A stretch of DNA of 64,000 nucleotides from Candidatus Limnocylindria bacterium (GTDB lineage Bacteria > Chloroflexota > Limnocylindria > P2-11E). Of the stretch, positions 1 through 64,000 are shown piece by piece. The stretch covers positions 7,983 to 71,982 of the forward strand of contig JBBRQB010000002.1 of assembly GCA_038227105.1 (NCBI GenBank), in the 5' to 3' direction. The notes beneath the pieces were generated by a model, which was not told the DNA's origin, did no database searches, and was given only the letters and a program-made list of their open reading frames with translations. Position numbers and translations under genes: made by a program. Position 1 is the stretch's first letter. Each line of letters starts with the position of its first letter.

Positions 1-967
1 CCTTCGCCGCTGCCGAGAGGCGTGAGCCCTGGATGACCACCATGCCGATCGCGCCGTAATCGAAGCGGCCCTCGAAGCCGATCCGGCCGAGCGTCGCGAA
101 CCCCACGGCGACGCCGATGCCGAGCCCGAGGTCGTGGCCGCGCTTGCGCCAGCCGGCCTCGAGCTCCGCGAAGCGCTCCTGCATGGCGACCGCCATTCGC
201 GTCGCCTGGAGCTGCGGCTCCGGGATCTCGACCGGGTCGTTGAAGAACACCATGATCCCGTCGCCGGCGAAGTGCTCGACAGTGCCCTCGTGACGGAAGA
301 TGACCTCACCCATGGCCGCCTGGTACGCGCGGAGCACCCCGAGCGCCTCCTCCGGCTCCGCGGTCTCGGAGAAGGCCGTGAACCCGCGCAGGTCCGCGAA
401 CACGACCGTGATCTCGCGGCGGTGGCCGTCCAGCAGTGCGTCGCCGCCGGTGGACATGACGAGCTCTGCGATCTGCGGCGACAGGAAACGGCGTAGCCGG
501 CCGAGGCGGCCGAGCTCGTCCACCTGCTCCTGCACACGTTGCTCGAGCGTGCGGTTCCACTCCGCGAGCTCGACCTTCTGGCGCTCGCTCTCGTCGTGGT
601 ACGTCTTCACCCGGAGCAGTGACTTCACGCGCGCGAGGAGCTCGGGTTGGTCGAAGGGCTTCGCGATGAAGTCGTCGGCGCCGGCTTCGATGGCTTTCAC
701 CTTCTCCGGGAGACCGCTCGCCGTGACCATCACGACCGGCAGGAAGCTGGTCAGCGGATCAGCACGCAGCCGGCGGCACACCTCGTAGCCGTCGATGCCG
801 GGAAGCATGATGTCGAGCAGCACGAGGTCCGGCTTCTCGGTCAGCGTCTTGAGCAGCGCCTCCTCACCGGTCAGCGCGGTCACGACCTGGTAGCCGTTCG
901 GGACGAGCACGGCCTCGAGCAGCCGCAGGTTCTGCGGGATGTCGTCGACGGCGAGGATCTTGGTCAC
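1..967 (-). CDS. Response-regulator receiver fused to class III adenylate/guanylate cyclase (5' part; 3' end beyond window start)
   Basis: Own minus-strand translation from GTG at 967: VTKILAVDDIPQNLRLLEAVL...LVLLDIMLPGIDGYEVCRRL (REC) then ...REITVVFADLRGFTAFSE...FAGDGIMVFFNDP (class III cyclase motifs). No stop before position 1. GTG overlaps the TGA of the upstream CheY gene (GTGA). Absent from ORF track because truncated. Confidence 0.75.
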   Translation of the reverse strand, partial: MTKILAVDDIPQNLRLLEAVLVPNGYQVVTALTGEEALLKTLTEKPDLVLLDIMLPGIDGYEVCRRLRADPLTSFLPVVMVTASGLPEKVKAIEAGADDFIAKPFDQPELLARVKSLLRVKTYHDESERQKVELAEWNRTLEQRVQEQVDELGRLGRLRRFLSPQIAELVMSTGGDALLDGHRREITVVFADLRGFTAFSETAEPEEALGVLRAYQAAMGEVIFRHEGTVEHFAGDGIMVFFNDPVEIPEPQLQATRMAVAMQERFAELEAGWRKRGHDLGLGIGVAVGFATLGRIGFEGRFDYGAIGMVVIQGSRLSAAAK

Positions 968-1341
968 GGCTTTGGGTCGATGTAGCTGCGGACCTGGTCA
1001 GGAAAGCTCTTCACGTCGATCGGCTTCGCGATGAATCCATCGAAGCCGGCCTTGTCGAACCGCTCACGATCGCCGGTCATCACGGATGCCGTGAGCGCCA
1101 CGGTAGGGATGTGTTTCGTCCTCTCGTCCGCGCGGATGCGCTGCATGGCCATGATCCCGTCGATCCCGGGCAGCTGGATGTCCATCAGGATGAGTGCGGG
1201 CAGATGCTCGGCGCTCATCGTTACGGCGGTCTCACCGTCGATCGCCTCGACCGTGCGGAAGCCGTGGAATCGCAGCACGTCGCGAGCGAGCTTCATGTTC
1301 TTCTCGTTGTCCTCGACGATGAGGATCAGCTCATTGGCCAT
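964..1341 (-). CDS. Single-domain CheY-like response regulator (receiver only)
   Basis: ORF track 125 aa: ILIVEDNEKNMKLARDVL...LILMDIQLPGIDG...KPIDVKSF is a typical REC fold. The ATG is adjacent to the stop of the upstream HK (1342). Confidence 0.85.
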   Translation of the reverse strand: MANELILIVEDNEKNMKLARDVLRFHGFRTVEAIDGETAVTMSAEHLPALILMDIQLPGIDGIMAMQRIRADERTKHIPTVALTASVMTGDRERFDKAGFDGFIAKPIDVKSFPDQVRSYIDPKP

Positions 1342-4300
1342 TTAGGCTCCCTTCACCACGGGCAGCGTGACGGTGAACGTACTGCCTTTGCCCGAGGTGC
1401 TCTCGACCGTGATGGTGCCACCATGCAGCTCGACCATCCGCTTGGAGAGGGCCAGCCCGAGGCCGGTGCCCTCACGAGACTTTTCGGTCTGGTGTCCGGC
1501 CTGTGTGAACTCCTCGAAGATCCGCTCTTGGTCCTCGACGGCGATGCCGATCCCGGTGTCGTGGACGGCGAGCTGGATGTGGCCGTTCTGCTGGTCGGCG
1601 CGCAGCCGAACCGTGCCCCCGTCCGGCGTGAACTTCACGGCGTTCGCCAAGAGGTTCACCACGACCTGCTTCACCTTGCGCTCGTCGGCGACGACCTCAT
1701 CGAGCGCCGGCGCCATGTCGAGCTCGAGCTTGATCCCGTGACTCTGCGCCCGCTCTCGCACGAGGGTGACCGCGTTGTTCAACGCGGCCACGAGCGAGAA
1801 CGGCGCGAGCTCCAGCTCCATGCGACCGGCCTCGATCTTGGAGAGGTCGAGGATGTCGTTGATGAGCGTCAGCAGGTGTTTGCCGGATGAACGGATGTCC
1901 TCGAGGTAATCGGCCTGCTGATCGTTCAGCTCGCCGAACATCCGCTGCAACAGCACATCGGAGAAGCCGATGACCGCGTTCAGCGGCGTGCGGAGCTCGT
2001 GTGACATGTTGGCGAGGAACTCGCTCTTGTGCTGGTTCGCCACCTCGAGCTGCGCCGATTTCTCCTGGATCTCGTTGAACAGGCGGACGTTCTCGATGGC
2101 GATGGCCGCCTGACGAGCGAAGGATTCCACGAGGTCGATCTCGCGGTCGGTGAACGGTCGCACCTCGATGCGGACCAACACCAGGACGCCGAGCACGTCG
2201 TCACCGCGCAAGAGCGGCACGCCGATGCCGGTACGCGCACCGATCGCGACCATGCCGCGCGAATCCGCGACAGTCTCATCGGCGGTGACGTCGTGGATGT
2301 GGATCGTCCGTCGCTCGCGGAACGCCCGCCCCAGGACCGACGCGGCGTAGGTGATTTCCGCGACCGGGCCCCCCGATGTGGTGGCGTCCTCCGGTCGCCT
2401 CGACGCGACCAATTTGCCATTGCCGTCACGATCGGTCTGCCGGATCCAGCCGTACTCGGCCCGGCAGAGCGCGAGCGACTTGTCGAGCACCATCTCGAAC
2501 ACCGGCTTCAGGTCGAACGCGCTCTGGCTCATTGCCGCGAGGAGCTCCGCGGTCGCGGTCTGGCGCTCGAGCGCCTCCTGCGTCTCCCTGAAGAGTCTGA
2601 CGTTCTCCATGGCGATCGCGGCCTGTGTCGCGAAGGACTCAACGAGCTCGATGTCGCGCGTGGAGAAGGGATCTACCTCGCGCCGGCCGAGCTGGATCAC
2701 GCCGATGGGCTCACCGTCCTTCAGGATCGGTATCGCCAGCCGTGTACGGACGAGTCCCGCTTGCGCGCCCGACCGCAGCTGCTCGTCGAGTAGGACATCG
2801 GGTATGTGCACGGCCCTCCGGGTCACGACCGCTCGTTCCAGGGTGCTGGTCGCGACCGCCGGATCGAGCGTGCGTCGCACGAGGTGTGTCGCCGCATCGC
2901 GTGGCCAGTCTCCGGATGACGCGTCATAGAACCATTCGCCGCCGTCGCGCTGCCAGATGACCGCATGGTCGGCGCGGCATAGTGCGAGCGATGATTCGGC
3001 GATCGTCTGTAGCACCGGCCCGATATCGAACGCCGACCGGCTGATGACATCCAGCACGCTGCTCGTCGCGGTCTGGCGCTCAAGCGCCTCCTGCGTCTCC
3101 TTGAACAGCCGCGTGTTCGCGAGCGCGATGACCGCTTGATCCGCGAAGGTCTGCACGAGCTCGATCTGCCGCTCAGAGAACCCGCGGGGCTCGCGGCGGC
3201 GCAGGACGATCGCGCCCAGCGCCCGGCCGTCGCGCATCAACGGCGCGCTCAGGATGGCCCGCTGGCCATCCCCTCGGAGCGATATCGCCTTGCTGAGCGG
3301 ATATTCGTCGGTCGCGCGAACGTCCGCTATATGGATCGTGCGGCGCTCGACGATGGCGCGACCCGTGACGGTCAGCGAATCGATCGGCGTGCTGGTGGCC
3401 ATGTCGATCGGACCAGCATGGGCGGACGCGACTGCCTGGTCCCCTTGGACGATCATCACGGTGACGTCCTCAGCGCCTGCGAACCGCGCCGCGCTCACCG
3501 CGATCGCATCAAGGACCGGCTGGATATCGGTGGGTGATGCCGAAATGACCTTGAGAATGTCGCCGATGGCCATCTGACGCTCGAGTGCCTCACCGGTCTC
3601 GTTGAACAGCCGGGCGTTCTCGATCGCGATCACCGCCTGGTCAGCGAAGGTCTCCACGAGGGCGATCTGCTCGGCGGAGAAGGAATTCGCGCTCGTTCGC
3701 CAGAGGGCGATGACGCCGATCGATCGGCCTCCCGTGATCAACGGCACCGAAAGCAGGACCTTGAAGCCGCCGAGCCGTTTGGCGTCGGCGTAGGTGTACG
3801 TCGGGTCGGCGTCGACATCGGGGATGTGGACCGTGCGTCGCTCGGTGAACGCGCGACCCGTCGCTGAACCGAGGTTGTCGGACCTGATCGGGTTCTCGCG
3901 CTGCCATTCGCGCATGACATCCGCCCGGGGACCGAACGCCGCACTCATCGCGAGGAGCTCGCCATCAGCCCGGTAGAGGAAGCCGTTCTCCGCCTCGCTG
4001 AGGCGGGTCGCATGCGAGATGACGGTGCTCAGGAGGCCCTCGAGATCGAGGGCGGAACCGCTGATCGCCTTGAGGATCTCGCTTGTCGCGGTCTGACGTT
4101 GCAGCGACTCCTTCGTTTCGTTGAAGAGCCGGACGTTATCGAGCGCGATGACCGCTTGTGACGCGAATGTCTCGACCAGCTCCACCTCCTGCTCGCTGAA
4201 TGCACCCGGCCTGATGCGCCGCAGCTGGATCGCGCCAACGGCGCGCCCATCCTTGAGGAGTGGCGCAGCGAGGAAGCCGCGATACCCATGCTCGGCCGCG

Positions 4301-6780
4301 TACGCCTTCGCCTCGCCGAATTCGGCGTCGTCGAGGTCCTCCATGTCAGGCACGTTGTACAGGCGTCCTTCGCGGATGACGCGTCCGGTCACGAATCGAT
4401 CTGACAGCGGGAACACCTGCTTGGGTACGGCGAGCTTGCCATTGGTCGCAACGAGATCCACGTCGCCGTCCGCGCGAAGGAGGGCGACCGCGGCATCATC
4501 CGCGTTGCAGAAACGCCCGGCGCTCGCCGCGATCGTGTCGAGGACCGGTTGCACGTCGGTTGGTGAGCTCGAGATCACCTGCAGGATGTCGCTGATCGCC
4601 GTCTGTCGCTCGAGCGCCCCCTTCGTCTCGTTGAAGAGGCGCACATTTTCCAGGGCGATGACGGCCTGGTCGGCGAACGCGCGAAGCAGGTCCGCGTCTC
4701 GCTCACTGAATGCACCCGCGGTCGATCGCCGCAGCGCGATGCCGCCGATCGCGGTGCCTCCACGCAACAAGGGCGTGGCGATCGTGGCGCGGAAGCCAAA
4801 GCGACGCGACGTCTCTCGTAGCGCGGGGAATTCCGGGTCATCGAGGGTGTTCGCTGAGTGGATCGTCCGGCGCTCGAGAACGGCACGGCCCATCACGCTT
4901 GCCTGATCGGCCGGCCATAGCTCGTCCGGTCCCCGCAGCGGGATCGGCCCGTGATGCGCGCGCGTGCTGAACTGACCGTCGGCGTAGAGCGCGAGGAGCG
5001 CGTCCTCGCAGCCGCAGAACCGGACCGCATTGCGCACGATCGCGTCGAGTACCGGTTGCTGCTCGGTCGGCGAGCTCGCGATGACCTGCAGGATCTCGCC
5101 GAGCGCCGTCTGGCGCTCCAGCGACTCCCTTGTTTCGTTGAAGAGCCGCACGTTCTCGATGGCGATGACCGCCTGATCGGCGAAGGTCTCCAGTAGCGCG
5201 ATCTCCTTTTGCGAGAATGGGCGTGCGACCTCCCGGCGCGCCACGATGACCCCTATCAGCTGACCGTCGCGCGCGAGCGGCACCCCGAGGAGGGTGCTGT
5301 GCGGCGGCGCCTGTCCGGTCGCCCGCCGCTGGCCGCTGTATTCACCGTCCGCCGCCGTATCCGGGATCTGCACGCTTCGTCGTTCGAGAAGCACCCGGCC
5401 GGTCAGTGTCGCGCGCGTTGGCGCGATCGGATGCTCCTGCCAGTACGCGATGAAGTCCTCCCGGTCGGGGATCGCGCCGGCGTCCGCCAATAGGTGCGCA
5501 GCGCCGCCGTCGATGCCGAGGACGTAGGCGCTGTCGGCGCCGCAGAGCTGAACAGCGTTGTGCACGACCGCGTCGAGGACCGGAGCAACGTCCTGCACCG
5601 AGCCGCTGATCACCTTCAACAGGTCGCTCGTCGCCGTCTGCCGCTCGAGCGCTTCCTTCGTCTCGTTGAACAGGCGGACGTTCTCCATCGCGATGACGGC
5701 CTGGTCAGCGAAGGTCTCGACGAGCTTCACTTCGCTCTCACTGAACGGCTGCACCCGGTTGCGGCGTAGCAGGAAGGCGCCGATCACCACGTCGTCGCGG
5801 CGCAGCGGTACGACGAGCAGCGTGCGGGTCTCGGCCATCTCCTTCGGGATCCTGCCCAATGCGATATCCGTGGCGGACGTGGCCGCGTAGTACTCGTGCA
5901 GGCGGGTATCGGCGATATGGACGGAGCGCTTCGTCTTCAGCATCTGACCCATCCCGCTTTTCGGCGAGATCGGCGTCAAGGCGGGATCGAGCTGCTCCAC
6001 GGTCGAGCTCGCGACATTGCTGCGCATGCGACCGTCGATGCGGCTCACGGTCGCGTTGTCGGCTCCACAGATCCGCGCCGCACGCCCGGCGAGCATGCGG
6101 AGGATCGCGTCCAGATCGAACGCGGACCGGCTGATCGCCCGAAGCACATCCGCGGTCGCGGACTGCTGGTCGAGCGCCTCCCTCGTTTCTTTGAGGAGCC
6201 GCGCGTTCGCCATCGCGACCGCGAGCTGATCGGCGAACGTCTCGACGAGCGCGATCGTCCCCGGTTCGAAGCCACCCGGATCGTTGCGCGAGGTCAGGAT
6301 CACCCCGATCGTCTCGCCCCCGTGACGGACCGGCACGGCGAGCCGCGTCCGACGCCGTTCGGCGTCATGTAGCTTCGGCTCGGCGAGGATCGTGTCCGCG
6401 TAGTGGAACCGTTGACCGCTGAGGGCGGCGCGACCAAAGATCGTGCCGGGATCCGCTGTCACGCGGTCGCCGGGCTTCCCCGGAGCCTGCCCGTACGTCG
6501 CGGCAAGGACGTAGCCGTCCACGTCGCGCCGGATGAATCCGCCGTTGTCGGAGCCCGCGAGGCGGACCACAGCTCTCACGACCATATCCGCGACCGTGTC
6601 GATCTCCACCGTGGGATCGGCGAGGGCCCGCATCACGGCGCTCACGGCGTCCAGCTGCTTTCGCGCGTCGTCGCGCACCGCCGCCGCCGGCTTTGTCGAC
6701 GCCGTCAGCTTCTTGAGGGGCGCGGCCTTCTGTGCGGCGACCTTCGTGACCGCTCGCTTCCTGCCCGTCCCCGACCTCAC
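1342..6780 (-). CDS. Cytoplasmic multi-GAF sensor histidine kinase (~9 tandem GAF domains + HisKA + HATPase_c)
   Basis: ORF track 1812 aa. The linker motif [23 protein letters not shown] recurs 8 times between ~165-aa GAF units. C-terminus has [17 protein letters not shown] (H-box) and [18 protein letters not shown] (G2 box). No TM segments. GTG start at 6780 is 1 bp from the divergent neighbour's ATG, so the true start may be the GTG at 6678. Confidence 0.85.
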
Positions 6781-6781
6781 G

Positions 6782-8965
6782 ATGTGCGCAAGTATCGGCG
6801 CGCCGCAATACCCTTGCGCCGCGGGAGGGTGCTTGGATATCTGGCAGATCCTGCGCGACCGGCTCGACTACGCGTCGTTCGTCCCGACCCCGCTTCCCGA
6901 CGTGGAACGCGCCGATCTCCGGCGTCGCGACGGCTCGCCCTATTCGGTGCTGAAGAACCAGCGTGGGGACAAGGGCGCGGGCCGGTATCTGCGGCTCGAT
7001 GTGGCCGATGTCCAGCTCTACGAGCTGATGGATGGACAGCGTTCGATCCAGGACATCCTCATGGCGCACGTCGAGCGCAACGGCGTCTTCGCGCTGGATC
7101 GCCTGGCGCGCCTCACGGCGCAGCTCAGGGCGAACGGCTTCTTCGGCGAGGAGCCGCCGATGCTGTACGAGAAGCTGTTCGCGCGGCGCGCGATGCGCGA
7201 TCCCATCGCGCGCGCGTCGACCTTCCTCAAGCGGCTCGTCGTGTGGGACATCGCCCGGTGGTCGAACGCCGACCGCCTCGTGGACGCGGTGTACCGGCTC
7301 GGTGGCCGGCTCGCGTTCACGCGCGTCGGTGCCGTCGCGCTCGTAGCCTTCGGTCTGTACGGGCTCTGGACCTGGTTCGGTGAGGTGCGCTCACCGCGCC
7401 ATCAGCTCGCGACGATCGACGGCTCCTACGTACTGGGCATCCTCGCGCTCGTCCTCCTGCAGGTGGCGTCGATCTCGGTGCATGAGGCCGGTCACGCCCT
7501 CGCGATCCGGCACTTCGGGAGGCGCGTCCGACGCTTCGGCGTCGCGATGTATTACCTCTTCCCGTGCTTTTACGTCGACTCGACGGACATGGTCCTCGGC
7601 ACACGCGCGCAGCGGATCGTCGTGTCCCTCGCCGGGCCGTTCGCGGGCCTGACCGTCGCGTCCGCTTGCGCGCTCGTGGCGGCGGGGCAACCCGACACGC
7701 TCACCGGAAGCCTCATGTTCAAGGCCGCGAGCCTGTTCGTCTTCCAGTTCATCTTCAATCTCCTGCCGATCCTGGAGCTCGACGGCTACCACGTGCTCAC
7801 CGACGCGCTCGACGCGCCGTTCCTGCGCCAGCGGGCGCTCGGGTTCGTGCGCGGCGCGGCATTCGTGAAGCTGCGTCGTCGCGCCACATGGTCACGTGAG
7901 GAGGTCGGCCTCGCGATCTTCGGCATCACCGCGATCGTCACGTCCCTCGCGACGCTGGTGCTGTCGATCCAGCTCTGGCGTTCACGCATCGGTGTCGCAT
8001 CTCAAGAGCTCCTCGCCATCGGACCGGCGGGGATCCTCGCGCTCGCGCTGCTGGTCCTCGTCTTCGTCGGCCCGCTCGCGGTCGCGGTCATCGCGCGGGT
8101 GACCGGCACCGTGCGCACGACCGTCAACCTCGCACGCTCCCGCAGCCGCGCTGTGACCCAGCGCGAGCAGCAGGAGCGCGTCGCGATGCTCGCTCGCGTG
8201 CGATTCCTCGCGGGACTGCCAGGCCCGGCGCTCGTTGCGCTCGCGTCGCAGCTGGACATCGAGCACGCCGATGCCGGACGGACCGTGATCACCGCGGGCA
8301 GCACCGGCGACCGCTTCTACCTCGTGCGATCGGGCTCGCTGCAGGCCGTGGCCGTCGACGGCACGGTGCTCGGGACGATCTCGGCCGGAGAGGGCTTCGG
8401 CGAGCTCGCGCTGCTCGACGGAACGCCGCGGACCGCGACGGTCCAGGCCCTCGAGGACTGCGAGCTGTGGTCGCTCGACCGGCCGCACTTCCAGCGGTGG
8501 ATCCGTGACCGGTACGAGATCGCCGCGCGCATCCGCGCCGACATCGGCGCTCGGACCGCCCTCGCGGCCCTGCCGTTCTTCCGCGATCTGGAGGGCCGCG
8601 AGCTCGACGCCACTGCCGCGCGCCTGCAGGCCCGGCGGTACGAAGACGGTGACGTCGTGATCCAGGCGGGAGAAAGTGGCGGCGGCTATTACCTGATCCG
8701 CGAGGGCACGGCCGACGTGGCCCTCCCGGACGGCCGGCACGTGCGCACCCTCGGCCCCGGCGACGGCTTCGGGGAGCTCGCGCTCATCTTCGGGACGCCG
8801 CGCACGGCGACGGTCACGGCGAAGGGCCCACTGGTCGTCGGAGTGCTCGGACGGTCTGATTTCGCGGCGCTTGTAACTGCGTCAGGCGAAACGATGGGTG
8901 AATTCCGCCGCAGGACGGGCCATTATGTCGGGGCTGGCCTTGGCGGGGCCGTTGGGGGAGCGTAG
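6782..8965 (+). CDS. M50/site-2-type intramembrane metalloprotease with N-terminal PqqD/RRE-like domain and two C-terminal cyclic-nucleotide-binding domains
   Basis: ORF track frame 6533..8965. [13 protein letters not shown] (HExxH) in a hydrophobic segment plus [12 protein letters not shown] (M50 NxxPxxxxDG motif). N-terminal [53 protein letters not shown] resembles PqqD/RRE. Two cNMP-binding units ([10 protein letters not shown]...[21 protein letters not shown] and [10 protein letters not shown]...[21 protein letters not shown]). Start uncertain: ATG 6782, TTG 6833 (after GGGAGGG) or ATG 7028. Confidence 0.8.
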
Positions 8966-9181
8966 GTGGACTGTTGGACCTGTGAGCGCCCGGCACTCGC
9001 GGCATGCCGGTTCTGTGGCCGCGGCGCCTGCCGGGAGCACGCGCGGAGCCATCCCTTCGTCCTCGACGTCTTGCGTGGCACCCGGCATCAGGGGCTGCGG
9101 GCCCTCGTCGTGGAGGACGCCGTCCATTGCGGCGTCTGCCGGCCCCGGAGCGAGCCGGTCGACATGCCCGAGCTGGAATAG
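8966..9181 (+). CDS. Small Cys-rich zinc-ribbon protein (DUF2180-like pattern)
   Basis: ORF track 71 aa: MDCWTCERPALAACRFCGRGACREHA...VHCGVCRP (CxxC x10 CxxC x4 C ... CxxC). GTG start immediately after the protease TAG (8963-8965), consistent with translational coupling. Confidence 0.55.
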   Translation: MDCWTCERPALAACRFCGRGACREHARSHPFVLDVLRGTRHQGLRALVVEDAVHCGVCRPRSEPVDMPELE

Positions 9182-9303
9182 GGGAGGCGCAGTGGGGAAC
9201 GTCATCCAGAGCACGTAGCGGGCGTGCCGGCGTGTATCGAGCGGCAGGTCCGCTCGGCGCAGGCTCCCTTCAACACACACGCGGAGAAAAAGGAGCAACG
9301 GCG

Positions 9304-10278
9304 ATGGCTAGCAAGAACCTTGGCGCGGTGATCCAGCGGGCGATCAGCGACGGGGCGTTCCGTCGCCAGCTTCAGGCCGACCCGGCCGCGGCGCTCCGCG
9401 GCTTCAACCTGACACCCGACGAGATCGCGGCGGTCCGGAGCGGCGACTCGAGCCGGCTCATGTCGCTCGGTGTCGACTCGCGGATGAGCAAAGCATTCAC
9501 CGTCGGCGGCGCGGCACTCGAGAACCCGTCGCGCGCCGCGCTGAGCGACGTCTCGGGCAACACCTCGAGCGCGCTCACGGGCGACAACACCTCGGGTGCT
9601 CGCGAGGGCCTCGCCAGCGACCAGACCACCGGTGCGCGCGCCGCATCGAGCGACGGTCAGAACTCCGGCGCTCCGGCCTCAGGAGCTCGCGCCACGATCA
9701 GCGACGGCCAGACCAGCGGCTCGGTGCACGAGGGTGCGCGGGCCAGCGTCTCGGCCCCACAGGGCGACGCGTACCGCGCCGTCAACGACCCGGACAGCAG
9801 CGGTGGCTCGCGCGCCGCGATCGGCGACCCGACGGCCGCCGGCACGCACTCGAGCATCACCGCCCCACAGGGCGACGCGTATCGCGCCGTCAACGACCCG
9901 GACAGCACCGCTGGCTCGCGCGCCGCGATCGCCGACCCGACGGCCGCCGGCACGCACTCGAGCATCACCGCCCCGCAGGGCGACGCGTACCGCGCGGTCA
10001 ACGACCCGGACAACACCAGCGGGACGCGCGAGTCGGTCTCGGCACCGCAGGGCGACGCGTACCGCCCGATCCACGACCCAGACAACGACTCGGTCGCAAG
10101 CCGGATGCAGGACACGAACACCGCCCTGCCGGGCAGCGACGTGCAGCACGACCCCGGCTTCGTCGACAGCCACAGCGCGTTCGTTCCAAGCGACTCGGCC
10201 GACGCGCAGCGCGAGCTGCTCGACGCCCAGCACCACGGCGACGCCCTTGGCGACACCGGCCACGGCATCAACTCCTAG
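9304..10278 (+). CDS. Repeat protein with N-terminal nitrile-hydratase/Nif11-like leader-type domain and 36-aa tandem repeats
   Basis: ATG 9304 preceded by AAGGAG (9290-9295). The longer ORF-track start at 9004 gives Arg-rich junk and is rejected. N-terminus MASKNLGAVIQRAISDGAFRRQLQADPAAALRGFNLTPDEIAAV matches the NHLP/Nif11 leader helix pattern. Then a Ser/Gly/Ala/Asp-rich region and repeats APQGDAYRAVNDPDSxGSRAAIxDPTAAGTHSSIT. Confidence 0.7.
   Translation: MASKNLGAVIQRAISDGAFRRQLQADPAAALRGFNLTPDEIAAVRSGDSSRLMSLGVDSRMSKAFTVGGAALENPSRAALSDVSGNTSSALTGDNTSGAREGLASDQTTGARAASSDGQNSGAPASGARATISDGQTSGSVHEGARASVSAPQGDAYRAVNDPDSSGGSRAAIGDPTAAGTHSSITAPQGDAYRAVNDPDSTAGSRAAIADPTAAGTHSSITAPQGDAYRAVNDPDNTSGTRESVSAPQGDAYRPIHDPDNDSVASRMQDTNTALPGSDVQHDPGFVDSHSAFVPSDSADAQRELLDAQHHGDALGDTGHGINS
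9754..10089 (+). repeat. Tandem in-frame 108-bp (36-aa) repeats, 2 full + 2 partial copies, inside the 9304..10278 CDS
   Basis: DNA unit gccccacagggcgacgcgtaccgcgccgtcaacgacccggacagc... recurs at 9754, 9862, 9970 and 10042 (the last two truncated). Confidence 0.85.
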
Positions 10279-10307
10279 ACCAGCGCGCACCCTCCACGTC
10301 CGCGGAA

Positions 10308-10340
10308 GCGGCCCCCTCACCGGGGCCGCTTTCGTTTGCT
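10308..10340. terminator. Intrinsic terminator hairpin between convergent genes
   Basis: GCGGCCCC-ctcacc-GGGGCCGC followed by tttcgtttgct. Sits between the repeat-protein stop (10278) and the CRP-gene stop (10342). Confidence 0.7.
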
Positions 10341-10341
10341 C

Positions 10342-11013
10342 CTAGTAGCGGATGTCGCCCTGCAGGACGGCGCGGTCCTTCAGGGCGAGGTTGCGGCGGC
10401 CGATCTTGATCGCGCCGCGCTTCTCGAGGTCGGCGAGGACGCGGTTCACCGACACGCGGGTCGCTCCGACGAAGCCGGCGAGATCCTCCTGGGTCATGTC
10501 GATCTGATCCGTGCCCGAGGCTTCCGCGAGATCCAGCAGGCACTTCGCGACCCTCCCCGGGAGGTCCAGGAACACGAGGTCTTCCACGTGGCCGGTGCTC
10601 CGGCGGACGGTCTTCACCAGGAGCGCCAGCATCCGGCGCATCGCGTCAGGGTTCCGCTCGAGCGTCCCGATGAATTCCTGCCGCGCGAGTGCCAGCGTGT
10701 GGGTCTCGGTGATCGCCGTCACCGTGGCGGATCGCGGGCCGTCGTCGAACAGCGCGAGCTCGCCGAAGACGTCACCGCCGCGCTCGAGCGCGACCACGAC
10801 CTCGCGGCCCTGCTCGTCCGGCACGCTGACCTTCACGGTGCCCGAGGTGATCAGGAAGACCTGCCCGGCCGGGTCGTCGTTGTGGAAGATGACCTCGTCC
10901 CGTGCGAAGTGCCGCGGGCGCATCTTGCCGGCCAAGGCCAGCCGGTCCGCTGGGCTGAGACAGGCGAAGAGCGGGCTTTCACCCAGGTAGTCGGCGACCG
11001 CAGCGGTATCCAC
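10342..11013 (-). CDS. CRP/FNR family transcriptional regulator (cNMP-binding + HTH)
   Basis: ORF track 223 aa: FHNDDPAGQVFLITSGTVKV...GDVFGELALFDDGPRSATVTAITE (cNMP-binding) and C-terminal EDLAGFVGATRVSVNRVLADLEKRG (HTH). GTG start. Confidence 0.9.
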   Translation of the reverse strand: MDTAAVADYLGESPLFACLSPADRLALAGKMRPRHFARDEVIFHNDDPAGQVFLITSGTVKVSVPDEQGREVVVALERGGDVFGELALFDDGPRSATVTAITETHTLALARQEFIGTLERNPDAMRRMLALLVKTVRRSTGHVEDLVFLDLPGRVAKCLLDLAEASGTDQIDMTQEDLAGFVGATRVSVNRVLADLEKRGAIKIGRRNLALKDRAVLQGDIRY

Positions 11014-11160
11014 GTGCGCTGAATAGTGCGTCTGGGGTCAAGGCATCGCCTGACGCACTCAGACCGTTACACGGAGCAATGGCCGAGCGCGTCCCAGCGA
11101 GCGGTACCGCTTGGGCGCCGCCGCGATGCTGCCATCAACGAAACGCGAATGGGGGCCGAC

Positions 11161-11313
11161 ATGAACACGTTCCTCAAGGACCTCGGTGAGGCGCTCGCGT
11201 GGATCTGGATGACGCCGGACGGGGCCTGTCTGCTGCTCGACGGTCGCCGCGAGGGTGCCTACGCGGTGGTCGACATCTCGCTCGCAACGCAGCCGGCGCG
11301 CATCGCCGCGTAG
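11161..11313 (+). CDS. Possible small ORF (50 aa) in the CRP / LLM intergenic region
   Basis: MNTFLKDLGEALAWIWMTPDGACLLLDGRREGAYAVVDISLATQPARIAA (alternative ATG at 11149). No recognisable family. Weak. Confidence 0.25.
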   Translation: MNTFLKDLGEALAWIWMTPDGACLLLDGRREGAYAVVDISLATQPARIAA

Positions 11314-11343
11314 ACCGCCTCGCGCCCCGCTATGGGTGAGAGC

Positions 11344-12282
11344 TCACCGCTGGCCAGCGAGCTCCAGGAACCGCGGCTTCACCTCGGTCATCGTCCGTTC
11401 GATCGTCTCGCGGTCGTAGGGCGGGGACATCCCGAACAGGAAGCCTTTCACGCCGATCCGGTGGTACTCGACGAGCTTCTTCGCGATCTCGTCCGGTGAC
11501 CCCAGGACCGCCGGCCGGTTCGGCGCCTCGACCTTGTTCCGCGTCGCGACCTCGCGCATGCGCTTGTCGACGTCGTTGAGGTCGTCGCGGACAAGGATGC
11601 CGCCGCCGCCGGTCGGGGCGATCTCGTTGTAGTCGCGGCCCACGTCCGCGCAGTGCTTCTTCAGCACCTCGAGTTTGTGCTTGATCACATCGGGTGTGCC
11701 GAAGCCGTGCCACCAGTCGGCGTAGCGCGCGGTGATCTTCAGCGTTACCTGCTCGCCGCCACCGCCGATGAGGATCGGCAGGCGCTTCTGGACCGGGCGG
11801 GTACCCAGCGTCGCGTCCTCGAGCTGGTAGTACTTGCCGTGGTACGTCATCGTGCCCTCGTCGAGCAGGACGCGGTTGATGCGTGTCGCCTCACGTAGCT
11901 TCGCGAGCCGGATCGCGGGCGTGTCGAAGTCGATCCCATACATCTTGTGCTCGTGCTCGTTCCAGGCCGCGCCGATGCCGAGCACCGCGCGGCCGTGGCT
12001 GATGTTGTCGAGGGTCGATGCCATGTTCGCGAGCACGGCGGGGTAGCGATACGTGTTTCCACTGACGAGCATCCCGATGAGCGGCTTCGTGGTGATCGCC
12101 GCGAGTGCGGGCAGGATCTGCCAGCCCTCGAGGTTCGGCCCCGTGATGTCGCCCATCAGCGGCACGAAGTGGTCCCAGGTCATGAGGACGTCCCACCCGG
12201 CCTGCTCGGCGAGGAGCGCGGCGTCGCGCATCTCGTCCCAGGTCGTGTACTGCGGATGGAGCTGAAGACCGAAGAACGTCAT
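11344..12282 (-). CDS. LLM-class F420-dependent oxidoreductase (luciferase-like monooxygenase family)
   Basis: ORF track 312 aa: MTFFGLQLHPQYTTWDE...DVLMTWDHFVPL...ILIGGGGE are typical LLM motifs. Confidence 0.85.
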   Translation of the reverse strand: MTFFGLQLHPQYTTWDEMRDAALLAEQAGWDVLMTWDHFVPLMGDITGPNLEGWQILPALAAITTKPLIGMLVSGNTYRYPAVLANMASTLDNISHGRAVLGIGAAWNEHEHKMYGIDFDTPAIRLAKLREATRINRVLLDEGTMTYHGKYYQLEDATLGTRPVQKRLPILIGGGGEQVTLKITARYADWWHGFGTPDVIKHKLEVLKKHCADVGRDYNEIAPTGGGGILVRDDLNDVDKRMREVATRNKVEAPNRPAVLGSPDEIAKKLVEYHRIGVKGFLFGMSPPYDRETIERTMTEVKPRFLELAGQR

Positions 12283-12302
12283 GAGCTGCCTCCGAGCGTA
12301 TA

Positions 12303-13658
12303 GTGCGGACTCCGATGGCGCTCACGAAGGATCGCACCGACGTCGCCCAGGTCCTCGCCGACACGAAAAAGCACGTCCTCGTCAACTGGTCGGCGCAGGG
12401 AAATAGTTCGCCGCTCGTCATCACCGGGGCCGAGGGCGTGTGGCTCCACTCGGGTGACCGCCGGATCCTCGATTTCAGCTCCGAGCTGGTGAACTCCAAC
12501 CTCGGGCACGGCCATCCACGTGTGGTCCGCGCGATCCAGGAGCAGGCGGCGATCCTCAACTACGTCACGCCGGCGTTCACGACCGAGGCGCAAGCGACCC
12601 TCGCGCGCATGCTCGCGGACGTGACGCCCGGCGACCTGACCCGGACGATCTTCACGACGGGCGGCACCGAGGCCAACGAGAACGCCATCAAGCTCGCTCG
12701 CCTCGCGACCGGCCGGCACAAGATCCTCACCCAGTGGCGCAGCTTCCATGGCCAGACGCAGGGCGCGATGACGCTCGGCGGCGACAACCGTCGTTGGGCC
12801 AATGAGCCCGGCATCACCGGCGTGGTCCATTTCCTGAATCCCGATCCCTACCGCTCGCTCTTCGGCGACGACGCGCAGAAGGCGCTCGCGCACGTCGAGG
12901 AGGTCATCTGGTACGAGGGTCCGCAGTACATCGCGGCGATCCTGGTGGAGCCGATCGTCGGCACATCTGGCCTGCTCGTGCCGCCGGATGGATTCCTTCA
13001 GGGCCTGCGGACCCTATGCGACAAGCACGGCATCCTCCTCGTGTTCGACGAGGTCATGACCGGGTTCGGCCGGACCGGGAAGTGGTTCGCCGCGGAGCAC
13101 TGGAACGTGGCGCCGGACATCATGACCTTCGCGAAGGGCGTGACCTCGGGCTACGTCCCGCTCGGCGGCGCGATCGTGAACGAGCGCGTCGCGAAGCACT
13201 TCGACCAGAACGTCTACTGGGGCGGGTTGACCTACAGCGGTCACGCCCTCGCGTGCGCCGCCGGCATCGCGACGCTTGAGACGTACGAGAGCGAGGGATT
13301 GATCGGGAACTCCGACAAGATGGGCGACCTCCTCGGCCGCGAGCTCAAGGCGCTCGCCCAGAAGCATCCGTCGATCGGCGACGTCCGCGGGCGCGGACTC
13401 TTCTGGGGTATCGAGCTCGTGAAGGACCGCGGCACCAAGGAGATGCTCGAGCAGTGGAACGGTCCCTCGAGCGCGCTCGCGAACGCGCTCAAGGCCGCGC
13501 TGTTCAAGCGCGACGTGTATGTCTTCTGCCGCTGGAACATGCTGTTCGTCGCGCCTCCGCTCATCGTGACCGAAGACGAGCTGCGCATCGGCATCCGCGC
13601 CATCGATGAAGCGCTCGAGATCGCCGACCGCTACGCCAGCACGGGGAAGCTCGAATAG
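12303..13658 (+). CDS. Class III (omega-) aminotransferase, PLP-dependent
   Basis: ORF track 451 aa: SELVNSNLGHGHPRVVRAIQEQ...LVFDEVMTGFGRTGKWFA...TFAKGVTSGYVPLG (class III signature; the GFGRTG region). Confidence 0.85.
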   Translation: MRTPMALTKDRTDVAQVLADTKKHVLVNWSAQGNSSPLVITGAEGVWLHSGDRRILDFSSELVNSNLGHGHPRVVRAIQEQAAILNYVTPAFTTEAQATLARMLADVTPGDLTRTIFTTGGTEANENAIKLARLATGRHKILTQWRSFHGQTQGAMTLGGDNRRWANEPGITGVVHFLNPDPYRSLFGDDAQKALAHVEEVIWYEGPQYIAAILVEPIVGTSGLLVPPDGFLQGLRTLCDKHGILLVFDEVMTGFGRTGKWFAAEHWNVAPDIMTFAKGVTSGYVPLGGAIVNERVAKHFDQNVYWGGLTYSGHALACAAGIATLETYESEGLIGNSDKMGDLLGRELKALAQKHPSIGDVRGRGLFWGIELVKDRGTKEMLEQWNGPSSALANALKAALFKRDVYVFCRWNMLFVAPPLIVTEDELRIGIRAIDEALEIADRYASTGKLE

Positions 13659-13744
13659 CCGCCAGCGCCTCGCGGGTCCACTGGGGCATCAACCTGCCGG
13701 CACAGCACACCACCTGGCCCGAGCTCCGGGACACCGCGCTCCTC

Positions 13745-14611
13745 GTGGACCGCCTCGGCTTCGACTCGCTCTTCACCTGGGACCACTTCGTGCCGCTCGA
13801 CGGCGATCCGAAGGGACCGATGTTCGAGGCCTGGGAGCTGCTGGCAGCGTGGGCGGCGGTGACGAAGACGGTGCGCCTGGGGACGCTCGTCACCGGAAAC
13901 ACGTACCGGCACCCGCCCGTGCTCGCGAAAATGGCGGCGACGTTGGATCACGTGTCCGAGGGCCGCGCGATCCTCGGCCTCGGCGCCGCATGGCACGAGG
14001 CCGAGCACGCGATGTACGGCATCCCGTTCCCGAGCACGGGTGGCCGCCTCGCGCGGATGGACGAGGCTGCGCGCGTGCTCCGAATGCTGCTCGATGACCG
14101 CTCCTCCTCCTTTGAGGGCAAGCACTACCGGTTGAAGGACGCGGTCGCCGAGCCGAAGCCGGTGCAGAAGCGCCTGCCGATCCTCATCGGCGGTGGCGGC
14201 GAGCAGAAGACCCTACGGACCGTCGCGCGCTATGCCGACTACTGGCACGGCCACGGTGACCCCGCGGTGATCCGGCACAAGCTCGACGTGCTCGCGGCGC
14301 ACTGCGCCGAGATCGGGCGCGACGTCGCGGAGATCACGCCGCTCACGACGGTCCGGCCGGACCTGATCCTGCGTGACCGGAGGGCCGACGTCGAGGCGCA
14401 GCTCGAGCGCGTCCGGGTCCGCTCCCGCGCCACGGAGCCGCTCGCGATGAATGAGATCCACACGGTCGACGCGCTCGTGGAACGCTGCGCCGCGCTTTGG
14501 GCCGCAGGAGCACGCGGCTTCATCCTGTACGTCAAGGCGCCGTTCGACCACGAGACGATCGAGCGCATCGCGAACGAGGCCCGGCCGCGGCTCGAGGAGG
14601 TGATCGCATGA
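13745..14611 (+). CDS. LLM-class F420-dependent oxidoreductase (second paralog); N-terminus probably extends upstream
   Basis: ORF track 288 aa from GTG 13745. In-frame upstream translation (~13673..13744) RVHWGINLPAQHTTWPELRDTALLVDRL aligns with the N-terminus of the first LLM (MTFFGLQLHPQYTTWDEMRDAALLAEQ) but holds no ATG/GTG/TTG. Confidence 0.8.
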   Translation: MDRLGFDSLFTWDHFVPLDGDPKGPMFEAWELLAAWAAVTKTVRLGTLVTGNTYRHPPVLAKMAATLDHVSEGRAILGLGAAWHEAEHAMYGIPFPSTGGRLARMDEAARVLRMLLDDRSSSFEGKHYRLKDAVAEPKPVQKRLPILIGGGGEQKTLRTVARYADYWHGHGDPAVIRHKLDVLAAHCAEIGRDVAEITPLTTVRPDLILRDRRADVEAQLERVRVRSRATEPLAMNEIHTVDALVERCAALWAAGARGFILYVKAPFDHETIERIANEARPRLEEVIA

Positions 14612-15825
14612 CGACCGCCGTTCGCGCGACCACGCTCATCGACGGAACGGGCGCGGACCCGTCGCGCGGACGGTTCATCGTCATCGAGGATGGCGTGATC
14701 ACCAGGGTCGCCTCGGACGCGCCGAAGGGCGCCGAGATCATCGACACGGGTGATCTGACGATCCTTCCCGGGCTCATCGACTGCCACGTCCATCTCGCCG
14801 TAAGCCAGTGGAACCTGGAGCAGCGCCTATCGACCCCGAACAGTCTGAACGTCGCCATGGCTCTGGTGAACTCGCGCACGACCCTCGAGGCAGGCTTCAC
14901 GACGGTTCGCGACGCGGGCTTCACGACGCGCGGTGTGAAGATGGCCGTCGACCGCGGGATCTTTCCGGGGCCCCGCATGCGCATCGCGGTCGCGCCTCTC
15001 TCGCAGACGGGCGGTCATGGTGACTCGGTGATGCCATCCGGGGTGAACACCTGGCCCGCTGATCCCGAGAGGCCCTACGGCGTCGTCGACGGCGTGGACA
15101 GCGCGCGGCGCGTGACCCGCGAAATGCTGCGCGCCGGCGCGGACCAGATCAAGGTCATGACCTCAGGTGGGGTCATGTCCCCGAACGACGAGCCGACGGC
15201 GACCGGGTTCTCGCCCGAGGAGATCGCGGCCATCGTGTACGAGGCGCACGCCGCGGGCAAGACGGTGATGTCGCATGCGCAAGCGACCCAGGGCATCAAG
15301 AACGCCGTGTTCGCGGGCATCGAGTCGATCGAGCACGGCATCTACCTCGACGAGGAGGCGTGCGCGGAAATGAAGAGACGCGGCACGTACCTCGTGGCCA
15401 CGCTCATCGCGCCCATGTGGGTGCTTCGCCGCGCGGAGAAGGATCCGTCAGCGGTGCCGCCGTATGCGGTGCGAAAGTCCAAGGAGGTCATCGATGCCCA
15501 TCGGCAGTCGTTCCGGATGGCCGTCGAGTCCGGCGTCAAGATCGCTATGGGCACCGACACTGGTGTGGGGCCGCACGGCACGAACGCCGAGGAGCTCGCG
15601 GTCATGGTCGAGAACGGGATGACCCCGATGCAGGCGATCGTGGCCACGACGAAGACCGCCGCGGAGTGTGCGCGCGTCGACACGCTCGTCGGCACCATCG
15701 CGGCCGGCAAGCGCGCCGACATCATCGGCGTACGCGGCGATCCGCTCGCGAACATCGGCCTGTTCAAGGACCCGGCGTCCGTCGCGTTCGTGATGAAGGA
15801 CGGCGCTATTCACAAGCGGCCGTGA
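14608..15825 (+). CDS. Metal-dependent amidohydrolase family protein
   Basis: ATG 14608 overlaps the LLM stop (ATGA) and follows GAGGAGG. MTTAVRATTLIDGTGADPSRGRFIVIEDGVITRV...LPGLIDCHVHL...AHAAGKTVMSHA...ESIEHG (amidohydrolase HxH/His/Asp motifs). Confidence 0.8.
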   Translation: MTTAVRATTLIDGTGADPSRGRFIVIEDGVITRVASDAPKGAEIIDTGDLTILPGLIDCHVHLAVSQWNLEQRLSTPNSLNVAMALVNSRTTLEAGFTTVRDAGFTTRGVKMAVDRGIFPGPRMRIAVAPLSQTGGHGDSVMPSGVNTWPADPERPYGVVDGVDSARRVTREMLRAGADQIKVMTSGGVMSPNDEPTATGFSPEEIAAIVYEAHAAGKTVMSHAQATQGIKNAVFAGIESIEHGIYLDEEACAEMKRRGTYLVATLIAPMWVLRRAEKDPSAVPPYAVRKSKEVIDAHRQSFRMAVESGVKIAMGTDTGVGPHGTNAEELAVMVENGMTPMQAIVATTKTAAECARVDTLVGTIAAGKRADIIGVRGDPLANIGLFKDPASVAFVMKDGAIHKRP

Positions 15826-16844
15826 AGAAGTGGGAGCCGCCCGCCGGCTGGAAGCGGGTCACGACGCTCGAGACGCACGCGGCGGGCGAGCCGCTGCGCA
15901 TCGTCACCGGTGGCCTCGATCCGATCCCGGGAAAGACGATCCTCGAGAAGCGCCGCTACGCGCGCGAGCATCTCGACGGGCTGCGCCGGTCGATCGTGTT
16001 CGAGCCGCGCGGCCATGCAGACATGTACGGCGCGATCCTCACCGAGCCCGTCACGCCCGACGGCGATCTTGGTGTGCTGTTCATGCACAACGAGGGCTGG
16101 AGCACGATGTGCGGTCACGGCATCATCGCGCTCACCACGGCGCTCCTGGAGACGGGTGAGCGCGCGGGCGATGTCATCCGCTACGACGCACCGCCCGGCC
16201 GCGTGACCGCGACGGCCGTCCGAGACGGCGACCGGGTCCGTGAGGTCGCGTTCGAGAATGTGCCCTCGTTCGCCGCCGCGCTGGATGAGACAGTGCGGGT
16301 GGAGGGCATCGGTGAGGTCCGGTACGACCTCGCCTTCGGTGGCGCCTTCTACGCCTTCGTCGACGCCGACGCGCTCGGCGTGCCGCTCGACGCGAGCGGC
16401 TTCCGCCACTGCATCGAGGTGGGGATGCGGATCAAGCGTGCGGTGATGGCGAACCGCGAGGTGCGGCACCCCGAGGCACCTGACTCCGCCGACCTCTCCT
16501 TCCTCTACGGGACGATCCTCACCGGCCGGGCGCACGAGCCGGGCGCCGACTCACGGAACGTGTGCGTGTTCGCCGAGGGCGAGGTGGACCGCTCGCCGAC
16601 GGGCACCGGCGTGAGCGCCCGCGTCGCCATCGAGCACGCCCGCGGAAGGCTGCGCGACGGTGCGACGTTCACCGTGGAGAGCATCATCGGGACCCGCTTC
16701 CGCGGTCGCGTGCTGCGGGAGGCGAAGGTCGGGCCACACGCCGCGGTCGTCTCGGAGGTCGCGGGCTCGGCGTGGGTCGTCGGGCGCTCGGAGCTCTGGA
16801 TCGCGCCGAACGATCCGCTTCGCGAAGGGTTCGTCCTTCGCTAG
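15822..16844 (+). CDS. Proline-racemase-family enzyme with Cys/Thr catalytic pair (trans-3-hydroxy-L-proline dehydratase type)
   Basis: GTG 15822 overlaps the amidohydrolase TGA. GHADMYGAIL, MHNEGWSTMCGHG (first catalytic Cys) and DRSPTGTGVSAR (Thr where racemases/epimerases have the second Cys). Confidence 0.75.
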   Translation: MKKWEPPAGWKRVTTLETHAAGEPLRIVTGGLDPIPGKTILEKRRYAREHLDGLRRSIVFEPRGHADMYGAILTEPVTPDGDLGVLFMHNEGWSTMCGHGIIALTTALLETGERAGDVIRYDAPPGRVTATAVRDGDRVREVAFENVPSFAAALDETVRVEGIGEVRYDLAFGGAFYAFVDADALGVPLDASGFRHCIEVGMRIKRAVMANREVRHPEAPDSADLSFLYGTILTGRAHEPGADSRNVCVFAEGEVDRSPTGTGVSARVAIEHARGRLRDGATFTVESIIGTRFRGRVLREAKVGPHAAVVSEVAGSAWVVGRSELWIAPNDPLREGFVLR

Positions 16845-17347
16845 ACGGGGATCAGGTGCCCGCTCTCCAAGAAGTAGGCCCAGCCGTCCATGTCGGGCGG
16901 CGCGATCCCGAGCTGAGTCAGGATGGCTGCGATCTGCGCGCGATGCTCGGTGCCGTGGTTGACCGCCTGCAGCATGAAGAGCGCTACGGGGATCCACCAG
17001 GTGCCCGGCGGGTCATTGCCGGTCACCTGGACCCTCCGATCCTGGTCGCCGCGCATCGCGGATCGCTCGAGCTCCGCGTTGCCGCGGTCGAGCCGCGCTG
17101 CGAGGGCCTCGAAGCCAGGGAACGGATCCTCCGGAAGACGCTCGGGCCGTTCCGTGTCCAGGAGCCGCGCCGTGTAGCTCACCTGGCCGTTCGCGAGATG
17201 GACGAGGGTGCGGCCGATGCTTCCGTACGTACCGGTCGCCGTCGCCCCCAGCTGCTCGGGCGTGAGCGTCCGGCAGGCCTCGAGCAGCCGCTGATTCATC
17301 ATCGTGTTGTGCTTGAAGAACTCGACCAGCAGCTCCGGGGTGTTCAC
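16841..17347 (-). CDS. DinB/YfiT-like (DinB_2) family protein, possibly mycothiol-dependent
   Basis: ORF track 168 aa: LLVEFFKHNTMMNQRLLEACRTLTPEQL...GSIGRTLVHLANGQ...HGTEHRAQI fits a DinB-like four-helix pattern. Confidence 0.6.
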   Translation of the reverse strand: MNTPELLVEFFKHNTMMNQRLLEACRTLTPEQLGATATGTYGSIGRTLVHLANGQVSYTARLLDTERPERLPEDPFPGFEALAARLDRGNAELERSAMRGDQDRRVQVTGNDPPGTWWIPVALFMLQAVNHGTEHRAQIAAILTQLGIAPPDMDGWAYFLESGHLIPV

Positions 17348-18363
17348 CCTGTCCCCCCCGCGAGCGCCGTGAGCCCCTTGAGCTTGGGGATGATGTCCTT
17401 CCCGTAGGCCTCGAGCTGTTCCTCCTCATCGCCGCTCATCAGGTAGAGGTTGAACTGCGTCATGCCGGCCTCCGCGAGCGCGTGGAGCTTCTCGATCTGC
17501 TCGCTCACGTCGCCCGTCACGCAGAAGCGATCCACCGACTCGTCGTCCACAAAGCCGGCGTTCGACGATCCGGACTCGGCGTGGTGCTTGTAGTCGTAGC
17601 CCGGCCGGTCGCGCACGTAGCGCGTGAGGTCCGCCGGCAGCCCCTGCTCGCCGTACCGGCGGACGAGGTCCACCACGTGGTTGCTCACGAGGGCGGGGAA
17701 CCAACGGACCCGCTCGCGGACGTCACTCTTCCGCCCGATATGCGCGGGCGCCGCGACCATCACCTGCACATCCTGCGGATCGCGCGTGGCCGCGCGCGCA
17801 CCGTCGCGGAGCAGCCCCACGCACCACCCGACCAGGCTCGGGTCGGCGAGCTGGATCACGGCGCCGTCGGCGATGCGGCCGGTGACCGCGAGCGCCTTCG
17901 GGCCGTACCCCGCGATCCACACCGGCAGGTCGTAGGGCTCGGCCCAATCGAACACGAGATCGGTGCCGTCGTACGTCACCGTGCGGCCCTCACAGAGATC
18001 GCGGATCGCGACGGTCGCCGCCTCGAGATCGTCGAGCGTGGTCGGCTTCTTCCCGAGGACGCGGCGCGCCGAATCGCCGCGGCCGATGCCGAGGTCCATG
18101 CGGCCCTTCGAGAGGATCTGGAGCACCGCGAGCGCGCTCGCGGTGACCGAGGGCTCGCGGGTCGCGGGGTTCGTGACGCAGGTCCCGAGCCGGAGCTTCG
18201 TGCTGTTCTGCGCCATCAGCGTCAGCAGCACGTACGGCTCCTTCCAGAGGACGTGGCTGTCGAAGACCCAGCCGTGCGTGAAGCCCGCGTGCTCGGCGAG
18301 CTTCGTCAGCGAGACGACGCGCTCGAGCGAGTGGTCCGGCTTGAGCGTGAACCCGAAGTCCAT
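17344..18363 (-). CDS. LLM-class F420-dependent oxidoreductase (third paralog, Mer/FGD-like)
   Basis: ORF track 339 aa: MDFGFTLKPDHSLERVVSLTKLAEHAGFTHGWVFDSHVLW...IAGYGPKAL...CVTGDVSEQIEKL. Confidence 0.8.
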   Translation of the reverse strand: MDFGFTLKPDHSLERVVSLTKLAEHAGFTHGWVFDSHVLWKEPYVLLTLMAQNSTKLRLGTCVTNPATREPSVTASALAVLQILSKGRMDLGIGRGDSARRVLGKKPTTLDDLEAATVAIRDLCEGRTVTYDGTDLVFDWAEPYDLPVWIAGYGPKALAVTGRIADGAVIQLADPSLVGWCVGLLRDGARAATRDPQDVQVMVAAPAHIGRKSDVRERVRWFPALVSNHVVDLVRRYGEQGLPADLTRYVRDRPGYDYKHHAESGSSNAGFVDDESVDRFCVTGDVSEQIEKLHALAEAGMTQFNLYLMSGDEEEQLEAYGKDIIPKLKGLTALAGGTG

Positions 18364-18375
18364 GAGGCGCTGAGT

Positions 18376-18807
18376 TTAGGGAGAGTCGTCCCCGGCGGGC
18401 GGGTCAGCTGCGCTCCACGCCACCGTCCGCTCCGCCGTGACCTTGACGACGAGGTTGTCGAACAACGGGAGGTCGTCGTACTGCGGGTACTTGGCCGTCA
18501 GCAGGATGAGCGCCTCATCGCGCTCCTGCCCGTCCGCGAGGAGCTCGGCGGGTCCCTCGACCAGCACGTACGCGAGCTGCCGCCAATCCTCGCTCCAGCG
18601 ATCGACGACGAACGCCGCGCGCCCGGTGTCGATGACGTTGCGCACGCGACGAAGCAGCGTCGTGCGCTTGGGCTTCGAGTCGATCGCCGAATACAGCACC
18701 GGCGGCACCCACGCGAAGCACACCGGGACCACATGCGGTCGGCCATCGCCGCTCGCGGTCGCCAGATGGCCGACGCGCGCCGTCGCGAGCAGATCGTTGT
18801 CGCGCAT
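18376..18807 (-). CDS. PPOX-class (pyridoxamine 5'-phosphate oxidase-like) F420-dependent enzyme
   Basis: ORF track 143 aa: ARVGHLATASGDGRPHVVPVCFAW...AAFVVDRWSEDWRQLAYVLVEG (split-barrel FMN/F420-binding pattern). Confidence 0.7.
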   Translation of the reverse strand: MRDNDLLATARVGHLATASGDGRPHVVPVCFAWVPPVLYSAIDSKPKRTTLLRRVRNVIDTGRAAFVVDRWSEDWRQLAYVLVEGPAELLADGQERDEALILLTAKYPQYDDLPLFDNLVVKVTAERTVAWSAADPPAGDDSP

Positions 18808-18836
18808 CGCGCCACGCTATCAGCGACACTTCGGAC

Positions 18837-19592
18837 ATGCCCAACGTCACGCTCATCCCCATCGATGGACTTCCCGAGATCAAGCCGGGCGATGATCTCG
18901 TCGCGATGCTGCTTGCCGCGCTGAAGGCATCGGGTGGATCGCTCCAGCAGGGCGACGTGCTCGCGCTCGCACAGAAGGTCGTGTCGAAAGCCGAGGGCCG
19001 GATCCGCAAGCTCGCCGACGTCGTCGCCGGCCCGGAGGCCGAACGTATGGCCGCGGAGTCGGGCAAAGACGCCAAGAGCCTTCAGGTAGTGCTGGACGAG
19101 ACCGCGCGGATCGTCCGCTGGCAGCGTGGCGTTCTCATCGTCGAAACGAAGCACGGCTTCGTCTGTGCGAACGCGGGCGTGGATCACTCGAACGCCGGCG
19201 CGCCGGACACGTTGATCCTTCTGCCGGTGGATCCCGATGGATCGGCCAGGCGCATCCGGGAGCGGATCAAGGGCGAGGCGGGGGTCGACGTGCCGGTCAT
19301 CATCACCGACACGTTCGGGCGGGCCTGGCGCGAAGGTCACGTGAACGTCGCGATCGGCATCAGCGGCCTGCCCGCCCTGCGCCGCTACATCGGCGAGTTC
19401 GACCCCGACGGCTACGAGATGCGCGTGACCGAGATCGCCATCGCGGACGAGATCGCGGCCGCGACCGAGCTCGTGATGGGGAAGCTCGACCGCCGGCCCG
19501 CTGCCATCGTGCGCGGTCTGCCGCTGCCCGCCGACGGCAGCGAGACCGCACATACGTACGTGCGACCGCACGACCGGGACATGTTCCGCTAG
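18837..19592 (+). CDS. cofE: Coenzyme F420-0:L-glutamate ligase
   Basis: ORF track 251 aa: VLALAQKVVSKAEGR...GFVCANAGVDHSNAGAPDTLILLP...ITDTFGRAWREG are CofE/FbiB N-domain motifs. Confidence 0.8.
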   Translation: MPNVTLIPIDGLPEIKPGDDLVAMLLAALKASGGSLQQGDVLALAQKVVSKAEGRIRKLADVVAGPEAERMAAESGKDAKSLQVVLDETARIVRWQRGVLIVETKHGFVCANAGVDHSNAGAPDTLILLPVDPDGSARRIRERIKGEAGVDVPVIITDTFGRAWREGHVNVAIGISGLPALRRYIGEFDPDGYEMRVTEIAIADEIAAATELVMGKLDRRPAAIVRGLPLPADGSETAHTYVRPHDRDMFR

Positions 19593-19765
19593 CAGTACCG
19601 TTCCCTCAGCGTTCACCTCTCGCGCGCCGATCCACACGAGGCGTCGATATGGGCTCAGCGTTTCATCGAACGAGCGGACAGCGGACAGTTGCACGCCGCT
19701 CGCCCCTCGTTGTCACTGACTGGAGACTTCCCCTCGACCCACCGCTGACTCGATAGTGCGAAGGC

Positions 19766-20725
19766 ATGGGAAGGGTCGCGCGCGCGACGCTGGTCGCGCT
19801 GCTTTCGCTCGCCGCGCTCGCGCAACCGCTCGCCATCAGGGCTGCTGCGGACACGGTCGCATACCCGGGCATGGCCTGGCTGCCTGCCGCGACTGGCAAC
19901 TACGACGTCGGCCGTCGCGGTAGCCCGGTCAGCTTCATCGTGATCCACGACACCGAGATCAACTACGTGTCCACGCTGCGGGCGTTCCAGAATCCGGCCT
20001 CGCGGCGGAGCGCGCACTACGTGATCAGCGGCAACGGCGCGGTGACGCAGATGGTCCCGGAGTCCGATACCGCCTGGCACGCGGGCAACTACGCCTACAA
20101 CCTGCGGTCCATCGGTATCGAGCACGAGCTCGATCGGGTGACCAACCCGTTCTTCACCGAGGCCGAGTACCAGGCGTCGGCCGCACTGGTCTGCGCGATC
20201 GCGTCGCGCTACGGGATCCAGATCGACCGGGCCCACATCTTCGGCCACAGCGAAGTCCCGCTCGCCACGCATACCGACCCCGGACCGACGTGGAACTGGC
20301 CGCACTACATGTGGCTGTTGTCCCAGTGCGCGGATCCGCACAGCATGCTGTCGAGCTTCCACTCCGCGTTCGCTGGACAGTCGGTGCCTGACGCCATCGC
20401 CGCGGGCACGGTCGGGAACGTGACGCTCACGATCCGGAACACGGGCACGCGAGCGTGGGTGCGCGGCACTGCGACCGAGGCGCGGCTGGGGATCCCGCGC
20501 GACGATCGGGTCTACGCGACCGCGGTGACACCCGCGGTCTGGCTCATGCCGACGCGGCCCGCGGCCCAGACCGAGGCGGTCGTGCCGCCCGGCAGTGTCG
20601 CCACGTTCACGTTCCCGGTCGGCGGGTCGCGCGCCGGCGTCTACCGGATCCCGCTGCGCCCCGTGATCGATGGTCTCCTCTGGCTCGAAGACCAGGGCAT
20701 GTTCGTCGATGTGACCGTCCGCTAG
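19766..20725 (+). CDS. Secreted N-acetylmuramoyl-L-alanine amidase (Amidase_2/PGRP fold) with C-terminal extra domain
   Basis: ORF track 319 aa: signal peptide MGRVARATLVALLSLAALAQPLAIRAAAD, then FIVIHDTE...HYVISGNGAVTQMVPESDTAWHAGN...IFGHSE (zinc amidase motifs). GAAGG precedes the ATG. Confidence 0.85.
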   Translation: MGRVARATLVALLSLAALAQPLAIRAAADTVAYPGMAWLPAATGNYDVGRRGSPVSFIVIHDTEINYVSTLRAFQNPASRRSAHYVISGNGAVTQMVPESDTAWHAGNYAYNLRSIGIEHELDRVTNPFFTEAEYQASAALVCAIASRYGIQIDRAHIFGHSEVPLATHTDPGPTWNWPHYMWLLSQCADPHSMLSSFHSAFAGQSVPDAIAAGTVGNVTLTIRNTGTRAWVRGTATEARLGIPRDDRVYATAVTPAVWLMPTRPAAQTEAVVPPGSVATFTFPVGGSRAGVYRIPLRPVIDGLLWLEDQGMFVDVTVR

Positions 20726-20731
20726 ATACCA

Positions 20732-20763
20732 GGAGACCCCGACCATCGTCAGCCGGGGTCTCC
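20732..20763. terminator. Hairpin between convergent genes
   Basis: GGAGACCCC-gaccatcgtcagcc-GGGGTCTCC, directly after the amidase TAG (20723-20725) and before the zinc-ribbon gene stop (20790). Weak T-tract. Confidence 0.5.
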
Positions 20764-20789
20764 TCGTCGTTCGTGGGGGTCGGACGGCT

Positions 20790-21134
20790 CTAGTAGCGGG
20801 CTCCGCGCGAGGCCGACGGCCGGACCTGCTCGAAGCACGAGCTGCAGTAGACCGGCTTGTCGCCGCGGGGCTGGAACGGAACGCGCGCCTCACCGCCGCA
20901 GTTGCTGCACGTCGCGGTGAAGAACTCGCGCGGGCCACCCATGCCACGGCCGCCACCGGCGGCGTCGCCACCACTCGCGCCGCCGCCGGACGACCGGCGC
21001 GCCGCGCGGCACGACGGGCAACGGCCCGGCTCGTTCACGAGACCGCGGGACTGGTAGAACTCCTGCTCCCCGCCGGTCCAGATGAATTCCTGACTGCAGT
21101 CCTTGCAGGTCAGGGTCTTGTCAGAGAAGCTCAC
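20790..21134 (-). CDS. Double zinc-ribbon protein with Gly-rich linker
   Basis: ORF track frame 20790..21320, trimmed to in-frame GTG (V63) preceded by AAGGGAGGA. VSFSDKTLTCKDCSQEF...GRCPSCRAARRSSGGGASGGDAAGGGRGMGG...ATCSNCGGEARVPF...VYCSSCFEQ (two CxxC...CxxC units). Confidence 0.6.
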   Translation of the reverse strand: MSFSDKTLTCKDCSQEFIWTGGEQEFYQSRGLVNEPGRCPSCRAARRSSGGGASGGDAAGGGRGMGGPREFFTATCSNCGGEARVPFQPRGDKPVYCSSCFEQVRPSASRGARY

Positions 21135-21231
21135 AGTGAAGCTTCCTCCCTTTCTGTGCTGGCTCTCGAGCCTCGCTCGGTCTCGGGAGGACTGCCTCAC
21201 TCGACGCTCGCGTTGGGGACTCTTGCAGCCG

Positions 21232-21798
21232 CTACCCTCCTGTGGAGGGCGGGGAGAAAGTAGCAGAGGGGCTGTCGGGCGAAAAGACCTCGCCCAGCCA
21301 ATCGTCGTACCACTGGCCACTGCGGAAGACGTAGCGCTTCATGAGGCCCATCTGCGTGTAGCCGGCCTTCTCGTTGCCGCGCCGGCTTCCCCGGTTGCGG
21401 AGCGAGATCCAGTTGTGGACGCGCCGCAGGCCGAGCTCCCGCCACGCGAACTCCGTCCGGAGGCGGATCGCCTCGCTCGCGATGCCCTTGCCGTAGAGGT
21501 CGTGGCGGCCGATGAAGATGCCGCTCTCGCCATCACGGGCGATCCAGTCGATCCCGAAGATCCCGGTGAAGCCGACGGTCTCGTCGCCGTACGCGATCGA
21601 CCACGTGATGCTCGTGGTCGAGTCGGCGTCCTTCTTGTGGCGCTCCTCGAACGCCTCATCCCGGACGTCGGCGATGCGGCCGCCCCAGAAACGCGACGTC
21701 TCGGGCTCCAGCATCCAGCGCACGAACGTCTTGTGATCCTCGAGCGTCGGCGTGCGCAGCGAGATGCCGTTCGCGCCGACGATCCTGGGTCCGAACAT
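21232..21798 (-). CDS. GNAT family N-acetyltransferase (RimJ/RimL-like)
   Basis: ORF track frame 21232..21864, start at ATG M23 (MFGPRIVGANGISLRTPTLEDHKTFVRWM...). ...GFTGIFGIDWIARDGESGIFIGRHDLYGKGIASEAIRL is an acetyl-CoA-binding motif. Its start lies 2 nt after the upstream GNAT's TAG. Confidence 0.8.
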   Translation of the reverse strand: MFGPRIVGANGISLRTPTLEDHKTFVRWMLEPETSRFWGGRIADVRDEAFEERHKKDADSTTSITWSIAYGDETVGFTGIFGIDWIARDGESGIFIGRHDLYGKGIASEAIRLRTEFAWRELGLRRVHNWISLRNRGSRRGNEKAGYTQMGLMKRYVFRSGQWYDDWLGEVFSPDSPSATFSPPSTGG

Positions 21799-21800
21799 CT

Positions 21801-22415
21801 CTAGAGGGCCTTTTCGTCGCCGAGCGGCGGATACTCGCGCTCGTTCGGCCAGCGCTCGTTCCAAGTCGGGAGCTCCATCTGGTAGAGGTACTGATCGACG
21901 TACGCGCCGTCACGGTAGTAGACGGCATGCCCATGGCCGAAACGCTCGTAGCCGAGCTTCTCGAGGATGCGCTGTCGCCCGATGTCATCCGCGGCGATGC
22001 CGTCGACGACCGCCATGCGGAGGTTCATGAAGTCGAAGATCCAGCGGTGCAGCGCGAGCGCGGCGTCCCAGCCGTACCCCTTGCGCTCGTGATCCGGATC
22101 GATGACCAGCTGATGGAGGATCACCTTGTCCGAGTGCGGCGCACCCTCGAAGCTGAGACGGACATAGCCGGCCAGCGAGTCACCGGCACCGCCGGCGCCG
22201 CCAGCATCAATGGACCACAGCACCGACGTCTTCTCCTTCGCCTGCTCGGCCCAACGCTCCTTCCAGGTCTCCGTCGCGGCCGGCTCGTGCCAGCGGCCGA
22301 TCGGTCCGGCGCGGCGGACACGCATGTCGGCCGCCCAGCGCTTGTGCGCATCGAGGTCCGCGTCCCTTGGCAGGCGCAGCGTCGTCTTCGTGCCGCGCAC
22401 CACTCCACCGAACAT
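21801..22415 (-). CDS. GNAT family N-acetyltransferase (second, tandem)
   Basis: ORF track 204 aa: ...VILHQLVIDPDHERKGYGWDAALALHRWIFDFMNLRMAVVDG... Confidence 0.75.
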   Translation of the reverse strand: MFGGVVRGTKTTLRLPRDADLDAHKRWAADMRVRRAGPIGRWHEPAATETWKERWAEQAKEKTSVLWSIDAGGAGGAGDSLAGYVRLSFEGAPHSDKVILHQLVIDPDHERKGYGWDAALALHRWIFDFMNLRMAVVDGIAADDIGRQRILEKLGYERFGHGHAVYYRDGAYVDQYLYQMELPTWNERWPNEREYPPLGDEKAL

Positions 22416-22424
22416 GCGGCGAGT

Positions 22425-23834
22425 CTACGAAGTCGCGGCAGCGGGGAGATGGATCGCGAACTCGGCGCCGCCGCCCGGCGCGTTGCGCGCCTGGATCGAG
22501 CCACCGTGCGCCTGCGCGATCGCCTGCGCGATCGCGAGGCCGAGACCCGCACCGCTGCGGGCTTGCGCGTTGTCACCGCGCCAGAACCGCGAGAAAAGCC
22601 GGCGCTCGGTCCCCGGCAGCAGGCCGGTCCCCTGATCGCGGACCCGCACCACGACCTCGCCCTGCTGCTGCTCGCCATCGACGCTCACCGTGGCGCCGCG
22701 GGGCGAGTGCTTCACCGCGTTGTCCAGCACGTTGATGAAGAGCTGCGAGAGCCGGTCGGGATCGCCGATGACCGGCAGCGCGTCGGCATGGACGTCGAAC
22801 GCGACGCCCGCCTCTCTTGCCTGGACGTCCAGCGCGGCGACCGCGCCGCGGAGCAGCTCCGAGGCGCCGACGGATTCGCGCGCGAGCAGCTGCACGCCGG
22901 CCTCGAGCTTCGCGACCTGCAGAAGTCCCTCGACCATCCGAACGAGACGGCGCGATTCACGCTGGATGATCTCCGCGGCGCGCGGGATGCCCTCGTCGCG
23001 CGCTTCGCCGTCGACGATCGCCTGCGCGAACCCGTGGATCGACGTCAGCGGCGTTCGCAGCTCGTGCGAGATGTCGGCGAGGAACGCCTGCTCGCTCGCG
23101 CGCGCCCGCTCGATCTCGATAGCCATCTCGTTGAACGCCGCACCGAGCTCGCGCACCTCGTACGGCCCGGCGACCGTGACGCGCGCGCGGTGGTCGGTCG
23201 CGAACGCGCGGACCCCGCCGACAAGCCGCCGCAGCGGCCGCGTGATGGTGCGCGAGAGCAGACCGGCGACGACGAGCGCGAAACCGGCGGAGATGACGCC
23301 GGCGATCACGAGCGACGGCAGGAGCGCCCGGATCACGTCCGCGTACACGGCGCGCGGCCGCGCGACGACGACGAAGCCCTGGCCGCCCGCGCCGAGCGAC
23401 GGGGTGCGCAGCTGCTGCTGCGCGAAGATCCAGACCACTCCGCTCGTATCGGTGAACTGTCCGATCCCCGTCGCGTCGGGCAGCGGCAGCCGGGTGTTGA
23501 GGAGCGTGCCTTCGGTGTCGATGAGCACCCGTCGTTGCGCGTTATTCGTCTGCGGGTTGCTGCCGGGGCTCACGATCAAGAGGCGAGCGTTGGCTGACTG
23601 GACCTGATCCTCGATCGACTGGAGGGCGTCGCGCGGTGCCTGTCCGTTCCGAACCGCCGTCTGGATCGCGGTCTGCAGCGGTGCCGCCAGCTCCTGGAGG
23701 CGGATGTGGGCGACATCGTTCTCGTACTTGAAGAGGAGGCCGCCGATCGCGAGCCCCGCCACGATCAGACCGACCGATACGACCGCGAGGTAGGAGAGGA
23801 ACAGACGGCCGCCGACGCCGCGGAACGGTCTCAC
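22425..23834 (-). CDS. Sensor histidine kinase (TM, HAMP, HisKA, HATPase_c)
   Basis: ORF track frame 22425..24422, trimmed to GTG (V197) that overlaps the RR stop (GTGA). MRPFRGVGGRLFLSYLAVVSVGLIVAGLAIGG (TM)...[20 protein letters not shown] (H-box)...GAGLGLAIAQAIAQAHGG (G2). The upstream part of the long ORF is antisense to the RR. Confidence 0.85.
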   Translation of the reverse strand: MRPFRGVGGRLFLSYLAVVSVGLIVAGLAIGGLLFKYENDVAHIRLQELAAPLQTAIQTAVRNGQAPRDALQSIEDQVQSANARLLIVSPGSNPQTNNAQRRVLIDTEGTLLNTRLPLPDATGIGQFTDTSGVVWIFAQQQLRTPSLGAGGQGFVVVARPRAVYADVIRALLPSLVIAGVISAGFALVVAGLLSRTITRPLRRLVGGVRAFATDHRARVTVAGPYEVRELGAAFNEMAIEIERARASEQAFLADISHELRTPLTSIHGFAQAIVDGEARDEGIPRAAEIIQRESRRLVRMVEGLLQVAKLEAGVQLLARESVGASELLRGAVAALDVQAREAGVAFDVHADALPVIGDPDRLSQLFINVLDNAVKHSPRGATVSVDGEQQQGEVVVRVRDQGTGLLPGTERRLFSRFWRGDNAQARSGAGLGLAIAQAIAQAHGGSIQARNAPGGGAEFAIHLPAAATS

Positions 23835-24517
23835 GTGCTCGACCCCGGTGGCACCAGCTTGTAGCCAACGCCCCAGACAGTCTCGATCTTCGCGTTCATC
23901 CCGCTCAGCTTGTCGCGCAGCTGCTTCACGTGGACATCGACCGTGCGCGTCTCGCCGGGATACGCGAAGCCCCACACGTTCTCGAGGAGCTTGTCGCGCG
24001 TCAGCACGATGCCCGGCTGGCGGCAGAACGCCTGCAGCAGCTCGAACTCCTTGGCGCGCAGCGAGACCGGCAGCCCGGCGACCACGACCTCGTGGCGGGC
24101 GGGATCGAGCGTGAGGTTGCCGATCTCGAGTGGTCGTGTGCCGCTGCTGCCCGTTGCGCGCCGGATGACCGCATGGACGCGGGCCACGAGCTCGCGCGGG
24201 TTGAACGGCTTGGTGAGGTAATCGTCGAGCCCCGCGTCGAGGCCGGCGACCTTCTGGACGTCCTCGGCTCGCGCGGTCAGTGCGATGACCGGCGAGTCGT
24301 GCAGGCGCCGCAGCTCCGCGAAGAGGGCGAGGCCGTCGGCGTCGGGGAGGCCGAGATCGAGGATCACGCACGCGGGTGCCGCCTGCGCGAACGCGACGCG
24401 CGCCGCGGCAGCGGTCGGGCACAGCTCCACGACGAAGCCGGCATTCTTCAGATACAGGCTGACGAGCTCGGCGACCGAGCCATCATCCTCGACGACAACG
24501 ACGCGCGTCCCGCTCAT
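23831..24517 (-). CDS. OmpR/PhoB-family response regulator
   Basis: ORF track frame 23831..25603, trimmed to ATG 24517. MSGTRVVVVEDDGSVAELVSLYLKNAGF...VILDLGLPDADG...YLTKPFNPRELVARV (REC) plus C-terminal winged helix LTRDKLLENVWG...VDVHVKQLRDKL. Confidence 0.9.
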   Translation of the reverse strand: MSGTRVVVVEDDGSVAELVSLYLKNAGFVVELCPTAAAARVAFAQAAPACVILDLGLPDADGLALFAELRRLHDSPVIALTARAEDVQKVAGLDAGLDDYLTKPFNPRELVARVHAVIRRATGSSGTRPLEIGNLTLDPARHEVVVAGLPVSLRAKEFELLQAFCRQPGIVLTRDKLLENVWGFAYPGETRTVDVHVKQLRDKLSGMNAKIETVWGVGYKLVPPGSST

Positions 24518-24541
24518 CCTTCGAATGCTAGTGTCCGCGCG

Positions 24542-25363
24542 TTGCCTGAACGCCCGCTCGTCCTCGCGACGATCCTCGCGCACCCGGACGACGAGACGTT
24601 CGGTGTCGGCGGCACTCTCATCAGATACACCGACGCCGGCATCCTGTGTCACAGCCTCTCCCTGACCCGCGGCGAGGCCGGCCAGAGCGGGGTCGCCGGC
24701 GCCCCGCCGATCGTGCCGGAGCGCCTGGGCCAGATCCGCGCGGCCGAGCTCGCGGAGTCCGGCCGGCGCATGGGCATCGCGTCGACGACCGCATTCACGT
24801 ATCCCGATGGCAAGCTCGCGGACGCGCCGGCCGATGACGTCATCCGCGACATCGTCCGCTGGCTCCGCTCGGCGCGTCCGGATGTCGTCATCACCTGGGG
24901 GCCGGACGGCGGCTATGGGCATTCGGATCACATCGCGGCCGGGGAGCTGGCCCTGCGCGCGATCGCGCTCGCCGGTGTTGCACGGCACGAGCCTGAGCTG
25001 GGGGAGCACGTCCACGTGCGGCGCGGCTACCGGATGGTCGCAGCCGCCGAGCTGTTCGACCGTCTGCGCGAGCTCACTCCCGACTTCGCGGCGTACATGG
25101 ATACGCTGCCGGTCAAACCGATGCGCTGGGAGCGGGCGACCCTCGGCGCCGCGATCGACATCCGTGCTGTCGCCGATCGGAAGTGGCACGCGATGCTCGC
25201 GCACGCCACACAGCAGCAGGACCTCGATCGCTTCGCGGGCCTGCGCGATCAGATCGATTTCATCGGGAGCGAGGAGACGTTCATCCGGGCATTCCCGGAT
25301 CCCGGTGGTCCGCCGCTCGAGACCGACCTCTTTGCCGCGTTGCGGGAGCCGGCTACGCCGTAA
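24542..25363 (+). CDS. PIG-L/LmbE-family deacetylase (MshB/Mca-like)
   Basis: ORF track frame 23930..25363, trimmed to TTG 24542. (M)PERPLVLATILAHPDDETFGVGGTL...VITWGPDGGYGHSDH (LmbE zinc motifs HPDDE / HxDH). Confidence 0.75.
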   Translation: MPERPLVLATILAHPDDETFGVGGTLIRYTDAGILCHSLSLTRGEAGQSGVAGAPPIVPERLGQIRAAELAESGRRMGIASTTAFTYPDGKLADAPADDVIRDIVRWLRSARPDVVITWGPDGGYGHSDHIAAGELALRAIALAGVARHEPELGEHVHVRRGYRMVAAAELFDRLRELTPDFAAYMDTLPVKPMRWERATLGAAIDIRAVADRKWHAMLAHATQQQDLDRFAGLRDQIDFIGSEETFIRAFPDPGGPPLETDLFAALREPATP

Positions 25364-26051
25364 CGACCGCCAGGGGATGCATGAGCGCGTCGGCGACCGC
25401 ATGGACCTGATTGGCCGACGCGACCCAGCGCGGCGAGCGGTCCCTGATCTCGTGCGCGAGCGCGCTGATGCCGCACACGACCGGCACGGTCGAGCTCGCG
25501 CAGTCGTTACCCGACCCGCGCTCGAGCAGCACGTACGCATCGACGGTCGTCCGGATGTGCCCGCCGCCTGAGATGTCGCTGCGCACGCGCGCAGCATGAT
25601 CACGTGCGCGTCGCGATGGCGACACCGCGAGGTGATGCATCCCCTGCGGCTCGACGCGGTGCCAGCCGTCGCGGTAGCAACCGAAGTGCGCGTCCTCGCT
25701 GAGCGGTTCGATCACGAAGATGCCGGACGGTCCGACGACGACGAGCGGGACGACATCGGATCCGTCGTGCGGGGTGTACTCGGTCAGCACGACGTACTCG
25801 GGGCCGAGCTCGTGCATCAGTCCGCCCGCGACCCGCTCAGCGAGCTGCCCGCCGCTTCGCGCGCCGAACGCGCGCGCACACTCGCGGATGGCGAGGATCA
25901 GCGGCGGGATCATGAGCACAGCGCTGTACGGTCCGGCCAGCTCGTTCGCCACGGCAGCAGTGCCGAGCGAGAGCGCCAGCCAGAAGCACGCGGCGCGCAG
26001 ATTGCGGCGCCAGCGCACGGGTCGTGTCGCCCTGGAAGCAAGGATCGCCAC
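25353..26051 (-). CDS. NERD (nuclease-related domain) protein with N-terminal TM helices
   Basis: ORF track 232 aa: two hydrophobic helices (LRAACFWLALSLGTAAVA, VLMIPPLILAI), then ...YVVLTEYTPHDGSDVVPLVVVGPSGIFVIE..., a typical NERD core. Confidence 0.6.
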   Translation of the reverse strand: MAILASRATRPVRWRRNLRAACFWLALSLGTAAVANELAGPYSAVLMIPPLILAIRECARAFGARSGGQLAERVAGGLMHELGPEYVVLTEYTPHDGSDVVPLVVVGPSGIFVIEPLSEDAHFGCYRDGWHRVEPQGMHHLAVSPSRRARDHAARVRSDISGGGHIRTTVDAYVLLERGSGNDCASSTVPVVCGISALAHEIRDRSPRWVASANQVHAVADALMHPLAVVTA

Positions 26052-26170
26052 TCCCCTCGGAGCCCTCCTGCATTCGCCGGTGAGACGGATGCGGGCTGAT
26101 GGTCGTCCGTTCCGGTAACGACCACAAGTAGGACAGAGGTCCTACCCGCCGCCCCGCTAGCCTCAGCGGC

Positions 26171-27202
26171 ATGACCCTCCGCTCCGAGATCGCCGAGCAG
26201 CCTGCCGTCATCCAGCGGCTCCTCGAGGCCGGCTGGCCCGAGGCCCGGACGCTGTCCCGGCCGCTCGCGGCGGCGGAGCACCTGACGATCGCCGCCCGCG
26301 GCTCGTCCGACAACGCGGCCACCTACGGGAAGTACCTCTTCGAGAGCCTCGCCGGCATCGTCACGGCGCTCGCGGCGCCGTCGCTCGTGACGCGCTACCG
26401 CACGCCGCCGAGCTTCGCTCGGGGTGCCGTGATCGGGATCTCGCAATCCGGCGCGGCCCCCGACGTGGCGGCGGTCGTCGCCGAGGCGCGGGCGGTACGC
26501 GCGCCCACGATCGCCATCACCAACAGCGCGCGGAGCCTCCTCGCGCGCACCGCGCAGGAGACGTTCCTCCTGCGCGCGGGCGTCGAGCGTTCGATCGCCG
26601 CCACGAAGACGTACACGGCGACATGCGTCGCGCTCGCGCTCCTCGCGGCGAATGCCGCGGAGTCGCGCGGCCGCAGCGCCCTGTCGCTCGCGGGACTCGT
26701 TGACAGCGTGACCGAGGCCGAGGCGATGGAGCGGGACGCCGACCGCATCGCGCGCAAGATCGGGCGCGCCCGCACGATCGTCGTGCTCGGGCGCGGCTAC
26801 GAGTACGCGACCGCGCTCGAAGCGGCGTTGAAGGTGAAGGAGCTCGCCGGCGTGTGGGCCGAGCCATACTCGAGCGCGGACTTCGCGCACGGTCCGATCG
26901 CGCTGCTCGAGCCCGGGATCCCGGTCGTCCTCTTCGCGGCGCGTGGCGCCGCGAAGCACGAGGCACGCGCGATGGCACGGACGCTGAGCGGAAGGGGCGC
27001 GAAGGTCTACGCGGTGACGAACGATGCGGGGGTCGCCGAGCTGGCCGACGATGCGGTGCTGCTGCGCTCGCCGCTGTCGGAGGCGCTGACCCCGATCAGC
27101 TTCGCCGTCGTGGCGCAGCTCGTCGCGCTGTCGCTCGCGCGCCGGCGCGGCCGCGACGTGGAGCGCCCGCGCGGGCTTTCGAAGGTGACCCGGACGCGCT
27201 AG
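26171..27202 (+). CDS. Tandem SIS-domain sugar-phosphate isomerase/deglycase (GlmS C-terminal / AgaS / FrlB-like)
   Basis: ORF track 343 aa: HLTIAARGSSDNAATYGKYLFE...GISQSGAAPD (SIS 1)...IVVLGRGYEYATALEAALKVKEL...ADFAHGP (SIS 2). C-terminus DVERPRGLSKVTRTR resembles the GlmS end. Confidence 0.8.
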   Translation: MTLRSEIAEQPAVIQRLLEAGWPEARTLSRPLAAAEHLTIAARGSSDNAATYGKYLFESLAGIVTALAAPSLVTRYRTPPSFARGAVIGISQSGAAPDVAAVVAEARAVRAPTIAITNSARSLLARTAQETFLLRAGVERSIAATKTYTATCVALALLAANAAESRGRSALSLAGLVDSVTEAEAMERDADRIARKIGRARTIVVLGRGYEYATALEAALKVKELAGVWAEPYSSADFAHGPIALLEPGIPVVLFAARGAAKHEARAMARTLSGRGAKVYAVTNDAGVAELADDAVLLRSPLSEALTPISFAVVAQLVALSLARRRGRDVERPRGLSKVTRTR

Positions 27203-27548
27203 CGCGCGCCTTCGTTTTCCGCACCGGTTTGGTCGCGTCCTTGGATGACGTGCGCGCGGCGGCGGCTTTGCCGCCGCCGCGCGAAGCCCCTTCGACGACG
27301 AAGTCGACCCGGAGCTCGTAGCCGTAGACCGTCGCAAGACGGGCCAGCGAGCGGAGTGACGGCAGGTAGCGGGGATCTTCCATGCGGCGCAGCTGCGTTT
27401 GTGAGGTCCCGAGCTTGCGCGCGGCGGCACGCTCCGAGAGCCCGGCCGAGCGCCGGAGCTCGCTCACCGAGCGCGCGACGGCGCTCGCGAGTGGATCGGA
27501 CGGCACCTGCACCGTCGCCTGGGCTGCGTCGCGCTGTGTGTCCCGCAC
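27096..27548 (-). CDS. XRE-family HTH regulator with Lys/Ala/Arg-rich C-terminal tail
   Basis: ORF track 150 aa: LRRSAGLSERAAARKLGTSQTQLRRMEDPRYLPSLRSLARLATVYGYEL (HTH_XRE) then GGGKAAAARTSSKDATKPVRKTKARASASGSPSKARAGAPRRGRAG... The tail is antisense to the last ~107 bp of the SIS gene. Confidence 0.55.
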   Translation of the reverse strand: MRDTQRDAAQATVQVPSDPLASAVARSVSELRRSAGLSERAAARKLGTSQTQLRRMEDPRYLPSLRSLARLATVYGYELRVDFVVEGASRGGGKAAAARTSSKDATKPVRKTKARASASGSPSKARAGAPRRGRAGARATARRAAPRRRS

Positions 27549-27620
27549 CCGTAGATGGTATCGGCCAGCGGATGCACTGCGTACATAGGACGAACGTACT
27601 GTGGACGACGTTCGGAGTCG

Positions 27621-28559
27621 TTACCGATCCGCTTCCGCCGCGAACGCGTCGATCACGTCGCGCTTGTCCGGGTCGTAGGCGAACAGGATGACGCCCTCAC
27701 AGCCGGCGTCCCGCGCCGCGCGCACCTGCTCGCGCACCAGATCGCGTTTTCCGGCGTACGCCATCAACCCGCCCCACATCGCGGTCGCCGGCGCGCTGTC
27801 TCGTGCGGCGCCAAGGAGCCGGCGCACCTCGGCGGTATCGGTCCGGTACGCCATCGGGCAGACCAGGTCGATGAGCCGTTCGGCCGCCCAGTCCGGCCAG
27901 CGCTGGAGCACGCGGTCCCGGGCCACCGGCGGATCGGGGAAGACCGCGGCCGAGATCACGATGCCGGGCCGGGCGGCGCGCACGCGTCGCGTCGTCTCGC
28001 GCACGAGCTCCGTGATCGCGGCGTGATCGCCGGGCGACGCCGCGTACGTCACCTGCGGGTAGCGGATGTAGTCGTGATGGAAGCCCTCGACGGGATAGCG
28101 CGTCACGATGTCCTCGAACACCGCGATCGTGTGGGCCCGCGCCGCTGCGTTCGTCGGGTCGATGTAGATGCCCTCCCAGTCCGAGCCGCCTGCGGGATCG
28201 AGGTACGTCACGCCGTCCGGCCGGAGCAGCCAGTCCGGATGCGCGTTGACGATGTGGCGACGAGAGCGTGGCAGCGCCTTTTCGGGGCTGGACCAGACGA
28301 AGGTGCCGTTCGCCCAGGCGTGGATCCGCACGCCGACGACCGCGCCGCCGCGCACGAGGTGCGCGAGTGGATCGAGCGTCGGATCCGCGAGGCCCTCCGC
28401 CCGCGGCTCGAGCTCGCTCGTGTAATAAGAGTCGCCGCGGCCGCGCACCTGCACGACGAGGTCGCGGATGTTCCAGCCGACGCTCTGGGCGAGCAGGTCT
28501 TCGATCGCCTCCCGCGTCGTGATGCGGTCGCGCACCACCCAGAGCGCCTTCGTCAGCAT
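27621..28559 (-). CDS. Glycoside-hydrolase-like family 10 (GHL10/DUF4015) TIM-barrel protein
   Basis: ORF track 312 aa: ...GVRIHAWANGTFVWSS...EGFHHDYIRYP...DLVCPMAY..., a GHL10-type pattern. Confidence 0.6.
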   Translation of the reverse strand: MLTKALWVVRDRITTREAIEDLLAQSVGWNIRDLVVQVRGRGDSYYTSELEPRAEGLADPTLDPLAHLVRGGAVVGVRIHAWANGTFVWSSPEKALPRSRRHIVNAHPDWLLRPDGVTYLDPAGGSDWEGIYIDPTNAAARAHTIAVFEDIVTRYPVEGFHHDYIRYPQVTYAASPGDHAAITELVRETTRRVRAARPGIVISAAVFPDPPVARDRVLQRWPDWAAERLIDLVCPMAYRTDTAEVRRLLGAARDSAPATAMWGGLMAYAGKRDLVREQVRAARDAGCEGVILFAYDPDKRDVIDAFAAEADR

Positions 28560-29323
28560 CAGGCGAGGTCCCGATACGTCGCGAGCCGGATGCCGTTCCG
28601 CTCGATGGCCGCGCGGATCTTCCGATCAGTGAGGGTCGCGAGCTCCGTCACGCGCAGCGCTGCATACGCCGACGAGCGCTCGAGCTCCGCGTCCGGCTCG
28701 CCGGGGTGACAACCGAGCTCGGTCACGCCATCGCCGATGCCGGCGAGGATGCGCTCGAGCGTCGCGACGTCGACGTGCCCGTCGTGCTGGAAGTCGCGGC
28801 GGTAGTGGTCGACGGTCGTCACGCCCGCCGCGCGAAGCCGGTCGCGCTGCGCGTCGTCGTGCGGCCGCACCGCGGCGCCGGTCTCCTGCGCGAGCGAAGC
28901 GATCGCCCACTCAAGGTCGGGCTCGTCGTGGAGCCAGTGATGCGTGTCGAGGTGTGTCGGCGCCCGACCGATCAGCTCGGCCGCGCGGGCGTGTTGCGCG
29001 CGGTACTCGATGAGCGCCTCGTCGCGCTGTGCGCGGCCCGTCCCCAGGAACGCGGCGGGCAGTCGCGGGAACGAGCCGTCGGGCTCGACGAGCGAGGGGA
29101 TGCGCTTCGGGTCCGTGACCGGTCGCGCGTAGGTCAGCGTCAGGTGCACGCCGACATCGAGCGAAGGTGTCGCGCGCGCGATGCGCGCGGCATCCTCGGC
29201 CGCGGGTGCGCTGACCATGATCGTCGTCGCGGTGACGATCCCGTCGCGGTGCGCGCGCAGCACGCCGGTGTTGATGCCCGTTGCGCGGCCGAAGTCATCG
29301 GCGTTGACGATGAGACGTTTCAT
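28559..29323 (-). CDS. ChbG/YdjC-family carbohydrate deacetylase
   Basis: ORF track frame 28559..29641, trimmed to ATG 29323. MKRLIVNADDFGRATGINTGVLRAHRDGIVTATTIMV...LDVGVHLTLT...THLDTHHWLH (YdjC metal-binding motifs). Confidence 0.8.
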   Translation of the reverse strand: MKRLIVNADDFGRATGINTGVLRAHRDGIVTATTIMVSAPAAEDAARIARATPSLDVGVHLTLTYARPVTDPKRIPSLVEPDGSFPRLPAAFLGTGRAQRDEALIEYRAQHARAAELIGRAPTHLDTHHWLHDEPDLEWAIASLAQETGAAVRPHDDAQRDRLRAAGVTTVDHYRRDFQHDGHVDVATLERILAGIGDGVTELGCHPGEPDAELERSSAYAALRVTELATLTDRKIRAAIERNGIRLATYRDLA

Positions 29324-30129
29324 GGCGCCTCGATCGCGCGCCTGACGCTCCACCCCGCGGACTCGAGCTTCGCGGTCGCGGCGTGCTCGTCGAGCCGGAG
29401 CTCGTCCTGGACCATCCGGACCGCGCGAGCGCGCAGCTTCGCGTTCGTCGGTCGCAGATCGATCATCAGATCGCCCTTGGTCCGGCCGGACCGGATCATC
29501 GCCGCGGTCGACAGCATGTTGAGCACGAGCTTCGTCGCGGTGCCCGCCTTGAGCCGGCTCGATCCGGCGAGCACCTCGGGACCGACATCGACGACGATCG
29601 GGATCTCGGTGACGGTCACGAGCGGCGATCCGGCGACGCACGTGATGCCCACTGTCGTCGCGCCAACGGCACCCGCGGCCCGCACCGCCGCGACGACGTA
29701 GCGTGCCGATCCGCCGGCGGAGATGCCCACGACGACGTCACCTGGTCTGGTCACGCGGACGACGTCGCGTTCGCCGGACAGCGGATCGTCCTCCGCGCCC
29801 TCGACGGACGTACGCAGAGCTTCGTCACCTCCCGCGATGATCCCCTCCACGAGGTCGGGCTCGACCCCGAACGTCGGTGGGGCCTCGCTCGCGTCCAGCA
29901 CGCCGAGCCGGCCGCTGGTCCCGGCGCCGACGTAGCGCAGCCGGCCGCCACGTGTGAACGCGGCAGCGATCGCGTCGGCCGCGCGCTCGATCGCGGGAAG
30001 CGCGAGGCGGACCGCGGCCGCGACGGTCGCGTCCTCGTCGTTCATGAGCTCGAGGATCTCGCGGCTCGACATCGTCGCGAGCATCGAGGCCCTCGGGTTG
30101 CGCGACTCGGTGCGCGGGACGCCGGTCAT
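29320..30129 (-). CDS. murQ: N-acetylmuramic acid 6-phosphate etherase
   Basis: ORF track 269 aa: TESRNPRASMLATMSSREILELMNDED...YVGAGTSGRLGVLDASE...SRLKAGTATKLVLNM follows the MurQ consensus throughout. Confidence 0.9.
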   Translation of the reverse strand: MTGVPRTESRNPRASMLATMSSREILELMNDEDATVAAAVRLALPAIERAADAIAAAFTRGGRLRYVGAGTSGRLGVLDASEAPPTFGVEPDLVEGIIAGGDEALRTSVEGAEDDPLSGERDVVRVTRPGDVVVGISAGGSARYVVAAVRAAGAVGATTVGITCVAGSPLVTVTEIPIVVDVGPEVLAGSSRLKAGTATKLVLNMLSTAAMIRSGRTKGDLMIDLRPTNAKLRARAVRMVQDELRLDEHAATAKLESAGWSVRRAIEAP

Positions 30130-31034
30130 GCAGCGCCCCAGGCGAGCTTCATCGCGAGCCGGGCGGCGCCCATCGCCGGCTCCTCGCCGACGGGCTCGAC
30201 CGCGGCGCGTGGGAGGACGCCGAGGAGCTCGAGCCGCACCGCCTTCTCGAGCGGCCGGACATTCTCGAATGCGCCACCGGCGAGGTACACCGGCCCGCCC
30301 TCGAGCAGGAGCGCACGCGCGACGGTGGCGGCCATCTCCGCGAGGTGCCGCGCGCCACGCTGGACGATGTTCACCGCGATCGCGTCGCCCTCGGCGTAGG
30401 CGCGGGCGACGGCGCGCGTGGCGGCCTGGATCGCGGGCGGCGGGTGCGGCTTTCCGTAGAGCAGCGGCAGCACGCCGTTGAAGTCCGCGGCGCCGAGATC
30501 CTCGAACAGGTGGCGCGTGATCCGCGTCGGCGAGCCCCGGCCGTCGTGGTCGTACGAGGCAGCGCGAAGGCCCTCGGCACCGAGCCAGAACGCGGAGCCC
30601 TCGTCACCGACGAGGTAGCCCCACCCACCGCAGCGGTCCTCCAGGCCCTGGTCATTGCGTCCGTAGGCGATGGACCCGGTGCCGGAGATGAGCACCACGC
30701 CGCATCCGGTCGGGTTGCCCGCGTAGAGCGCAGCGAGCGCGTCGTGGGTCACGTCCACCGCGACCTCCGGCCCAACGAGCCCGACGAGGATCGAGCGGCC
30801 CTTCGCGCGGTCCGCGTCCCGTTCGCCGCCGGAGCAGGAGAGGACGATCGCGTCGGGCTCGCGTCCCGCGAGCGCCTCCTGGAGCGCTGCCGCGATCGAG
30901 CCCTGCGGGTCCGGGCTCGACAGCAGGTTGCCGCCGCCGCCCGCGCCGCGACCGACGATCTCGCCGGCGCGCGTCACGGCGAAGGCGCGCGTCTTCGTGC
31001 CGCCTGCGTCGATACCAACGACGAGATCCTTCAT
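30126..31034 (-). CDS. BadF/BadG/BcrA/BcrD-type ATPase, probable N-acetylglucosamine (or MurNAc) kinase
   Basis: ORF track 302 aa: MKDLVVGIDAGGTKTRAFAV...LISGTGSIAYG...GGWGYLVGDEGSAFWLG (sugar-kinase/ASKHA motifs). Confidence 0.75.
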   Translation of the reverse strand: MKDLVVGIDAGGTKTRAFAVTRAGEIVGRGAGGGGNLLSSPDPQGSIAAALQEALAGREPDAIVLSCSGGERDADRAKGRSILVGLVGPEVAVDVTHDALAALYAGNPTGCGVVLISGTGSIAYGRNDQGLEDRCGGWGYLVGDEGSAFWLGAEGLRAASYDHDGRGSPTRITRHLFEDLGAADFNGVLPLLYGKPHPPPAIQAATRAVARAYAEGDAIAVNIVQRGARHLAEMAATVARALLLEGGPVYLAGGAFENVRPLEKAVRLELLGVLPRAAVEPVGEEPAMGAARLAMKLAWGAA

Positions 31035-31052
31035 GCCGCGAAGTATGGACGG

Positions 31053-32144
31053 CTAGGGCGCGTGGACGGATCCGGCGGAGACAGCGCGCGACGCGCCGGT
31101 GCACCGCGGCAGCGTGTTCGGCTCGCCGCGCAGCCGGTAGGCACCGAGGATCGCGAACGCGACCGCCTCGCGTGCCTCGGCCGGGATGCCGAGCTCGTCG
31201 GTCAGCCGGATGCGGAGCTTCGTGCGCGCGGCGAGGCGCTCGACGAGCGTCACATTGCGTGCGCCGCCACCGGCGATCACGAGCTCGCGCCACGGGCCTC
31301 CGTCGAGCGCGCGCGCGATGGATTCGACCGTGATCGCGGTCGCCGTGGCGATCGCGTCGTCGAGCGATCCGCCCGCGGCCTTCACGTCGGCGTGGAGCTG
31401 CTGCGCGAACGGCGCGCCGAACTCCTCGCGCCCGGTGGACTTTGGACCTGTGCGCGCGAAGTACGGATGGCCGAGCGCGCTCGCGAGCACCGCGGCGTTC
31501 GGCGTGCCGCGCCTCGCGGCCGCGCCGTCGCGATCGAGCTCGTTGCCGCCCTTGCGCGCGAGCTGGTCGATGACCATGTTCCCGGGGCCCGTGTCGAACG
31601 CGACGACGTCCGAGGCTGCGGCGGTCGGCAGCAGCGTGACGTTCGCGATGCCGCCGATGTTGAGGATCGCGCGCGGCGTGCCGTCGGCGAAGAGGAGGTG
31701 ATCGGCGAACGGGACGAGCGGCGCTCCCTGGCCGCCGAGCGCGACGTCGGCGCTGCGGAAATCGTCGATCGCCGGCACGCCCGTCTGCAGGGCGACGCGC
31801 GAGGCGTCGCCGATCTGCAGCGTCGCGTGCTCGGCGGGGAAGTGCGCGATGGTCTGCCCGTGGACCGCGATGGCTGTCGGCGTGCGCCCGATCAGGGCGA
31901 TGAGCTCACGCGCGATGGAGGCGTACGCGTCGCCGAGCGCGGCGTGGAGCGTCGCGATGTCATGCGCGGGCAGGGGCGCGCCCGAGCCCGCGGCGATGAT
32001 GCGGTAGCGCAGCGCGTCGGGATGGTCGCGCGCGACGTGGGCGAGCAGCCGGATCGCCGGCCGGGGCTGCTGATCACCGATCTCGATCGCCGCGGCGTCC
32101 ATGCCGTCGGCGGAGGTGCCGGACATGATGCCGATCGCGATCAC
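31053..32144 (-). CDS. anmK: Anhydro-N-acetylmuramic acid kinase
   Basis: ORF track frame 31053..32780, trimmed to GTG 32144 (overlaps the upstream gene's TGA as GTGA; alternative ATG 32126). VIAIGIMSGTSADGMDAAAIEI...FDTGPGNMVIDQLA...RELVIAGGGARN (AnmK motifs). Confidence 0.85.
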   Translation of the reverse strand: MIAIGIMSGTSADGMDAAAIEIGDQQPRPAIRLLAHVARDHPDALRYRIIAAGSGAPLPAHDIATLHAALGDAYASIARELIALIGRTPTAIAVHGQTIAHFPAEHATLQIGDASRVALQTGVPAIDDFRSADVALGGQGAPLVPFADHLLFADGTPRAILNIGGIANVTLLPTAAASDVVAFDTGPGNMVIDQLARKGGNELDRDGAAARRGTPNAAVLASALGHPYFARTGPKSTGREEFGAPFAQQLHADVKAAGGSLDDAIATATAITVESIARALDGGPWRELVIAGGGARNVTLVERLAARTKLRIRLTDELGIPAEAREAVAFAILGAYRLRGEPNTLPRCTGASRAVSAGSVHAP

Positions 32145-33106
32145 GATGCGGCCGCCTGGTGGACCGCGATGCGGAACTTGTACATCGCGTCGTCGTTCGC
32201 GCGGCCGAAGTACACCCGGTTCGTCAGCAGCACGACCGTGAGGTCCGTCGTCGGGTCGATCCACAGCGACGTACCGGTGAAACCGGTGTGGCCGTAGCTG
32301 TCGAGGCTCCAGCTGTCGCTCGTCATCGGTCCGTTCGGCGCGCGGAGCGCCAGCCCGAGACCGCGCCGCACGTTGTCGCCGCGCACGTGCTCCGCGCGTG
32401 ATCGCGCGGCGAGCGCGTTCCCGATGACCGCGCCGTCGCGATACACGCGCGCGATCGCCGCGACGTCGGCCGCCGTGCCGAAGAGACCGGCGTGGCCGGC
32501 GATCCCGCCCATCGCGTGGGCATTCTCGTCGTGCACGCTTCCGCGGATGCGCCCGCGGCCGAGCGTCACGTCGAGCTCCGTCGCGACGCAGGCGAGCGGG
32601 TCGCGCGGACGGTAGGCGAGCGTCTCGGCCTCGAGCGGGCCGATCACGCGCTCCGTCACGAGCGTGTCGAACGGGGCGCCGCCGGCCCGGGCGAGCCCGG
32701 CGGTCAGCATGATGAAGCCGAGATCGCTGTACCTGTACGTTCCGAGGTCCTGCGCGAGCGGCTCCTGCGCGGCACGCCACGCCGCCTCGTCGATCGAGCG
32801 GACCTCCTCATGCAGGGGGAGCCACCATCTGAGGCCTGCCGTGTGGGTCAGGACGTGGAACAGCGTGACGTCGTCCTTGCGCCCGCCGTGGAAATCGGGC
32901 ACGAGCTCGCGGAAAGGCGTCTCGAGCGTGAGCTCGCGCTCGCGCACCAGCGACAGCAGCAGCGCCGTCGTCGAGAGCTTCGTCAGCGACGCGAGATCGA
33001 AGATCGCGGCGGGCGTGCACGGCGCATCAGCCCCCGCGGTGTCGTCCGGGCAGAGGGTCCCGGCGGCGTACGTCTCGGCGTTGCCCTTCCGCTCGACGCG
33101 CACCAC
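32141..33106 (-). CDS. Beta-lactamase-fold serine hydrolase (class C / esterase-like)
   Basis: ORF track 321 aa: AAIFDLASLTKLSTTALLL (SxxK)...YSDLGFIML (YxN-like)...GHTGFTGTSLWIDP (KTG-like HTG). Confidence 0.75.
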   Translation of the reverse strand: MVRVERKGNAETYAAGTLCPDDTAGADAPCTPAAIFDLASLTKLSTTALLLSLVRERELTLETPFRELVPDFHGGRKDDVTLFHVLTHTAGLRWWLPLHEEVRSIDEAAWRAAQEPLAQDLGTYRYSDLGFIMLTAGLARAGGAPFDTLVTERVIGPLEAETLAYRPRDPLACVATELDVTLGRGRIRGSVHDENAHAMGGIAGHAGLFGTAADVAAIARVYRDGAVIGNALAARSRAEHVRGDNVRRGLGLALRAPNGPMTSDSWSLDSYGHTGFTGTSLWIDPTTDLTVVLLTNRVYFGRANDDAMYKFRIAVHQAAAS

Positions 33107-33165
33107 GCACGCGGTGAAGAGCGTGCCCGCGGCCGCGTCGACGACCGCCTTGACCGTGTCGAGGC

Positions 33166-34860
33166 TCAGAGGTTCTTCATCCCGTCACCGATACGGTAGA
33201 CACCTGGCACCTCGACCGGCAGCGTGCCCGACGGCGCGCGCGCTCCGGACAGGACATCGGCGAGCGCGCGAAGGGTCGGCTCGCGGCCCGTGTACGCGCA
33301 GACGTAGCCGCTGACGCCCGGAGCGCTCAGGATGTCGTACGGCGAGCGAAGCGACACGAGCACCGTCGGCCTCACAGCCTGGAGCGCCTTGGCGAGTGCC
33401 GCCTGCTGCGGATACGAGAAGAGGTCCGCCGACCCGAGTACGGCGACGTCGGCGGCGCGTGCGCTCGCGACGGCGCGGTCGATGTCCGCCTGCGTCGGCG
33501 CGAGCGTGATCGTCTGCGCGGTGACGTTCGGCAGGCGCTGCGCGAGCACCGCGCCGAGCGTCGGCTGATCGGTCACGAGTGCGATGTCGGGGTTCTGCGG
33601 CGACGCGACGAAGATGCGGCCGCGGAGCGGCAGGCCACCGGCGCGGAGCACCGTGATCGACAGGCGCGCGAGCTCGTCGGCAGTCGCGCGGTCCGCGTCG
33701 CCGCCTGCGGTGCCCGTCGACGCGGCAGCGTCGAGGATGCCGAACTGCTCCTTGAGCGCGAGGATGCGCGCGACCGACTGGCCCGACCGCGCGAGCAGCG
33801 GGGCATCGGCCGTGATGCCCCGGGTCAGCTTGTCGTGCGCGTCGGTCTGCGCCGACTCGTCGAAGCGGAACAGCAGGAAGTCCGCGCCCGCAACGAACGC
33901 GTCATAGCCCGCCTGTGCCTCGCTGCGCGTCTGGGTCAGCGCGCCCATCTCGAGATCGTCGGTCACGAGCAGTCCGGTGAAGCCGAGCTCGGTCCGAACG
34001 AGGTCGGTCATCACGCGCCGTGACAGCGTCACCGGCAGGTCCGGCGCCGGATCGAGTGCCGGGATCCGGATGTGCGCGCTCATGATCGCGGGCGTTCCCG
34101 CGGCGATCGCCGCTTTGAACGGGACGAGCTCCACGGCATCGAGCCGCGCGCGAGTCACGTCGAGAAGCGGCAGACCGGTGTGCGAGTCGGTGGTGGTCGC
34201 ACCGTGACCGGGGAAGTGCTTCACGCACGACAGCAGCTTCGCGTCGATGAACGCCTGCGTCGCGACGCGGACGAGCGCGGCGACGCGCTGCGGATCCGAC
34301 CCGAACGAGCGGTTGAGGATGATCGGATTGCGCGGCTCGTTGTTCACGTCGGCGTCGGGCGCGAGCTCGAAGTTCACGCCGAGCGCGCGGAGGTCCCGCG
34401 CCGTGATGGCGGCGGCCTTGCGCACGCTGTCCGCCGGATCCGGCGTGGCTGCGAGGGCCATGTTGCCCGGCAGTACCGTGGCGCCCCTGCTGATGCGCAC
34501 CACCGCGCCGCCTTCCTGGTCGATCGAGAAGAACAACGGGACGGTCTTCGCCTCGGCCGCGATGCGCGAGAGCTCCGCGACGAGCGTCTTGAGCTTCGCC
34601 GCGTCGCCGTCGAAGTTCTCCGAATACAGGATGAACCCGCCGACGCCGCGGCCACGGATCATCGCCTCGAGCGCAGGTGTGATCTTGGTGCCGTGGAATG
34701 CCACGCTCATCATCTGGCCCGCGCGCGCGGCGATGGACATCGATGCGAGGAGCATGTCTACCCGCGATGCGTTGATGGTGCCGAGCGGCATGGTGCGGTC
34801 CGGTGCGCACGCCGCGACAGCCGCCCCGGCTGCTGACAGGAGAAGCCGGCGCCGGTTCAC
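33166..34860 (-). CDS. nagZ: Glycoside hydrolase family 3 beta-N-acetylhexosaminidase (NagZ-like), exported lipoprotein type
   Basis: ORF track 564 aa: MNRRRLLLSAAGAAVAAC (Tat/lipobox-like), then FSIDQEGGAVVRI...KHFPGHGATTTDSHTGLP...LLVTDDLEMGAL (GH3 N-domain motifs). Confidence 0.85.
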   Translation of the reverse strand: MNRRRLLLSAAGAAVAACAPDRTMPLGTINASRVDMLLASMSIAARAGQMMSVAFHGTKITPALEAMIRGRGVGGFILYSENFDGDAAKLKTLVAELSRIAAEAKTVPLFFSIDQEGGAVVRISRGATVLPGNMALAATPDPADSVRKAAAITARDLRALGVNFELAPDADVNNEPRNPIILNRSFGSDPQRVAALVRVATQAFIDAKLLSCVKHFPGHGATTTDSHTGLPLLDVTRARLDAVELVPFKAAIAAGTPAIMSAHIRIPALDPAPDLPVTLSRRVMTDLVRTELGFTGLLVTDDLEMGALTQTRSEAQAGYDAFVAGADFLLFRFDESAQTDAHDKLTRGITADAPLLARSGQSVARILALKEQFGILDAAASTGTAGGDADRATADELARLSITVLRAGGLPLRGRIFVASPQNPDIALVTDQPTLGAVLAQRLPNVTAQTITLAPTQADIDRAVASARAADVAVLGSADLFSYPQQAALAKALQAVRPTVLVSLRSPYDILSAPGVSGYVCAYTGREPTLRALADVLSGARAPSGTLPVEVPGVYRIGDGMKNL

Positions 34861-36335
34861 GAGAGGCGGACCGGCAGCCTGCCCCGCGCTTCGGCGCGCC
34901 CACTGAGGACATCGGCGAGCGCCTCGAGCGACACCGGCACGTCGCCGTACGTGAGCAGCGCCGGCACGGTGGGCACGAGCGAGGCGTCGTACGGGCTGCG
35001 CAGCGCGCAGAGGACGCCGCCGTCACGCAGGAGCGACCGCGCACGGTCAGCCTGCGCCGCATCGAAGGACGCGCTCGAGGTGCACACGACGAGCGGCCCG
35101 TCGCCCTGCGGCGCCGAGCCGTCGGTCGAGAACGCGACGCGCGGGCCGAGCCGCTCGCGGAGCAGGTGCTCGAGCCGAGCCTCCGGATCGGCGAGCTCCT
35201 CGACCGGCGATCGCCGCTGGGCGGCGAAGGTCACGACCCGCAGCGGTCCGCCCAGTGGCGGGAGCGCCGGTCCGGCGGCGGTGATCGCGGCGCGCGCGAT
35301 CTCCAGCGCCAGCGCGCGACCCGGCCCGTCGTCGAACGGGCCTACCGGGACTGCGATGCCGTAGCGATCGCGGAACCCGGCCGCGCGGCCGATCGCTTCG
35401 GCCAACCGCGCCGGCGGCACGCCGAGGGCCAGCTGCTCCTGGGCATCGAGCTGCCGCCCGAGCCCCGTCGTCACCATGACCGCGTCGATGCCGGCATTCA
35501 CGGCGCGCGCGAGGACACGCTCGGGCGTCTCGACCTGCGTGAGCCCGGACATGTCCAGCGCGTCGGTGATCGCGAGCCCACCGAATCCGAGCTCGCCGCG
35601 CAGCAGGTCGCGAACGATCCGCGGCGACAGCGTCGCGATGCTGTCCTCGTCGAGCGCGGGGTAGCGGATGTGCGCGGACATGACGCTCGCCGCGCCCGCC
35701 CCGACGGCGGCGCGGAACGGGACAAGCTCGCGCGCCTCCAGCGCGGCGCGGTCGGCGCGCACGTCCACGGTCGTGTGGTGCGTGTCATAGGAGGAGGCGC
35801 CGTGGCCCGGGAAATGTTTCGCCGAGGTCGCGACGCCGGCACCCTCCGACCCGCGGACCCACGCGGCCACGAAACGCGCGACCTGTTGCGGGTCGTCGCC
35901 GAAAGATCGTGTGCCGATGACCGGATTGCGCGGCTCGACGTTGATGTCGCAGACCGGCGCGTGATTCACCCCGATGCCGTCCGCGCGCAGTCCAAGCGCG
36001 ACCGCGCGCGCGGCGCGCTCGGCGTTGAGCGGATCGCCGCTCGCGCCGATGGCCATCGCGCTCGGGAACACCGCGCCGTAGCCGATCCGGACGACGCTGC
36101 CGCCCTCCTGATCCACGCCGACCGGGACCGGCGGAAGCCCGCCGCGCCGCGCCGCGGCAGCTGCCTCGCGCAGCATCGCGCGGACCTGATCGCGTGATCT
36201 GACGTTGCCGCGATACGCGAAGAGCACGAGCCCGCCGATCTGGCCGCGCCCGATCGCCTCGAGGAGCTCCCCGGGGACCGCGGGACCATCGAATCCGGCC
36301 CAGACCAGTGCGCCCGAGGACAGCCTCGCTCCCAC
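34857..36335 (-). CDS. nagZ: Glycoside hydrolase family 3 beta-N-acetylhexosaminidase (second NagZ paralog, no signal peptide)
   Basis: ORF track 492 aa: VGVDQEGGSVVRI...KHFPGHGASSYDTHHTTVDV...LAITDALDMSGL. Confidence 0.85.
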   Translation of the reverse strand: MGARLSSGALVWAGFDGPAVPGELLEAIGRGQIGGLVLFAYRGNVRSRDQVRAMLREAAAAARRGGLPPVPVGVDQEGGSVVRIGYGAVFPSAMAIGASGDPLNAERAARAVALGLRADGIGVNHAPVCDINVEPRNPVIGTRSFGDDPQQVARFVAAWVRGSEGAGVATSAKHFPGHGASSYDTHHTTVDVRADRAALEARELVPFRAAVGAGAASVMSAHIRYPALDEDSIATLSPRIVRDLLRGELGFGGLAITDALDMSGLTQVETPERVLARAVNAGIDAVMVTTGLGRQLDAQEQLALGVPPARLAEAIGRAAGFRDRYGIAVPVGPFDDGPGRALALEIARAAITAAGPALPPLGGPLRVVTFAAQRRSPVEELADPEARLEHLLRERLGPRVAFSTDGSAPQGDGPLVVCTSSASFDAAQADRARSLLRDGGVLCALRSPYDASLVPTVPALLTYGDVPVSLEALADVLSGRAEARGRLPVRLS

Positions 36336-36344
36336 CTGTCGAGC

Positions 36345-36899
36345 CTAGGTGGTCATCGCCTCCGCCGCCGTCGCGACGCGATCGCATGCGCTGCGGAGCG
36401 CGTCGATCTCCTGGTCGTCGAACTTCTCACCGAAGATCGTGCCGATGGCGCGGACGACGTTGGGCGTCGCGCGCTTGAATGCATGCCGGCCTTCGGGGGT
36501 CAGCACGATCAGCTGGCCGCGCCGGTCCGTCTCGCAGGCGTGCCGTTCGATGTAGCCGCGCTCGACCAGCCGGTCGATCAAGCGGGTGAGGCCGCTCTTC
36601 GTGAGGAGGACGCGTTCGGCAAGGTCGGTCGGCCGGATGCCTTCACGGGGCGCGCCGGCAATGTTCACCAGAACGTCGTACTCAGAGTGGCAGACCCCGG
36701 TCGCGGCCAGGGCGACCTCCATCGCGGCGGCCGATGCCGAACCGGCGCGCAGGAACGCCCGCCAGGCCCGGAGCTCCGGATCGGAGGCCCGGCGACCCCG
36801 TTCGTCCTTCTCCTGCTTCTGGGTGGGGGAGGAATAAGTTGTATCTGCAACATGTTCCCGCACAACAAGAGCATACGCTGGTCCCAAGGGGCCGAGCAA
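36345..36899 (-). CDS. MarR-family transcriptional regulator
   Basis: ORF track 184 aa: SEYDVLVNIAGAPREGIRPTDLAERVLLTKSGLTRLIDRLVERGYIER (winged HTH). The TTG start at 36899 runs through a low-GC promoter-like stretch shared with yceI, so the start is probably internal (e.g. GTG ~36863). Confidence 0.75.
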   Translation of the reverse strand: MLGPLGPAYALVVREHVADTTYSSPTQKQEKDERGRRASDPELRAWRAFLRAGSASAAAMEVALAATGVCHSEYDVLVNIAGAPREGIRPTDLAERVLLTKSGLTRLIDRLVERGYIERHACETDRRGQLIVLTPEGRHAFKRATPNVVRAIGTIFGEKFDDQEIDALRSACDRVATAAEAMTT

Positions 36900-36913
36900 G
36901 CAGGAGGCTTTTC

Positions 36914-37456
36914 ATGAAGTGGCAGATCGACCCGTCGCACACGAGCATCGGTGCGAAGGTCAAGCACATGGTGGTGTCCACCGTCCGCGGCAGCTTCGCC
37001 GGGGCGACGGGGACCATCGATTTCGACCCGGCGTCGCCGGAGACCGGCAGCATCGAGCTGCGGATCCCCGCGTCGTCGATCGACACCGGTGACGAGAAGC
37101 GCGACGGGCATCTCCGCTCCGCGGACTTCCTCGACGCCGAGATGTTCCCCGAGATCGTGTTCAAGAGCACGAAGGTCAAGCTCTCGGGCAAGGACCAGTT
37201 CACCGTCGAGGGCGACCTCACCATCCGCGGAACCACCAAGCCCGCGACCGTGAGCGTCGAGCTCGCCGGCATCATCGAGGATCCCCGCGCCGGTCAGCGC
37301 GCCGCGTTCGACGCGACCGCATCCTTCGACCGCACGCAATGGGGCCTCGTCTGGAACATGCCGGTCCCCGGTGGCCTGCTCGTCAGCGAGAAGATCACGC
37401 TCGAGGCCAGCGTCGCCGCCACCCCCGCGGCCGTGGCCGTCGCCGCAGCTGCGTAA
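36914..37456 (+). CDS. YceI-family protein
   Basis: ATG 36914 preceded by AGGAGG. MKWQIDPSHTSIGAKVKHMVVSTVRGSFAGATGTIDFDP...KRDGHLRSADFLDAEMFPEIVFKSTKV is the YceI signature. Confidence 0.85.
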   Translation: MKWQIDPSHTSIGAKVKHMVVSTVRGSFAGATGTIDFDPASPETGSIELRIPASSIDTGDEKRDGHLRSADFLDAEMFPEIVFKSTKVKLSGKDQFTVEGDLTIRGTTKPATVSVELAGIIEDPRAGQRAAFDATASFDRTQWGLVWNMPVPGGLLVSEKITLEASVAATPAAVAVAAAA

Positions 37457-37469
37457 CGTTTAAAGGGCG

Positions 37470-37862
37470 CTAGACAGACCGGCGGCGCGCGCGGAAGCGG
37501 GAGATCGCAAGCTCCCCGAGCGCGCGTCGCCGGGCACGGCGTGGCTCCTTCTCGAGGACGATGCGCCGGATCTGTGCCGACGACGGCACGATCGGCGCGA
37601 TGCGCCGGCGACTTCGCGGACCGGCGATGCGCCCTTCGAGCGCATCGATCACATCTTTCACTCGCTCATCGATCTCGTGGATGTCGAGCGCCCGGTCACC
37701 CAGTACCAGGGAGATCCTGATCTCCAGGAGATCGCTGTCCCGATACCCCACGCCTCGCCTGGTCTGCACGTCCAGCACCGCCCCATGCACGCGCCGCCGC
37801 CACTCGTTGCGCGGTCGCGCGTAGGCGGGGAGCGGGACCGTGATCGAGAACCGTCGAGCCAC
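37470..37862 (-). CDS. Possible RusA-like Holliday-junction resolvase (orphan)
   Basis: ORF track 130 aa: MARRFSITVPLPAYARPRNEW...LDIHEIDERVKDVIDALEG resembles RusA (SITLPxPP ... DxDNxxKxxxDAL) with imperfect catalytic motif. Confidence 0.4.
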   Translation of the reverse strand: MARRFSITVPLPAYARPRNEWRRRVHGAVLDVQTRRGVGYRDSDLLEIRISLVLGDRALDIHEIDERVKDVIDALEGRIAGPRSRRRIAPIVPSSAQIRRIVLEKEPRRARRRALGELAISRFRARRRSV

Positions 37863-37871
37863 GCGGGCAGC

Positions 37872-39425
37872 CTAACCCCGGGTGACGAGGACCTCGACCG
37901 AGTCCCAGCCGGTGGCGCCGCTCGGGAAGGGCGGGCGCCGGATCTGCGTCTCGAGCGCGCCGGTCTTGTCGGTCGTGCGCGCGACGATCTGGTACTTGTT
38001 CGGCCCCGGCGGCACCCAGTCCAGCTTCCAGCGGACCCAGCTCAGCGGGCCGAGCGCCGGCTCGAGCTCGGCCGCGATGAAGGTCTTTCCGCCGTCGGTC
38101 GACACGTCGACCTTCGCGACGCCCCGCGCGCCCGCGAACGCGATGCCCGCGATCTCGATCGGCCCGGCGCCCATCTTGGCGGAGCGGCTCGGCGTGTCGA
38201 TTCGGGTATTCGTGTTCACGACGGCGATGTCCGACCAGCCGCGCTCCATCCAGTAGCCGAGGAAGTCGAACGTGACGCATTCGATCGAGCGGACCCACTT
38301 CACGTTCTTCATGCCGTAGATGTTCGGTACGAGCAGCCGCGCGGGATAGCCATGGTCGAGCGGGATCGTCACGCCGTTCATGAGGTACGCGACGATCGTG
38401 TCAGCCTCCATTGCCTTCTCGAGGCGGATCGAGTCGGTGTATCCGTCGATCGACGTGAGCTTCACGTCGTACGTTTCGGGCTTCGGCTTCGCGCGCGCGA
38501 GCAGGTCGCGCAGCGGCACGCCCGTCCATAGCGCCGTCGAGATGAGCTCGCCGCCCACCTCGTTGCTGATGCACTCGAGCGTCTTCAGCTGCTCGACGGC
38601 CTCGAGATCGAGCAGCTGGTCGTACGTGAGCGAGAACGGCGTCTCGACCGAGCCACCGATGTCGAGCTGCCAGCGCGTGATGTCGGCGGTCGGCTTGATG
38701 AGCGTCGTGTCCACGGTGTAGTGATCGGCGTTATCGGTCACGCGTGGCGTGAGCGCGGCGATCGACTCGAACGTCGGGAGCGCGGCCGGCGGGCTGACCT
38801 TCGAGCGGAGCCGACGCGCGATGAACGGGATGCCCTCCGCGCGCTTGGCGACCGCGCGGATCGCGGCACCGCCGCCGAGCGAGCCGAGCGCGACGACCGC
38901 CGCTACGGCTCCCGCGCCATAGAGGACGCGGCGGCGTGAGGGCGAGCGCACCTCCGTGGACCGCGCGGGCTGGTAGGTCGCCACGCCGGACAGGAGCTGG
39001 AGCGCGACGAAGTACGTCGCCGCGCCGATCCCGCTTGTCAGCAGGACGGAGCTGAGATCCACCGACGCGGGCGCGAAGAGCTGGCCGAGCACGATCGTCG
39101 CGACCCAGGGAAGTGCCCCGAAAAGGAGGACGGTCCGGTCACGCCGCTTCGGATCCACGGTCATCGCGCCGGTGGCGGCACCGGAGGCGAGGAAGAGCGC
39201 GATGACCCCCGCGACCAGGAGCCGCTTGGCCCAGTGCTGGAGCAGCCCGATGAGCGGGACGACGATCGCTCCGGGGAGCACCTCGATGAAGGCCTGGCCG
39301 AGCGCGTCGGGAGCGAACGCGAAGCCCGCGACGCTCGCAAGGAAGGCGATGTCGAGCGCGAAGAACATCGAGAGCGCGCCGACGAGGACCCCGGTACGCA
39401 CGCGATGATCGAGCTGCGGTCTCAC
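37872..39425 (-). CDS. Sulfite-oxidase-family molybdopterin oxidoreductase fused to an N-terminal multi-TM domain
   Basis: ORF track frame 37872..39536, trimmed to GTG 39425 to clear the divergent peptidase start. N-terminal ~200 aa has 4-5 hydrophobic helices. C-terminal LKTLECISNEVGG...VPLRDLL...HGYPARLLVPNIYGMKNVKWVRSIE are Moco-binding motifs. Confidence 0.75.
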   Translation of the reverse strand: MRPQLDHRVRTGVLVGALSMFFALDIAFLASVAGFAFAPDALGQAFIEVLPGAIVVPLIGLLQHWAKRLLVAGVIALFLASGAATGAMTVDPKRRDRTVLLFGALPWVATIVLGQLFAPASVDLSSVLLTSGIGAATYFVALQLLSGVATYQPARSTEVRSPSRRRVLYGAGAVAAVVALGSLGGGAAIRAVAKRAEGIPFIARRLRSKVSPPAALPTFESIAALTPRVTDNADHYTVDTTLIKPTADITRWQLDIGGSVETPFSLTYDQLLDLEAVEQLKTLECISNEVGGELISTALWTGVPLRDLLARAKPKPETYDVKLTSIDGYTDSIRLEKAMEADTIVAYLMNGVTIPLDHGYPARLLVPNIYGMKNVKWVRSIECVTFDFLGYWMERGWSDIAVVNTNTRIDTPSRSAKMGAGPIEIAGIAFAGARGVAKVDVSTDGGKTFIAAELEPALGPLSWVRWKLDWVPPGPNKYQIVARTTDKTGALETQIRRPPFPSGATGWDSVEVLVTRG

Positions 39426-39447
39426 GGCGACCCTCGGGTCCTCATGT

Positions 39448-41460
39448 ATGGCACGATACGCCGCCGTGCCCCGAACGCCGCCTCCACTGACCGCCGACGA
39501 CCTCGCCGCATTCGCGTTCGTGAGCGAAGCGTCCATCTCGCTGGACGGGACGCGCGTCGCGTACGCGGTGCGGCGGATGGATCTCGACGCGAACCGCTAC
39601 CGCGCCGCGATCCACGTCGGCGCCGCGGACGGCGGCGGGCCGGCCGCGCAGTGGACCGACGGATCCGCCGACGATGCGTCGCCGCGCTGGTCGCCCGACG
39701 GCATGCGCCTCGCATTCCTGAGCGACCGCGGCGAGGTGCCCGCGGGGAAGAAGCGCGCACCGAAGAACGTCTTCGTCGTCGAGTCCGCAACGGCGGCGCC
39801 GCGCGCGCTCTCGACGTTCGCGGACGATTGTGCCGACCCTGCATGGCTGCCCGATGGCTCCGGTGTCGTCGCCACGGTGAAGGACGCAGGCGAGGCGCAG
39901 CCCGACGACGCGCCGAAGGTCTATGACCGCCTCCGCTACAAGTCGGATGACGCGGGGCTGTTCGATCTGCGGCGCAAGCACCTGTGGGTCGTTCCGGCGC
40001 GCTCCGGTGCGGCGCGCAAGCTGACCGACGGCGACTGGGACGACACGCAGCCCGCGGTCTCACCCGATGGCTCGGCTGTCGCCTTCACCTCGAATCGAAG
40101 CGCGGACCGTGACCGCAACACCGTCAGCGACATCTGGGTCGTGCCGGTCGCGGGCGGCGACGCCTGGCGGGTGACGACGGAGCGGGGGCAGTACACGAAC
40201 GCATCGTGGTCCCCGGACGGGAAGACGGTGACCTGCCTCGGAACCGCCGAGGCGATCGGCGCGGGCGCGCGGAACACCCGCGTGTGGCGCTTCCCGCTCC
40301 GGCCGGAGGCGGGCGGTGCGGGGGATGACCTCCTCGGCTCGTGGGATCGGACGACGGGCTCGCGCGTCATGAGCGACGTCCGTGGCGAGCCGCCTGCGCT
40401 CGCACCGGCGTGGACGCCGGACGGGTCGCGCATCCTCTTCATCGGCTCGGACCAGGGCACGGCGAACCTGTACTCGGTCAAGGCGAACGGTGGCGACGTC
40501 CGCGCCGAGACCGCCGGCGAGCATCAGCTCGTTTCGGCATCGCTCGATCTCGCCGGCCGCTGCTTCGCCGGCGTGATCGCGACGGCGACGTCACCGGGCG
40601 AGGTCGTGACCGGATCGCCCGGCGGGCCGGTCAAGGTCATCACGAGCCTGAACGCCGCGCTGCTCGGCTCGCGCTACATCGCCACCCCTGAGCGCGTCGA
40701 GTACACCGGAGCGGATGGCTGGACGATCGAAGGTTGGATCCTCAAGCCGGCGGGATTCGATCCAATGATGCGGTGGCCGCTGGTCCTCGAGATCCATGGC
40801 GGCCCGCACGGCGCCTACGGCCACGCGTTCTTCCACGAGTTCCAGGTCCTCGCCGGCCGCGGGTACGCCGTCCTCTACACGAACCCGCGCGGCAGCCACG
40901 CGTATGGCGACGCGTTCGTGCGCGCGTGTGTCGGCGACTGGGGCGGGAAGGATTACGAGGACCTCATGGCCGGCGTCGACCATGCGCTCGGCCTTGGCTG
41001 GGTCGACCCGGACCGGCTCTACGTGACCGGCGGGAGCTACGGCGGCTTCATGACGAACTGGATCGTCGGCCACACCGATCGGTTCGCGGCCGCCGTCACA
41101 CAGCGCAGCATCAGCAACAACGTGAGCGCGTTCGGAACGAGCGACATCGGTTGGCATTTCTGGGAGCACGAGATGGGCGGGGCGACGCCGTGGCGCGATG
41201 GACACAAGCTCGTCGACCGGTCGCCTATGACGTACATCACCAACGTGGACACGCCGCTCCTGATCCTGCATGCCGAGAAGGACTACCGCTGCCCGATCGA
41301 GCAGGCCGAGCAGTTCTTCGTCGGGCTGAAGGTGCTCGGCAAGGAAGCGGTGTTCGTCCGCTTCCAGGAGGACACGCACGAGCTCACGCGCGGCGGCAAG
41401 CCGAAGAACCGCATCGATCACGCCAGACGCATCGCCGACTGGTTCGATGCCCACCCCTGA
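39448..41460 (+). CDS. S9 family peptidase (acylaminoacyl-peptidase / prolyl oligopeptidase type) with N-terminal beta-propeller
   Basis: ORF track 670 aa: repeated WSPDG/VSPDG/WTPDG propeller blades, then VTGGSYGGFMTNW (GxSxGG nucleophile) ...DYRCP..., ...HE... Confidence 0.85.
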   Translation: MARYAAVPRTPPPLTADDLAAFAFVSEASISLDGTRVAYAVRRMDLDANRYRAAIHVGAADGGGPAAQWTDGSADDASPRWSPDGMRLAFLSDRGEVPAGKKRAPKNVFVVESATAAPRALSTFADDCADPAWLPDGSGVVATVKDAGEAQPDDAPKVYDRLRYKSDDAGLFDLRRKHLWVVPARSGAARKLTDGDWDDTQPAVSPDGSAVAFTSNRSADRDRNTVSDIWVVPVAGGDAWRVTTERGQYTNASWSPDGKTVTCLGTAEAIGAGARNTRVWRFPLRPEAGGAGDDLLGSWDRTTGSRVMSDVRGEPPALAPAWTPDGSRILFIGSDQGTANLYSVKANGGDVRAETAGEHQLVSASLDLAGRCFAGVIATATSPGEVVTGSPGGPVKVITSLNAALLGSRYIATPERVEYTGADGWTIEGWILKPAGFDPMMRWPLVLEIHGGPHGAYGHAFFHEFQVLAGRGYAVLYTNPRGSHAYGDAFVRACVGDWGGKDYEDLMAGVDHALGLGWVDPDRLYVTGGSYGGFMTNWIVGHTDRFAAAVTQRSISNNVSAFGTSDIGWHFWEHEMGGATPWRDGHKLVDRSPMTYITNVDTPLLILHAEKDYRCPIEQAEQFFVGLKVLGKEAVFVRFQEDTHELTRGGKPKNRIDHARRIADWFDAHP

Positions 41461-41998
41461 CCTGCGGATCCGGCGCGGCGTCATCGAAGATGCTCCCGAG
41501 GCGTCGCGCCTGCATGCCGAGACCTGGCGCACCTCCTATCGCGGGCTCGTCCCCGACGCGCTCCTCGACGGCCTCGCACCCACACGGTGGGAGATCGGCT
41601 GGCGCCGTAGCTTCGAGTCGATGGATCCGACGCGCGCGGTGCATATCGCCGAGATCGATGGGCGCATCGTGGGCTTCGCCGGCGCTGGCCGGGCACGCGC
41701 CAGCGCGCCGCCCGGCTACGTCGGCGAGGTCTACTCCCTCTACGTGCATCCGACCTGTCAAGGGCAGGGGATCGGCCGCGTCCTGTTGGAGGCGGCGGCC
41801 ACCGGGCTCAGCGAGCGTGGCCTCGTACCGATCGTCATCTGGACGCTGTTCGACAACCCCGGCTCGCGTGGCTTCTACGCGTCACGCGGCGGCGTGGTCG
41901 TGGGTGAGAAGCGCGAGCCGTTCGACGGCTACGAGCTGCATGAGGTGGCGTTCGGGTGGACGGATCCCGCGCCGCTGCTGACCGGCCCAGCGGACTAA
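41447..41998 (+). CDS. GNAT family N-acetyltransferase
   Basis: ORF track 183 aa: ...VHPTCQGQGIGRVLLEAAATGLSERG... is an acetyl-CoA-binding motif. Confidence 0.75.
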   Translation: MPTPDLRIRRGVIEDAPEASRLHAETWRTSYRGLVPDALLDGLAPTRWEIGWRRSFESMDPTRAVHIAEIDGRIVGFAGAGRARASAPPGYVGEVYSLYVHPTCQGQGIGRVLLEAAATGLSERGLVPIVIWTLFDNPGSRGFYASRGGVVVGEKREPFDGYELHEVAFGWTDPAPLLTGPAD

Positions 41999-42396
41999 GG
42001 CTGCTGCGGCCCCAGGTCCAGGTCCTTCGGTGCCTCGTCCGGCAGGATCCATCTGATGTACCCGTAGCCCGTCTCCACGTGCTGCAGGTTCGCGGCATCG
42101 GTCGCGGCCGTGAAGGCGCGCTCAAAGCCGGCACGATCCTGGGTCTCGATCGCAGCGAAGATCGGTACCAGCATCTCGGTCTCGTAGCGCGCGAGCCGCT
42201 CCTGGTATTTGGGGCGGATGACCCCGAGACGGCGTTGCAGCGAGCGGACCCGCCGGCCGTAGAACGCCGCGAGCGGCCAGTTCCCACCCCGGACCGCGTA
42301 CGCGCACTTCCACCACGAATTCCCGACGAGCACCATGAGATCGGCCGTGCCTGGCAGGCCGGTCGCGATCAGCTCCGGTGAAAGCTCGTCGGTCAC
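41995..42396 (-). CDS. Hypothetical protein
   Basis: C-terminal ~130 aa of ORF 41995..42693 (…MVLVGNSWWKCAYAVRGGNWPLAAFYGRRVRS…IRWILPDEAPKD) looks protein-like. The N-terminal part is low-complexity and overlaps the divergent + gene. Start placed at in-frame GTG (V100); alternative ATG at 42336. Confidence 0.35.
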   Translation of the reverse strand: MTDELSPELIATGLPGTADLMVLVGNSWWKCAYAVRGGNWPLAAFYGRRVRSLQRRLGVIRPKYQERLARYETEMLVPIFAAIETQDRAGFERAFTAATDAANLQHVETGYGYIRWILPDEAPKDLDLGPQQP

Positions 42397-42633
42397 GGCA
42401 CTATTGAACGCGATGGCGCACGAACACGGAGATCCGGTGACCGCGTGGCGCCTCTTCTGGTCGAGCGAGCTTCCGTTCCACCGGCGGCTCGTCGCGGTGG
42501 CCCGCAACATGGGGCGGCGGGTCGTCACGCCGCCGCACGACTGCTGTGGCCGGCCGGGCGAGCCGGGCTGCTGACGCCCCGCTCCGGCGGACGGTCGTCC
42601 GCCTGACGCGCATCCCCAGTACCATCGACCCCA

Positions 42634-43134
42634 ATGAAAGAGCTCCTCGAAGGCCGCCGCTTCGGCTTCGCGTTGCGTCCGCAGCTCGGGCACGTCGCCG
42701 CCGGCCTCGGCATCGCCGTGGCCCTGCTCGACCTGATGGCCTGGTTCGGCTGGGGCGTGCGCGACACGAACGGCTACGTCGTGGCCGCGTACTGGGTCGC
42801 CGTCACGACGGCCATCGTCGCGCTGCTCGCGACGGTCACCGCGTTCGTCGAGTCACGTGACGCCGCGGACGAAGACCGCGCGCTGTCGCGGCTCGACCTG
42901 CTCGCCGCATTTGTCGCGCTGCTGTTGTACGCGGTCTCCTGTGTGTTCCGCCTCGCCGATCAGACCGCTCCCGCGGCCGGTCCGGCCGCGGTCGTGTCCG
43001 CGCTCGCCGGGCTCATCGTGCTGCTCGTCGACGGCGTGATCGCCTCGACGCTGTACGCGAGCCGCGAGTGGGAGGTGCTGGATGAAGAGGACTACGAGCC
43101 CCGCCGGCATCAGAAGCGGCGCCGCGTCTCCTAA
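42634..43134 (+). CDS. Small integral membrane protein (4 predicted TM helices)
   Basis: ORF track 166 aa with hydrophobic segments (GLGIAVALLDLMAWFGW; VVAAYWVAVTTAIVALLATVTAFV; LLAAFVALLLYAVSCVF; VVSALAGLIVLLVDGVIAS) and a charged C-tail. Confidence 0.55.
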   Translation: MKELLEGRRFGFALRPQLGHVAAGLGIAVALLDLMAWFGWGVRDTNGYVVAAYWVAVTTAIVALLATVTAFVESRDAADEDRALSRLDLLAAFVALLLYAVSCVFRLADQTAPAAGPAAVVSALAGLIVLLVDGVIASTLYASREWEVLDEEDYEPRRHQKRRRVS

Positions 43135-43937
43135 ACAGCCGCGCCGGTCAGGAAGAACAACACCCGCGCGCTGACCTCGCCCGAGAGCACGCAGCCGAGA
43201 CCCACGTACAGGAGCCCGGTCGACGCCTGCGTGTTCATGCGCGCCGTCCACCATGCCGCGAGCGCGACGGCGAGCGTCATGAAGATGCCGACGCCGATGC
43301 GCAGGCCAGCCGCGACGACGAACGCGATCTCCGTGTTCAGCGTCAGCTCGCCACGCGCGATCGACACGAGCACCAGGCCGAGCTGCAGCAGGACCGCGGC
43401 CACGAGCACGAGCGATGCACGCTGCAGCGGCTCCGTCGAGAGCTTCGGCGTGACGAGGTACCAGTGGCCGAGGAGCATCGCCGCATCCGCACCGCCGAGG
43501 GCGAGCGCGCCGAGCGGGAGCGCGAGCAGCGCGAAGAGGTCGAACGGCGAGGCCGACGGCCGCGCGATCGCGGCGATCACGAGGTCGAACACGCCGGCGA
43601 GCACCGTGATGATCCCGACCGCTTCGCGAACGGCGCGCCACGGGAGGAATGAGACGACGAGCTGGGCGACGACGAGCACGATCACGACGACGAGGACCTG
43701 CGCGAAGGTGCTCAGCACCGCGACATCGAGCCCGACTCTTGGATCGCGCGGGATCGTTGGGATGAGCACGCCCGCGAACGCGATCGCGCCTGCATTCACG
43801 AACGCCGTCAGCTTGAGGAAGCCCGTCGGGGCGCTGCCGGTGCGATCGAGGTACCACATCAGGAATGAACCGCCGATGGCGAGCTCGATCATCAGCACGC
43901 AGAGGACCAGCGGGAGCGTCGCGAGCGTGTTGGGCAC
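43131..43937 (-). CDS. Integral membrane protein (multi-TM, unknown family)
   Basis: ORF track frame 43131..44072, trimmed to GTG 43937 just downstream of the upstream gene's TAG (43940-43942). Almost entirely hydrophobic helices. Confidence 0.5.
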   Translation of the reverse strand: MPNTLATLPLVLCVLMIELAIGGSFLMWYLDRTGSAPTGFLKLTAFVNAGAIAFAGVLIPTIPRDPRVGLDVAVLSTFAQVLVVVIVLVVAQLVVSFLPWRAVREAVGIITVLAGVFDLVIAAIARPSASPFDLFALLALPLGALALGGADAAMLLGHWYLVTPKLSTEPLQRASLVLVAAVLLQLGLVLVSIARGELTLNTEIAFVVAAGLRIGVGIFMTLAVALAAWWTARMNTQASTGLLYVGLGCVLSGEVSARVLFFLTGAAV

Positions 43938-43939
43938 CC

Positions 43940-44701
43940 CTAGTCGAACAGGTCGCCGGACCGCGGCGCGTTCGCCGTGCGGTCGATCGCGAGATGGAAG
44001 TACTCCTTGCCCTGACGCCGCTTGAGCAGCTCGTAGAAGAAGTCGCGGTCCTTGTGCTGCGTCTTGTGGCACTCGAAGGCCGCGGCCTTGCGCGCCTCGA
44101 ACGCCGAGACGTCGATCACATGCGTCGGCGTGACCGCTCCGAACGCCGCCGGCGCAGCGGCGACATACGGCGTCGCGCTGAAAAAGAGCCGGCGTGCGAC
44201 ATGGGGATCCCCGCGCTCAGGGTACTGGTCGGCGAGCGCGGCGCGGGCGAAGCCACGTGCGGCGAAGTACGACGCCGAGCGATGATCGTCGTGCTCGCTG
44301 CCGGCGCCCTCGGGGCCGAACGTGCACACGATGTCGGGCCGCACGTCGCGGATCGCGCCGACGATGTCGGCCGTGATGACGTCGGCTGGCGCGTCCTTCA
44401 GCCCACCGTCGGGATAGCGCAGGAGACGCGACCACTGGAAGCCGACGAATTCGACCGCCGCCGCCCATTCCGTCGCGCGCTCAGTGCCCAGCTCGAGCTT
44501 CGACCACGAGCCGAAGTCCTTGCCGAGCCAGAGCCCGGCATCGCCGCGGGTGAGGGTGAGCAGCGCGATGGTGTGACCGGCCGCCGCGAGCTGCATGGGC
44601 GTGCCGGACACGAACGATTCGTCGTCGGGATGCGCGTAGATGAAGAGTGCGGTGCCGATGTGGGACAGCGTACCGTTCTGCGCATGACGAGCGAGCCGCA
44701 C
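43940..44701 (-). CDS. PIG-L/LmbE-family deacetylase (second paralog)
   Basis: C-terminal 253 aa of the 777-aa ORF 43940..46273: VRLARHAQNGTLSHIGTALFIYAHPDDESFVSG...VCTFGPEGAGSEHDDH (HPDDE/HxDH). The rest of the long ORF is antisense to the UbiE-like and ACAD genes and is rejected. The GTG 44701 start overlaps the divergent UbiE/MenG-like start by 18 bp, so one of the two starts is uncertain. Confidence 0.7.
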   Translation of the reverse strand: MRLARHAQNGTLSHIGTALFIYAHPDDESFVSGTPMQLAAAGHTIALLTLTRGDAGLWLGKDFGSWSKLELGTERATEWAAAVEFVGFQWSRLLRYPDGGLKDAPADVITADIVGAIRDVRPDIVCTFGPEGAGSEHDDHRSASYFAARGFARAALADQYPERGDPHVARRLFFSATPYVAAAPAAFGAVTPTHVIDVSAFEARKAAAFECHKTQHKDRDFFYELLKRRQGKEYFHLAIDRTANAPRSGDLFD

Positions 44702-45379
44702 GACCGCGAGATCGCGGCGATGTTCGACCGCATCGCAGCCCGCTATGACTTCCTCAACCGGGTCCTGTCGTTCGGGACCGACATCGGCTGGCGCAAGCGG
44801 GCCATCGGACGCGCGGGGATCCAGCGCGGCCATGCGGTCCTCGATATCGGCGCCGGCACCGGCGACCTCTCGTTCGCGGCCGCCGATCGCGGCGCTGACG
44901 TGCTCGCCGTCGACCTCTCTGCCGGGATGCTCGCGGTGCTCGCCCGCCGGGCCACGTCGGAGCAGCGCGCGCGGATCCGGGCGCTGGTCGGCAACGCGGA
45001 AGCGCTCCCGCTGCCCGATCGCAGCATCGATCGCCTCGTCACGGGCTTCACCGTCCGCAACGTCCACGATCTGCCACGGGCGTTCGCCGAGTTCAGGCGC
45101 GTGCTCCGGCCCGGTGGCCGTGCGGTCATCCTGGAGCTGTCGCACCCGCGGAGCGCGGCGTTCGCCGGCCTCTACTCCTTCTATTTCGACCGGATCGCAC
45201 CCCTGGTCGCGGCGCTTCTTGGTGGCGACCGCGAGGCGTATCGCTACCTGCCGCGCTCGCTGCGGCCATTCCCCAGGCCGGAGCGTCTTGCCGACCTGCT
45301 GCGGGACGCGGGGTTCAGAGACGTGCGTTTTGAGCGCCTGACCTTCGGGATCGCGGCCATCCACGTCGCCGAGGTCTAG
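44684..45379 (+). CDS. ubiE: UbiE/MenG-type SAM-dependent methyltransferase (demethylmenaquinone methyltransferase-like)
   Basis: ORF track frame 43865..45379, trimmed to ATG 44684. MTSEPHDREIAAMFDRIAARYDFLNRVLSFG...VLDIGAGTGDL...LRPGGRAVILELS is the UbiE consensus. Confidence 0.8.
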   Translation: MTSEPHDREIAAMFDRIAARYDFLNRVLSFGTDIGWRKRAIGRAGIQRGHAVLDIGAGTGDLSFAAADRGADVLAVDLSAGMLAVLARRATSEQRARIRALVGNAEALPLPDRSIDRLVTGFTVRNVHDLPRAFAEFRRVLRPGGRAVILELSHPRSAAFAGLYSFYFDRIAPLVAALLGGDREAYRYLPRSLRPFPRPERLADLLRDAGFRDVRFERLTFGIAAIHVAEV

Positions 45380-45388
45380 GCTGCCCGC

Positions 45389-46537
45389 GTGAACGCCGAC
45401 CTGCCCGAGGAGCTCCTCCTTCTCAAGCGCACCGTGCGCGAGTTCGTCGAAGGCAGGCTGCAGCCGATCGAGGAGCAGGTCGAGCGCGAGGACAAGATCC
45501 CGGACGCTGTCATGAAGGAGATGGGCGCACTCGGGTTCTTCGGCCTGCCGTTCCCCGAGCAGTACGGTGGCGTCGGAGCCGGTGACCTCGGGTACTGCCT
45601 GGCCCTCGAAGAATTCGGCCGGACGAGCGCCGCCTTCTCGAATCTCATTGGCGCGCACACCTCGATCGGCTCGATGTCCATCTATCTCGGCGGTACCGAG
45701 GACCAGAAGCAGCGCTACCTCCCGGATCTCACGACCGGCCGCAAGATCGCGGCGTTCTCGCTTACCGAGCCATCGAGCGGCTCGGACGCGGCGTCGATCC
45801 AGACGAGTGCCGTGAAGAAGGGCGACCGCTGGATCCTGAACGGCACGAAGATCTGGGTGACGAACGGACCGATCGCGGACGTCGTCGTCGTGTACGCGGC
45901 GAACGACCGGGCCCTCGGGGCGCGCGGGGGGATCACCGCATTCATCGTCGAGAAGGGCTTCAGCGGTTTCCGCGTGGGCCGCGTCGACGAGAAGATGGGC
46001 CTCCACGGCAGCTACACCGGCGAGCTCGTGTTCGAGGACTGCCTGGTCCCTGAGGAGAATGTGCTCGGTGGCACGCCGGGTACCGGGTTCAAGACGGCGC
46101 TCGGCGCGCTGGATATCGGCCGGGTGTCGCTCTCTGCGGGTGCCGTCGGCTCGAGTCAGTACCTCCTCGAGCTTGCGATCGCGCACGCCAAGCGCCGGGT
46201 CCAGTTCGGCAAGCCGATCGCGGCGAACCAGGCGATCCAGTGGATGCTCGCGGATTCTGCGGTCGAGATCCACGCCGCGCGGCTCATGGTCTACGACGCG
46301 GCAACGAAGCTCGACGCCGGGAAGCGTGCCTCGACGGAGGCTGCGATGGTGAAGGTCTACGCGTCGGAGCTAGCGGGCCGGGTCGTCGACCGGGTGCTCC
46401 AGGTCTTCGGCGGAATGGGCTACATGAAGGGCTCCCCGGTCGAACGGGCGTACCGGGACGCGCGCATCCTTCGCATCTACGAAGGCACGAGCGAGGTCCA
46501 GCGGATGATCATCGCGGAGGAATTGCTCAAAGCGTAG
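45389..46537 (+). CDS. Acyl-CoA dehydrogenase
   Basis: ORF track 382 aa: ...AFSLTEPSSGSDAASIQT...YEGTSEVQRMIIAEELLK are ACAD motifs. Confidence 0.9.
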   Translation: MNADLPEELLLLKRTVREFVEGRLQPIEEQVEREDKIPDAVMKEMGALGFFGLPFPEQYGGVGAGDLGYCLALEEFGRTSAAFSNLIGAHTSIGSMSIYLGGTEDQKQRYLPDLTTGRKIAAFSLTEPSSGSDAASIQTSAVKKGDRWILNGTKIWVTNGPIADVVVVYAANDRALGARGGITAFIVEKGFSGFRVGRVDEKMGLHGSYTGELVFEDCLVPEENVLGGTPGTGFKTALGALDIGRVSLSAGAVGSSQYLLELAIAHAKRRVQFGKPIAANQAIQWMLADSAVEIHAARLMVYDAATKLDAGKRASTEAAMVKVYASELAGRVVDRVLQVFGGMGYMKGSPVERAYRDARILRIYEGTSEVQRMIIAEELLKA

Positions 46538-46552
46538 CCAACGGGGGAGGTT

Positions 46553-48286
46553 TTGGGGATGGCGCAGCGGATCGCGGTCACGCCACGCACGCTTACCTTG
46601 TCACCGAAGCACGCGCGGAACTACGACAAGGACGTGCCGGCCTCGCTCGAGTACCCGCGGGTGCCGCTCCACGCGTTCCTCGATCAGGCGGCCGAGCTCT
46701 ATCCCGCATCGACCGCGACGATCTTCTTCAACGCGAAGAAGTCGTACGCGACGCTGCTGAAGGACGCGACGCGTTTCTCGGCCGGGCTGCGATCCCTGGG
46801 CGTGAAGCAGGGCGACCGGGTCGCGATCGATCTCCCGAACACCCCGCAGTTCCTCATCGCGTTCTTTGGCGCGCTGCGCATCGGCGCGGTCGTCGTGCCG
46901 TGCAACCCGCTGTACACGCCGCCCGAGCTGCGGCACCAGCTTGCCGATTCGGGCGCGGAGACGATCGTCGTCCTCTCGAAGGGCTACCCCGTCGTAAAGG
47001 CCGCCCGCGAGGGCACGAAGATCCGCAACGTCATCGTGACGAACATCAAGGAGGAGATGCCGCCGGTCCTGCGGACGCTCTTCACGCTCGCCAAGGAGAA
47101 GAAGGACGGCCACCGCGTCCCGTTCGACGGTGACCCGGGCGCGATCGCGTTCCAGAAGGTGCTGTCGCTCGGCGGCGACGATTCCGCGGCGACCGTCGGA
47201 GCCGATGAGGTCGCCGTCCTCCAGTACACCGGCGGCACGACCGGCACCTCCAAGGGCGCGATGCTCTCGCACCGCGCGCTCGTCGCGAACGCGATCCAGT
47301 GCACGGCCTGGTTCGGCCAGGCGATGCGGCCTGGCAAGGACTCCGTCATGGGCGTCATGCCGCTCTTCCACGTCTATGGCCTCACGACGGTCATGAATTT
47401 CGCCGTGCTGACGGCGGGCGCGATCATCCTGGAGCCGCAGCTCGATCTGGAGCACGTGTTCAAGGACATCCAGCGTCACAAGCCCAAGCTCTTCCACGGC
47501 GCTCCGCGCATCTACAACGCGATCAACAACTCGCCACTCGCGAAGAAGTACGACCTCCGCTCGATCGTCGCCTGCATCTCGGGCTCGGCGCCGCTGCTGA
47601 TGGAGACCTCACGGAAGTTCCGCGAGCTGACGGGCGCGAATCTCGTCGAAGGCTATGGCCTGACCGAGGCATCCCCGGTCACGCACTGCAATCCGGTGTT
47701 CGACACCACGAAGAACCGCTTCGGGACCATCGGCCTCGCGTTCCCGGACACCGAGACCCGGCTCGTCGACATCGAGACCGGCGAGAAGGACGTCGCGCCC
47801 GGCGAGGCGGGGGAGCTGCTCATCCGCGGCCCGCAGCTGATGGACGGCTACTACGACCGGCCGGACGAGACCGCGCTCAGCCTCAAGGACGGGTGGCTCC
47901 ACACCGGCGATATCGCGACCATCGACGACGACGGCTACGTCGCGATCGTCGACCGCAAGAAGGAGATGATCATCGTCTCCGGCTTCAACGTGTATCCGCG
48001 CGAGGTCGAAGAGGCACTCGCGAAGCACTCCGCCGTGCTCGAAGCCGCGGCCATCGGCGTGCCGCACGCGATCAAGGGTGAAGAGGTCAAGGCGTTCGTC
48101 GTCCTCAAGCCGGGGCAGGCCGCGACCGCGGAGGAGCTCATGAACTTCTGCCGCGACCAGCTCGCGCCATTCAAGGTCCCGCGGGCCGTCGAGTTCCGCG
48201 ACACATTGCCCAAGACGCTCATCGGGAAGGTCCTCAGGCGGCAGCTCGCCGAGGAGGACAAGAAGAAGCGCTCCACCGCGGCGTGA
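46553..48286 (+). CDS. Long-chain fatty-acid--CoA ligase (AMP-binding, FadD-like)
   Basis: ORF track 577 aa: LQYTGGTTGTSKGAMLSHRAL (AMP-binding motif I)...EGYGLTEASP...WLHTGDIATIDDDGYVAIVDRKK. Confidence 0.9.
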   Translation: MGMAQRIAVTPRTLTLSPKHARNYDKDVPASLEYPRVPLHAFLDQAAELYPASTATIFFNAKKSYATLLKDATRFSAGLRSLGVKQGDRVAIDLPNTPQFLIAFFGALRIGAVVVPCNPLYTPPELRHQLADSGAETIVVLSKGYPVVKAAREGTKIRNVIVTNIKEEMPPVLRTLFTLAKEKKDGHRVPFDGDPGAIAFQKVLSLGGDDSAATVGADEVAVLQYTGGTTGTSKGAMLSHRALVANAIQCTAWFGQAMRPGKDSVMGVMPLFHVYGLTTVMNFAVLTAGAIILEPQLDLEHVFKDIQRHKPKLFHGAPRIYNAINNSPLAKKYDLRSIVACISGSAPLLMETSRKFRELTGANLVEGYGLTEASPVTHCNPVFDTTKNRFGTIGLAFPDTETRLVDIETGEKDVAPGEAGELLIRGPQLMDGYYDRPDETALSLKDGWLHTGDIATIDDDGYVAIVDRKKEMIIVSGFNVYPREVEEALAKHSAVLEAAAIGVPHAIKGEEVKAFVVLKPGQAATAEELMNFCRDQLAPFKVPRAVEFRDTLPKTLIGKVLRRQLAEEDKKKRSTAA

Positions 48287-50178
48287 TCGCATACCGCGAG
48301 CGCGCGACCCTGGTGACGGTCTGCGGCACCTTCGTGCCCGAGGGGAGCCCGGGCGTCATCGCCGACGCGATCCTCGCCGAGCTCGCGGCCATCGGACGGC
48401 CGAAGCTCCTCGCCGACCTGCGTCTCTTCTTGATGCTGATCGACTCGCGCCTCGCGAACCTCGCGCTCGTCGGCCGGCCGGTCCGCTTCAGCGAGCTCAG
48501 CCAGTCCGCGCGCGAAACGTACCTCCGCCGGTGGGCCGACTCGCGCATCCCACTGCTCCGCAGCGGGTTCCAGGCGGTCAAGCGTCTCGCGCTCTATATC
48601 GGGTACTCGCATCGCGATGCGGGCGCGGCGGCGTTGCTCCCGGAGACGGGGTACGTCGCGCCCGATCCGCTCCCACTGCCGGGCGTGCCGCTCGCGATCC
48701 GGTCAGTCGCGGTGCGTGACCTCGACACCCTGGAGTGCGACGTGTGCGTCGTCGGCTCGGGCGCGGGTGGCGCCGTCGCCGCGTTCGAGGCGGCGAAGGC
48801 CGGCCGCTCGGTCGTCGTCCTCGAGCGCGGTCCGGCCTGGACCGAGGCCGACCTCGTCCCGCGCGAGGCCGAGGGCACCGCGCGGCTCTTCTGGGATCGC
48901 GGTCTCGCCGCGACCGAGGACCTGGGGGTCGTCCTCTTCGCCGGCAGCGCCCTCGGGGGTGGCACGGTCGTCAACTGGATGACGTCGCTGCGGATCCCCG
49001 ACGACGTTCGTGAGGAGTGGGAATCCCTCGGCGCGGACGGAATGGGCAGCGAGCTCGACGGGCACTACGACGCCGTCGCGCAGCGGAGCGACGTCAACAC
49101 CGATGAGAGCCTGCGCAACGCGCAGAACAGTGCGCTCGCGCGTGGCCTCGATGCGCTCGGCAAGCCGTGGTCGGTCATTCCGCGCAACGCTCGCGGCTGC
49201 GGTGACTGCGGGCATTGCGGCTACGGCTGCCGCGCCGGCGCGAAGCGCTCGACCGCGCGGACCTTCCTCACCGATGCGGTCGCGCTCGGCACGCGGGTCG
49301 TCACCGATTGCGACGCGCGGACGATCACGACGATCAACGGCGCGGTCACCGGTGTGACGGCGCTCGCCGGCGGGCGCGCCATCACGGTGCGCGCACCACT
49401 CGTCGTGCTCGCCGGCGGAGCGATCGGCACGCCGGCGCTGCTCCTCCGGTCCGCGCTCGGCGGTCCGCTTGCCGGACGCCGTCTCTTTCTGCACCCGGTG
49501 CCGGCGGTCTTCGCGCGCTACGCGGACCCGATCCGGATGTGGTCCGGCGTGCCCCAGAGCGTGGTGTCCGACGCGTTCGCGCGTCTCGATGGCGCGTACG
49601 GCTTCCGGCTCGAGGTGCCGCCGGTCCTGCCAGGCGTCGCGGCCGCGGGCGTCGTCTGGCGTTCCGCCGAGCAGCATCGCGGAACGATGCGCTCCATCGA
49701 CCGGTTCGCCGCATTCATCCCGATCGTGCGCGACCGCGAGCCCGGTCGTGTTCACGTCGATCGGGATGGCGAGGCGCTCGTGTCGTACCAGGTCAGCGGC
49801 GTGGACCGCGCGATGTGTGTCCGAGCGATCGTCGAGACGGCGAAGGTGCACCTCGCGGCCGGTGCGCGCGAGGTGCAGACGCTCCACACCCGGCCGCTCC
49901 TGCTCGAGCCGGGCGGCGACATCGCGGCTTTCGCGGCGGCGGTGGAACGACGGGGCGTCGCGCCGAACACCGTCGGGATGTTCAGCGCGCACCAGATGGG
50001 TACCGCCGGGATGGGGGGCGCGCGGGATTCCGTGGCGGATCCTGACGGCGCGGTGCGTGGGGTGCGCGGTCTGCACGTGGCGGACGCGAGCGCGTTCCCG
50101 AACGCGTCGGGTGTGAATCCGATGCTCACGGTCATGGCCCTCGCACGCCGCAACGCGCGGCGCATGCTCGCGGGCTAG
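48283..50178 (+). CDS. GMC-family FAD-dependent oxidoreductase with N-terminal extension
   Basis: ORF track 631 aa: CDVCVVGSGAGGAVAAFEAAKAGRSVVVLERG (Rossmann FAD) ...GLHVADASAFPNASGVNPMLTVMALA (GMC C-terminal motif). ATG overlaps the FadD stop (ATGA). Confidence 0.85.
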   Translation: MIAYRERATLVTVCGTFVPEGSPGVIADAILAELAAIGRPKLLADLRLFLMLIDSRLANLALVGRPVRFSELSQSARETYLRRWADSRIPLLRSGFQAVKRLALYIGYSHRDAGAAALLPETGYVAPDPLPLPGVPLAIRSVAVRDLDTLECDVCVVGSGAGGAVAAFEAAKAGRSVVVLERGPAWTEADLVPREAEGTARLFWDRGLAATEDLGVVLFAGSALGGGTVVNWMTSLRIPDDVREEWESLGADGMGSELDGHYDAVAQRSDVNTDESLRNAQNSALARGLDALGKPWSVIPRNARGCGDCGHCGYGCRAGAKRSTARTFLTDAVALGTRVVTDCDARTITTINGAVTGVTALAGGRAITVRAPLVVLAGGAIGTPALLLRSALGGPLAGRRLFLHPVPAVFARYADPIRMWSGVPQSVVSDAFARLDGAYGFRLEVPPVLPGVAAAGVVWRSAEQHRGTMRSIDRFAAFIPIVRDREPGRVHVDRDGEALVSYQVSGVDRAMCVRAIVETAKVHLAAGAREVQTLHTRPLLLEPGGDIAAFAAAVERRGVAPNTVGMFSAHQMGTAGMGGARDSVADPDGAVRGVRGLHVADASAFPNASGVNPMLTVMALARRNARRMLAG

Positions 50179-51218
50179 GCGGGCTCTTTCAGTATCGCGG
50201 CCATCCGGTCGTCGTACGAGTTGAAGAACTTGGTCATCATCCGCGACGCCGCAAGACCGCGTACCTTGCCGGCGAGCCCCTTCGGCTCGTCCCAGAAGAT
50301 CGCGCTGTCGACGCGCGCTCCCGCCCCCTCGTGCACGACGCGGTCGGTGCGGTATATGCGCCCCACGAACGGGAAGTCGCACGTGAGCGTCAGCTCCGAT
50401 GGCTGCTCCGCGGCGAGCACGCGAAAGACCGTCGTCCGATTCCCGCCGTGCTCGCAGTGGTACTCCGCGCCGAGGAGCGTGCCGCGCGCGCCGTCCTCGA
50501 ACGTGATCTTCGGAACCTGCATGATCCGCCGTCGCGCGACCGGATCCGTCATGAGGTGCCACACCCGCTCCGGCGGGGCATCGTACCGTCGCGAGCGCCG
50601 CGCCTTCGCCTCTGCGTCGGTGACCTGCACTCGCTCTTCGTGCAGGGCGTATTCGCGCACCGGCGCCAGGTCCAGATATGCGGCCGGGATGTCGCCGAGG
50701 TCGTAGTGCTGCGGCGCGGCGATATAGCCGGTACGCGCGCTCGCCGGCCACGCGCCCGAGGCGGCGTCCGTCGCGAGGAGGTACTCACGGAGCGGCACCG
50801 TGTTCTTCAGCAGGCGGTGCACGAGGTTCACGTCCGTCCCATGTAGCTGCGTCACGCCGGCGACGACCTGCTTCGAGTACGTGCCGCGATGGACGACGAA
50901 CTTGAGACCGAGGCCGCCGATCATCTGGCAGGCCTGACATGGGCACGTCGTGGCGGCGCGCATGTCACGCAGCCGGCGGTGGAACGTCGCGAACGTCTCG
51001 CGCAGCCAGTCCGTGACCTCGACACCGGTCCGCTCGGTCGTGCAACAGAGCGCGTCGCCCTCGACCTGATCGACGCTGAGCTTTCCGCCGAAGCTCTTGG
51101 CGATGTTCTCGATGAGCTCGGCCAGGATCTCGCGGGAGTGTTCGTGCTCGGTCCCGGAGACGAACGCGGTGTACCCGGAGATATCGGCCATGACGAGGAG
51201 ACCCTCGAGGGGCGGCAT
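50175..51218 (-). CDS. DUF2652-like protein (nucleotidyl-cyclase-like N-domain + SRPBCC-like C-domain)
   Basis: ORF track frame 50175..51680, trimmed to ATG 51218. MPPLEGLLVMADISGYTAFVSGTEHEHSREILAELI is a class III cyclase-like fold. The C-terminal ~150 aa are START/SRPBCC-like. Confidence 0.55.
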   Translation of the reverse strand: MPPLEGLLVMADISGYTAFVSGTEHEHSREILAELIENIAKSFGGKLSVDQVEGDALCCTTERTGVEVTDWLRETFATFHRRLRDMRAATTCPCQACQMIGGLGLKFVVHRGTYSKQVVAGVTQLHGTDVNLVHRLLKNTVPLREYLLATDAASGAWPASARTGYIAAPQHYDLGDIPAAYLDLAPVREYALHEERVQVTDAEAKARRSRRYDAPPERVWHLMTDPVARRRIMQVPKITFEDGARGTLLGAEYHCEHGGNRTTVFRVLAAEQPSELTLTCDFPFVGRIYRTDRVVHEGAGARVDSAIFWDEPKGLAGKVRGLAASRMMTKFFNSYDDRMAAILKEPA

Positions 51219-51254
51219 GGGCACGATTATCGGTCGAAGCCCTACGGTACGTCG

Positions 51255-52181
51255 ATGCCCAGGGTGACACCGACGATCATCTCGAGCGGCAATGGGCGCG
51301 GCGCGCTGCCGACCGGGATCAGGATCCTCAAGAGGGGCGGCAGCGCCCTCGACGCGGTCGAGGCCTGCGCTCGGATCGTCGAGGCTGATCCGACCGACAA
51401 GACCGTGGGCCTCGGCGGTCTGCCCAACGTGCTCGGCGATGTGGAGCTCGATGCCTCCATCGTTGACGGCACCACCCACCAGGCGGGATCCGTCGCCTCG
51501 CTCAGGGGGTTCCTCCATCCGATCACCGTCGCGCGCGCGGTGATGGAGCAGCTCCCGCATGTGATGCTCGTCGGTGCCGGCGCCGCGCGCTTCGCGCGCG
51601 AGATCGGGGCCGAGGAGGCGGAGCTCCTCACGCCTGAGGCTCGCGCGGAGTGGGTCGCGGCGCTCAGGGACGCGAAGCACACGCCGGCCTCCATCGCGAA
51701 GGCGACGGCGCTCGCTCCTGTCGTGTGGACGACGGTGGCCGAGCGTGGCACGGTGAACTTCATCGCCATCGACGAGAACGGCAATGTCGCCTCAGCGGTC
51801 TCGACCAGCGGGTGGGGGTTCAAGTACCCGGGCCGGGTCGGCGACTCGCCGATCATCGGCGCCGGCCACTACTCCGATTCGCGCTACGGCGGTGCCGCCT
51901 GCACCGGATTTGGCGAGCTCGCGCTCCGCAACGTGACGACGAAGACCGCCGTGGACCGGCTCGCGCGTGGCGCGACCGCCGCCCTGGTCGCCGCGGATGC
52001 GATCGCGGACGCGAACGCGCTCGAGAGCCCGGGCCTGCGCCTGAACATCGTCGTCCTCGCCGCCGATGGCGAGCACGCCGCGGCCACGACGAAACGGAAC
52101 GTGCAGTACGCGTACCAGACGACCGGTATGACGCGGCCGGCAGTGAAGCAACGGACGATCATCCGGCGGCGATCGACGTGA
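51255..52181 (+). CDS. Ntn-hydrolase of the asparaginase-2 / isoaspartyl peptidase / glycosylasparaginase family
   Basis: ORF track frame 50889..52181, trimmed to ATG 51255. ...GTVNFIAIDENGNVASAVSTSGWGFKYPGRVGDSPIIGAG (autocleavage site Thr in TSG context; GxGD). Confidence 0.8.
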   Translation: MPRVTPTIISSGNGRGALPTGIRILKRGGSALDAVEACARIVEADPTDKTVGLGGLPNVLGDVELDASIVDGTTHQAGSVASLRGFLHPITVARAVMEQLPHVMLVGAGAARFAREIGAEEAELLTPEARAEWVAALRDAKHTPASIAKATALAPVVWTTVAERGTVNFIAIDENGNVASAVSTSGWGFKYPGRVGDSPIIGAGHYSDSRYGGAACTGFGELALRNVTTKTAVDRLARGATAALVAADAIADANALESPGLRLNIVVLAADGEHAAATTKRNVQYAYQTTGMTRPAVKQRTIIRRRST

Positions 52182-52816
52182 GCCGTCGGTGGATCGCGTT
52201 CTCCGCCTACGCGAACGCGGTGTGCGCGCTCGCGCAGATCATGACCTCGGGCGGCGACCCTGCGGCGAACGGCGTCGCCGGCCTCCTGAACAACGCGTTC
52301 GGCGTGCTGTGGGCAGGTAGCTTCGTCCCGCTCGCGTGGGCCTTCTACCGCGCGTGTCGCGGGCACGCGGACATCGTGAGCGCCGCCGTCTTCCTGTTCG
52401 GCCTCGCCGGATTCGGCGCGGCCGCCTTCCTTGAGATCGCGAAGGCGGTCGGCAACATCTCCTTCGAGCAGTACACGGTGGCGTACTACCCGGCGCTCGG
52501 CGCGATCGGCGTCTGGCTCGTCATGGCCGAGGGCATCGCGCTGCTCGAGACCGACCTGCCGCGCGGCCCGCTCGTGTACGGCGCGGTCAGCGGCGCGCTG
52601 TGGTTCTTCGCGAACGTGCTGTTCGGGGCCGGCGGGCTGCCGTCGGCCGCGACCGCCACCGGGCCGACCAACGACGCGACCGATGGCGGGATCCTCCTGC
52701 TGGAGACCGCGCTGCTCATGCAGCCGTTCTGGGGCCTGTGGCTCGGACGCGCGCTCCTCGCGCCGCCGCCCACTCCCGCGACCGGCCGCCCGAGTGGCAC
52801 CCGCACCGGTCTCTAA
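52178..52816 (+). CDS. Integral membrane protein (unknown family)
   Basis: ORF track frame 51650..52816, trimmed to GTG 52178 that overlaps the upstream TGA (GTGA). Five hydrophobic helices; Pro/Thr-rich C-tail. Confidence 0.5.
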   Translation: MSRRWIAFSAYANAVCALAQIMTSGGDPAANGVAGLLNNAFGVLWAGSFVPLAWAFYRACRGHADIVSAAVFLFGLAGFGAAAFLEIAKAVGNISFEQYTVAYYPALGAIGVWLVMAEGIALLETDLPRGPLVYGAVSGALWFFANVLFGAGGLPSAATATGPTNDATDGGILLLETALLMQPFWGLWLGRALLAPPPTPATGRPSGTRTGL

Positions 52817-53556
52817 GGGCCGAAGCTCCGCCAAAGCAGGTTCGCGACGCTCAGCACCAGCAGCACGACGATGAGCTGCCGGAACCGCTGCTGGTCGAGG
52901 CGCCCGCGGAAAAAGATACCCACCATCAGCGCGAGCAGCGTCGGTACGAGACCGAGCAGACCGATGGCGAGGATGTCCGGCGTGTAGAGGCCCAGCAGCG
53001 AGTAGCCGGCGAGCTGGATCAGCGCATTGAGCTCGAAGATCGCGGCCAGCACGACGACGTACTCGTGGCGGTCCATCTTCCGCGCGTGGAAGAACGAGCC
53101 GATGAGCGGGCTCGCGATCGAGGTCGTTCCCTGGAGCACACCTCCGACAAAGCCGACCGCCGGCCCGAGCACGCGCGCCCGTGTCGCGCCGGGGTCGTCG
53201 CCGATCAGGCGATCACCCCGCGCGAGGAAGATGACGACCATGGTCGCGATGAGGATCGCGAAGGTCTTCTGATCGAGAAGCGCGAGGAGATTGACCCCGA
53301 TCACGGTCCCGACCGCGCTCGCGGCGATGATCGGCGCGATGCCGCGCAGGACGCCGAGCCGTTTCCACCCCTGCAGCAGGAGCACTGAATTCGCGGCGAA
53401 GATCGGGATGGTCACGATCACCACCGCGGCCTTCGGGCCGAACACGCCGGCGAGGATCGGTGTCGCCACGAGCGGCAGTCCCATGCCGGTGATGCCCTTC
53501 GCGAAGCCCGCGAACGCGAGGCCGACGATGAGGATCAGGAGATCGCCTGTGCCCAT
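52813..53556 (-). CDS. TSUP-family (TauE/SafE, DUF81) anion exporter
   Basis: ORF track frame 52813..53955, trimmed to ATG 53556. LILIVGLAFAGFAKGITGMGLPLVATPILAG...GFVGGVLQGTTSIASPLIGSFF is the duplicated 4-TM TauE signature. Confidence 0.8.
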   Translation of the reverse strand: MGTGDLLILIVGLAFAGFAKGITGMGLPLVATPILAGVFGPKAAVVIVTIPIFAANSVLLLQGWKRLGVLRGIAPIIAASAVGTVIGVNLLALLDQKTFAILIATMVVIFLARGDRLIGDDPGATRARVLGPAVGFVGGVLQGTTSIASPLIGSFFHARKMDRHEYVVVLAAIFELNALIQLAGYSLLGLYTPDILAIGLLGLVPTLLALMVGIFFRGRLDQQRFRQLIVVLLVLSVANLLWRSFGP

Positions 53557-54890
53557 GCGCGCTCTCCGACGAGCGCCCTCCAATCGACATCGTGCAGGCG
53601 CGCGCTGTCGCGGAGCTCGCGTCCGACCTTCGCGACCGGGCGTCCTTCGGCACGCACGATGTCGGCGGTGTGATCGAAGCCGGCACCGTGCACGAGTGCC
53701 GACCCGACCCCGTAGACGTCGACAGGCACGCCGAGCTGCTCGAAGCGCGCGATCTTGTCCCGGTCGAAGCCGCCAGATGCCACGATCCGCACGTGTCCGT
53801 AACCGGCGGCGTCGAGCGCCTGGCGGAGGATCTGGATGAGGCGGGGCGTGACCCCGCGGATCTCGTCCTTGCCCGCGACGCCGTCGCTCGTCTCGATCTC
53901 GCGCAGGATCGACGTGTCGATCAGCGACTCGCTCGTGTCGACGCGGACGCCCCACAGCCGCTGCCCGAGCGCGTGCGCCACGCCCAGCGACGTGTTCACC
54001 ACGTCGTTCTGGAAGTCGACGAGGCTCGTCACGTTCACGTGGCCTTCGGGCGTACCCGATGCGGTGAGGTGACCGATCGCCTCGCTGGTGCGGTTGATGT
54101 ACTCATCGAACTTCAGCGTGGCGACTGTCGTGTCGCCGCCATACACGGCGATGAGCGCGTGCGGAACGGTGCCGAGTCCGGTCGAGCCCCACCACTCGCC
54201 CTGCTCGTCCGTCGACACGCCGGTCGCGCCGCCAACATAGGCCGCGTAGCCCGCTCCGGCCTGCGCCTCGTGAGCCTGATGGCGCGCGCCGAACATGATC
54301 ACGGGCTTCCCGTTCGCGGCCGTGACGACGTCGCGGGTATTCGTCGCGACGCGCGTGCCCTCCGCGAGCGCACCGAGGTACAGCGTCTCGAGATGCGCGA
54401 ACAAGGCGTACTCGCCTTCGATGATCATCACCGGCTCGCCCGGCTGTGCGGTCTCGCCGTCGTGCAGCGAGCTCACCTTCAGGTCACGCCATCCGGGCTC
54501 CCACAGCGACGCGAGCTCGAGCGACAGCTCGAAGACCTCGCGTGCGAGCGGCGCGTAGGCGTCCCAACCGCCGCTCGCGGGCAAGGCGGACCAGTGCGCG
54601 TACGCGCGCCGCTCCGCGTCGAGATAGTGCGCGAACAGCGCGTCGCTCTTCTTCCGGTCGCGGTACCGTCCCGTGCCGGTGTGGAGGATCGCGAGCGTGT
54701 GGTCGGTGCCGACGATGACCGCCGACGGGTGCTTCTGGAAGACCTGCATCGTGACGCGATCGCGGCGGCCGTCCTTCTCGAGGATGAGCTTCGTGCGCGC
54801 GAAGTAGATGTCGCTCTTGTAGCCGGCGCGGATCTTCTCGACCGGCAGCCGGAACGTCTCCGGCCGGAGCCGGTCGGCGACGATCACCAC
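53535..54890 (-). CDS. Nicotinate phosphoribosyltransferase family protein
   Basis: ORF track 451 aa: YKSDIYFARTKLIL...IMFGARHQ...VDVYGVGSAL are NAPRTase motifs. GTG start overlaps the SDR TGA. Confidence 0.75.
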   Translation of the reverse strand: MVIVADRLRPETFRLPVEKIRAGYKSDIYFARTKLILEKDGRRDRVTMQVFQKHPSAVIVGTDHTLAILHTGTGRYRDRKKSDALFAHYLDAERRAYAHWSALPASGGWDAYAPLAREVFELSLELASLWEPGWRDLKVSSLHDGETAQPGEPVMIIEGEYALFAHLETLYLGALAEGTRVATNTRDVVTAANGKPVIMFGARHQAHEAQAGAGYAAYVGGATGVSTDEQGEWWGSTGLGTVPHALIAVYGGDTTVATLKFDEYINRTSEAIGHLTASGTPEGHVNVTSLVDFQNDVVNTSLGVAHALGQRLWGVRVDTSESLIDTSILREIETSDGVAGKDEIRGVTPRLIQILRQALDAAGYGHVRIVASGGFDRDKIARFEQLGVPVDVYGVGSALVHGAGFDHTADIVRAEGRPVAKVGRELRDSARLHDVDWRALVGERAWAQAIS

Positions 54891-55675
54891 ATGCTCGTGA
54901 GCATGCCGCCGTCGACCTGCAAACTGACACCGGTGATGTACGAGGCCCTGGGGGAGGCGAGGAAGACGGCGGCCGCGGCGAACTCATCCGGCCGGCCGTA
55001 GCGGCCGAGCGGGATGGCGCCGCCCTTCTCGAAGCGCTCCTGGATCTTCTCGATCGTGACGCCCTCGCGCTTGGCGGTATCGGCGTCGAGCTGGGCGATG
55101 CGCTCGGTCGAGATGCGCCCCGGCTGGATCGCGTTCACGCGGATCCCGTCCGGGGCAAGCTCGGTGGAAAGCGTCTTCAGCAGACCGTGGACCGCTGCGC
55201 GCAGGCCGTTCGAGAGGATGAGCGTCCCGTACGCCGGCGATCCCGGCTGACGGACCGACGTGGACGTGGAGAACACGATCGAGCCCTTCGACGTCCGGAG
55301 CTCCGGCAGTGCGAGGCGGGTGAGCCGCACTGCGGAAAGGAGCGTGAGCTCGAAGGCCCTCTGCCACGCTGCGTCGTCGAGGTCCGCGAACGTCCCGGGC
55401 GTCGGACCACCCGCGTTCACGATGAGGATGTCGATGCCGCCGAGTGCCTGGACCGCGCCCTCGACGAACGCCGTGCAGCCAGCCTCGGTGCTCACGTCCG
55501 CCGCGATGCCCTTTTCGGCGCCGATCTCGTTCGCGACCTGCTCGATGCGCTCACGCTCGCGCGAGCAGATCACGACGCGTGCCTGCTCGGCGATGAATTC
55601 GGCTGCGATCGCCCGCCCGAGGCCTTTGCTCGCCGCGGCAACGAGGACGCGCTTGCCCGCGAGGCCGAGATCCAC
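54884..55675 (-). CDS. SDR-family oxidoreductase
   Basis: ORF track frame 54884..55723, trimmed to GTG 55675. (M)DLGLAGKRVLVAAASKGLGRAIAAEF (TGxxxGxG-like)...NAGGP...STSVRQPGSPAYGTLILSNGLRA (YxxxK region). Confidence 0.8.
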   Translation of the reverse strand: MDLGLAGKRVLVAAASKGLGRAIAAEFIAEQARVVICSRERERIEQVANEIGAEKGIAADVSTEAGCTAFVEGAVQALGGIDILIVNAGGPTPGTFADLDDAAWQRAFELTLLSAVRLTRLALPELRTSKGSIVFSTSTSVRQPGSPAYGTLILSNGLRAAVHGLLKTLSTELAPDGIRVNAIQPGRISTERIAQLDADTAKREGVTIEKIQERFEKGGAIPLGRYGRPDEFAAAAVFLASPRASYITGVSLQVDGGMLTSMW

Positions 55676-55677
55676 CG

Positions 55678-55887
55678 CTACTTCGGCCCGGCGGGCCTGG
55701 CGTTCATCGCGAAGCGCGCCCACACGACGCTGAGCACGGCGAGCCCGAAGAACAGGAGCGCGTGCTTGACGTGGGAGCCGGTCGGATCGTCGCCGACGAA
55801 CGGATGGCTCGGTCCCGGCACCAGGTAGAAGACCGCGATGAGGAGGCAGATGACGGCGACCGCGAGCGGAAGAGCAGCCCGGTTCAT
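55678..55887 (-). CDS. Small membrane protein (2 TM helices)
   Basis: ORF track 69 aa. ATG preceded by AAGGAG, 1 nt after the uppP stop; stop adjacent to the SDR start. Confidence 0.5.
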   Translation of the reverse strand: MNRAALPLAVAVICLLIAVFYLVPGPSHPFVGDDPTGSHVKHALLFFGLAVLSVVWARFAMNARPAGPK

Positions 55888-55888
55888 T

Positions 55889-56728
55889 TCAGCTCCTTAG
55901 GCCAAGGATGATGAGCGACAGCACGCCGAATGCCCAGCAGTAGTACGCGAACGGATCGAGGCGACCGACCTTGAAGTAGCGCATGAGGAAGGTCACGCTC
56001 AGCCAGGCCGTGATCCCGGCCACGACGGCACCGGCAAGTGCCTGGCCAAGCATGGCCTGACCATCCGGACCGAACAGGAGCGGCACTTCGAGCAGGCCCG
56101 CCCCGAGGATGATCGGCGTCGCGAGCAGGAACGAGAACCTCGCCGAGGTCTCGTGGTCGAGACCGGCCGCGAGCCCGGCGACCATGGTCGCGCCGCTCCG
56201 CGAGATCCCCGGGAAGAGCGCCGCCGACTGCGCCGCGCCGATCAGCACCGCCTGGCGCCAGCTCAGGATAGCGATCGTGCTGCCTTCGCGCGCGCGCTGC
56301 CGGCGGACCCGCTCACCGATGAACAGCACGAAACCGTTGACGATGAGGAACGCCGCGGCGATCGCCGGGGCGGCGAACAGCACCTTCAGCTGCTTTTCGA
56401 AGAAGAGACCGATGACCGCGGCCGGGACGGTCCCGAGCACGACCATCCAGGCGATGTGCTCCTCGGGGTCGTCGCTCAGCTTTCCGCGCACGACGCTCCG
56501 CAAGAGTGCGCGGATGATCGAGACCCACTCGCGCCAGAAGAAGGTGAAGAGCGCGACGGCAGTCCCGAGATGGAGCATGACGACGAACGGCAAGAAGGTG
56601 TGCGAGCTCTGGTCGATCTTCCAGCCGATGAGCGCCGGGATGATCACGGTGTGACCGAGCGAGCTGACCGGAAAGAGCTCGGAGAATCCCTGCAGTGCCG
56701 CGAGGAGCAGCGCTTCGACGAGGCTCAT
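55889..56728 (-). CDS. uppP: Undecaprenyl-diphosphate phosphatase
   Basis: ORF track 279 aa: MSLVEALLLAALQGFSELFPVSSLGHTVII...SRSGATM is the UppP/BacA consensus. Confidence 0.9.
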   Translation of the reverse strand: MSLVEALLLAALQGFSELFPVSSLGHTVIIPALIGWKIDQSSHTFLPFVVMLHLGTAVALFTFFWREWVSIIRALLRSVVRGKLSDDPEEHIAWMVVLGTVPAAVIGLFFEKQLKVLFAAPAIAAAFLIVNGFVLFIGERVRRQRAREGSTIAILSWRQAVLIGAAQSAALFPGISRSGATMVAGLAAGLDHETSARFSFLLATPIILGAGLLEVPLLFGPDGQAMLGQALAGAVVAGITAWLSVTFLMRYFKVGRLDPFAYYCWAFGVLSLIILGLRS

Positions 56729-57475
56729 TTACCTCATGGTCGCACGGGCGGCCCGGAGCGCGTCGTGGGCCTCGCGCTCGTGTCCGAGCACCACGTCGAG
56801 CGCCTTCGCGATGCCGCGCCGGTGGCCCGGGTCGATGAAGCGCATCGCGACCGACGGATCGAATGGCTTCGTGCCGAGCTTGTCGAGGGCCTCCACCACA
56901 TAGCCGTACGACTCCGCCGCGCGCAGCAGGTCGCCGCCCGGCGTCGAGAAGAGTGACCGGAGACCTCGGAGGAAGCGACCCGCGGCGCGGCGCTTGTCGG
57001 CGAGCACGATGCGCATCGCGTGGTCCGCGAACGCCGCCGTCCCCGCGTGCTTCGCGTCCGCCCAGCGTGCGTCGTCACGGATGGCTGCGGCCCAACCGGT
57101 CAGCGCGGAGTCCGACGCGGCCGCGCGTCCGAGGCCGGCGTCGAGCCCGGCTTTCGCGACGGTCGGTCGATCGGGCTCGCTCCGCTCTCGGTCCAGGAAC
57201 ATCGGCCCGCCGTGTTCGGCGTCCACGAAGTCCGGCCAGCCGATCTCGCTTGGCTTGTCGCCCTTGTCGAAGAACGTCCGCACGAGGAACCGGTCCGGGT
57301 CGCTGTAGCCGACGATGAGCCCGAACTCAGGTGGCCCCACCGCGCCTCGGATGAGCGGCGGCAGCTTGCCGTCGATGGCCTCGCGGATCCGCGCGCCAAC
57401 GAGCTCGCGCATGTCGTCGTCGTATGGAGGCGGGACGTCGTCGAGCCGCACGCCTGCGGCATGTGCCGCGAGCAC
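56729..57475 (-). CDS. Hypothetical protein (possibly BtrH_N/DUF4872-like); N-terminus likely extends upstream
   Basis: ORF track 248 aa from GTG 57475. The same frame stays open for ~200 bp upstream to the pmbA TAG and encodes a plausible peptide ...RFGEGHECSFPAALSVATKTEYDWLLGCSGAAFDVTIDLAGFDPL. Confidence 0.5.
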   Translation of the reverse strand: MLAAHAAGVRLDDVPPPYDDDMRELVGARIREAIDGKLPPLIRGAVGPPEFGLIVGYSDPDRFLVRTFFDKGDKPSEIGWPDFVDAEHGGPMFLDRERSEPDRPTVAKAGLDAGLGRAAASDSALTGWAAAIRDDARWADAKHAGTAAFADHAMRIVLADKRRAAGRFLRGLRSLFSTPGGDLLRAAESYGYVVEALDKLGTKPFDPSVAMRFIDPGHRRGIAKALDVVLGHEREAHDALRAARATMR

Positions 57476-57682
57476 CCGCGTCTCGGGATCGCGTGGGGTC
57501 GCCGCGAGCGGATCGAAGCCCGCAAGGTCGATGGTGACGTCGAACGCGGCGCCCGAGCAGCCCAGCAGCCAGTCGTACTCCGTCTTCGTCGCGACCGAGA
57601 GCGCCGCGGGAAAGCTGCACTCGTGACCCTCGCCGAAGCGGAGCGGTCCGATGTCGCGCAGCAGCTTGGTCAGGGCACCGGC

Positions 57683-59035
57683 CTACGCCCCACCGATGGA
57701 CAGCTCGGAGATGACGAACGTCGGGCTCCCGATACCCGATGAGCCGAACACGAGGTCGTTCGCGACACCGGTGATCGACGACAGGAGGGTCGTGAGGTTC
57801 CCCGCGATCGTGATGCCCTGGACCGGATAGAGCCGCTCGCCGCGCTCGAGGTAATCGCCCGTCGCACCGAGCGAGAACTCGCCCGAGATGGGGTCGATCG
57901 TGTGAAGATTCAGCAGCGACGTGATCCGCAGCGACCGGTCGAGGCCGCGTACGAGCTCGTCCGGTCCCGTCGCACCGGCCGCCAGGTGGAAGTTCGCCGC
58001 CCCGATGCGGCTCGGTGCGGCGTACGAGCCGCGCCGTGCGTTGCCCGTCGGCGCTTGCTCCATCTTCTTCGACGTCTTGAGCGACGAAAGGTAGCCGCGC
58101 AGCACGCCACCCTCGACGAGCGTCTGCGTCGTCGTCGCGACACCCTCGCCGTCGAACGGCGCGCTACGCAGTGCGCCCGGCGTTCGCGCGTCGTCGACGA
58201 TCGTCACGTGATCGCTGGCGATGGCCGTACCGGTCTTCCCGGCGAACAGGCTCTTGCCCTTGATCACCGCGTCCGCGGAGAAGAGTGGGATGATCGCGCT
58301 CAGCAGCGACATGCCCATGAACGGATCGAGCACGATCGGGAGCTTCTGGGTCTTGAACGGCTTCGCCCCGAGCTTGCCGACCGCGCGCTCCGCGGCGACG
58401 CGGCCCACGGCGTCCGGATCGACGAGCCTGAACTGCCGCTTCGCCTCGCCGTGGTAGCCGATCTGCCGTTCGTCCCCGTCGGTCGCGACCGCGGACGTCC
58501 CGACGCTGAAGTACGTCTCCCGGTACGAGCCGCGGACGTCGGCCGTCGTCGCGACGATCGTGGCGAGCGATCCGTCGCTGTAGGTCGTCTTCCGGAATCC
58601 GCTGATCCGCTTGTCCACAGCCTTCGCCGCCAGCTCGACCGCGAGCGCGACCACGGTGCGCTGCGCGACGGAGCGGTCGTCGATCCCGGTCTCGTAGAGC
58701 TCGAGGTCCGGGCTATCGACCTTCTTCGTCGCGATGGAGACGTCGGGATCGGGCTCGGTGACCGATGCGATGTCCCGCGCTGACGTCACGCACTCTTCGA
58801 TGCCCGCCGTCGAGAGGTCGCTCGTGTACGCGAACCCGACGTGCCCGCCGCGGAGCACGCGGACGCCGATGCCGCGCTCGCCTCGCGTGATGGCGTTCTC
58901 GACGGCGCCGTCGCGGACCTCGACCGATGTCGACTGGCCGTCCCGCAGGAAGACCTCTCCACCATCGACGCGCAGACCCGTGATCGATGCGATCGCCCGA
59001 TCCACGACCGCATCGTCCGTCAGTCGCTCACTCAT
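57683..59035 (-). CDS. pmbA: TldE/PmbA-family metalloprotease
   Basis: ORF track frame 57683..59257, trimmed to ATG 59035 (ATGA overlap with the tldD stop). MSERLTDDAVVDRAIA... Confidence 0.85.
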   Translation of the reverse strand: MSERLTDDAVVDRAIASITGLRVDGGEVFLRDGQSTSVEVRDGAVENAITRGERGIGVRVLRGGHVGFAYTSDLSTAGIEECVTSARDIASVTEPDPDVSIATKKVDSPDLELYETGIDDRSVAQRTVVALAVELAAKAVDKRISGFRKTTYSDGSLATIVATTADVRGSYRETYFSVGTSAVATDGDERQIGYHGEAKRQFRLVDPDAVGRVAAERAVGKLGAKPFKTQKLPIVLDPFMGMSLLSAIIPLFSADAVIKGKSLFAGKTGTAIASDHVTIVDDARTPGALRSAPFDGEGVATTTQTLVEGGVLRGYLSSLKTSKKMEQAPTGNARRGSYAAPSRIGAANFHLAAGATGPDELVRGLDRSLRITSLLNLHTIDPISGEFSLGATGDYLERGERLYPVQGITIAGNLTTLLSSITGVANDLVFGSSGIGSPTFVISELSIGGA

Positions 59036-60459
59036 GCGGGTTGTGCGACCTTGCCGCCGACCACGACGCTCGGGATGCGGAGCGTCGGCTGCGCATCGGC
59101 GACCGGCGCGCCCTGCCCGTCCTTGCCGCAGGTGCCGACGGAATAGCCGAGGTCCCAGCCGACCATGTCGATCTCGCTCATGAGCTTCGGGCCCTGGCCG
59201 ACGAGCGTCGCGCCGCGGAGCGGCTCGGCCTGCTTGCCGTCGCGGATCCGGTAGCACTCGGTGATCTCGAAGGCGAAGTTGCCGCTCACCACATCTACCT
59301 GGCCGCCGCCCATGCCCTTGACGAAGATCCCATCCGTGACCGACGCGAGGATCTCCGCCGGATCGGACGTCCCGCGCGCGATCATCGTGGTCGTCATCCG
59401 ACAGATCGGCAGGTGGCGGAACGATTCACGCCGCCCGTTCCCGCTCTCCGCGATCCCGAGCTTCTTCGCGTGCTTCTTGTCGCTGAGGTATGTCTTCAGG
59501 ATCCCCTTGTCGATGAGCACCGTGCGATGCGTCTGGGTGCCCTCGTCGTCCATCGCCGCGGTGCCCCGCGTGCCGGGGTCGGTCCCATCGTCGAGCACCG
59601 TGATCAGCTCGCTCGCGACCTTCTCCCCGAGGCGCCCCGAGTACACCGACATCCCCTTGAGATTCAGGTCTGCCTCGAGCCCGTGGCCGACCGACTCGTG
59701 GATCAGCGTGCCGCCGGCCTCGCTCGAGAGCACGACCGTGTATGTGCCGGCCGGCGCGGGCTCGGCGGCGACGTTCTGGACCGCGAGCCGCGCCGCGGTG
59801 CGCGCGGTCTCGAGGACCGCCTCCTCGGTGAGCATTTCGAAACCCTCGGTGCCGGCCTTTGCCTTGTAGCCGGACTCGAGGATCTCGCCCTGCTTCGCCG
59901 TTACGAGCACGCCGAACACGAGACGGGTGCGCGTGTCCGTCCGGAAGCGGCCCTCGCTGTTCGCGACGACCACGTCCTGCACGCTCTCCCGGTACAGCAC
60001 GGTGACCTGATGGACGCGGGGGTCGAAGGCCCGCGCCTCCCGGTTGGCGAGCTTCATGAGCTCGACCTTGCGCTCGATCGCCACGGTCCGTGGATCGGTC
60101 GCGACGGTCGAGGGGCGGGGAAGTGTGTCGGCGGAGATCGCGGTGACCTCGCGCGTGCCGCCGTCGCCGGCGATGGCAGCGGCGGCGCGGCCGGCGATCG
60201 CGAGCAGGTCGTCGCCGTCGTTCACGTTTCCGTTGGCGTACACCCCCCGATCACCCGCCGTCACGCGGATGCCGGCGCCCTGATCGACGCCGGTGATGGC
60301 GTCCTCGAGCTTGTTGTCGTCGAGCGTGAGCGTCACCACGTTGTGCCGCTCCCAGAAGAGCTCCGCCCACTCGCCGCCGCGCGAGAGCGCGGTGCGAAGT
60401 GCGCGGTCGGCCGCCTTCTCCGTGACGGTCATGGTGCGAGGCAGCGTGAGAGTAGACAT
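59032..60459 (-). CDS. tldD: TldD-family metalloprotease
   Basis: ORF track 475 aa: LIHESVGHGLEAD (HExxxH motif) ...GGQVDVVSGNFAFE. Confidence 0.9.
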   Translation of the reverse strand: MSTLTLPRTMTVTEKAADRALRTALSRGGEWAELFWERHNVVTLTLDDNKLEDAITGVDQGAGIRVTAGDRGVYANGNVNDGDDLLAIAGRAAAAIAGDGGTREVTAISADTLPRPSTVATDPRTVAIERKVELMKLANREARAFDPRVHQVTVLYRESVQDVVVANSEGRFRTDTRTRLVFGVLVTAKQGEILESGYKAKAGTEGFEMLTEEAVLETARTAARLAVQNVAAEPAPAGTYTVVLSSEAGGTLIHESVGHGLEADLNLKGMSVYSGRLGEKVASELITVLDDGTDPGTRGTAAMDDEGTQTHRTVLIDKGILKTYLSDKKHAKKLGIAESGNGRRESFRHLPICRMTTTMIARGTSDPAEILASVTDGIFVKGMGGGQVDVVSGNFAFEITECYRIRDGKQAEPLRGATLVGQGPKLMSEIDMVGWDLGYSVGTCGKDGQGAPVADAQPTLRIPSVVVGGKVAQPA

Positions 60460-60491
60460 GGGCTCGCTCCTCCCCCTAGAAGACGCCGAGT

Positions 60492-60908
60492 CTAGCCAGA
60501 GTCGTCGCCGACGAGCGTGACGGTCACCTGACGGCGCCGCGGGCCGTCGAACTCCGCGAAGTAGATGCCTTGCCAGCGGCCCAGCGCGAGCTTCCCGCTG
60601 CGGACCGCGACGGTCACGGCGGTGCCGACCAGGATGGACTTGATGTGCGCAGGCGAGTTGCCCTCGGCATGCCGGTAGTCTCTAGCGTCGGGCACGAGCC
60701 GCGTGAGGGTCGCGAGCACGTCACGCTGCACGTCCGGATCGGCGTTCTCGTTGATGCAGATGCCCGCGGTCGTGTGCGCGACCGTGACCGTGCAGATGCC
60801 CTCGCCGATCCCCGATCCCTCCACGACCCCCGCCACCTGCGACGTGATGTCTATCGTTTCCGCCCTCGACCTGGTCTCGATCCGAAGCTCGTGGTGCAGG
60901 ACGGTCAC
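60492..60908 (-). CDS. YjbQ/UPF0047 family secondary thiamine-phosphate synthase-like protein
   Basis: ORF track 138 aa: ...DITSQVAGVV...GICTVTVAHTTAGICINENADPDV...HIKSIL... is the YjbQ pattern. Confidence 0.75.
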   Translation of the reverse strand: MTVLHHELRIETRSRAETIDITSQVAGVVEGSGIGEGICTVTVAHTTAGICINENADPDVQRDVLATLTRLVPDARDYRHAEGNSPAHIKSILVGTAVTVAVRSGKLALGRWQGIYFAEFDGPRRRQVTVTLVGDDSG

Positions 60909-61879
60909 GCGTGCGCTGGCCCTGGGGCGTGCTCCGCGATGATCCGCGACAGCACCGAGGGCGATGCGTTGCCGCCGCTGACGACCAGCACCGTTCGTCC
61001 GCGCGCCATCACCACGCCGGAGCGCACCGCCGCGAGCGTGGCCGCGCCTGATGGCTCGACGAGGAGCGAGAGGTGCTCGAGGTAGTCGTACGTGGCCGAC
61101 TCGATGGCCGTATCGGTCACGGTGACCATGTCGTCCACGTACTTCCTGATGAGATCGACGTTGAGCTGGCTCGTGCTCTTGGCGACGAGCTTGTCGGCGA
61201 CGCTGTGCGGGTGATCCAGCACCACCGGGTGGCCCGCGGCGCGGGAACGCCGGACGGCATCAGCGCCCTCCGGTTCGACGCCGATCATGCGGACGGACGG
61301 CAAGCGCTCCTTCAACGCGAGCGCCGCGCCCGCGAGGAGACCGCCACCGCCGACGCCCACCAGGACCGTGTCGACGTCGGGCACGTCGTCGAAGATCTCG
61401 AGCCCGATCGTGCCCTGACCGGCCACGATGAGCGGGTCGGCGTACGGATGGACGAACGTCTTGCCCTGCGTGCGCTCGATCTCGTGCGCGAGCGCGAGCG
61501 TGTCGTCGTAGAGCTCACCCGACAGGAGCACCAGGGCGCCGTACGCGCGGCACACGCCGACGGTCGTCTCGGACACGCCGTTCGGCATGACGACGGTCGC
61601 GGGCGCGCCGAGCCGCCAGGCTGCGTACGACACGCCCTGCGCATGGCTTCCCGCGGATGCCGCGACCACGCCGCGCGCGCGAGCAGCGTCGTCGAGCGAC
61701 GCGATCTTGTTGAGCGCGCCGCGCACTTTGAACGTGCGCGTGGGCTTGAAGGTCTCGATCTTCAGCAGGATCTCGGCGCCGAGCAGCTGCGATAGATAGG
61801 GGGAGCGCTCGATGGGCGCCCTGGGGAGGTAACGATCGACGACCACGCGCGCGGCAATGACATCGTCGAGGTCGACCAT
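60905..61879 (-). CDS. Threonine ammonia-lyase (short-form threonine dehydratase), PLP-dependent
   Basis: ORF track frame 60905..62770, trimmed to ATG 61879. ...LLKIETFKPTRTFKVRGALNKI (PLP-Lys)...GVGGGGLLAGAA. Confidence 0.85.
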   Translation of the reverse strand: MVDLDDVIAARVVVDRYLPRAPIERSPYLSQLLGAEILLKIETFKPTRTFKVRGALNKIASLDDAARARGVVAASAGSHAQGVSYAAWRLGAPATVVMPNGVSETTVGVCRAYGALVLLSGELYDDTLALAHEIERTQGKTFVHPYADPLIVAGQGTIGLEIFDDVPDVDTVLVGVGGGGLLAGAALALKERLPSVRMIGVEPEGADAVRRSRAAGHPVVLDHPHSVADKLVAKSTSQLNVDLIRKYVDDMVTVTDTAIESATYDYLEHLSLLVEPSGAATLAAVRSGVVMARGRTVLVVSGGNASPSVLSRIIAEHAPGPAHA

Positions 61880-61900
61880 CGCCGCGACGATACTTCCAAC

Positions 61901-62734
61901 ATGCCAACCCGCGGCGCGGCCCGATGGCGTGCGACGGAGCGACTGCGCTCCGCCGGAGTGCCCGCGGCCGCTCTCGATGCGGATCTGCTGCTCGCCGACG
62001 TGCTCAAGGTGTCGAAGGAGATGCTCGTCGCACATCCGGAGGTCGAGCTCACCGCAGTGGAGTCGGATCGGATCGACGCGCTGGTCGAGCGGCGCTCCGC
62101 CGGGGTCCCGGTCGCGTACCTGCGCGGGTTCAAGGAGTTCTACGGCTTGCGTTTCGCGGTCGACGAGCGCGTGCTGGTGCCGCGACCGGAGACCGAGATC
62201 CTCGTCGATGCTGTGCGCGAGCACGTGGCCGGCCGCGCGCTGACGGTCGTGGACGTCGGGACCGGGTCCGGCGCGATCGCGGTCGCGCTGGCAGTGAGTG
62301 AGCCGCAGCTGCGCCTCATCGCGACCGACGTATCGCGGGACGCGCTCACGGTCGCACAGACGAACGCGGCTGCGAACGGTGCGCGGGTCGAGCTGCGAGT
62401 TGGAGATCTCCTCGCGCCGATCGCCGAGACGGTCGATGTCGTCGCGGCCAACCTTCCGTACCTGCGCGACGACGACCTCGAGGACCTGACCGGCGATCGC
62501 GCGTCGCTTGCCCACGAGCCGCGACTCGCGACGGTGGCGGGTCCCGACGGCCTCGCCCTCGCGCGACGCGCCATCGCGGATCTGCCGCGGGTGCTGTCGC
62601 CTGACGGCGCGGCGTTCTTCGAGTGCGATCCGCCCCAGGTCGGCGCGCTGCGCGTGCTCCTCGAGCCGCTCGGGACGGTCGACGTGCTGCGCGACCTCGC
62701 CGGGCTGGAGCGGGTGGTCCGCCTGCGGCGGTAG
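61901..62734 (+). CDS. prmC: Release-factor glutamine N5-methyltransferase
   Basis: ORF track 277 aa: VVDVGTGSGAIAVALA...VVAANLPYL (NPPY-type motif). Confidence 0.85.
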   Translation: MPTRGAARWRATERLRSAGVPAAALDADLLLADVLKVSKEMLVAHPEVELTAVESDRIDALVERRSAGVPVAYLRGFKEFYGLRFAVDERVLVPRPETEILVDAVREHVAGRALTVVDVGTGSGAIAVALAVSEPQLRLIATDVSRDALTVAQTNAAANGARVELRVGDLLAPIAETVDVVAANLPYLRDDDLEDLTGDRASLAHEPRLATVAGPDGLALARRAIADLPRVLSPDGAAFFECDPPQVGALRVLLEPLGTVDVLRDLAGLERVVRLRR

Positions 62735-62740
62735 CGGGAG

Positions 62741-63379
62741 GTGGGTCCCGCCGGCGAGCCCGCCTATCATCGGCGGATGAAGACCCGCCTCCTACCGGCC
62801 GATGCGCCAGGGGCGGTGGAAGAGGCCGCGACCGCGCTCGAGAACGGGGAGCTCGTCGCGTTCCCCACGGACACCGTCTATGGCCTCGCCGCCGGTCATG
62901 ACCATCTCCGCAAGCTCTACGTGGCCAAGGATCGGCCGAAGGACAAGCGGATCCCGATCCTGCTGTCCGACGTGACCAATCTCGAAGCGAGCGCGATGGT
63001 CACGCCCGCTGCGCGCGCGCTCGCCGCCCGGTTCTGGCCGGGCCCGCTCACGATCGTGCTCGTCGCGCCGCGCCGCGGGAAGATCGCGTTCCGCGTCCCG
63101 GCGAACGATGTCGCGCGCCGGCTCATCGCCGCGAGCGGCGGTGGCCTCCCGGTCACGAGCGCGAACCGCTCGGGCCAGCCGGACTCGACGACCGCGCAAC
63201 GCGTGCTGGAACAGCTCGACGGCCGAGTGTCCATCGTCCTCGATGGGGGAACGACCGCCGGGACCATCCCTTCCACGATCGTCGACTGCACCACGGATCA
63301 GATCACCGTCCTGCGTGAGGGCTCGATCACGCGCGCGCAGCTCGAAGATGCGTTGCTCGGCATCGAGACGTATTCGTGA
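62741..63379 (+). CDS. tsaC: L-threonylcarbamoyladenylate synthase (YrdC/Sua5 family)
   Basis: ORF track 212 aa: LENGELVAFPTDTVYGLAAG...RFWPGPLTIVL...LPVTSANRSGQ. Confidence 0.85.
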   Translation: MGPAGEPAYHRRMKTRLLPADAPGAVEEAATALENGELVAFPTDTVYGLAAGHDHLRKLYVAKDRPKDKRIPILLSDVTNLEASAMVTPAARALAARFWPGPLTIVLVAPRRGKIAFRVPANDVARRLIAASGGGLPVTSANRSGQPDSTTAQRVLEQLDGRVSIVLDGGTTAGTIPSTIVDCTTDQITVLREGSITRAQLEDALLGIETYS

Positions 63380-63819
63380 GGATCGGCATCGCGGCCGATC
63401 ACGCCGGCGTCGACCTGCGGGATCAGCTCGCGCACCACCTCCGGCTCAAGGGTCATGAGGTGGACGACCTGTCGCCCGAGAACGACCCGGAGGATGACTA
63501 CCCGCTCATCGTCGAGCCGCTGGCGCGCGCGGTCGCGTCCGGCCGGTACACCCGCGCCATCTTCTGTTGCGGCTCGGGTATCGGACCCGCGGTCGCGGCG
63601 AACAAGATCCCCGGCGTTCGCGCCGCGGTCGTCGAGCACGAATGGTCCGCGCGCGACGCGGTCGAGCACATCGACCTCAACCTGCTCACACTCGGGGAGC
63701 GGGTCATCGGCATCGAGATCGCGAAGGCCATCGTCGACGCCTACCTCGCCGCCGAGGTGCAGGGCGGACGTCACGAGCGCAGGCGAACGCAGATCGAGAA
63801 GCTGGAGAAGAGCACATGA
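63376..63819 (+). CDS. rpiB: Ribose-5-phosphate isomerase B (RpiB/LacAB family)
   Basis: ORF track 147 aa: [18 protein letters not shown]...[17 protein letters not shown]... Confidence 0.85.
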
Positions 63820-64000
63820 GCGAGATCGAGAAGGTCGATCCCGAGGTGTATGCGGCGATCGAAGGCGAGCGGCGCCGTCAGGTGGACAAGATCGAGCTCA
63901 TCGCTTCTGAGAACTACACGAGTCAGGCGGTCATGGACGCCGTCGGCAGCGTGCTCACGAACAAATACGCCGAGGGCTACCCCGGGCACCGTTACTACGG
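63816..64000 (+). CDS. glyA: Serine hydroxymethyltransferase (5' part; continues past window end)
   Basis: Own translation from ATG 63816 (ATGA overlap with the rpiB stop): [61 protein letters not shown] is the GlyA N-terminus. Confidence 0.85.

Follow-up and report, generated by a model that had tools for sequence, protein, structure and literature searches.

Could the maturation of a peptide be placed under the control of a cyclic nucleotide? The question is raised by a locus at positions 1-11013 of a 64-kb stretch of DNA, here called the window, from a soil/freshwater Chloroflexota (Limnocylindria-like) genome. All the cyclic-nucleotide genes of the window are inside its first 11 kb, and the remaining 53 kb hold no further cyclase, CNB or CRP gene. 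We consider it moderately probable that the locus is a module for RiPP-type peptide maturation under cyclic-nucleotide control, and its gene content suggests that maturation here may be switched by cAMP or cGMP. An earlier note on this DNA had claimed seven genes, all of which were found, with nearly all of their domains confirmed by gene calls and Pfam/NCBIfam. The features are as follows.

<1 to 967, minus strand: REC plus class III nucleotidyl cyclase; N-terminal 322 aa, the left window edge cutting the gene
964 to 1341, minus strand: CheY-like single-domain REC protein, 125 aa (Pfam Response_reg 2.5e-22)
1342 to 6780, minus strand: GAF histidine kinase, 1812 aa (Pfam: nine GAF, HisKA, HATPase_c)
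6833 to 8965, plus strand: M50 protease, 710 aa (Pfam Peptidase_M50 and two cNMP_binding)
6890 to 7147, plus strand: predicted RRE/PqqD-like winged-helix domain of the protease, residues ~20-105 (profiles, AF2, Foldseek)
7481 to 7495, plus strand: HEAGH zinc-binding active-site motif of the protease, residues 217-221
7757 to 7786, plus strand: second M50 signature of the protease, NxxPxxxLDG, residues 309-318, with the third zinc ligand, Asp
8225 to 8947, plus strand: two tandem CNB domains of the protease (Pfam cNMP_binding 3.7e-41)
8966 to 9181, plus strand: Cys/His-rich small protein, 71 aa (invariant Cys/His; sub-threshold Pfam matches)
9200 to 9215, unstranded: degenerate CRP/FNR-type box CGTCA-N6-GCACG (aligned upstream regions)
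9304 to 10278, plus strand: precursor-like repeat protein, 324 aa (NF038399 leader; repeats)
9304 to 9489, plus strand: leader of the precursor-like protein, residues 1-62
10304 to 10333, unstranded: GC-rich hairpin between the convergent precursor and CRP genes
10342 to 11013, minus strand: CRP/FNR-family transcription factor, 223 aa (Pfam cNMP_binding, HTH_Crp_2, Crp)

Profile searches upheld the M50, cNMP_binding, kinase, REC, cyclase and CRP assignments and returned nothing above threshold for PqqD, Nif11, TIGR03793 or DUF2180. The protease, whose TTG start is preceded by the RBS GGGAGG and whose 710-aa length agrees with database entries, is indeed an M50 enzyme (44.1 bits, cutoff 27.2) with the two cNMP-binding domains ascribed to it (139 bits together), and over residues 64-429 NCBIfam matches it best to the daptide intramembrane metalloprotease (3e-37). 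Six hydrophobic segments carry HExxH and NxxPxxxLDG, and this number puts the RRE and CNB domains, by prediction, on one side of the membrane. In an alignment of 23 homologs at 28-56% identity, H217, E218 and H221 are nearly invariant and N309, P312, L314, L316, D317 and G318 invariant or nearly so, while the phosphate-binding cassettes are intact in both CNB domains, F522/G523/E524/R533/A535 and F646/G647/E648/R657/T660 being kept family-wide. The RRE-M50-2xCNB proteases are a large family, for of 150 representatives, clustered at 50%, 115 have the N-domain, M50 and CNB architecture.

Is there really an RRE at the N-terminus? As a Pfam domain the PqqD/RRE-like region claimed there did not materialise, PF05402 giving no match in the protease at E<0.1. 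As a fold it stood, on four independent lines: the daptide protease homology, PDB profiles, an AF2 model and Foldseek. Profile comparison with the PDB gives PaaA (5ff5), PqqD (3g2b) and TfuB1 (6jx3) at E 0.03-0.09, two of the profile matches themselves carrying PF05402, and hhalign against PqqD reaches a probability of 75% (E 2.6e-5, 80 columns). The AF2 β3α3 model (pLDDT 83.8) has the topology β1-β2-β3-α1-α2-α3, and its top Foldseek matches are TglI (8hci) and TbiB1 (5v1u/5v1v), at probability 0.99-1.0. The E-values of the RRE-related PDB and Foldseek matches, each in that marginal 0.03-0.09 range, count against peptide maturation; profiles and model support, as a prediction, an N-domain that is RRE-like.

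What would such an enzyme cut? The leader of the adjacent 324-aa protein is of the folded NHLP-clan/LigA-like type and terminates in VDSRMSK; NF038399 (‘Os1348 family NHLP clan’, NCBIfam) passes its cutoff of 40 with 64.3 bits, and PDB profiles match 6lk7 (Os1348) at E 1.2e-5 as well as SonA borosin precursors. The NHLP clan is a curated clan of RiPP precursors with a solved structure (PMC7726476, PMC12353581). Of the proposed nitrile-hydratase/Nif11-like leader, the NHLP-like part is thus borne out by NF038399; the repeat protein has no Nif11 HMM match, and TIGR03793 (13 bits against 51) and Frankia_peptide (34 against 48) stay below their cutoffs. The 262 aa downstream of the leader are acidic, rich in Ala, Ser, Gly and Asp, and include four APQGDAYR-x-[VI]-[NH]-DPD units. 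TRF recovered the tandem 36-aa repeats as a 108-nt period at 9754-10017 (2.4 copies, 94% match), and an additional degenerate unit after it brings the R-x-x-[NH]-D-P-D motifs to four. Homologs of the protein are 178-488 aa long, with a best identity of 67% versus 89% for the protease. The leader is kept and the remainder evolves fast, with varying length and repeat type, which is a precursor-like pattern, and the repeats are a lineage-specific, fast-evolving expansion. Conservation falls on the leader/core junction, [LV]D-x-R-x-SK, and does not extend to a double-glycine after the leader. The idea that the repeat units are released found no support, precursors of other lineages being of 66-99 aa with short tails. 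Two further points count against peptide maturation: the precursor is soluble and far larger than typical RiPP precursors, and no modifying enzyme or exporter adjoins the module in the Limnocylindria loci examined.

Which of these genes keep company elsewhere? Comparative genomics covered 80 loci, with a distant set of 50 from other classes and phyla at 31-37% identity. No partner stays with the protease as constantly as the ~70-aa Cys/His protein, and the precursor ranks behind it: homologs of this small protein, with C3, C14, C17, C22, H25, C55 and C58 invariant, occur in 33 of the 50, at a gap to the protease gene of 0-90 bp in 23 of those 33 and of 160-1430 bp in most others. In the window this small ORF begins, with GTG, immediately after the stop codon of the protease. 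The assignment of this ORF to DUF2180 fell short (17.6 bits against a cutoff of 22.2); Pfam matches are sub-threshold only (C5HCH, DUF2180, B-box-like), weak PDB matches are to NSD C5HCH fingers, and a two-zinc cross-brace or ribbon is its putative fold. Os1348-type precursors, in 1-4 copies, usually of 66-99 aa, with the common junction LDERxSK, lie <10 kb from the protease in 18 of the distant loci and are absent from that interval in 32, of which some, not all, are on short contigs. They also adjoin RRE-M50 genes that lack CNB domains (L040, L045, L062), which supports the pairing of protease and precursor as such. Cyclases of other architectures, e.g., cyclase-AAA16-TPR, were met in seven distant loci with flanks of up to 10 kb, all <2.8 kb from the protease and four <250 bp; most distant loci have no cyclase <10 kb away. 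The commonest Pfam families in a second batch of neighbours are cNMP_binding, AAA_16 and Guanylate_cyc. Chloroflexota may carry many cyclases, and so some cyclase adjacency could be due to chance. Protease homologs do co-occur with cyclase and precursor genes (seven and 18 of 50), and a linkage of protease, precursor, CRP and the cyclic-nucleotide theme far beyond synteny is supported in different Chloroflexota classes, in Actinomycetota and in further phyla; the kinase-REC-cyclase operon itself adjoins the protease only in part of Limnocylindria, with other cyclase types, or none, elsewhere.

The CRP protein (cNMP_binding 1.4e-23, HTH_Crp_2 1.4e-17, Crp 2.2e-10) has its gene in every one of the 10 Limnocylindria loci whose downstream flank exceeds 3 kb, and in 11 of the 50 distant ones, often immediately adjoining the precursor gene. 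The box of the window precedes the precursor ATG by 104 nt, and its orthologs in relatives include perfect TGTGA-N6-TCACA boxes: in nearly all Limnocylindria loci the best match to the CRP consensus is at -93 to -110, with no mismatch in L024, L028 and L029, one in L025 and L027 and four in the window, and the perfect boxes were equalled by 0 of 1000 shuffles. The alignments support, for relatives, a CRP-type box that keeps one place ahead of the precursor gene. Counting against the module are the degenerate state of the window's own box, with its four mismatches, and a lack of enrichment, the CRP consensus being matched 91 times in the window where 118 matches were expected. As for a terminator shared by the convergent CRP and precursor genes, the hairpin is there, with a 12-bp stem (GGAAGCGGCCCC/GGGGCCGCTTTC), and the 81 nt at 10270-10350 fold at -33.7 kcal/mol (z -3.8, 0 of 200 shuffles as good); a strict T-run scan does not call it, and it is a possible bidirectional terminator of the two genes.

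Where might the nucleotide come from? The coupling claimed for the minus strand is real: the GTG of the REC-cyclase overlaps the CheY stop (GTGA), and the CheY start comes directly after the stop of the kinase gene. All three proteins are confirmed by Pfam. From its conserved GTG start at 6780 the kinase runs through a Lys/Ala-rich N-tail, nine GAF units ~170 aa apart with a linker repeating at 167-176 aa spacing, HisKA (81 bits, 6.6e-23) and HATPase_c (111 bits, 5.4e-32); it has no TM-like segment and is, to judge by its sequence, cytoplasmic. The two REC domains score 97 and 80 bits, and the CheY-like receiver adjoins the kinase in relatives too. The cut-off cyclase (Guanylate_cyc 37 bits, 2.8e-9; Response_reg 8.9e-28), whose full-length ortholog in L001 has 370 aa, matches CyaB 3r5g at 2e-33 and also Cya2 2w01 and CyaC 1wc0. 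The operon is specific to Limnocylindria, adjoining the module in 10 of 15 informative loci there.

How, then, would the parts work together? Sequence and comparison show the domains, the intact catalytic and nucleotide-binding motifs, the RRE-like fold, the neighbourhoods kept among genomes and the CRP boxes of relatives. By inference we add all the molecular events, from binding and gating to cleavage and phosphotransfer, together with which nucleotide is involved, what the product is and where it ends up. The cytoplasmic RRE-like domain would dock the folded Os1348-type leader of the adjacent precursor, and the M50 core would cut at or near the [LV]D-x-R-x-SK junction, in the window VDSRMSK|AF, with the two CNB domains making cleavage depend on cAMP or cGMP. 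The translationally coupled zinc protein may be an obligatory partner of the protease, as subunit, adaptor or inhibitor. The CRP regulator would sense the same nucleotide and control precursor transcription via its box, so that one nucleotide acting at both levels would form a coherent feed-forward loop. In Limnocylindria the input would be phosphorylation of the REC-cyclase by the 9xGAF kinase, with the CheY-like protein a candidate sink or shuttle in the relay.

Does the kinase operon belong to this scheme at all? A general cNMP relay, standing beside the module by inherited synteny in one Limnocylindria subclade, is a doubtful though serious possibility. Close relatives also have the downstream metabolic genes in common, so overall synteny is high, and the operon has no counterpart in five of the 15 informative loci (L020, L024, L029, L030, L032), as a cyclase is missing from most distant neighbourhoods. 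Yet the adjacency outlasts rearrangement, the operon being divergent in most loci and co-directional, abutting the protease from upstream, in L025 and L028; moreover unrelated cyclase architectures crowd the protease in the seven distant loci, cyclase and stand-alone CNB genes head one neighbour census, and the window has no other cyclase.

Another substrate, too, might be envisaged. Site-2 proteases classically cleave regulators, and the M50-CNB protease with its zinc protein, likened to SpoIVFB or RseP, might be a switch for regulated intramembrane proteolysis acting on a membrane-anchored regulator encoded elsewhere or on that zinc protein, in which case the precursor-like gene would merely be co-regulated by the neighbouring CRP. 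That the zinc protein is the commoner neighbour (33 versus 18), that 32 distant loci have no detectable precursor and that one family member weakly matches the anti-sigma-G inhibitor Gin speak for this; we hold it unlikely, as the N-domain is RRE-like and a RiPP leader peptidase the closest curated family, sigma/anti-sigma genes do not recur in the neighbour censuses, the zinc protein lacks any hydrophobic segment and shows conservation from end to end, Os1348-type genes are far too rare to be at 18 of 50 loci by chance, and precursors adjoin CNB-less relatives as well. Quite unlikely, in our view, is that the 324-aa protein is a stable, unprocessed, disordered acidic scaffold or ion binder with a LigA-like dimerisation domain, the RRE-like domain binding another ligand. 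Its unusual length, the lack of a nearby maturase or exporter in the lineage, a C-terminal tail (…GDALGDTGHGINS) semi-conserved in close relatives and the folded dimer in crystals of Os1348 (PDB 6LK7; PMC7726476) would suit a stable protein. Against it are the short precursors of classical type, sharing its leader and junction motif, that other lineages have at orthologous positions, the conserved leader before a variable remainder, and the linkage to an RRE-bearing protease.

Cyclic-nucleotide-controlled maturation so remains the reading we favour, and how new is it? The component parts are of known kinds. The earlier note was not aware of any description of the architecture, and for the cNMP-gated combination none was found in the searchable literature. 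RRE-fused site-2 proteases are known as the leader peptidases of daptides (PMC10036551), and the protease here has that fusion in common with the daptide enzyme, its closest curated family. Its C-terminal CNB domains are in the position that CBS or PDZ regulatory domains occupy in other site-2 proteases.

Seven adjacent genes fill the window's first 11 kb, at about 68% G+C, and all those ascribed in the earlier note to a cAMP-gated proteolysis or peptide-processing module were located there, at 1-11013. With the hairpin that separates the last two, they are as follows, CNB denoting a cyclic-nucleotide-binding domain and RRE a PqqD-like, leader-binding one.

<1..967, minus strand: REC-cyclase, leaving the window at its left edge, receiver domain confirmed by Pfam
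964..1341, minus strand: CheY-like receiver of 125 aa, Response_reg confirmed by Pfam
1342..6780, minus strand: histidine kinase of 1812 aa with nine GAF stretches, HisKA and HATPase_c (Pfam)
6833..8965, plus strand: M50 protease of 710 aa, TTG start at 6833 with GGGAGG before it
8966..9181, plus strand: Cys-rich ORF of 71 aa (Cys protein), GTG start right behind the protease stop
9304..10278, plus strand: repeat protein of 324 aa (candidate precursor), strong ribosome-binding site ahead
10304-10333: GC-rich hairpin between the convergent precursor and CRP genes, RNA fold z = -3.8
10342..11013, minus strand: CRP of 223 aa, convergent with the protease-precursor unit

The stop of the CheY-like gene and the start of the cyclase gene share the overlap GTGA, and the CheY start is abutted by the kinase stop. 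Starting at TTG 6833 gives the protease the 710-aa length of its database homologs, and relatives have ATG at the same place. The hairpin is missed by a strict intrinsic-terminator scan, and in 6400-11400 as a whole strict scanning called neither a sigma-70 promoter nor an intrinsic terminator. The other 53 kb of the window were found to have no further cyclase, CNB or CRP gene. A second histidine-kinase-like ORF with a weak receiver match, about 11 kb downstream (22425-25711, minus strand), is seemingly unrelated to the module.

Central to any reading of the locus is the protease, and its assignment as an M50 enzyme with two CNB domains is upheld: Peptidase_M50 (PF02163) scores 44.1 bits against a gathering score of 27.2, and PF00027 picks out two cNMP_binding stretches with 139.4 bits. 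In an alignment of 23 homologs at 28–56% identity, from which motif conservation was read, H217, E218 and H221 of the HExxH motif (HEAGH, residues 217–221) are nearly invariant, and the second M50 signature, NxxPxxxLDG at residues 309–318, which supplies the third zinc ligand, is invariant or nearly so; both motifs are inside hydrophobic segments. By score and motifs the protein is a member of the M50/site-2 protease family, and proteolysis is predicted. Both CNB cassettes read GFGELAL…PRTATV, the family form being FGE[LI]AL…PR[TS]ATV, and as both phosphate-binding cassettes are conserved, both domains are under selection. The Thr that follows the cassette Arg is found in cGMP- and cAMP-binding proteins alike. 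Six hydrophobic segments lie between the RRE-like and the CNB domains, which should place these on one side of the membrane, presumably facing the cytoplasm. The regulatory module of better-known site-2 proteases is a PDZ or CBS domain, and it is that place which the tandem CNB domains occupy here.

Is the N-terminal domain of the protease really of the PqqD/RRE kind? Pfam's PqqD model (PF05402) gives no match to the window protease at E<0.1, formally an outcome that the earlier note had named as refuting; more sensitive comparisons, by NCBIfam, profile, hhalign, AF2 and Foldseek, nevertheless bear out its RRE-like assignment. PF05402 is carried by two proteins retrieved with the N-domain profile. 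The best NCBIfam match of the protease is the daptide intramembrane metalloprotease (NF041824, E 3e-37), and as that match begins some 150 residues ahead of HExxH it includes the N-domain. A profile built from 16 diverse N-domains and searched against all PDB sequences brought five weak matches, at E 0.03–0.09 for the RRE ones; three of the five are classical RRE proteins, PaaA (5ff5), PqqD (3g2b) and TfuB1 (6jx3), with PqqD aligned to the profile along nearly its full length. By hhalign the N-domain pairs with PqqD at 75% probability (pairwise E 2.6e-5, 80 columns). An AF2 model from a 61-sequence alignment (mean pLDDT 83.8, core >90) has the elements E25-30, E36-42, E51-55, H57-64, H72-83 and H88-100, i.e., β1-β2-β3-α1-α2-α3, and this three-stranded sheet followed by three helices, a winged helix, is the topology of solved RREs. 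Foldseek places TglI and TbiB1 on top (probability 0.99–1.0, target-normalised TM-score 0.63–0.69), the TbiB1 match being to a lasso-peptide RRE in a leader-bound structure. On profile and model grounds we accept the N-domain as RRE-like, with leader binding by it putative.

An HMMER search of 1.84 billion representatives returned 746 proteins at E<1e-30, and N-domain, M50 core and CNB occur together in 115 of the best 150 of these. Of the full-architecture proteins 45 are of about 700 aa and 70 of about 1100 aa, the latter (~60% of representatives) having an insert of some 400 aa, without a Pfam match, between M50 core and CNB; insert-bearing loci include L035, L036, L039, L052, L061, L069, L071, L072, L077 and L082, the L numbers here and below being handles of related genomic loci. 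By means of a six-sequence alignment of N-domain plus M50, 80 genomic loci were found and their six-frame ORFs scanned with HMMs derived from the module. Thirty are from Limnocylindria (61–84% identity), and 50 are distant (31–37% identity), from Anaerolineae, Chloroflexia, Actinomycetota, Edwardsbacteria, Thermodesulfobacteriota and others. Gene order in the 30 Limnocylindria loci is constant, with protease, Cys protein, one to three precursor genes and a convergent CRP gene, and CRP is present in all 10 of those having >3 kb of downstream flank. The CNB fusion recurs in 42 of the 50 distant loci and a homolog of the Cys protein in 33 (23 at 0–90 bp from the protease gene, most others at 160–1430 bp). 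Linkage of protease and precursor, on which the earlier note had relied, extends to the 18 distant loci with Os1348-type ORFs within 10 kb; a CRP gene occurs in 11, frequently as the immediate neighbour of the precursor gene (L034, L042, L048, L057, L069, L072).

A Pfam census of 272 further neighbour ORFs, with the module families removed, disclosed no universal partner. Recurrent in subsets are M16 peptidases, B12/radical-SAM enzymes, RimK-type ATP-grasps, glycosyltransferases and M23 peptidases, and in a second census batch cNMP_binding, AAA_16 and Guanylate_cyc were the commonest families. Genes for RimK-like ATP-grasps are in four distant loci (L034, L043, L044, L047) and for radical SAM proteins in L040, L041, L043 and L045, and an M16 peptidase is encoded between precursor and protease in L042, L048, L063 and L072. 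Two protease paralogs within 10 kb occur in L043 (8453-12109 and 16788-20148) and L041 (2-1108 and 9893-11329), L043 having two complete sets of protease, Cys protein and precursor.

No gene accompanies that of the protease more constantly than the one for the Cys protein. In 57 aligned homologs, and in an 18-sequence alignment derived from those 57, C3, C14, C17, C22, H25, C55 and C58 are invariant, with C6 in most, a set that, as read from the alignments, suffices for two zinc sites. The protein is conserved from end to end and has no hydrophobic segment. Against PDB and Pfam it has sub-threshold likeness to NSD C5HCH fingers, DUF2180 and B-box/AN1 fingers; assignment to DUF2180 (PF09947) had to be given up at 17.6 bits against a gathering score of 22.2, and DUF2180 matches are weak in 16 of 18 family members (best E 1e-4). 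AF2 modelling from the single sequence was unusable (pLDDT 56). Public gene calls in L001, a close syntenic relative, and in L002 shorten the ORF to 40 aa, its coordinates being 8966-9181 in the window, 12134-12349 in L001 and 4180-4395 in L002. Since conservation across phyla begins right behind the protease stop and takes in the first CxxC…CxxC…CxxH, the family is probably under-annotated or shortened in databases. Its constancy as neighbour, together with its translational coupling in the window, leads us to read the Cys protein as a likely partner of the protease, be it subunit, adaptor or inhibitor.

Residues 5–62 of the candidate precursor score 64.3 bits on NF038399, ‘Os1348 family NHLP clan’ (cutoff 40), and on that score its leader is a member of this domain family; the leader matches the Os1348 structure 6LK7 at E 1.2e-5 and also the folded leaders of split-borosin precursors, e.g., SonA. 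Thus of the initial description of the leader as NHLP- or Nif11-like, the NHLP-clan part stands, and neither TIGR03793 (13.4 vs 50.9 bits) nor Nif11 (PF07862, no match at E<0.1) bears out the rest. The leader belongs to the LigA-like group, in which ECOD curators recently joined NHLP, Nif11, Frankia_peptide and related leaders (PMC12353581). Frankia_peptide (PF14407) gives 34.2 bits against a gathering score of 48, and as precomputed Pfam lists it for nearly all listed homologs, the window precursor is a borderline member. Precursors in the distant loci are of 66–99 aa, with a leader of about 60 aa closing in LD[ED]R[IVL][ST]K and tails that are short, variable and often hydrophobic (GKIVL, MRFWG, RRLWRG, SILGIFY, LCICDF, SCW, GPYW). 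The window precursor keeps this junction between leader and core, as VDSRMSK and then AFTVGG…. A double glycine after the leader (FTVGG) was considered as a conserved cleavage site and rejected, being absent in relatives. In the form LDERxSK the junction motif includes Asp, Glu, Ser and Lys, which are the residues cross-linked by graspetide ATP-grasp ligases, so that it might belong to a modified product, beyond being a cleavage signal.

The 36-aa repeats that had been noticed behind the leader are real, a 108-nt tandem repeat at 9754-10017 having 2.4 copies at 94% match, and the protein has four R-x-x-[NH]-DPD motifs. Across Limnocylindria the region after the junction is of 150–480 aa, acidic and rich in Ala/Ser/Gly/Asp, with repeats that differ between genomes and have in common a loose R-x-[IV]-x-D-x-x-P theme. 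L025 (4707-8190) and L030 (12395-13997) encode two or three long paralogous precursors that differ in repeat type. The precursor is at best 67% identical to a database protein, whereas the closest non-identical protease homolog reaches 89%, and by this measure the precursor is much the faster-evolving of the two. Conservation of the leader and variability of the rest are what one expects of a precursor; they lend no support to the further idea of the earlier note, that single repeat units are released.

On its scores, all above the gathering ones (cNMP_binding 83.1 bits, HTH_Crp_2 63.9 bits, Crp 40.5 bits), the CRP gene product is a CRP/FNR-family transcription factor. When the 160 nt ahead of each Limnocylindria precursor gene were aligned, a shared box emerged at -93 to -110 relative to the precursor ATG. 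It is a perfect CRP consensus, TGTGA-N6-TCACA, in L024, L028 and L029 (0 of 1000 shuffles being as good), and in L025 and L027 departs from it by one mismatch. In about half of the remaining loci it is GGTTAGGTAGATCACA, with two mismatches, single-base variants having three, and in the window (9200-9215) and L004 it is CGTCATCCAGAGCACG, with four. As the window box is so degenerate, the argument from CRP boxes rests on the relatives, and the link between CRP and precursor is well supported at the level of the family and weaker for the window genome. Across the window the E. coli-type CRP consensus is not enriched (91 matches vs 118 expected). Many relatives have a related, CRP-like box, CGTTACC-N-GGCAC, some 85 nt ahead of the protease start. 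The box is part of a stretch of about 90 bp that the relatives compared (L001, L005-L016, L019) possess and the window has lost by deletion, with the result that the kinase and protease starts are 52 bp apart (6781-6832), as also in L004. In L025 two precursor genes lie beyond the CRP gene, with a CRP-like box ahead of each.

Where would the nucleotide come from? The kinase has HisKA (81 bits), with the phospho-acceptor His in its H-box, and HATPase_c (111 bits). Guanylate_cyc (PF00211) gives 37.3 bits vs 21.9 on the truncated window cyclase, and a full-length ortholog matches CyaB (3r5g) at 2e-33; the window fragment, read by eye, may have non-canonical residues at the Lys and Asn specificity positions. 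GAF-unit number varies widely among close relatives, the called kinase being of 1292 aa in L001 and 1812 aa in the window, and stop-to-stop kinase ORFs in L006, L019 and L028 reach 2300–2500 aa. The units recur every 167–176 aa with a near-identical linker closing in (K/R)EALERQTAT, and no DNA-level tandem repeat is detectable in the GAF array. Residues 1–40 of the kinase (6660-6780, minus strand) form a Lys/Ala/Thr-rich, histone-H1-like tail ahead of the first GAF.

By score and motif the proteins are of known kinds, M50, the CNB superfamily, the Os1348 NHLP-clan domain family and CRP/FNR, and the analysis shows the domains, motifs, RRE fold, conserved neighbourhoods and relatives' CRP boxes. 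The mechanism that we consider most likely has five parts. The RRE-like domain would recruit the folded leader of the precursor; the M50 core would remove that leader near the conserved junction; the CNB domains would gate its removal in response to cAMP or cGMP; CRP would couple transcription of the precursor to the same nucleotide; and, in the Limnocylindria lineage, a relay from GAF kinase to REC-cyclase would supply it. Each step of binding, gating, cleavage and phosphotransfer, like the identity of the nucleotide and the product, we infer from the locus and its relatives.

The GAF-kinase/REC/REC-cyclase operon is seen in Limnocylindria only, so that the linkage proposed in the earlier note holds in that lineage and not elsewhere, and coincidental adjacency to the protease genes, an unlikely explanation in our estimation, still merits weighing. 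Set beside it is the adjacency of the operon in 10 of 15 informative loci, in two arrangements, one divergent as in the window and the other co-directional and directly upstream of the protease (L025, L028), which argues for more than inherited synteny. Seven of the 50 distant loci, for which 10 kb of flank was available, have cyclases, all at most 2.8 kb from the protease gene and four of them within 250 bp; these are of other architectures, e.g., cyclase-AAA_16-TPR in L036, L058, L062 and L082. Could the protease instead be a classical switch for regulated intramembrane proteolysis, acting on another substrate? No precursor was detected within 10 kb in 32 of the 50 distant loci, as that would lead one to expect; against it stand the RRE-like N-domain and a RiPP leader peptidase as the closest curated family, and we judge such a switch improbable. 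Decidedly improbable, to our minds, is that the repeat protein stays non-processed. Its ‘core’ of 262 aa, ending …GINS, is unusually large and no maturase or exporter was found adjoining the module in Limnocylindria; on the other side are its kept junction and its leader, shared with short distant precursors. We return, then, to nucleotide-gated leader removal. A broader proposal is put forward tentatively, as one to which we give somewhat less than even credence: that RRE-M50-CNB proteases with their zinc-protein partner are an undescribed and widespread class of peptide-maturation systems gated by a second messenger, in which cAMP or cGMP acts both via CRP on transcription and allosterically on the protease.

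If this is correct, release of short peptides, possibly signalling or antimicrobial ones, would be a direct output of cyclic-nucleotide signalling, the Limnocylindria product being a long acidic repeat polypeptide. It would be the first case in which a cyclic nucleotide controls RiPP-type maturation, after translation, by acting on the protease, and a new kind of regulatory module for site-2 proteases, would join cyclic-nucleotide signalling and ribosomal peptide natural products, fields with little contact, and would imply that some RiPP-like clusters are silent because a second messenger is needed. A conserved and often mis-annotated zinc protein of 70 aa is flagged as a likely protease subunit, and the family, which at 50% identity forms at least 115 clusters, offers short precursor peptides by the dozen that lend themselves to heterologous expression. 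Were the proposal wrong, the locus would still present cyclic-nucleotide genes clustered around an intramembrane protease. The case is entirely computational; the locus is widespread, coherent and directly testable.

How does the locus compare with what is known? Site-2 proteases of the SpoIVFB type have a C-terminal CBS domain and carry out nucleotide-regulated intramembrane proteolysis. The window protease is like them in its M50 core, its cytoplasmic C-terminal module for a small ligand and the small accessory protein encoded alongside, and unlike them in having tandem CNB domains instead of CBS, an RRE-like N-domain, and a precursor-like protein and CRP as neighbours in place of a pro-sigma factor. 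A tie of CNB domains to bacteriocin/RiPP export genes is implicit in the family name of TIGR03896, ‘cyc_nuc_ocin’, which matches the protease CNB at 40.5 bits and the CRP at 32.6 bits (cutoff 161); its proteins, of which we know no experimental characterisation, are stand-alone CNB proteins beside ABC exporters and not proteases. The epipeptide protease YydH/LiaK (NF058609) is likewise an M50 protease dedicated to RiPP maturation, and its model matches residues 220–343 of the window protease partially, at 68 bits against a cutoff of 225; it lacks RRE and CNB domains, and its precursors and radical-SAM epimerase context differ.

PF14407 (Frankia_peptide) reportedly has its origin in Iyer et al. 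of 2009. The family definition came from neighbourhoods of ATP-grasp genes (PMC8939145). Neither the window genes scanned nor the annotation of the syntenic L001 include an ATP-grasp ligase, and a graspetide-type system at the window locus was rejected on that account. Os1348, from cluster OS3 of Pseudomonas sp. Os17 (PDB 6LK7, PMC7726476), has a folded helical leader like that of the window precursor; it is of 85 aa, and its cluster also encodes a GNAT, a soluble HExxH peptidase and a SagB-type dehydrogenase, whereas the window precursor, with its long repeat ‘core’, is partnered by the RRE-M50-CNB protease, zinc protein and CRP.

In the daptide system (Ren et al. 2023, PMC10036551) MpaP, a site-2 protease with an RRE joined to its N-terminus, acts as an ‘RRE-dependent intramembrane peptidase’. 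Identity of the window protease with it was rejected at 128.6 bits against the NF041824 equivalog cutoff of 300, and a daptide cluster was dismissed with MpaB/C/D/M absent and a precursor C-terminus other than Thr. The nearby aminotransferase does not qualify as the daptide enzyme (daptide_amino 247.7 bits vs 450; PRK06062 578.9 bits), no alcohol dehydrogenase or methyltransferase is in the annotation of L001, and the aminotransferase and F420 LLM oxidoreductases, considered as maturases, look like generic metabolic genes. They belong to a cluster at 11344-18363, downstream of CRP and syntenic in L001, that comprises F420-dependent LLM-class oxidoreductases (11344-12282, 13745-14611, 17344-18363), the class-III aminotransferase of PRK06062 type (12303-13658) and an Xaa-Pro-dipeptidase-like amidohydrolase (14497-15825). 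In the literature searched, which excepted the PF14407-founding 2009 paper and NCBI curator notes, the fusion of CNB domains to the protease, the zinc-protein partner and the recurring CRP and cyclase genes were not found. The window protease shares with MpaP the order of an N-terminal RRE-like domain and then the M50 core, and the presumed role of removing the leader from a ribosomal precursor encoded nearby; it differs in adding two C-terminal CNB domains, and its precursor is of the NHLP-clan/Os1348 type, without the ELExMEAP motif or C-terminal Thr. In its working, the locus would resemble a daptide-type RRE-site-2 leader peptidase that has an NHLP-clan precursor as its partner.

Follow-up and report, generated by a model that had tools for sequence, protein, structure and literature searches.

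A sensor kinase gene followed directly by two receiver genes, one encoding a stand-alone receiver and the other a receiver joined to a cyclase domain, raises the question of whether a single kinase serves both receivers and which nucleotide the cyclase would make. We examined this question for a locus at one end of a 64-kb stretch of DNA (64,000 nt; hereafter, the window). The three genes constitute a real and widely conserved signaling operon, which is a variant of known systems. We consider it probable that the operon is a translationally coupled two-component system with a cyclic mononucleotide output, working through the steps proposed below. The data show the gene order and overlaps, the domain identities, the intact phospho-acceptor and metal sites, the conservation, the fusions, and the neighbors; from these, we infer the direction of phosphotransfer, the activation rather than inhibition of the cyclase, what the small receiver does, and which nucleotide is made.

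Organization of the operon and its gene junctions

The genes for the kinase, the small receiver (REC1), and the receiver–cyclase protein, whose receiver domain is called REC2, are all located on the minus strand (Table 1). The start codon of the kinase is ambiguous because conservation with the orthologues at the related loci L001 and L003 begins at about residue 36–42; starting from an alternative GTG at position 6678, the protein would have about 1778 aa. As the earlier note had described, the kinase stop codon lies immediately next to the REC1 start codon (ggagcc-taa-atg-gcc), and the REC1 stop codon overlaps the GTG of the cyclase gene. An AAGGGAG sequence resembling a Shine-Dalgarno sequence occurs just 5′ of the REC1 ATG; no such sequence was found in front of the cyclase-gene GTG. 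This GTG start is backed by a database protein (P0001) that is 100% identical, 370 aa long, and begins with MTKILAVDD, and the start/stop overlaps were seen again at L001 (84% identical). The note had further stated that the three genes are co-translated. The contiguity and overlap on which this statement was based were confirmed, and they make the translational coupling itself plausible. A promoter and terminator consensus scan of positions 1–7200 found none that would bound the operon, and the window contained no tRNA and no Rfam family.

The cyclase-gene ORF extends past position 1 of the window, so that 322 of its codons are visible and 48 are missing. The missing part, which had been placed upstream and regarded as necessary for judging the cyclase, is in fact the 3′ end of the gene, and the six canonical catalytic positions are all located inside the window.

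TABLE 1 Positions of the genes, domains, and residues of the operon and its neighbors in the window
Feature	Position	Strand	Description
Soluble sensor histidine kinase	1342..6780	minus	1812 aa (longest ORF); nine GAF + HisKA + HATPase_c
GAF array	2056..6648	minus	Nine units of ~170 aa each; boundaries from connector motif
Kinase core	1345..2055	minus	H-box SHELRTPLN, N, G1, and G2 boxes
Predicted phospho-His, H1594	2001..1999	minus	Codon; in SHELRTPLN
Kinase stop TAA	1344..1342	minus	Directly abuts REC1 ATG (1341..1339)
REC1, stand-alone DivK-like receiver	964..1341	minus	125 aa; Pfam Response_reg E 2.5e-22
REC1 acceptor Asp54	1182..1180	minus	Codon
REC1 stop TGA	966..964	minus	Shares bases with cyclase-gene GTG (967..965); GTGA at 967..964
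Receiver–cyclase gene	967..<1	minus	ORF leaves the window
REC2 receiver domain	614..967	minus	Pfam Response_reg, residues 4–115, E 8.9e-28
REC2 acceptor Asp52	814..812	minus	Codon
Continuous predicted helix	455..649	minus	Residues 107–171; AlphaFold2 model, mean pLDDT 87
Class III cyclase homology domain	2..433	minus	Residues 179–322 of 370; final 48 residues off-window
D192, metal-binding	394..392	minus	In FADLRGFT; from alignment
H232, base-selecting position	274..272	minus	Aligns with CyaB Lys, Cya2 Glu
D236, metal-binding	262..260	minus	In GDG; from alignment
G305, base-selecting position	55..53	minus	Aligns with CyaB Thr
I312, transition-state Asn position	34..32	minus	VVIQGSR vs. CyaB EVNLASR
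R316, transition-state Arg	22..20	minus	Retained
Membrane M50 (site-2-protease-type) metalloprotease	6833..8965	plus	710 aa, divergent; Pfam Peptidase_M50 + two cNMP_binding
M50 motif HEAGH	7481..7495	plus	
M50 second motif	7757..7786	plus	
Crp-family transcription factor	10342..11013	minus	Pfam cNMP_binding + HTH_Crp_2

The sensor kinase

In the kinase, Pfam identified nine GAF stretches, a HisKA domain (residues 1585–1652), and an HATPase_c domain (residues 1699–1808), and no convincing transmembrane segment was found. The GAF units share 25–50% pairwise identity; eight of them terminate in a common connector motif, and the ninth runs into the kinase core. Orthologues carry anywhere between about one and more than nine such units. 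The NKFDE motif of cNMP binding (NK...F...DE pattern) is absent from all nine units, and without it, cNMP feedback via the GAF domains is unsupported. The core has the features of a HisKA-type kinase, with the H-box His and the N, G1, and G2 (GTGLGLA) boxes intact. Its top NCBIfam matches were the cores of the hybrid and cell-cycle kinases HrmK, TorS, DivJ, and BarA, and its PDB matches were HK853-type kinases and DivL.

The two receivers and the linker helix

The phosphorylation-site set of REC1 is complete (E10, D11, D54, T84, and K106). Its best PDB match was Caulobacter DivK (1m5t; E 1.6e-27), with 42% identity over 121 ungapped residues, although the NCBIfam DivK-type model gave only 44 bits against a cut-off of 160; REC1 is classed here as DivK-like rather than as DivK. 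The best NCBIfam matches of REC1 were the receiver domains of the hybrid kinases BarA, TorS, HrmK, and ArcB. Its dN/dS relative to L001 and L003 was 0.12–0.13.

In REC2, residues D8, D9, D52, T82, and K103 were invariant among 54 homologues of the cyclase protein. The best PDB matches were PleD (E 3e-43), with 49% identity to PleD D1, but membership in the PleD family itself is not indicated, as the corresponding model (NF007135) matched residues 1–138 only, with 162 bits against a cut-off of 474. The cyclase protein contains neither a GGDEF domain nor an adaptor receiver. In the AlphaFold2 model, the receiver is followed by a single helix and then by the cyclase domain. The helix comprises α-5 of the receiver, a coiled-coil-type linker, and a segment resembling the cyclase-transducer element, LRRFLSPQIAELV (residues 159–170). 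Similarity to the linker of the phytochrome–Cya2 fusion 6fht starts about 35 residues ahead of the catalytic core.

The catalytic domain and its possible product

The C-terminal domain belongs to the class III cyclases, as indicated by both a profile match (Pfam Guanylate_cyc, PF00211, on the partial protein; E 2.8e-9, 37.3 bits vs. a cut-off of 21.9) and the cyclase fold, with Foldseek TM scores of 0.84 to CyaB (3r5g) and 0.83 to Cya2. The closest solved catalytic domains are those of CyaB (E 4e-35) and Cya2 (E 8e-30), which are class IIIb-like; Rv1264 is distant (E 4.8e-4). The motifs FADLRGFT (residues 190–197) and GDGIMVFF (residues 235–242), to which the earlier note had drawn attention, are present.

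The catalytic positions were assigned by residue-by-residue alignment to CyaB 3r5g, Cya2 2w01, and CyaC 1wc1. Both metal-binding Asp residues are retained, and together with R316, they were invariant in the 54 homologues (65–90% identity); His232 and Gly305 were conserved at 90% or more in the same set. The dN/dS of the cyclase domain was 0.17–0.19, about that of the receivers. The transition-state Asn–Arg pair is incomplete, with the Arg kept and the Asn replaced by Ile312. Ile at this position is common to the nearest clade, whereas more distant members have Asn.

Enzymes acting on ATP carry Lys/Asp (class IIIa) or Lys with Thr or Ser (class IIIb) at the two base-selecting positions, and those acting on GTP carry Glu with Cys, Ser, Thr, or Gly. 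The His232/Gly305 pair corresponds to neither the Lys/Asp nor the Lys/Thr pair of adenylate cyclases; nor is it the guanylate cyclase pair, in which the first residue would be Glu, although the second, Gly, is as in Cya2. Among the best 150 relatives in a search of representatives at 50% identity, about 125 had a readable motif, and none of these had Lys at the first position, which was occupied by Arg, His, or Gln instead. His or Arg is the rule here in the family, and the His/Arg–Gly/Ala subfamily comprises 659 clusters at 50% identity. Therefore, the automatic label "adenylate cyclase" on hundreds of clusters stands without specificity evidence. This large subfamily, uncharacterized in the literature found, has His or Arg in place of the base-selecting Lys. 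In the clade of the present protein, the Asn is substituted as well, and the domain is nevertheless under purifying selection. A literature search found no biochemical report for any member, and a search on receiver-regulated class III cyclases, on receivers with transducer elements, and on noncanonical specificity residues yielded no study of the subfamily.

The description of the protein as an adenylate cyclase is thus upheld for the class III assignment and the metal-binding residues, and fails for ATP specificity. Because three of the six canonical residues differ (His for Lys, Gly for Asp or Thr, and Ile for Asn), the activity and the product are unproven. In our estimate, the chances that the product is cAMP are roughly balanced; cGMP or a dual product is distinctly less likely, and another product or an inactive enzyme is less likely still. 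The earlier note had taken the lack of metal-binding Asp or specificity residues as the sign of a pseudo-cyclase. The specificity residues are formally missing, but purifying selection (dN/dS about 0.18), the activity of Ma1120 without Asn, and the cNMP-binding neighbors argue against a dead enzyme. The adenylyl cyclase Ma1120 of Mycobacterium avium is active with its Asn position occupied by Ala, and putting Asn back lowers the activity; its D157G mutant also keeps adenylyl cyclase activity, reduced 3- to 5-fold (PMC4215837). For the mammalian cyclase, the same paper cites Yan et al. 1997 for the transition-state Asn being essential.

A heterodimer partner supplying the missing Asn was also considered, but no second cyclase gene occurs within the 64-kb window. 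Some distant loci do carry a second cyclase gene.

Conservation and fusion of the cassette

The kinase core, REC1, and REC2–cyclase were encoded in the same order on one strand at all 33 of the related genome loci whose upstream flank exceeded 1.3 kb. These loci derive from Chloroflexota, Actinomycetota, Binatia, Burkholderiales, and Alphaproteobacteria, and the sensor part of the kinase varies between them while the cassette stays. Complete genomes with the cassette include Variovorax sp. dw_308 and DT-64. At three actinomycetotal loci (L011, L023, and L041) and at L081, a further receiver follows the kinase core, and in L081, it is fused to the kinase.

REC1–REC2–cyclase fusions were found in 16 protein clusters from four sources, with distinct linkers of 25–35 residues. 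Their N-terminal receiver shares 50–65% identity with REC1 and 33–43% with REC2, and the conserved D, T, and K motifs are kept. One of the fusions was verified in DNA, on a 136-kb contig, where it directly follows a hybrid kinase. The number of clusters, the distinct linkers, and this DNA-confirmed case argue against the fusions being gene-calling artefacts. None of the 33 genome loci was fused, so fusion is the minority state. The synteny and the natural fusions strongly support the proposition that REC1 acts in the same pathway as the cyclase. In the Thermoleophilia orthologues L029 and L031, both metal-binding Asp residues are lost, indicating that a dead catalytic domain is compatible with retention of the cassette.

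Neighboring genes for cNMP-binding proteins

Genes for cNMP-binding proteins flank the operon here and at L001 and L003, and also occur near it in the unrelated lineages of L020, L043, L027, and L029. The divergent gene next to the kinase encodes an M50 protease with about six hydrophobic segments, in which both cNMP domains have the phosphate-binding cassette FGELAL...PRTATV. Its TTG start at 6833 was taken from a 100%-identical protein of 710 aa (P0271), and the same neighbor occurs at L001 and L003. The gene for the Crp-family regulator has an orthologue in the same relative place at L001, and in the Burkholderiales loci L020 and L043, Crp-like genes are located immediately downstream of the cyclase gene. 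The M50 protease and the Crp regulator are candidate readers of the cyclase product; cyclic nucleotide binding is not universal among Crp-family and cNMP-domain proteins. Because the Arg-Thr/Ser cassette is also found in cAMP-binding domains, these neighbors do not discriminate between nucleotides. If the protease responds to the product, its two cNMP domains would provide a direct link between a cyclic nucleotide and intramembrane proteolysis; a literature search for M50 proteases with cNMP domains returned zero matches. A conserved Franean1_4349-like repeat protein is encoded adjacent to the protease.

Proposed mechanism and alternative explanations

In the mechanism that we propose, the cytoplasmic nine-GAF kinase would sense a small-molecule or metabolic signal, autophosphorylate on His1594, and act as the phosphodonor for two cognate receivers. 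The effect of Asp52 phosphorylation in the PleD-D1-like receiver would travel along the helix of about 65 residues (α-5, coiled coil, and transducer-element-like segment) and alter the geometry and activity of homodimeric class III catalytic domains. The same kinase would also phosphorylate the DivK-like REC1, on Asp54, and REC1 would set the gain, whether as a phosphate drain, through DivK-like feedback on the kinase, or by pairing with the receiver of the cyclase. The cyclic nucleotide would then be read next door by the M50 protease with its two cNMP domains and by the Crp regulator. A branched pathway from one kinase to two receivers is suggested by the synteny, the fusions, and the homology to DivK and PleD. 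As a precedent, PMC3009899 describes how the cyclase of cyanobacterial CyaC, which combines these types of domain in a single polypeptide, is turned on by receiver phosphorylation, via the intrinsic kinase or the phytochrome kinase AphC.

The two receivers might instead act in series, in a multistep phosphorelay from the kinase via REC1 and an Hpt protein to the REC2–cyclase, which would make REC1 an obligatory intermediate rather than a parallel branch. The NCBIfam matches of REC1 and the kinase core to parts of hybrid kinases are consistent with such a relay, as is the extra receiver at L011, L023, L041, and L081, with which there would be up to three receivers in series or in parallel. However, the three genes abut or overlap, leaving no room for an Hpt gene in the operon, and the conserved neighbors encode cNMP-binding proteins rather than Hpt. 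Moreover, the occurrence of REC1 and REC2 in cis, with both acceptor Asp residues, is unusual for relay partners between which an Hpt has to act, and DivK and PleD, the closest characterized homologues, are parallel substrates of one kinase. We therefore regard a relay as improbable. The earlier note had identified REC1 as a CheY, and a chemotaxis-type protein acting on the motor or another distant target, with its position beside the cyclase being incidental, would agree with the size of this single-domain receiver and with its weak similarity to CheY proteins in NCBIfam and the PDB. DivK, the nearest solved relative, and PleD nonetheless rank far higher (E 1.6e-27 vs. about 4e-14), and neither the operon nor the conserved neighborhood contains che or flagellar genes. 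The 33/33 synteny with the cyclase gene and the fusion in 16 clusters effectively refute this identification.

For the output, a pseudo-cyclase that no longer synthesizes any cyclic nucleotide, and whose role is that of a nucleotide-binding, dimerizing, or partner-binding module, would account for the three noncanonical residues, including the transition-state position (Ile312), and for the persistence of the L029 and L031 orthologues in the cassette without the two metal-binding Asp residues. We nevertheless consider it very improbable, given the invariance of D192, D236, and R316, the conservation of His232 and Gly305, the low dN/dS, the Asn-less activity of Ma1120 (PMC4215837), the recurrence of cNMP-binding genes beside the operon, and the lack of a partner cyclase gene in the window. 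A more serious, although still rather doubtful, alternative is an active enzyme other than an adenylate cyclase, producing cGMP, both purine cNMPs, or a pyrimidine cNMP. The first base-selecting position lacks Lys, the second has Gly, as in the guanylate cyclase Cya2 (Glu/Gly/Tyr), and the Cya2 domain ranks with the nearest ones of solved structure (35–36% identity). Furthermore, the absence of Lys from all of the readable relatives points to a whole subfamily with different base recognition, and an Arg-Thr cassette occurs in both cNMP domains of the M50 neighbor. On the other hand, Glu is not found at the first position, the nearest solved domain overall is that of the adenylate cyclase CyaB, a Ser stands in place of the Tyr that enhances the use of GTP by Cya2, and the cassette of the M50 protein is, as stated above, not discriminating. 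Such an enzyme fits the main mechanism, from which it differs in the messenger alone. As a long shot, the messenger of the subfamily would be something other than cAMP, gated by the DivK/PleD-like pair as one phospho-dependent unit, and would switch on the M50 protease via its cNMP domains, and the protease would process the Franean1_4349-like protein. If this were true, the locus would encode an entire pathway that starts with GAF sensing in the cytoplasm and ends with regulated proteolysis and the release of a peptide.

Comparison with known systems

Class III cyclases under two-component control have been familiar since the cyanobacterial CyaC, and the layout of the operon is no surprise. 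CyaC of Spirulina platensis and Anabaena PCC 7120 is a class IIIb adenylate cyclase with a REC-GAF-GAF-HK-REC-cyclase arrangement in one polypeptide; it shares with the operon the GAF sensors, the HisKA kinase, the two receivers, and the class III catalytic domain, the last being a clear homologue (E 6e-20). In contrast to CyaC, the present system consists of three overlapping genes, has nine GAF units rather than two, and has the distal receiver as a free DivK-like protein; its catalytic residues are His/Gly and Ile, whereas those of CyaC are Lys/Thr and Asn.

The receivers resemble the DivJ/PleC–DivK–PleD module of Caulobacter, with DivK and PleD D1 each being the best solved match. In Caulobacter, the products of the divK-pleD operon, DivK and PleD, are both substrates of DivJ and PleC, and these kinases are in turn stimulated allosterically by DivK~P. 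The gene order is also alike, with a single-domain receiver gene directly upstream of a receiver–nucleotide-cyclase gene. However, the output here is a class III mononucleotide cyclase rather than a GGDEF diguanylate cyclase, the second, nonphosphorylatable adaptor receiver of PleD is absent, the equivalog cut-offs of NCBIfam are unreached for both receivers, and the host is a relative of the Chloroflexota, as judged from 84%-identical loci in Chloroflexota and Limnocylindria MAGs. The DivK/PleD receiver pair appears to be reused with a mononucleotide cyclase in place of the diguanylate cyclase.

The catalytic domain shares about 35% identity with Pseudomonas aeruginosa CyaB and Synechocystis Cya2, keeps the metal-binding Asp residues and the Arg, and is likewise preceded by a transducer-element-like helix. 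It differs in having His/Gly/Ser and Ile where CyaB has Lys/Thr and Asn and Cya2 has Glu/Gly/Tyr and Asn. The N-terminal regulator is a receiver here and MASE2 in CyaB. Ma1120 similarly has a nonpolar residue (Ala164) at the Asn position and retains the Arg, but it has the canonical Lys/Asp pair, has no receiver, and is a distant relative (E about 6e-8).

No solved structure of a receiver–class III cyclase was found in the Foldseek comparison. The REC-GGDEF regulators WspR (3bre), PleD, and Leptospira DgcR (6zxb) are similar in the predicted arrangement, in which α-5 of the receiver continues into a long helix and a dimeric nucleotide cyclase-type domain, and by analogy, these REC-coiled-coil-GGDEF regulators are likely models for how phosphorylation is transmitted; WspR and DgcR differ in their fold family and product, GGDEF and c-di-GMP.

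Phosphate sinks are known from CheA and CheY1/CheY2 of Sinorhizobium, in which one kinase serves two phosphorylatable receivers, one of them without an output domain. That system belongs to chemotaxis, whereas REC1 is nearer to DivK than to any CheY. Sink behavior by back-transfer is a kinetic property and is not readable from a sequence, in which the phosphate sink or connector suggested by the earlier note would look the same as DivK-like allosteric feedback or a relay. Kept in at least five phyla-level groups with the sensor swapped, the cassette offers a clean natural system for the role of a single-domain receiver as a sink, in allosteric feedback, or in pairing.

Gene organization of the operon

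The genes for the sensor histidine kinase, the stand-alone receiver (REC1), and the cyclase protein, which carries an N-terminal receiver (REC2), follow one another as the earlier note had described: the kinase TAA (1344..1342) directly adjoins the REC1 ATG at 1341, and the REC1 TGA (966..964) shares bases with the cyclase-gene GTG (967..965). An AAGGGAG stretch lies a little 5′ of the REC1 ATG, and no sigma-70 promoter or terminator consensus was found in a consensus scan around the operon. Pfam assigned nine GAF stretches, HisKA, and HATPase_c to the kinase, a single Response_reg domain to REC1, and Response_reg plus Guanylate_cyc to the cyclase protein. P0001, a 370-aa database protein from a 106-kb NCBI contig, is 100% identical to the cyclase protein across the visible part and begins MTKILAVDD. 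Its N terminus confirms the GTG start, and its length leaves only 48 residues beyond the window. In their longest forms, the kinase ORF (start 6780, minus strand) and the ORF of the neighboring M50 gene (start 6533, plus strand) share ~250 bases. For the M50 gene, homologue alignments together with the annotated 710-aa protein indicate a start at TTG 6833; for the kinase, conservation points to a possible start at GTG 6678, which would leave ~150 bp of divergent intergenic DNA.

Features of the operon, its neighbors, and the wider window
Feature	Position	Strand	Remarks
Sensor histidine kinase	6780..1342	−	1812 aa (longest ORF)
REC1	1341..964	−	125-aa ORF
REC2-cyclase	from 967, exits window at 1	−	322 codons visible
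M50-cNMP membrane protein	6833..8965	+	710 aa; divergent from kinase gene; start as in identical database protein P0271
Repeat protein	9304..10278	+	between M50-cNMP and Crp genes
Crp-family regulator	10342..11013	−	cNMP_binding and HTH_Crp_2; GELAL...PRSATV cassette; two genes beyond M50 gene
Luciferase-like monooxygenases	11344..12282, 13745..14611, 17344..18363		three genes
Class III aminotransferase	12303..13658
Amidohydrolase	14497..15825
Amidase_2	19766..20725		cell-wall-recycling type
Second-pair kinase core	22443..23135	−	31% identity to HK core
Second-pair OmpR-type regulator	23831..25603	−	longest ORF 590 aa; about 360 residues before receiver
SIS-domain protein	26171..27202		cell-wall-recycling type
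Anhydro-MurNAc kinase AnmK	31053..32780		~210-aa N-terminal extension in longest ORF
Glycoside hydrolase family 3	33166..34860		cell-wall-recycling type

The H, N, G1, and G2 boxes of the kinase are intact, and inspection of its sequence revealed no convincing membrane segment. The nine GAF units share 25–50% identity with one another. Each but the ninth, which leads into the kinase core, ends in a common connector, and none of them carries the NKFDE signature that marks cNMP-binding GAF domains.

Conservation of the output cassette

When one genome per species was scanned, 43 loci with a related cyclase domain were recovered, 38 of them with the receiver-cyclase architecture. A REC1 orthologue and a kinase core were encoded upstream on the same strand in all 33 loci with >1.3 kb of upstream flank. 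The loci belong to Chloroflexota/Limnocylindria (84% identity to the window sequence), Actinomycetota, Thermoleophilia, Binatia, Burkholderiales (including cultured Variovorax strains), and Alphaproteobacteria, and the start/stop overlaps are also seen in the related locus L001. The conserved part is the output cassette of kinase core, REC1, and REC2-cyclase; the sensor half of the kinase varies, with nine soluble GAF units in the window and a transmembrane arrangement with a HAMP-like linker and one or two GAF units in Burkholderiales. In some Actinomycetota loci, the kinase core is followed by a further receiver, the third. Burkholderiales cassettes often hold an inserted gene before or after REC1, judged by eye from its sequence to be periplasmic ABC-substrate-binding-like (~8960..9969 in L024, ~9000..9988 in L021, and ~8980..9978 in L025). 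At four loci from Alphaproteobacteria and Actinomycetota (L036, L037, L038, and L039), the same cyclase subfamily occurs and no adjacent receiver or kinase core was detected; in L038 (7925..10729), GAF units of the same kind form an array that is joined directly to the cyclase domain, and in this predicted fusion the signal path is short-circuited.

Two receivers related to DivK and PleD

The phosphorylation sites of both receivers are complete (E10, D11, D54, T84, and K106 in REC1; D8, D9, D52, T82, and K103 in REC2, all invariant across 54 homologues). The closest solved relative of REC1 is Caulobacter DivK (E 1.6e−27; 42% identity across 121 residues without gaps), and PleD comes next; CheY proteins matched at about 4e−14. 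REC1, which the earlier note had named CheY, is not a chemotaxis CheY. REC2 matched PleD domain 1 best (E 3e−43; 49% identity). Neither receiver reached the NCBIfam equivalog cut-offs, and we therefore regard them as DivK-like and PleD-D1-like rather than as members of those families. The genes for DivK and PleD share an operon in Caulobacter; the kinases DivJ and PleC phosphorylate both proteins and are in turn stimulated by phosphorylated DivK.

Among the best 120 protein clusters, 16 are REC1-REC2-cyclase fusions of about 500–524 aa, in which a REC1-like receiver, a 25–35-residue low-complexity linker, REC2, and the cyclase domain follow in this order. The N-terminal receiver of the fusions shares 50–65% identity with REC1 versus 33–43% with REC2 and keeps the conserved D, T, and K motifs. 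One fusion checked in DNA (136-kb contig) lies 11 bases 3′ of a HAMP-HisKA-HATPase-receiver hybrid kinase. None of the 33 genome loci was fused, which makes the split form the usual state. Of the branched output proposed in the earlier note, a branch from one kinase to two receivers is plausible, and a role of REC1 together with the cyclase protein is well supported by synteny and by classic fusion evidence; for REC1 itself, the sequences are compatible with a sink, feedback, or relay role alike.

Predicted structure and probable signal transmission

An AlphaFold2 model of the cyclase protein, built on 54 homologues (mean pLDDT 87), comprised a receiver (1–106), a single unbroken helix (107–171), and a catalytic domain (183–365). 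Similarity to the phytochrome-Cya2 fusion 6fht starts inside this helix, at the LRRFLSPQIAELV segment. In Foldseek, the catalytic half matched CyaB and Cya2, and full-length matches were only REC-GGDEF regulators (WspR, PleD, and DgcR), which have the same domain order and superposed poorly on the model as whole chains (rmsd 14–23 Å); no solved receiver-class III cyclase was found. By analogy with these regulators and with CyaC, phosphorylation of Asp52 would most likely change the helix packing in a dimer and thereby the catalytic geometry.

In cyanobacterial CyaC, the nearest described system, REC-GAF-GAF-HK-REC-cyclase domains form one chain that is activated by receiver phosphorylation (PMC3009899). 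In the window operon, the same domain types are split over separate genes, the receivers are of DivK/PleD type, and the active site is non-canonical. A literature search, which is weak because most subscription journals were outside its coverage, found no publication that describes this cyclase subfamily, pairs a class III cyclase with a DivK-like partner, or deals with cNMP domains in M50 proteases.

Active site of the cyclase domain

The FADLRGFT and GDGIMVFF motifs quoted in the earlier note are present at residues 190–197 and 235–242. The nearest solved domains are Pseudomonas aeruginosa CyaB (E 4e−35), Synechocystis Cya2 (8e−30), and Spirulina CyaC (6e−20), and Rv1264 was a marginal match (4.8e−4). 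The codons of all six active-site residues lie within the window; D192, D236, and R316 are invariant in the homologue alignment, and His232 and Gly305 are kept at ≥90%.

Active-site residues of the cyclase protein, with equivalences read from gap-free local alignments
Residue	CyaB	Cya2	Role
D192, D236	Asp	Asp	metal binding
His232	Lys	Glu	first base-selecting residue
Gly305	Thr	Gly	second base-selecting residue
Ile312	Asn	Asn	transition state
R316	Arg	Arg	transition state

In the nearest 120 clusters, His or Arg stands at the first base-selecting position and Gly or Ala at the second. The clade that contains the window sequence has Ile at the Asn position, and more distant clusters have Asn there; Ile was also seen in Binatia and Limnocylindrales loci. 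A search of 1.84 billion representatives returned 659 subfamily clusters at E ≤ 1e−30 with many N-terminal architectures and lengths of 150–1322 aa. Among the best 150 of these, Lys occupied the first position in none of the ~125 with a readable motif (Arg was commonest, otherwise His or Gln), and the second was Ala, Gly, Thr, or Ser. The textbook rules therefore assign no substrate, and the specificity residues do not support the label "adenylate."

The canonical specificity residues are missing, a loss that by the earlier note would imply a pseudo-cyclase; nevertheless, four lines of evidence argue for a functional domain. The metal-binding and Arg residues are invariant. The dN/dS values of the window sequence against the related loci L001 and L003, which both carry Ile, are 0.17–0.19 for the cyclase domain (0.12–0.15 for the receivers). 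The adenylyl cyclase Ma1120 of Mycobacterium avium is active with Ala in place of the Asn, and putting Asn back lowers its activity; its D157G mutant also retains AC activity, reduced 3–5-fold (PMC4215837). Finally, cNMP-binding proteins are encoded beside the operon. Decay does occur within the family: two Thermoleophilia receiver-cyclase orthologues still behind kinase and REC1 (L029, 10894..11478; L031, 10891..11409) have lost both metal Asp residues (Arg/Gly and Arg/Thr) and the His, and are, judged by their sequences, genuine pseudo-cyclase domains. The predicted window cyclase is not in this state. In L029, another gene with a cyclase domain lies ~2 kb from the first on the opposite strand (13225..13818), and its product might be a heterodimer partner.

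Neighboring cNMP-binding genes

The 710-aa protein combines an M50 (site-2-protease-type) metalloprotease core with two C-terminal cNMP-binding domains, both with intact FGELAL...PRTATV cassettes. Its family has 395 matches at E ≤ 1e−10; among the best 120, nearly all are 710–711 aa, and source-named entries are mostly from Limnocylindria or Chloroflexota. Some carry the JGI label "putative peptide zinc metalloprotease." The M50 and Crp neighbors recur in L001, with Crp at the same relative position, and M50 also in L003. Elsewhere, a Crp-like gene lies directly 3′ of the cassette in two Burkholderiales loci and beside it in a Thermoleophilia locus, and an ABC-transporter-cNMP fusion adjoins it in a Beijerinckiaceae locus. 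Because cNMP-domain genes adjoin the cassette in independent lineages, the neighborhood supports a cyclic mononucleotide as the probable output and is silent on which one.

The N-terminal ~60 residues of the repeat protein weakly resemble the Franean1_4349 ribosomal-peptide family (33 bits, short of the Pfam cut-off of 48) and show 91% identity in L003. The region that follows is variable, rich in Ser, Gly, and Asp, and holds about four APQGDAYRAVNDPD repeats. L001 has an orthologue of the gene. As pure speculation, the product could possibly be a substrate of the adjacent M50 protease.

Other genes in the window

The monooxygenase genes form a cluster (11344..18363) with the aminotransferase and amidohydrolase genes, and several genes with typical roles in cell-wall recycling lie dispersed over 19766..34860. 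A second two-component pair (22443..25603), unrelated to the operon, includes an OmpR-type regulator whose N-terminal region is unusual unless the ORF is over-extended.

Follow-up and report, generated by a model that had tools for sequence, protein, structure and literature searches.

A nine-GAF histidine kinase and its neighbours

We analysed a 64,000-nucleotide stretch of DNA from a Candidatus Limnocylindria bacterium (hereafter the window). The central gene of the locus described here encodes a cytoplasmic sensor histidine kinase that belongs to a very large, uncharacterised 'poly-GAF' family (Table 1). An identical protein, P0001, with the same start codon as the window ORF, is present in NCBI-derived data, and the N-terminus (MRSG..) is similar to that of ortholog P0017 (MRAG..).

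Table 1. Features of the locus in window coordinates, with the related loci (L numbers) in which flanking genes are conserved.
Feature	Coordinates	Strand	Description	Conserved in
Receiver + class III nucleotide cyclase	1..967	-	cut by window edge; GTG start 965-967	as kinase/receiver/receiver-cyclase trio: L001, L002, L004-L007, L009-L013
Stand-alone receiver	964..1341	-	125 aa; ATG directly abuts kinase stop codon	3' of kinase: L001, L002, L004-L013
Poly-GAF sensor histidine kinase	1342..6780	-	1812 aa; stop 1342-1344, GTG start 6778-6780	
Kinase core	1345..2082	-	aa 1567-1812; last connector, HisKA and HATPase_c; 78-89% identity to orthologs	
HATPase_c	1357..1686	-	aa 1699-1808; N, G1, F, G2 boxes	
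HisKA	1825..2028	-	aa 1585-1652; H-box SHELRTP; phospho-acceptor His1594 at 1999-2001	
GAF unit 9	2083..2595	-	aa 1396-1566, type E; last unit in 6 of 7 typed arrays (73-84% identity)	
GAF unit 8	2596..3108	-	aa 1225-1395; little conservation among orthologs	
GAF unit 7	3109..3609	-	aa 1058-1224, type A; AF2 model	
GAF unit 6	3610..4128	-	aa 885-1057, type D; no Cys; AF2 model	
GAF unit 5	4129..4638	-	aa 715-884, type C	
GAF unit 4	4639..5145	-	aa 546-714, type F; 65-77% identity to ortholog units at other array positions	
GAF unit 3	5146..5673	-	aa 370-545; lacks a >=60%-identity counterpart among syntenic orthologs	
GAF unit 2	5674..6198	-	aa 195-369, type J; >=60%-identity counterparts in only 2 of 262 sampled poly-GAF proteins	
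GAF unit 1	6199..6708	-	aa 25-194, type B; opens array in every ortholog with complete N-terminus	
M50-type intramembrane metalloprotease with two cNMP-binding domains	6833..8965	+	710 aa; divergent neighbour	L001, L005-L007, L009, L010, L012
Cys-rich small protein	8966..9181	+	71 aa; conserved beside M50 gene	called in L005, L006, L007, L009, L012
NHLP-clan (Os1348 family) peptide-precursor-like protein	9304..10278	+	~324 aa; four 'APQGDAYR..DPD' repeats	
Crp/Fnr-family regulator	10342..11013	-	cNMP-binding domain and HTH_Crp_2	L005, L006, L009, L010, L012

Pfam finds nine separate GAF stretches in the ORF (GAF_2 E=1.6e-147, GAF E=4.2e-147), followed by one HisKA and one HATPase_c domain. The sequence-only reading had counted about nine consecutive GAF domains ahead of the HisKA/HATPase core, and the number is exactly nine. 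The eight linker repeats that it described between them are also present: copies of the connector motif begin at aa 195, 370, 546, 715, 885, 1058, 1225 and 1396, with a spacing of 167-176 aa, and a ninth copy (aa 1567) continues into the H-box of the kinase core. All kinase boxes (H, N, G1, F and G2) are intact and the ORF is uninterrupted. The proposed absence of a membrane anchor held as well; in a simple hydropathy scan, with no dedicated TM predictor, the highest 19-residue Kyte-Doolittle window reached 1.76 in a Gly/Arg-containing GAF beta-strand segment, and no TM-compatible segment was seen.

Downstream of the kinase, on the same strand, come first a stand-alone receiver and then the receiver-cyclase, whose gene overlaps the end of the receiver gene by 4 nt and whose full-length orthologs have 366-371 aa. 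The kinase had been thought to precede the receiver-cyclase directly; the receiver-cyclase is there, but the stand-alone receiver lies between them. Two downstream receivers, one of them fused to a cyclase, had been predicted too, and this trio is conserved in all examined loci that reach downstream. The cyclase keeps both metal-binding Asp residues and the catalytic Arg. Its specificity residues Lys and Asp(Thr) are replaced by His and Gly, and Ile stands at the catalytic Asn in the window and in most orthologs. Because these canonical residues are missing, the product of the cyclase and even its activity are uncertain, and 'cAMP' as its product is not secure.

On the divergent side, 52 bp separate the kinase start from the TTG start of the M50 gene (6833), which was chosen by ortholog alignment. 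The peptide-precursor-like protein matches the NHLP-clan (Os1348 family) model with 63 bits, where the cut-off is 40. Six loci (L001, L005-L007, L009 and L010) show the gene set in divergent arrangement. At L012 it is re-ordered and mostly co-directional, with components 61-76% identical and the NHLP-like protein 36% identical.

Repeat structure and conservation of the units

The nine units share 24-50% pairwise identity, unit 1 being the most divergent (24-31% against the others). At the DNA level the repeat appears as 7-8 diverged copies of 163-207 nt, spaced 501-528 nt apart and 60-73% identical, and Tandem Repeats Finder reported no array of GAF-unit period. Exact repeats within the gene measure 14-25 bp, none longer, and occur only in connector-coding DNA.

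It is the connectors that are best conserved. The positions conserved family-wide at 95% or more (Q158, A162, N165, F155, A14 and L19) all fall in connector helices. Among orthologs, unit types other than D show 49-60% identity in their cores and 64-90% in their helices. Type D (unit 6) is the only type whose core, at 79%, matches the helices and the kinase core. Together with a unit number that ranges from 6 to 15 among orthologs, this gives many units the look of dispensable or exchangeable parts, and makes the evidence mixed for the sequence-only suggestion that the array integrates several small-molecule signals. Orthologous units nevertheless agree at 49-79% in their cores, about twice the 29% seen between cores of different types, which indicates that unit identity is under selection.

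All seven Cys residues of the kinase sit at the helix-2/strand-1 junction, at offset 44 within the unit in six units and at offset 46 in unit 4. Across 2654 family units this position is Cys in 66%, and three of the nine units here are without Cys.

Family size and remodelling of the array

A unit-profile search returned 18,556 proteins (representatives) at E<=1e-30, of which the best 150 bear 6-17 units; the top 120 word-index matches bear 6-16. Nine GAF domains are thus an ordinary array length for this family. The nearest relatives come from Chloroflexota (Candidatus Limnocylindria) MAGs, with others in Betaproteobacteria and Methylomirabilota, all non-cyanobacterial, and their public names are only "GAF domain-containing" or "hypothetical".

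At the same syntenic locus, seven positional orthologs, one of them cut by a contig end, have 6, 8, 8, 9, 12 or 15 GAF domains, and flanking proteins are 74-96% identical between loci whose arrays differ. Module number and, apparently, order shift between close relatives while the partner genes stay constant. First and last units are fixed among orthologs with complete gene calls, with the last unit of L001 falling below the 60% threshold for type E. Judged from unit typing, internal types are kept yet duplicated, lost and apparently reordered, and the reordering could also stem from differential loss from a longer ancestral array.

Given that repeats may collapse or expand in assembly and that these sequences come from metagenome-assembled genomes, one might suspect that the repeat number reflects mis-assembly or that the ORF is non-functional. 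We regard this as extremely improbable. With units only 60-73% identical in DNA and free of exact repeats above 25 bp, short-read assembly is not challenged; full-length orthologs occur in independent assemblies, P0002 is identical in two datasets, and an uninterrupted ORF with every kinase motif in place speaks against decay.

Structural models

An AF2 model of units 6-7 (pLDDT 89.8) has two GAF folds joined by a helix at residues 152-197; the following connector occupies 319-364. At each junction the C-terminal helix of one unit is predicted to continue, as a single helix of ~46 residues, into the N-terminal helix of its successor. For the connector, heptad analysis did not reveal a consistent coiled-coil register. 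In the model of unit 9 plus kinase core, a single helix (150-220) spans the connector and the H-box, with pLDDT below 50 for residues 182-218. This low-confidence model and the lack of Gly or Pro suggest that the last connector runs into the phospho-acceptor helix without a helix breaker.

The solved folds closest to the units 6-7 model are the tandem GAFs of CyaB2, PDE2A, PDE5A and PDE6 (1ykd 1.7e-18, 3ibj 6.8e-17) and the phytochrome GAF-PHY module, at 12-18% identity. CyaB2 is also the best PDB sequence match (1ykd, 70 bits, 2.1e-18), and non-cNMP GAFs such as DevS score almost alike in that profile search (2.6e-10). None of the PDB sequence and fold matches is a close solved structure.

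What the array may sense and how it may signal

NKFDE is the motif that distinguishes cNMP-binding GAFs (PMC11977230). It had been set beforehand as the test of the suggestion that GAF domains of this kinase bind cyclic nucleotides, and it is absent from all nine units: N is Arg in 9/9, K is variable, F is kept in 9/9, D is Asp in 2/9 and E is Ile, Val or Ala in 9/9. The family consensus over 2654 units, R(88%)-x-F(92%)-Q/E-I/V, lacks it as well. A feedback loop of the kind seen in CyaB1/CyaB2 and PDE2/5, in which at least one GAF binds cAMP or cGMP made by the receiver-cyclase and so acts on the kinase, would suit the cNMP theme that runs throughout the locus, and the closest solved relatives in profile and fold are cNMP-binding tandem GAFs (CyaB2 1ykd, Lcd1 5w10, PDE10A, PDE2A, PDE5 and PDE6). 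That likeness, however, is at fold level only, is nearly equalled by DevS, and comes beside adjoining genes that already encode dedicated cNMP-binding (CNB) domains, so that we find such feedback improbable. The M50 protease with its two cNMP-binding domains and the Crp-type regulator, both encoded in conserved neighbouring genes, are likelier readers of the cyclase product than the GAFs.

The explanation that we favour for the whole, and consider fairly probable, is that the poly-GAF kinase signals to both receivers and that the resulting cyclic nucleotide is read by neighbouring proteins. Similar to other HisKA kinases and PDE-type tandem GAFs, the kinase would be a parallel dimer and hence a long rod. 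A change in at least one GAF, caused by a ligand or by thiol chemistry at its one conserved Cys, would pass along the helices and set autophosphorylation at His1594. The phosphoryl group would then go to both receivers, partners that we assign by gene adjacency alone; the stand-alone receiver may be a competitor, a sink or an allosteric partner, and the cyclic nucleotide would come from the receiver-cyclase. Read by the protease and the Crp regulator rather than by the GAFs, this nucleotide may control expression of the peptide-precursor-like gene or processing of its product. It would be enough for some of the units to be true sensors, with unit 6 (type D) the best candidate, and the others may serve as exchangeable inputs or spacers.

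How much of the array senses at all is where a different reading has some, if clearly lesser, appeal. In a mostly structural rod, one or a few units (type D, for example, or the fixed end units) would sense and the rest would be ligand-free spacers that provide length, stiffness or oligomerisation; the poly-HAMP arrays of fungal group III kinases offer a parallel. The superior conservation of the connector helices, both family-wide and within most ortholog groups, would follow naturally from this, as would a variable unit number in an otherwise unchanged system and the restriction of kinase-like core conservation to type D. The weaker conservation of most cores and the 2.5-fold range in unit number, which count against the favoured explanation, fit spacers as well as sensors. 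A mostly structural rod sits poorly, though, with the twofold greater similarity of orthologous cores and with the persistence of specific types in many proteins (of the 262 sampled, 28 have type A and 17 have type D).

The shared position of all seven Cys residues invites the thought of a thiol or redox array that senses by oxidation, nitrosylation, metal binding or adduct formation. We doubt this strongly: the best conserved unit, unit 6, is among the three Cys-free ones, one Cys per unit is insufficient alone for a cluster, and we know of no experimental precedent in this GAF subfamily. Bilin-binding photoreception of the cyanobacteriochrome type, which the multi-GAF architecture, weak profile matches to CBCR/phytochrome GAFs (E 1e-8 to 1e-3) and the phytochrome fold matches might suggest, is most improbable. 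Bilin is canonically attached at a Cys much deeper in the GAF domain than the helix-2/strand-1 junction, the only site at which units other than the Cys-free ones carry one, and the relatives are not cyanobacterial.

Comparison with known systems

The tandem GAF-A/GAF-B modules of Anabaena CyaB2 and mammalian PDE2A, PDE5A and PDE6 share with our kinase the fold and the single long helix between two GAFs. They have two GAFs, in contrast to nine here that lack NKFDE and are only distantly similar in sequence; their output is a cyclase or phosphodiesterase rather than a histidine kinase, and the PDE linkers lack the strongly conserved motif that the connector bears. Multi-GAF cyanobacteriochromes (five to seven GAFs, e.g. 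phototaxis receptors) likewise feed a signalling output from consecutive GAF sensors, and were the only other multi-GAF sensors found in the literature searched. The poly-GAF family differs from them in its non-cyanobacterial hosts, its arrays of up to 17 units, its GAF subfamily and its lack of the bilin-attachment Cys pattern.

By architecture alone, the kinase can also be likened to fungal group III hybrid histidine kinases (Nik1/Os-1), whose poly-HAMP region is a soluble, long, helix-linked tandem module array of species-variable repeat number; those modules are HAMP and the kinases eukaryotic hybrids, whereas the modules here are GAF.

In its wiring the locus resembles the branched two-component module DivJ/PleC-DivK-PleD of Caulobacter, whose kinase likewise has as gene neighbours a stand-alone receiver and a receiver carrying a nucleotide-cyclase-type output. 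For the receiver part of the cyclase protein, PleD is the best match (PDB 1.2e-44; NCBIfam PleD model, 161 bits), and the kinase core scores 238 bits, below cut-off, against the NCBIfam DivJ model. As all NCBIfam scores lie far below the equivalog cut-offs, this likeness is best taken as an analogy and not as membership, and here a class III (adenylate/guanylate-type) cyclase takes the place of GGDEF as output. The best solved matches to that cyclase are the catalytic domains of Pseudomonas aeruginosa CyaB (3r5g, 4.6e-35) and Synechocystis Cya2 (2w01, 4.7e-31). Compared with these, the window cyclase has its His at the position where Lys specifies ATP and Glu GTP, its Ile in place of the transition-state Asn, and its Gly at the Asp/Thr position, as in the guanylate cyclase Cya2.

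Architecture of the kinase and its neighbours

Pfam places GAF matches in nine separate stretches of the kinase, with both GAF_2 (PF13185; 485 bits, E=1.6e-147, cut-off 28.6) and GAF (PF01590; 484 bits, E=4.2e-147, cut-off 22.4) above their curated cut-offs. The sequence-only reading had described about nine GAF units ahead of a HisKA/HATPase core, regular linkers between them and no membrane anchor, and this description of the feature is real and correct in every point. There are exactly nine units and a single copy of each kinase-core domain. By motif inspection, all catalytic boxes of the core (H, N, G1, F and G2) are intact, including GTGLGL, and the phospho-acceptor is His1594 within the H-box SHELRTP. 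The connector motif, which belongs to the helix joining adjacent GAFs, starts at aa 195, 370, 546, 715, 885, 1058, 1225 and 1396, one start for each of the eight inter-GAF sites (spacing 167-176 aa), and a ninth copy at aa 1567 runs directly into the H-box. Simple hydropathy gives no membrane anchor; the peak 19-residue window (1.76) is a Gly/Arg-containing GAF strand.

The nine units, numbered from the N-terminus, share 24-50% pairwise identity, with unit 1 as the outlier. A repeat search of the gene recovered a 163-207 nt segment in 7-8 copies, with a period of 501-528 nt and an identity of 60-73%. Tandem Repeats Finder reported no DNA array with the GAF-unit period in the gene because the copies are too diverged. 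No other ORF of the 64-kb window carries this GAF type.

Coordinates of the kinase and neighbouring features in the window
Feature	Position	Strand	Remarks
Receiver-cyclase (receiver + class III cyclase)	1-967	-	GTG start; leaves the window at its left edge
Stand-alone receiver	964-1341	-	125 aa; ATG start
Poly-GAF kinase	1342-6780	-	Longest ORF there; 1812 aa; GTG start at 6780
HisKA domain	aa 1585-1652 of kinase		One copy; Pfam, 81 bits
HATPase_c domain	aa 1699-1808 of kinase		One copy; Pfam, 111 bits
Intergenic spacer, kinase GTG (6780) / M50 TTG (6833)	6781-6832		52 bp, divergent starts
M50-type intramembrane metalloprotease with two cNMP-binding domains	6833-8965	+	Each cNMP domain with 'FGELAL....PRTATV'
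71-aa Cys-rich ORF	8966-9181	+	CxxC...CxxC...C...CxxC; begins directly after the M50 stop codon
NHLP-like gene	9304-10278	+	NHLP-clan (Os1348 family) leader-like domain, then four near-identical 'SAPQGDAYRAVNDPD..' repeats

The start codon of the stand-alone receiver follows directly on the kinase stop codon, and the receiver's own stop overlaps the GTG start of the receiver-cyclase gene. From gene adjacency and conserved synteny, the kinase is predicted to autophosphorylate and to pass the phosphoryl group to a cognate receiver. In NCBIfam, the kinase core and both receivers match equivalog models below threshold only. On the divergent side, the M50 start codon is preceded by GGGAGG, and the longest M50 ORF, which begins at 6533 and overlaps the kinase start, is probably not the real one; the spacer between the two genes measures 46 to 250 bp in orthologous loci. 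The M50 protein shows a weak similarity, with scores below cut-off, to proteases that mature RiPPs of the daptide and epipeptide types, and a cyclic-nucleotide-gated intramembrane protease would be unusual. The 71-aa ORF has no Pfam or PADLOC match. For the NHLP-like gene, the ORF that starts at 9004 is the longest but probably extends too far, and the orthologs of this gene, of 226-363 aa, have very different C-terminal parts.

A very large family and a conserved circuit

A word-index search with the kinase gave 7640 proteins at E<=1e-10. An identical one comes from a 106-kb NCBI contig; the best of the others are 52-58% identical to the window kinase, and the top 120 of the 7640 carry 6-16 GAF units of this type. 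When a unit profile was scanned with HMMER against 1.84 billion representatives, it matched 150,423 at E<=1e-3 and 18,556 at E<=1e-30, and the best 150 of these 18,556 strong matches hold 6-17 units in proteins of up to 3673 aa. An array of nine GAFs thus falls in the middle of the range for this very large, unnamed family. Its members are called "GAF domain-containing protein" or "hypothetical protein" in their sources, nothing more specific, and their named taxa are Chloroflexota, Limnocylindrales, Betaproteobacteria/Burkholderiales and Methylomirabilota. The window kinase belongs to this huge, uncharacterised group of poly-GAF kinases.

The closest genome loci lie in MAGs of Candidatus Limnocylindria (Chloroflexota), and seven positional orthologs share a common neighbourhood. 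One arm comprises a luciferase-like monooxygenase, a Crp regulator, an NHLP/Frankia_peptide-like gene, the 71-aa gene and the M50-cNMP protease; the divergent arm comprises the poly-GAF kinase, receiver, receiver-cyclase and DinB. Among five loci compared, identity to the window is 78-89% for the kinase core, 82-93% for the receiver-cyclase and 74-96% for the other locus proteins. In seven loci (L001, L005-L007, L009, L010 and L012) the M50-cNMP gene lies beside the kinase operon. In the more distant genome of L012, a 13-GAF kinase is accompanied by the same gene set, re-ordered and largely co-directional: kinase, receiver, receiver-cyclase, M50-cNMP, 71-aa gene and NHLP-like gene, with Crp on the opposite strand. 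In L012, identity to the window is 61-76% for the kinase core, the two receiver proteins, M50-cNMP, the 71-aa protein and Crp, and only 36% for the NHLP-like protein; the 71-aa protein, at 76%, is the best conserved among the small genes. That the gene set is kept despite this rearrangement is good evidence for functional coupling.

A receiver and receiver-cyclase also lie downstream of a 14-GAF hybrid kinase from another lineage. The 16-GAF betaproteobacterial kinase (L008, MAG GCA_016195915.1) has a downstream receiver only. Four kb upstream of it, at 618-5254 of L008, are a PAS hybrid kinase, a receiver, a receiver-cyclase and a globin-like gene; given this second cassette, the receiver/receiver-cyclase pair looks like a portable output module for different sensor kinases. 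In L010, a 1014-aa protein with cyclase and AAA_16 (STAND-type) domains is encoded after the receiver-cyclase (14313-17357); the other loci lack it.

Internal units are remodelled between orthologs

Arrays of the window kinase and its orthologs; letters are unit types (clusters at >=60% identity) and a dot is a unit without a counterpart at that threshold
Kinase	GAF units	Array, first to last
Window	9	B J. F C D A. E
P0017	9	B C.. D A G K E
P0002	15	B.. H.. G C C. F. A K E
L001	6	.. G D F.
P0003	12	B H. I I C A. D A. E
P0010	8	B J I. D F A E
P0027	8	B. H C D G A E

The ends of the array are fixed in six of these seven kinases, with a type B unit first and a type E unit last; the end units of L001 fall below the 60% identity threshold to these types. 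The kinase of L002 ends at its contig end and gives no complete GAF count. Between the ends, unit types recur at 60-88% identity, in a number and order that differ between orthologs. Tandem duplications are clear in places, for example units 8 and 9 of P0002, which are 79% identical. Type F precedes D in the window and follows it in P0010 and L001, a shift that could be due to cassette movement or to differential loss from a longer ancestor. Within the window kinase gene, all exact DNA repeats of 14-25 bp fall in connector-coding DNA and nowhere else. They would permit in-frame unit exchange there, with which the pattern is consistent, though it is not proof.

Conservation differs along the unit. 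In a family consensus built from 2654 units of 262 poly-GAF proteins, part of the sequence reads GRA ... G.Rt.LaVPLLReG..IGvI.l.R., and the near-invariant positions lie mostly in the two terminal helices. Identity between orthologous units is 64-90% in the helices and 49-60% in the cores, and the connectors are the most constrained element. The exception is type D (window unit 6), whose core is 79% identical, matching the conservation of the kinase domain; on this pattern, unit 6 is the strongest candidate for a unit dedicated to sensing. Cores of different unit types share 29% identity. Because orthologous cores are more alike than this, unit identity is under selection. All cysteines of the 1812-aa kinase (aa 238, 413, 589, 591, 758, 1268 and 1439) sit at unit offset 44 (or 46 in unit 4), the helix-2/strand-1 junction, where 66% of the 2654 family units have Cys.

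It is tempting to speculate that poly-GAF kinases are combinatorial sensors, in which internal units would serve as cassettes that are duplicated, deleted or moved in-frame at the connector helix, rewiring the inputs of the same output circuit between close relatives. We regard this as unlikely on present evidence. The circuit it presupposes would itself be unusual: a two-component-controlled cyclase whose nucleotide would gate an M50 protease with two cNMP-binding domains, beside an NHLP-type precursor.

What the GAF units might sense

The sequence-only reading had also suggested that the GAFs might bind cNMP and that the kinase may form a feedback loop on cAMP, with the NKFDE motif as the check. 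This motif (N-K...F-x3-D-E) distinguishes cNMP-binding GAFs (PMC11977230). It is absent from all nine window units: N is replaced by Arg throughout, K is variable and F is retained in all, the D position reads T,E,E,D,E,Q,Q,D,E from unit 1 to 9 (Asp in two only) and the E position I,V,I,A,V,I,I,I,I. Nor does it appear in the family consensus of 2654 units, which reads R-x-F-Q/E-I/V at these positions. The check is therefore negative, and cNMP feedback through the GAF array is not supported at the level of sequence. Dedicated domains for cNMP binding are already encoded at the locus. The M50 protease has two and the Crp homologue has one, and all three carry the canonical phosphate-binding cassette 'FGELAL....PR(T/S)AT'. 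A forward path is the more economical reading instead, in which the kinase would act through the receivers on the cyclase, and the resulting cNMP on the M50 protease and the Crp regulator.

Three other assignments were considered and set aside. The canonical bilin-attachment Cys of cyanobacteriochrome and phytochrome GAFs lies within the GAF core; units 1, 6 and 7 have no Cys at all and the others have it only at offset 44/46, as judged by offset. DevS-type heme sensing draws on a match of the unit profile to DevS GAF-A (2.6e-10), and by eye there is no conserved His opposite DevS 'YHPPMRT'. A Pycsar anti-phage system pairs a PycC cyclase with a neighbouring effector in which a cNMP-binding domain is joined to a TIR or TM killing domain, and this reading is rejected. 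The PADLOC matches are to generic domains: the cyclase scores 68 bits with PycC vs 124 bits with CyaB, and the PycTIR match of the M50 protein is limited to its CNB part. Moreover, the cyclase is under two-component control, and the locus is stably syntenic with housekeeping-type neighbours.

Returning to the forward path, the nucleotide it would use should not be assumed to be cAMP, judging from the catalytic residues. We compared the cyclase with P. aeruginosa CyaB, Synechocystis Cya2 and Spirulina CyaC and with the orthologs of L001, L002, L005, L006 and L008-L013. At the Lys/Glu specificity position the window protein has His ('LEHFAGDG'), which all the Limnocylindria orthologs share, whereas the betaproteobacterial copy has Arg. 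Gly occupies the Asp/Thr position ('FDYGAIG'), a residue also found there in the guanylate cyclase Cya2. Ile replaces the transition-state Asn in the window ('VVIQGSRLS') and in most orthologs, but L001 and L008 retain the Asn ('VNLA(S/A)RL'). Both metal-binding Asp residues and the Arg are present, and the protein is 82-93% conserved among Limnocylindria orthologs despite its non-canonical residues.

Significance and comparison with known systems

All of the domains are familiar, and the poly-GAF class is without description: the unit profile matches tens of thousands of representatives, hundreds of them with 6-17 GAFs of one subfamily. What makes the locus interesting is its conserved circuit and the way the array has been remodelled; we infer the mechanism beyond the domain level. 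Because GAF number (6-15) and order vary among positional orthologs whose partner proteins are 74-96% identical, these loci amount to a natural experiment, both on signal transmission along extended sensor arrays and on the evolution of sensor repertoires. Since an intramembrane protease with cNMP-binding domains and an NHLP-type precursor are conserved beside the kinase, a path that leads from a cytoplasmic signal to peptide processing in soil Chloroflexota is suggested. In the literature searched, multi-GAF sensors appeared only among cyanobacteriochromes, with five to seven GAFs, and the searches on multi-GAF kinases, on Limnocylindria signalling and on the NHLP, cNMP and M50 combination yielded nothing beyond cyanobacteriochrome papers and unrelated work.

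The connector resembles the S-helix, a coiled coil of ~40 residues with a central 'ERT' signature (Anantharaman et al. 2006), from which inter-GAF linkers are treated as distinct (PMC1592074). However, the window connectors read 'ALERQTAT' or 'ALEQQTAT' rather than ERT, and we do not call them coiled coils because their consensus showed no consistent register when analysed for heptads. An AF2 model of unit 9 with the kinase core (pLDDT 66.7, and <50 across the DHp helix; 7-sequence alignment) hints at a single 71-residue helix through the last connector and H-box. For units 6-7 with the next helix (pLDDT 89.8; 41-row alignment), AF2 predicts two GAF folds linked by a continuous 46-residue helix, with the following connector alike. 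All top fold matches of this model are GAF structures, including 1ykd, 3ibj and 3lfv, in line with the GAF fold of an antiparallel sheet between N- and C-terminal helices. The closest solved folds, at 12-18% identity, are the tandem GAFs of CyaB2, PDE2A, PDE5A and PDE6 and phytochrome GAF-PHY, so that the units 6-7 model has the tandem arrangement with a long connecting helix seen in cNMP-binding PDE/CyaB GAFs.
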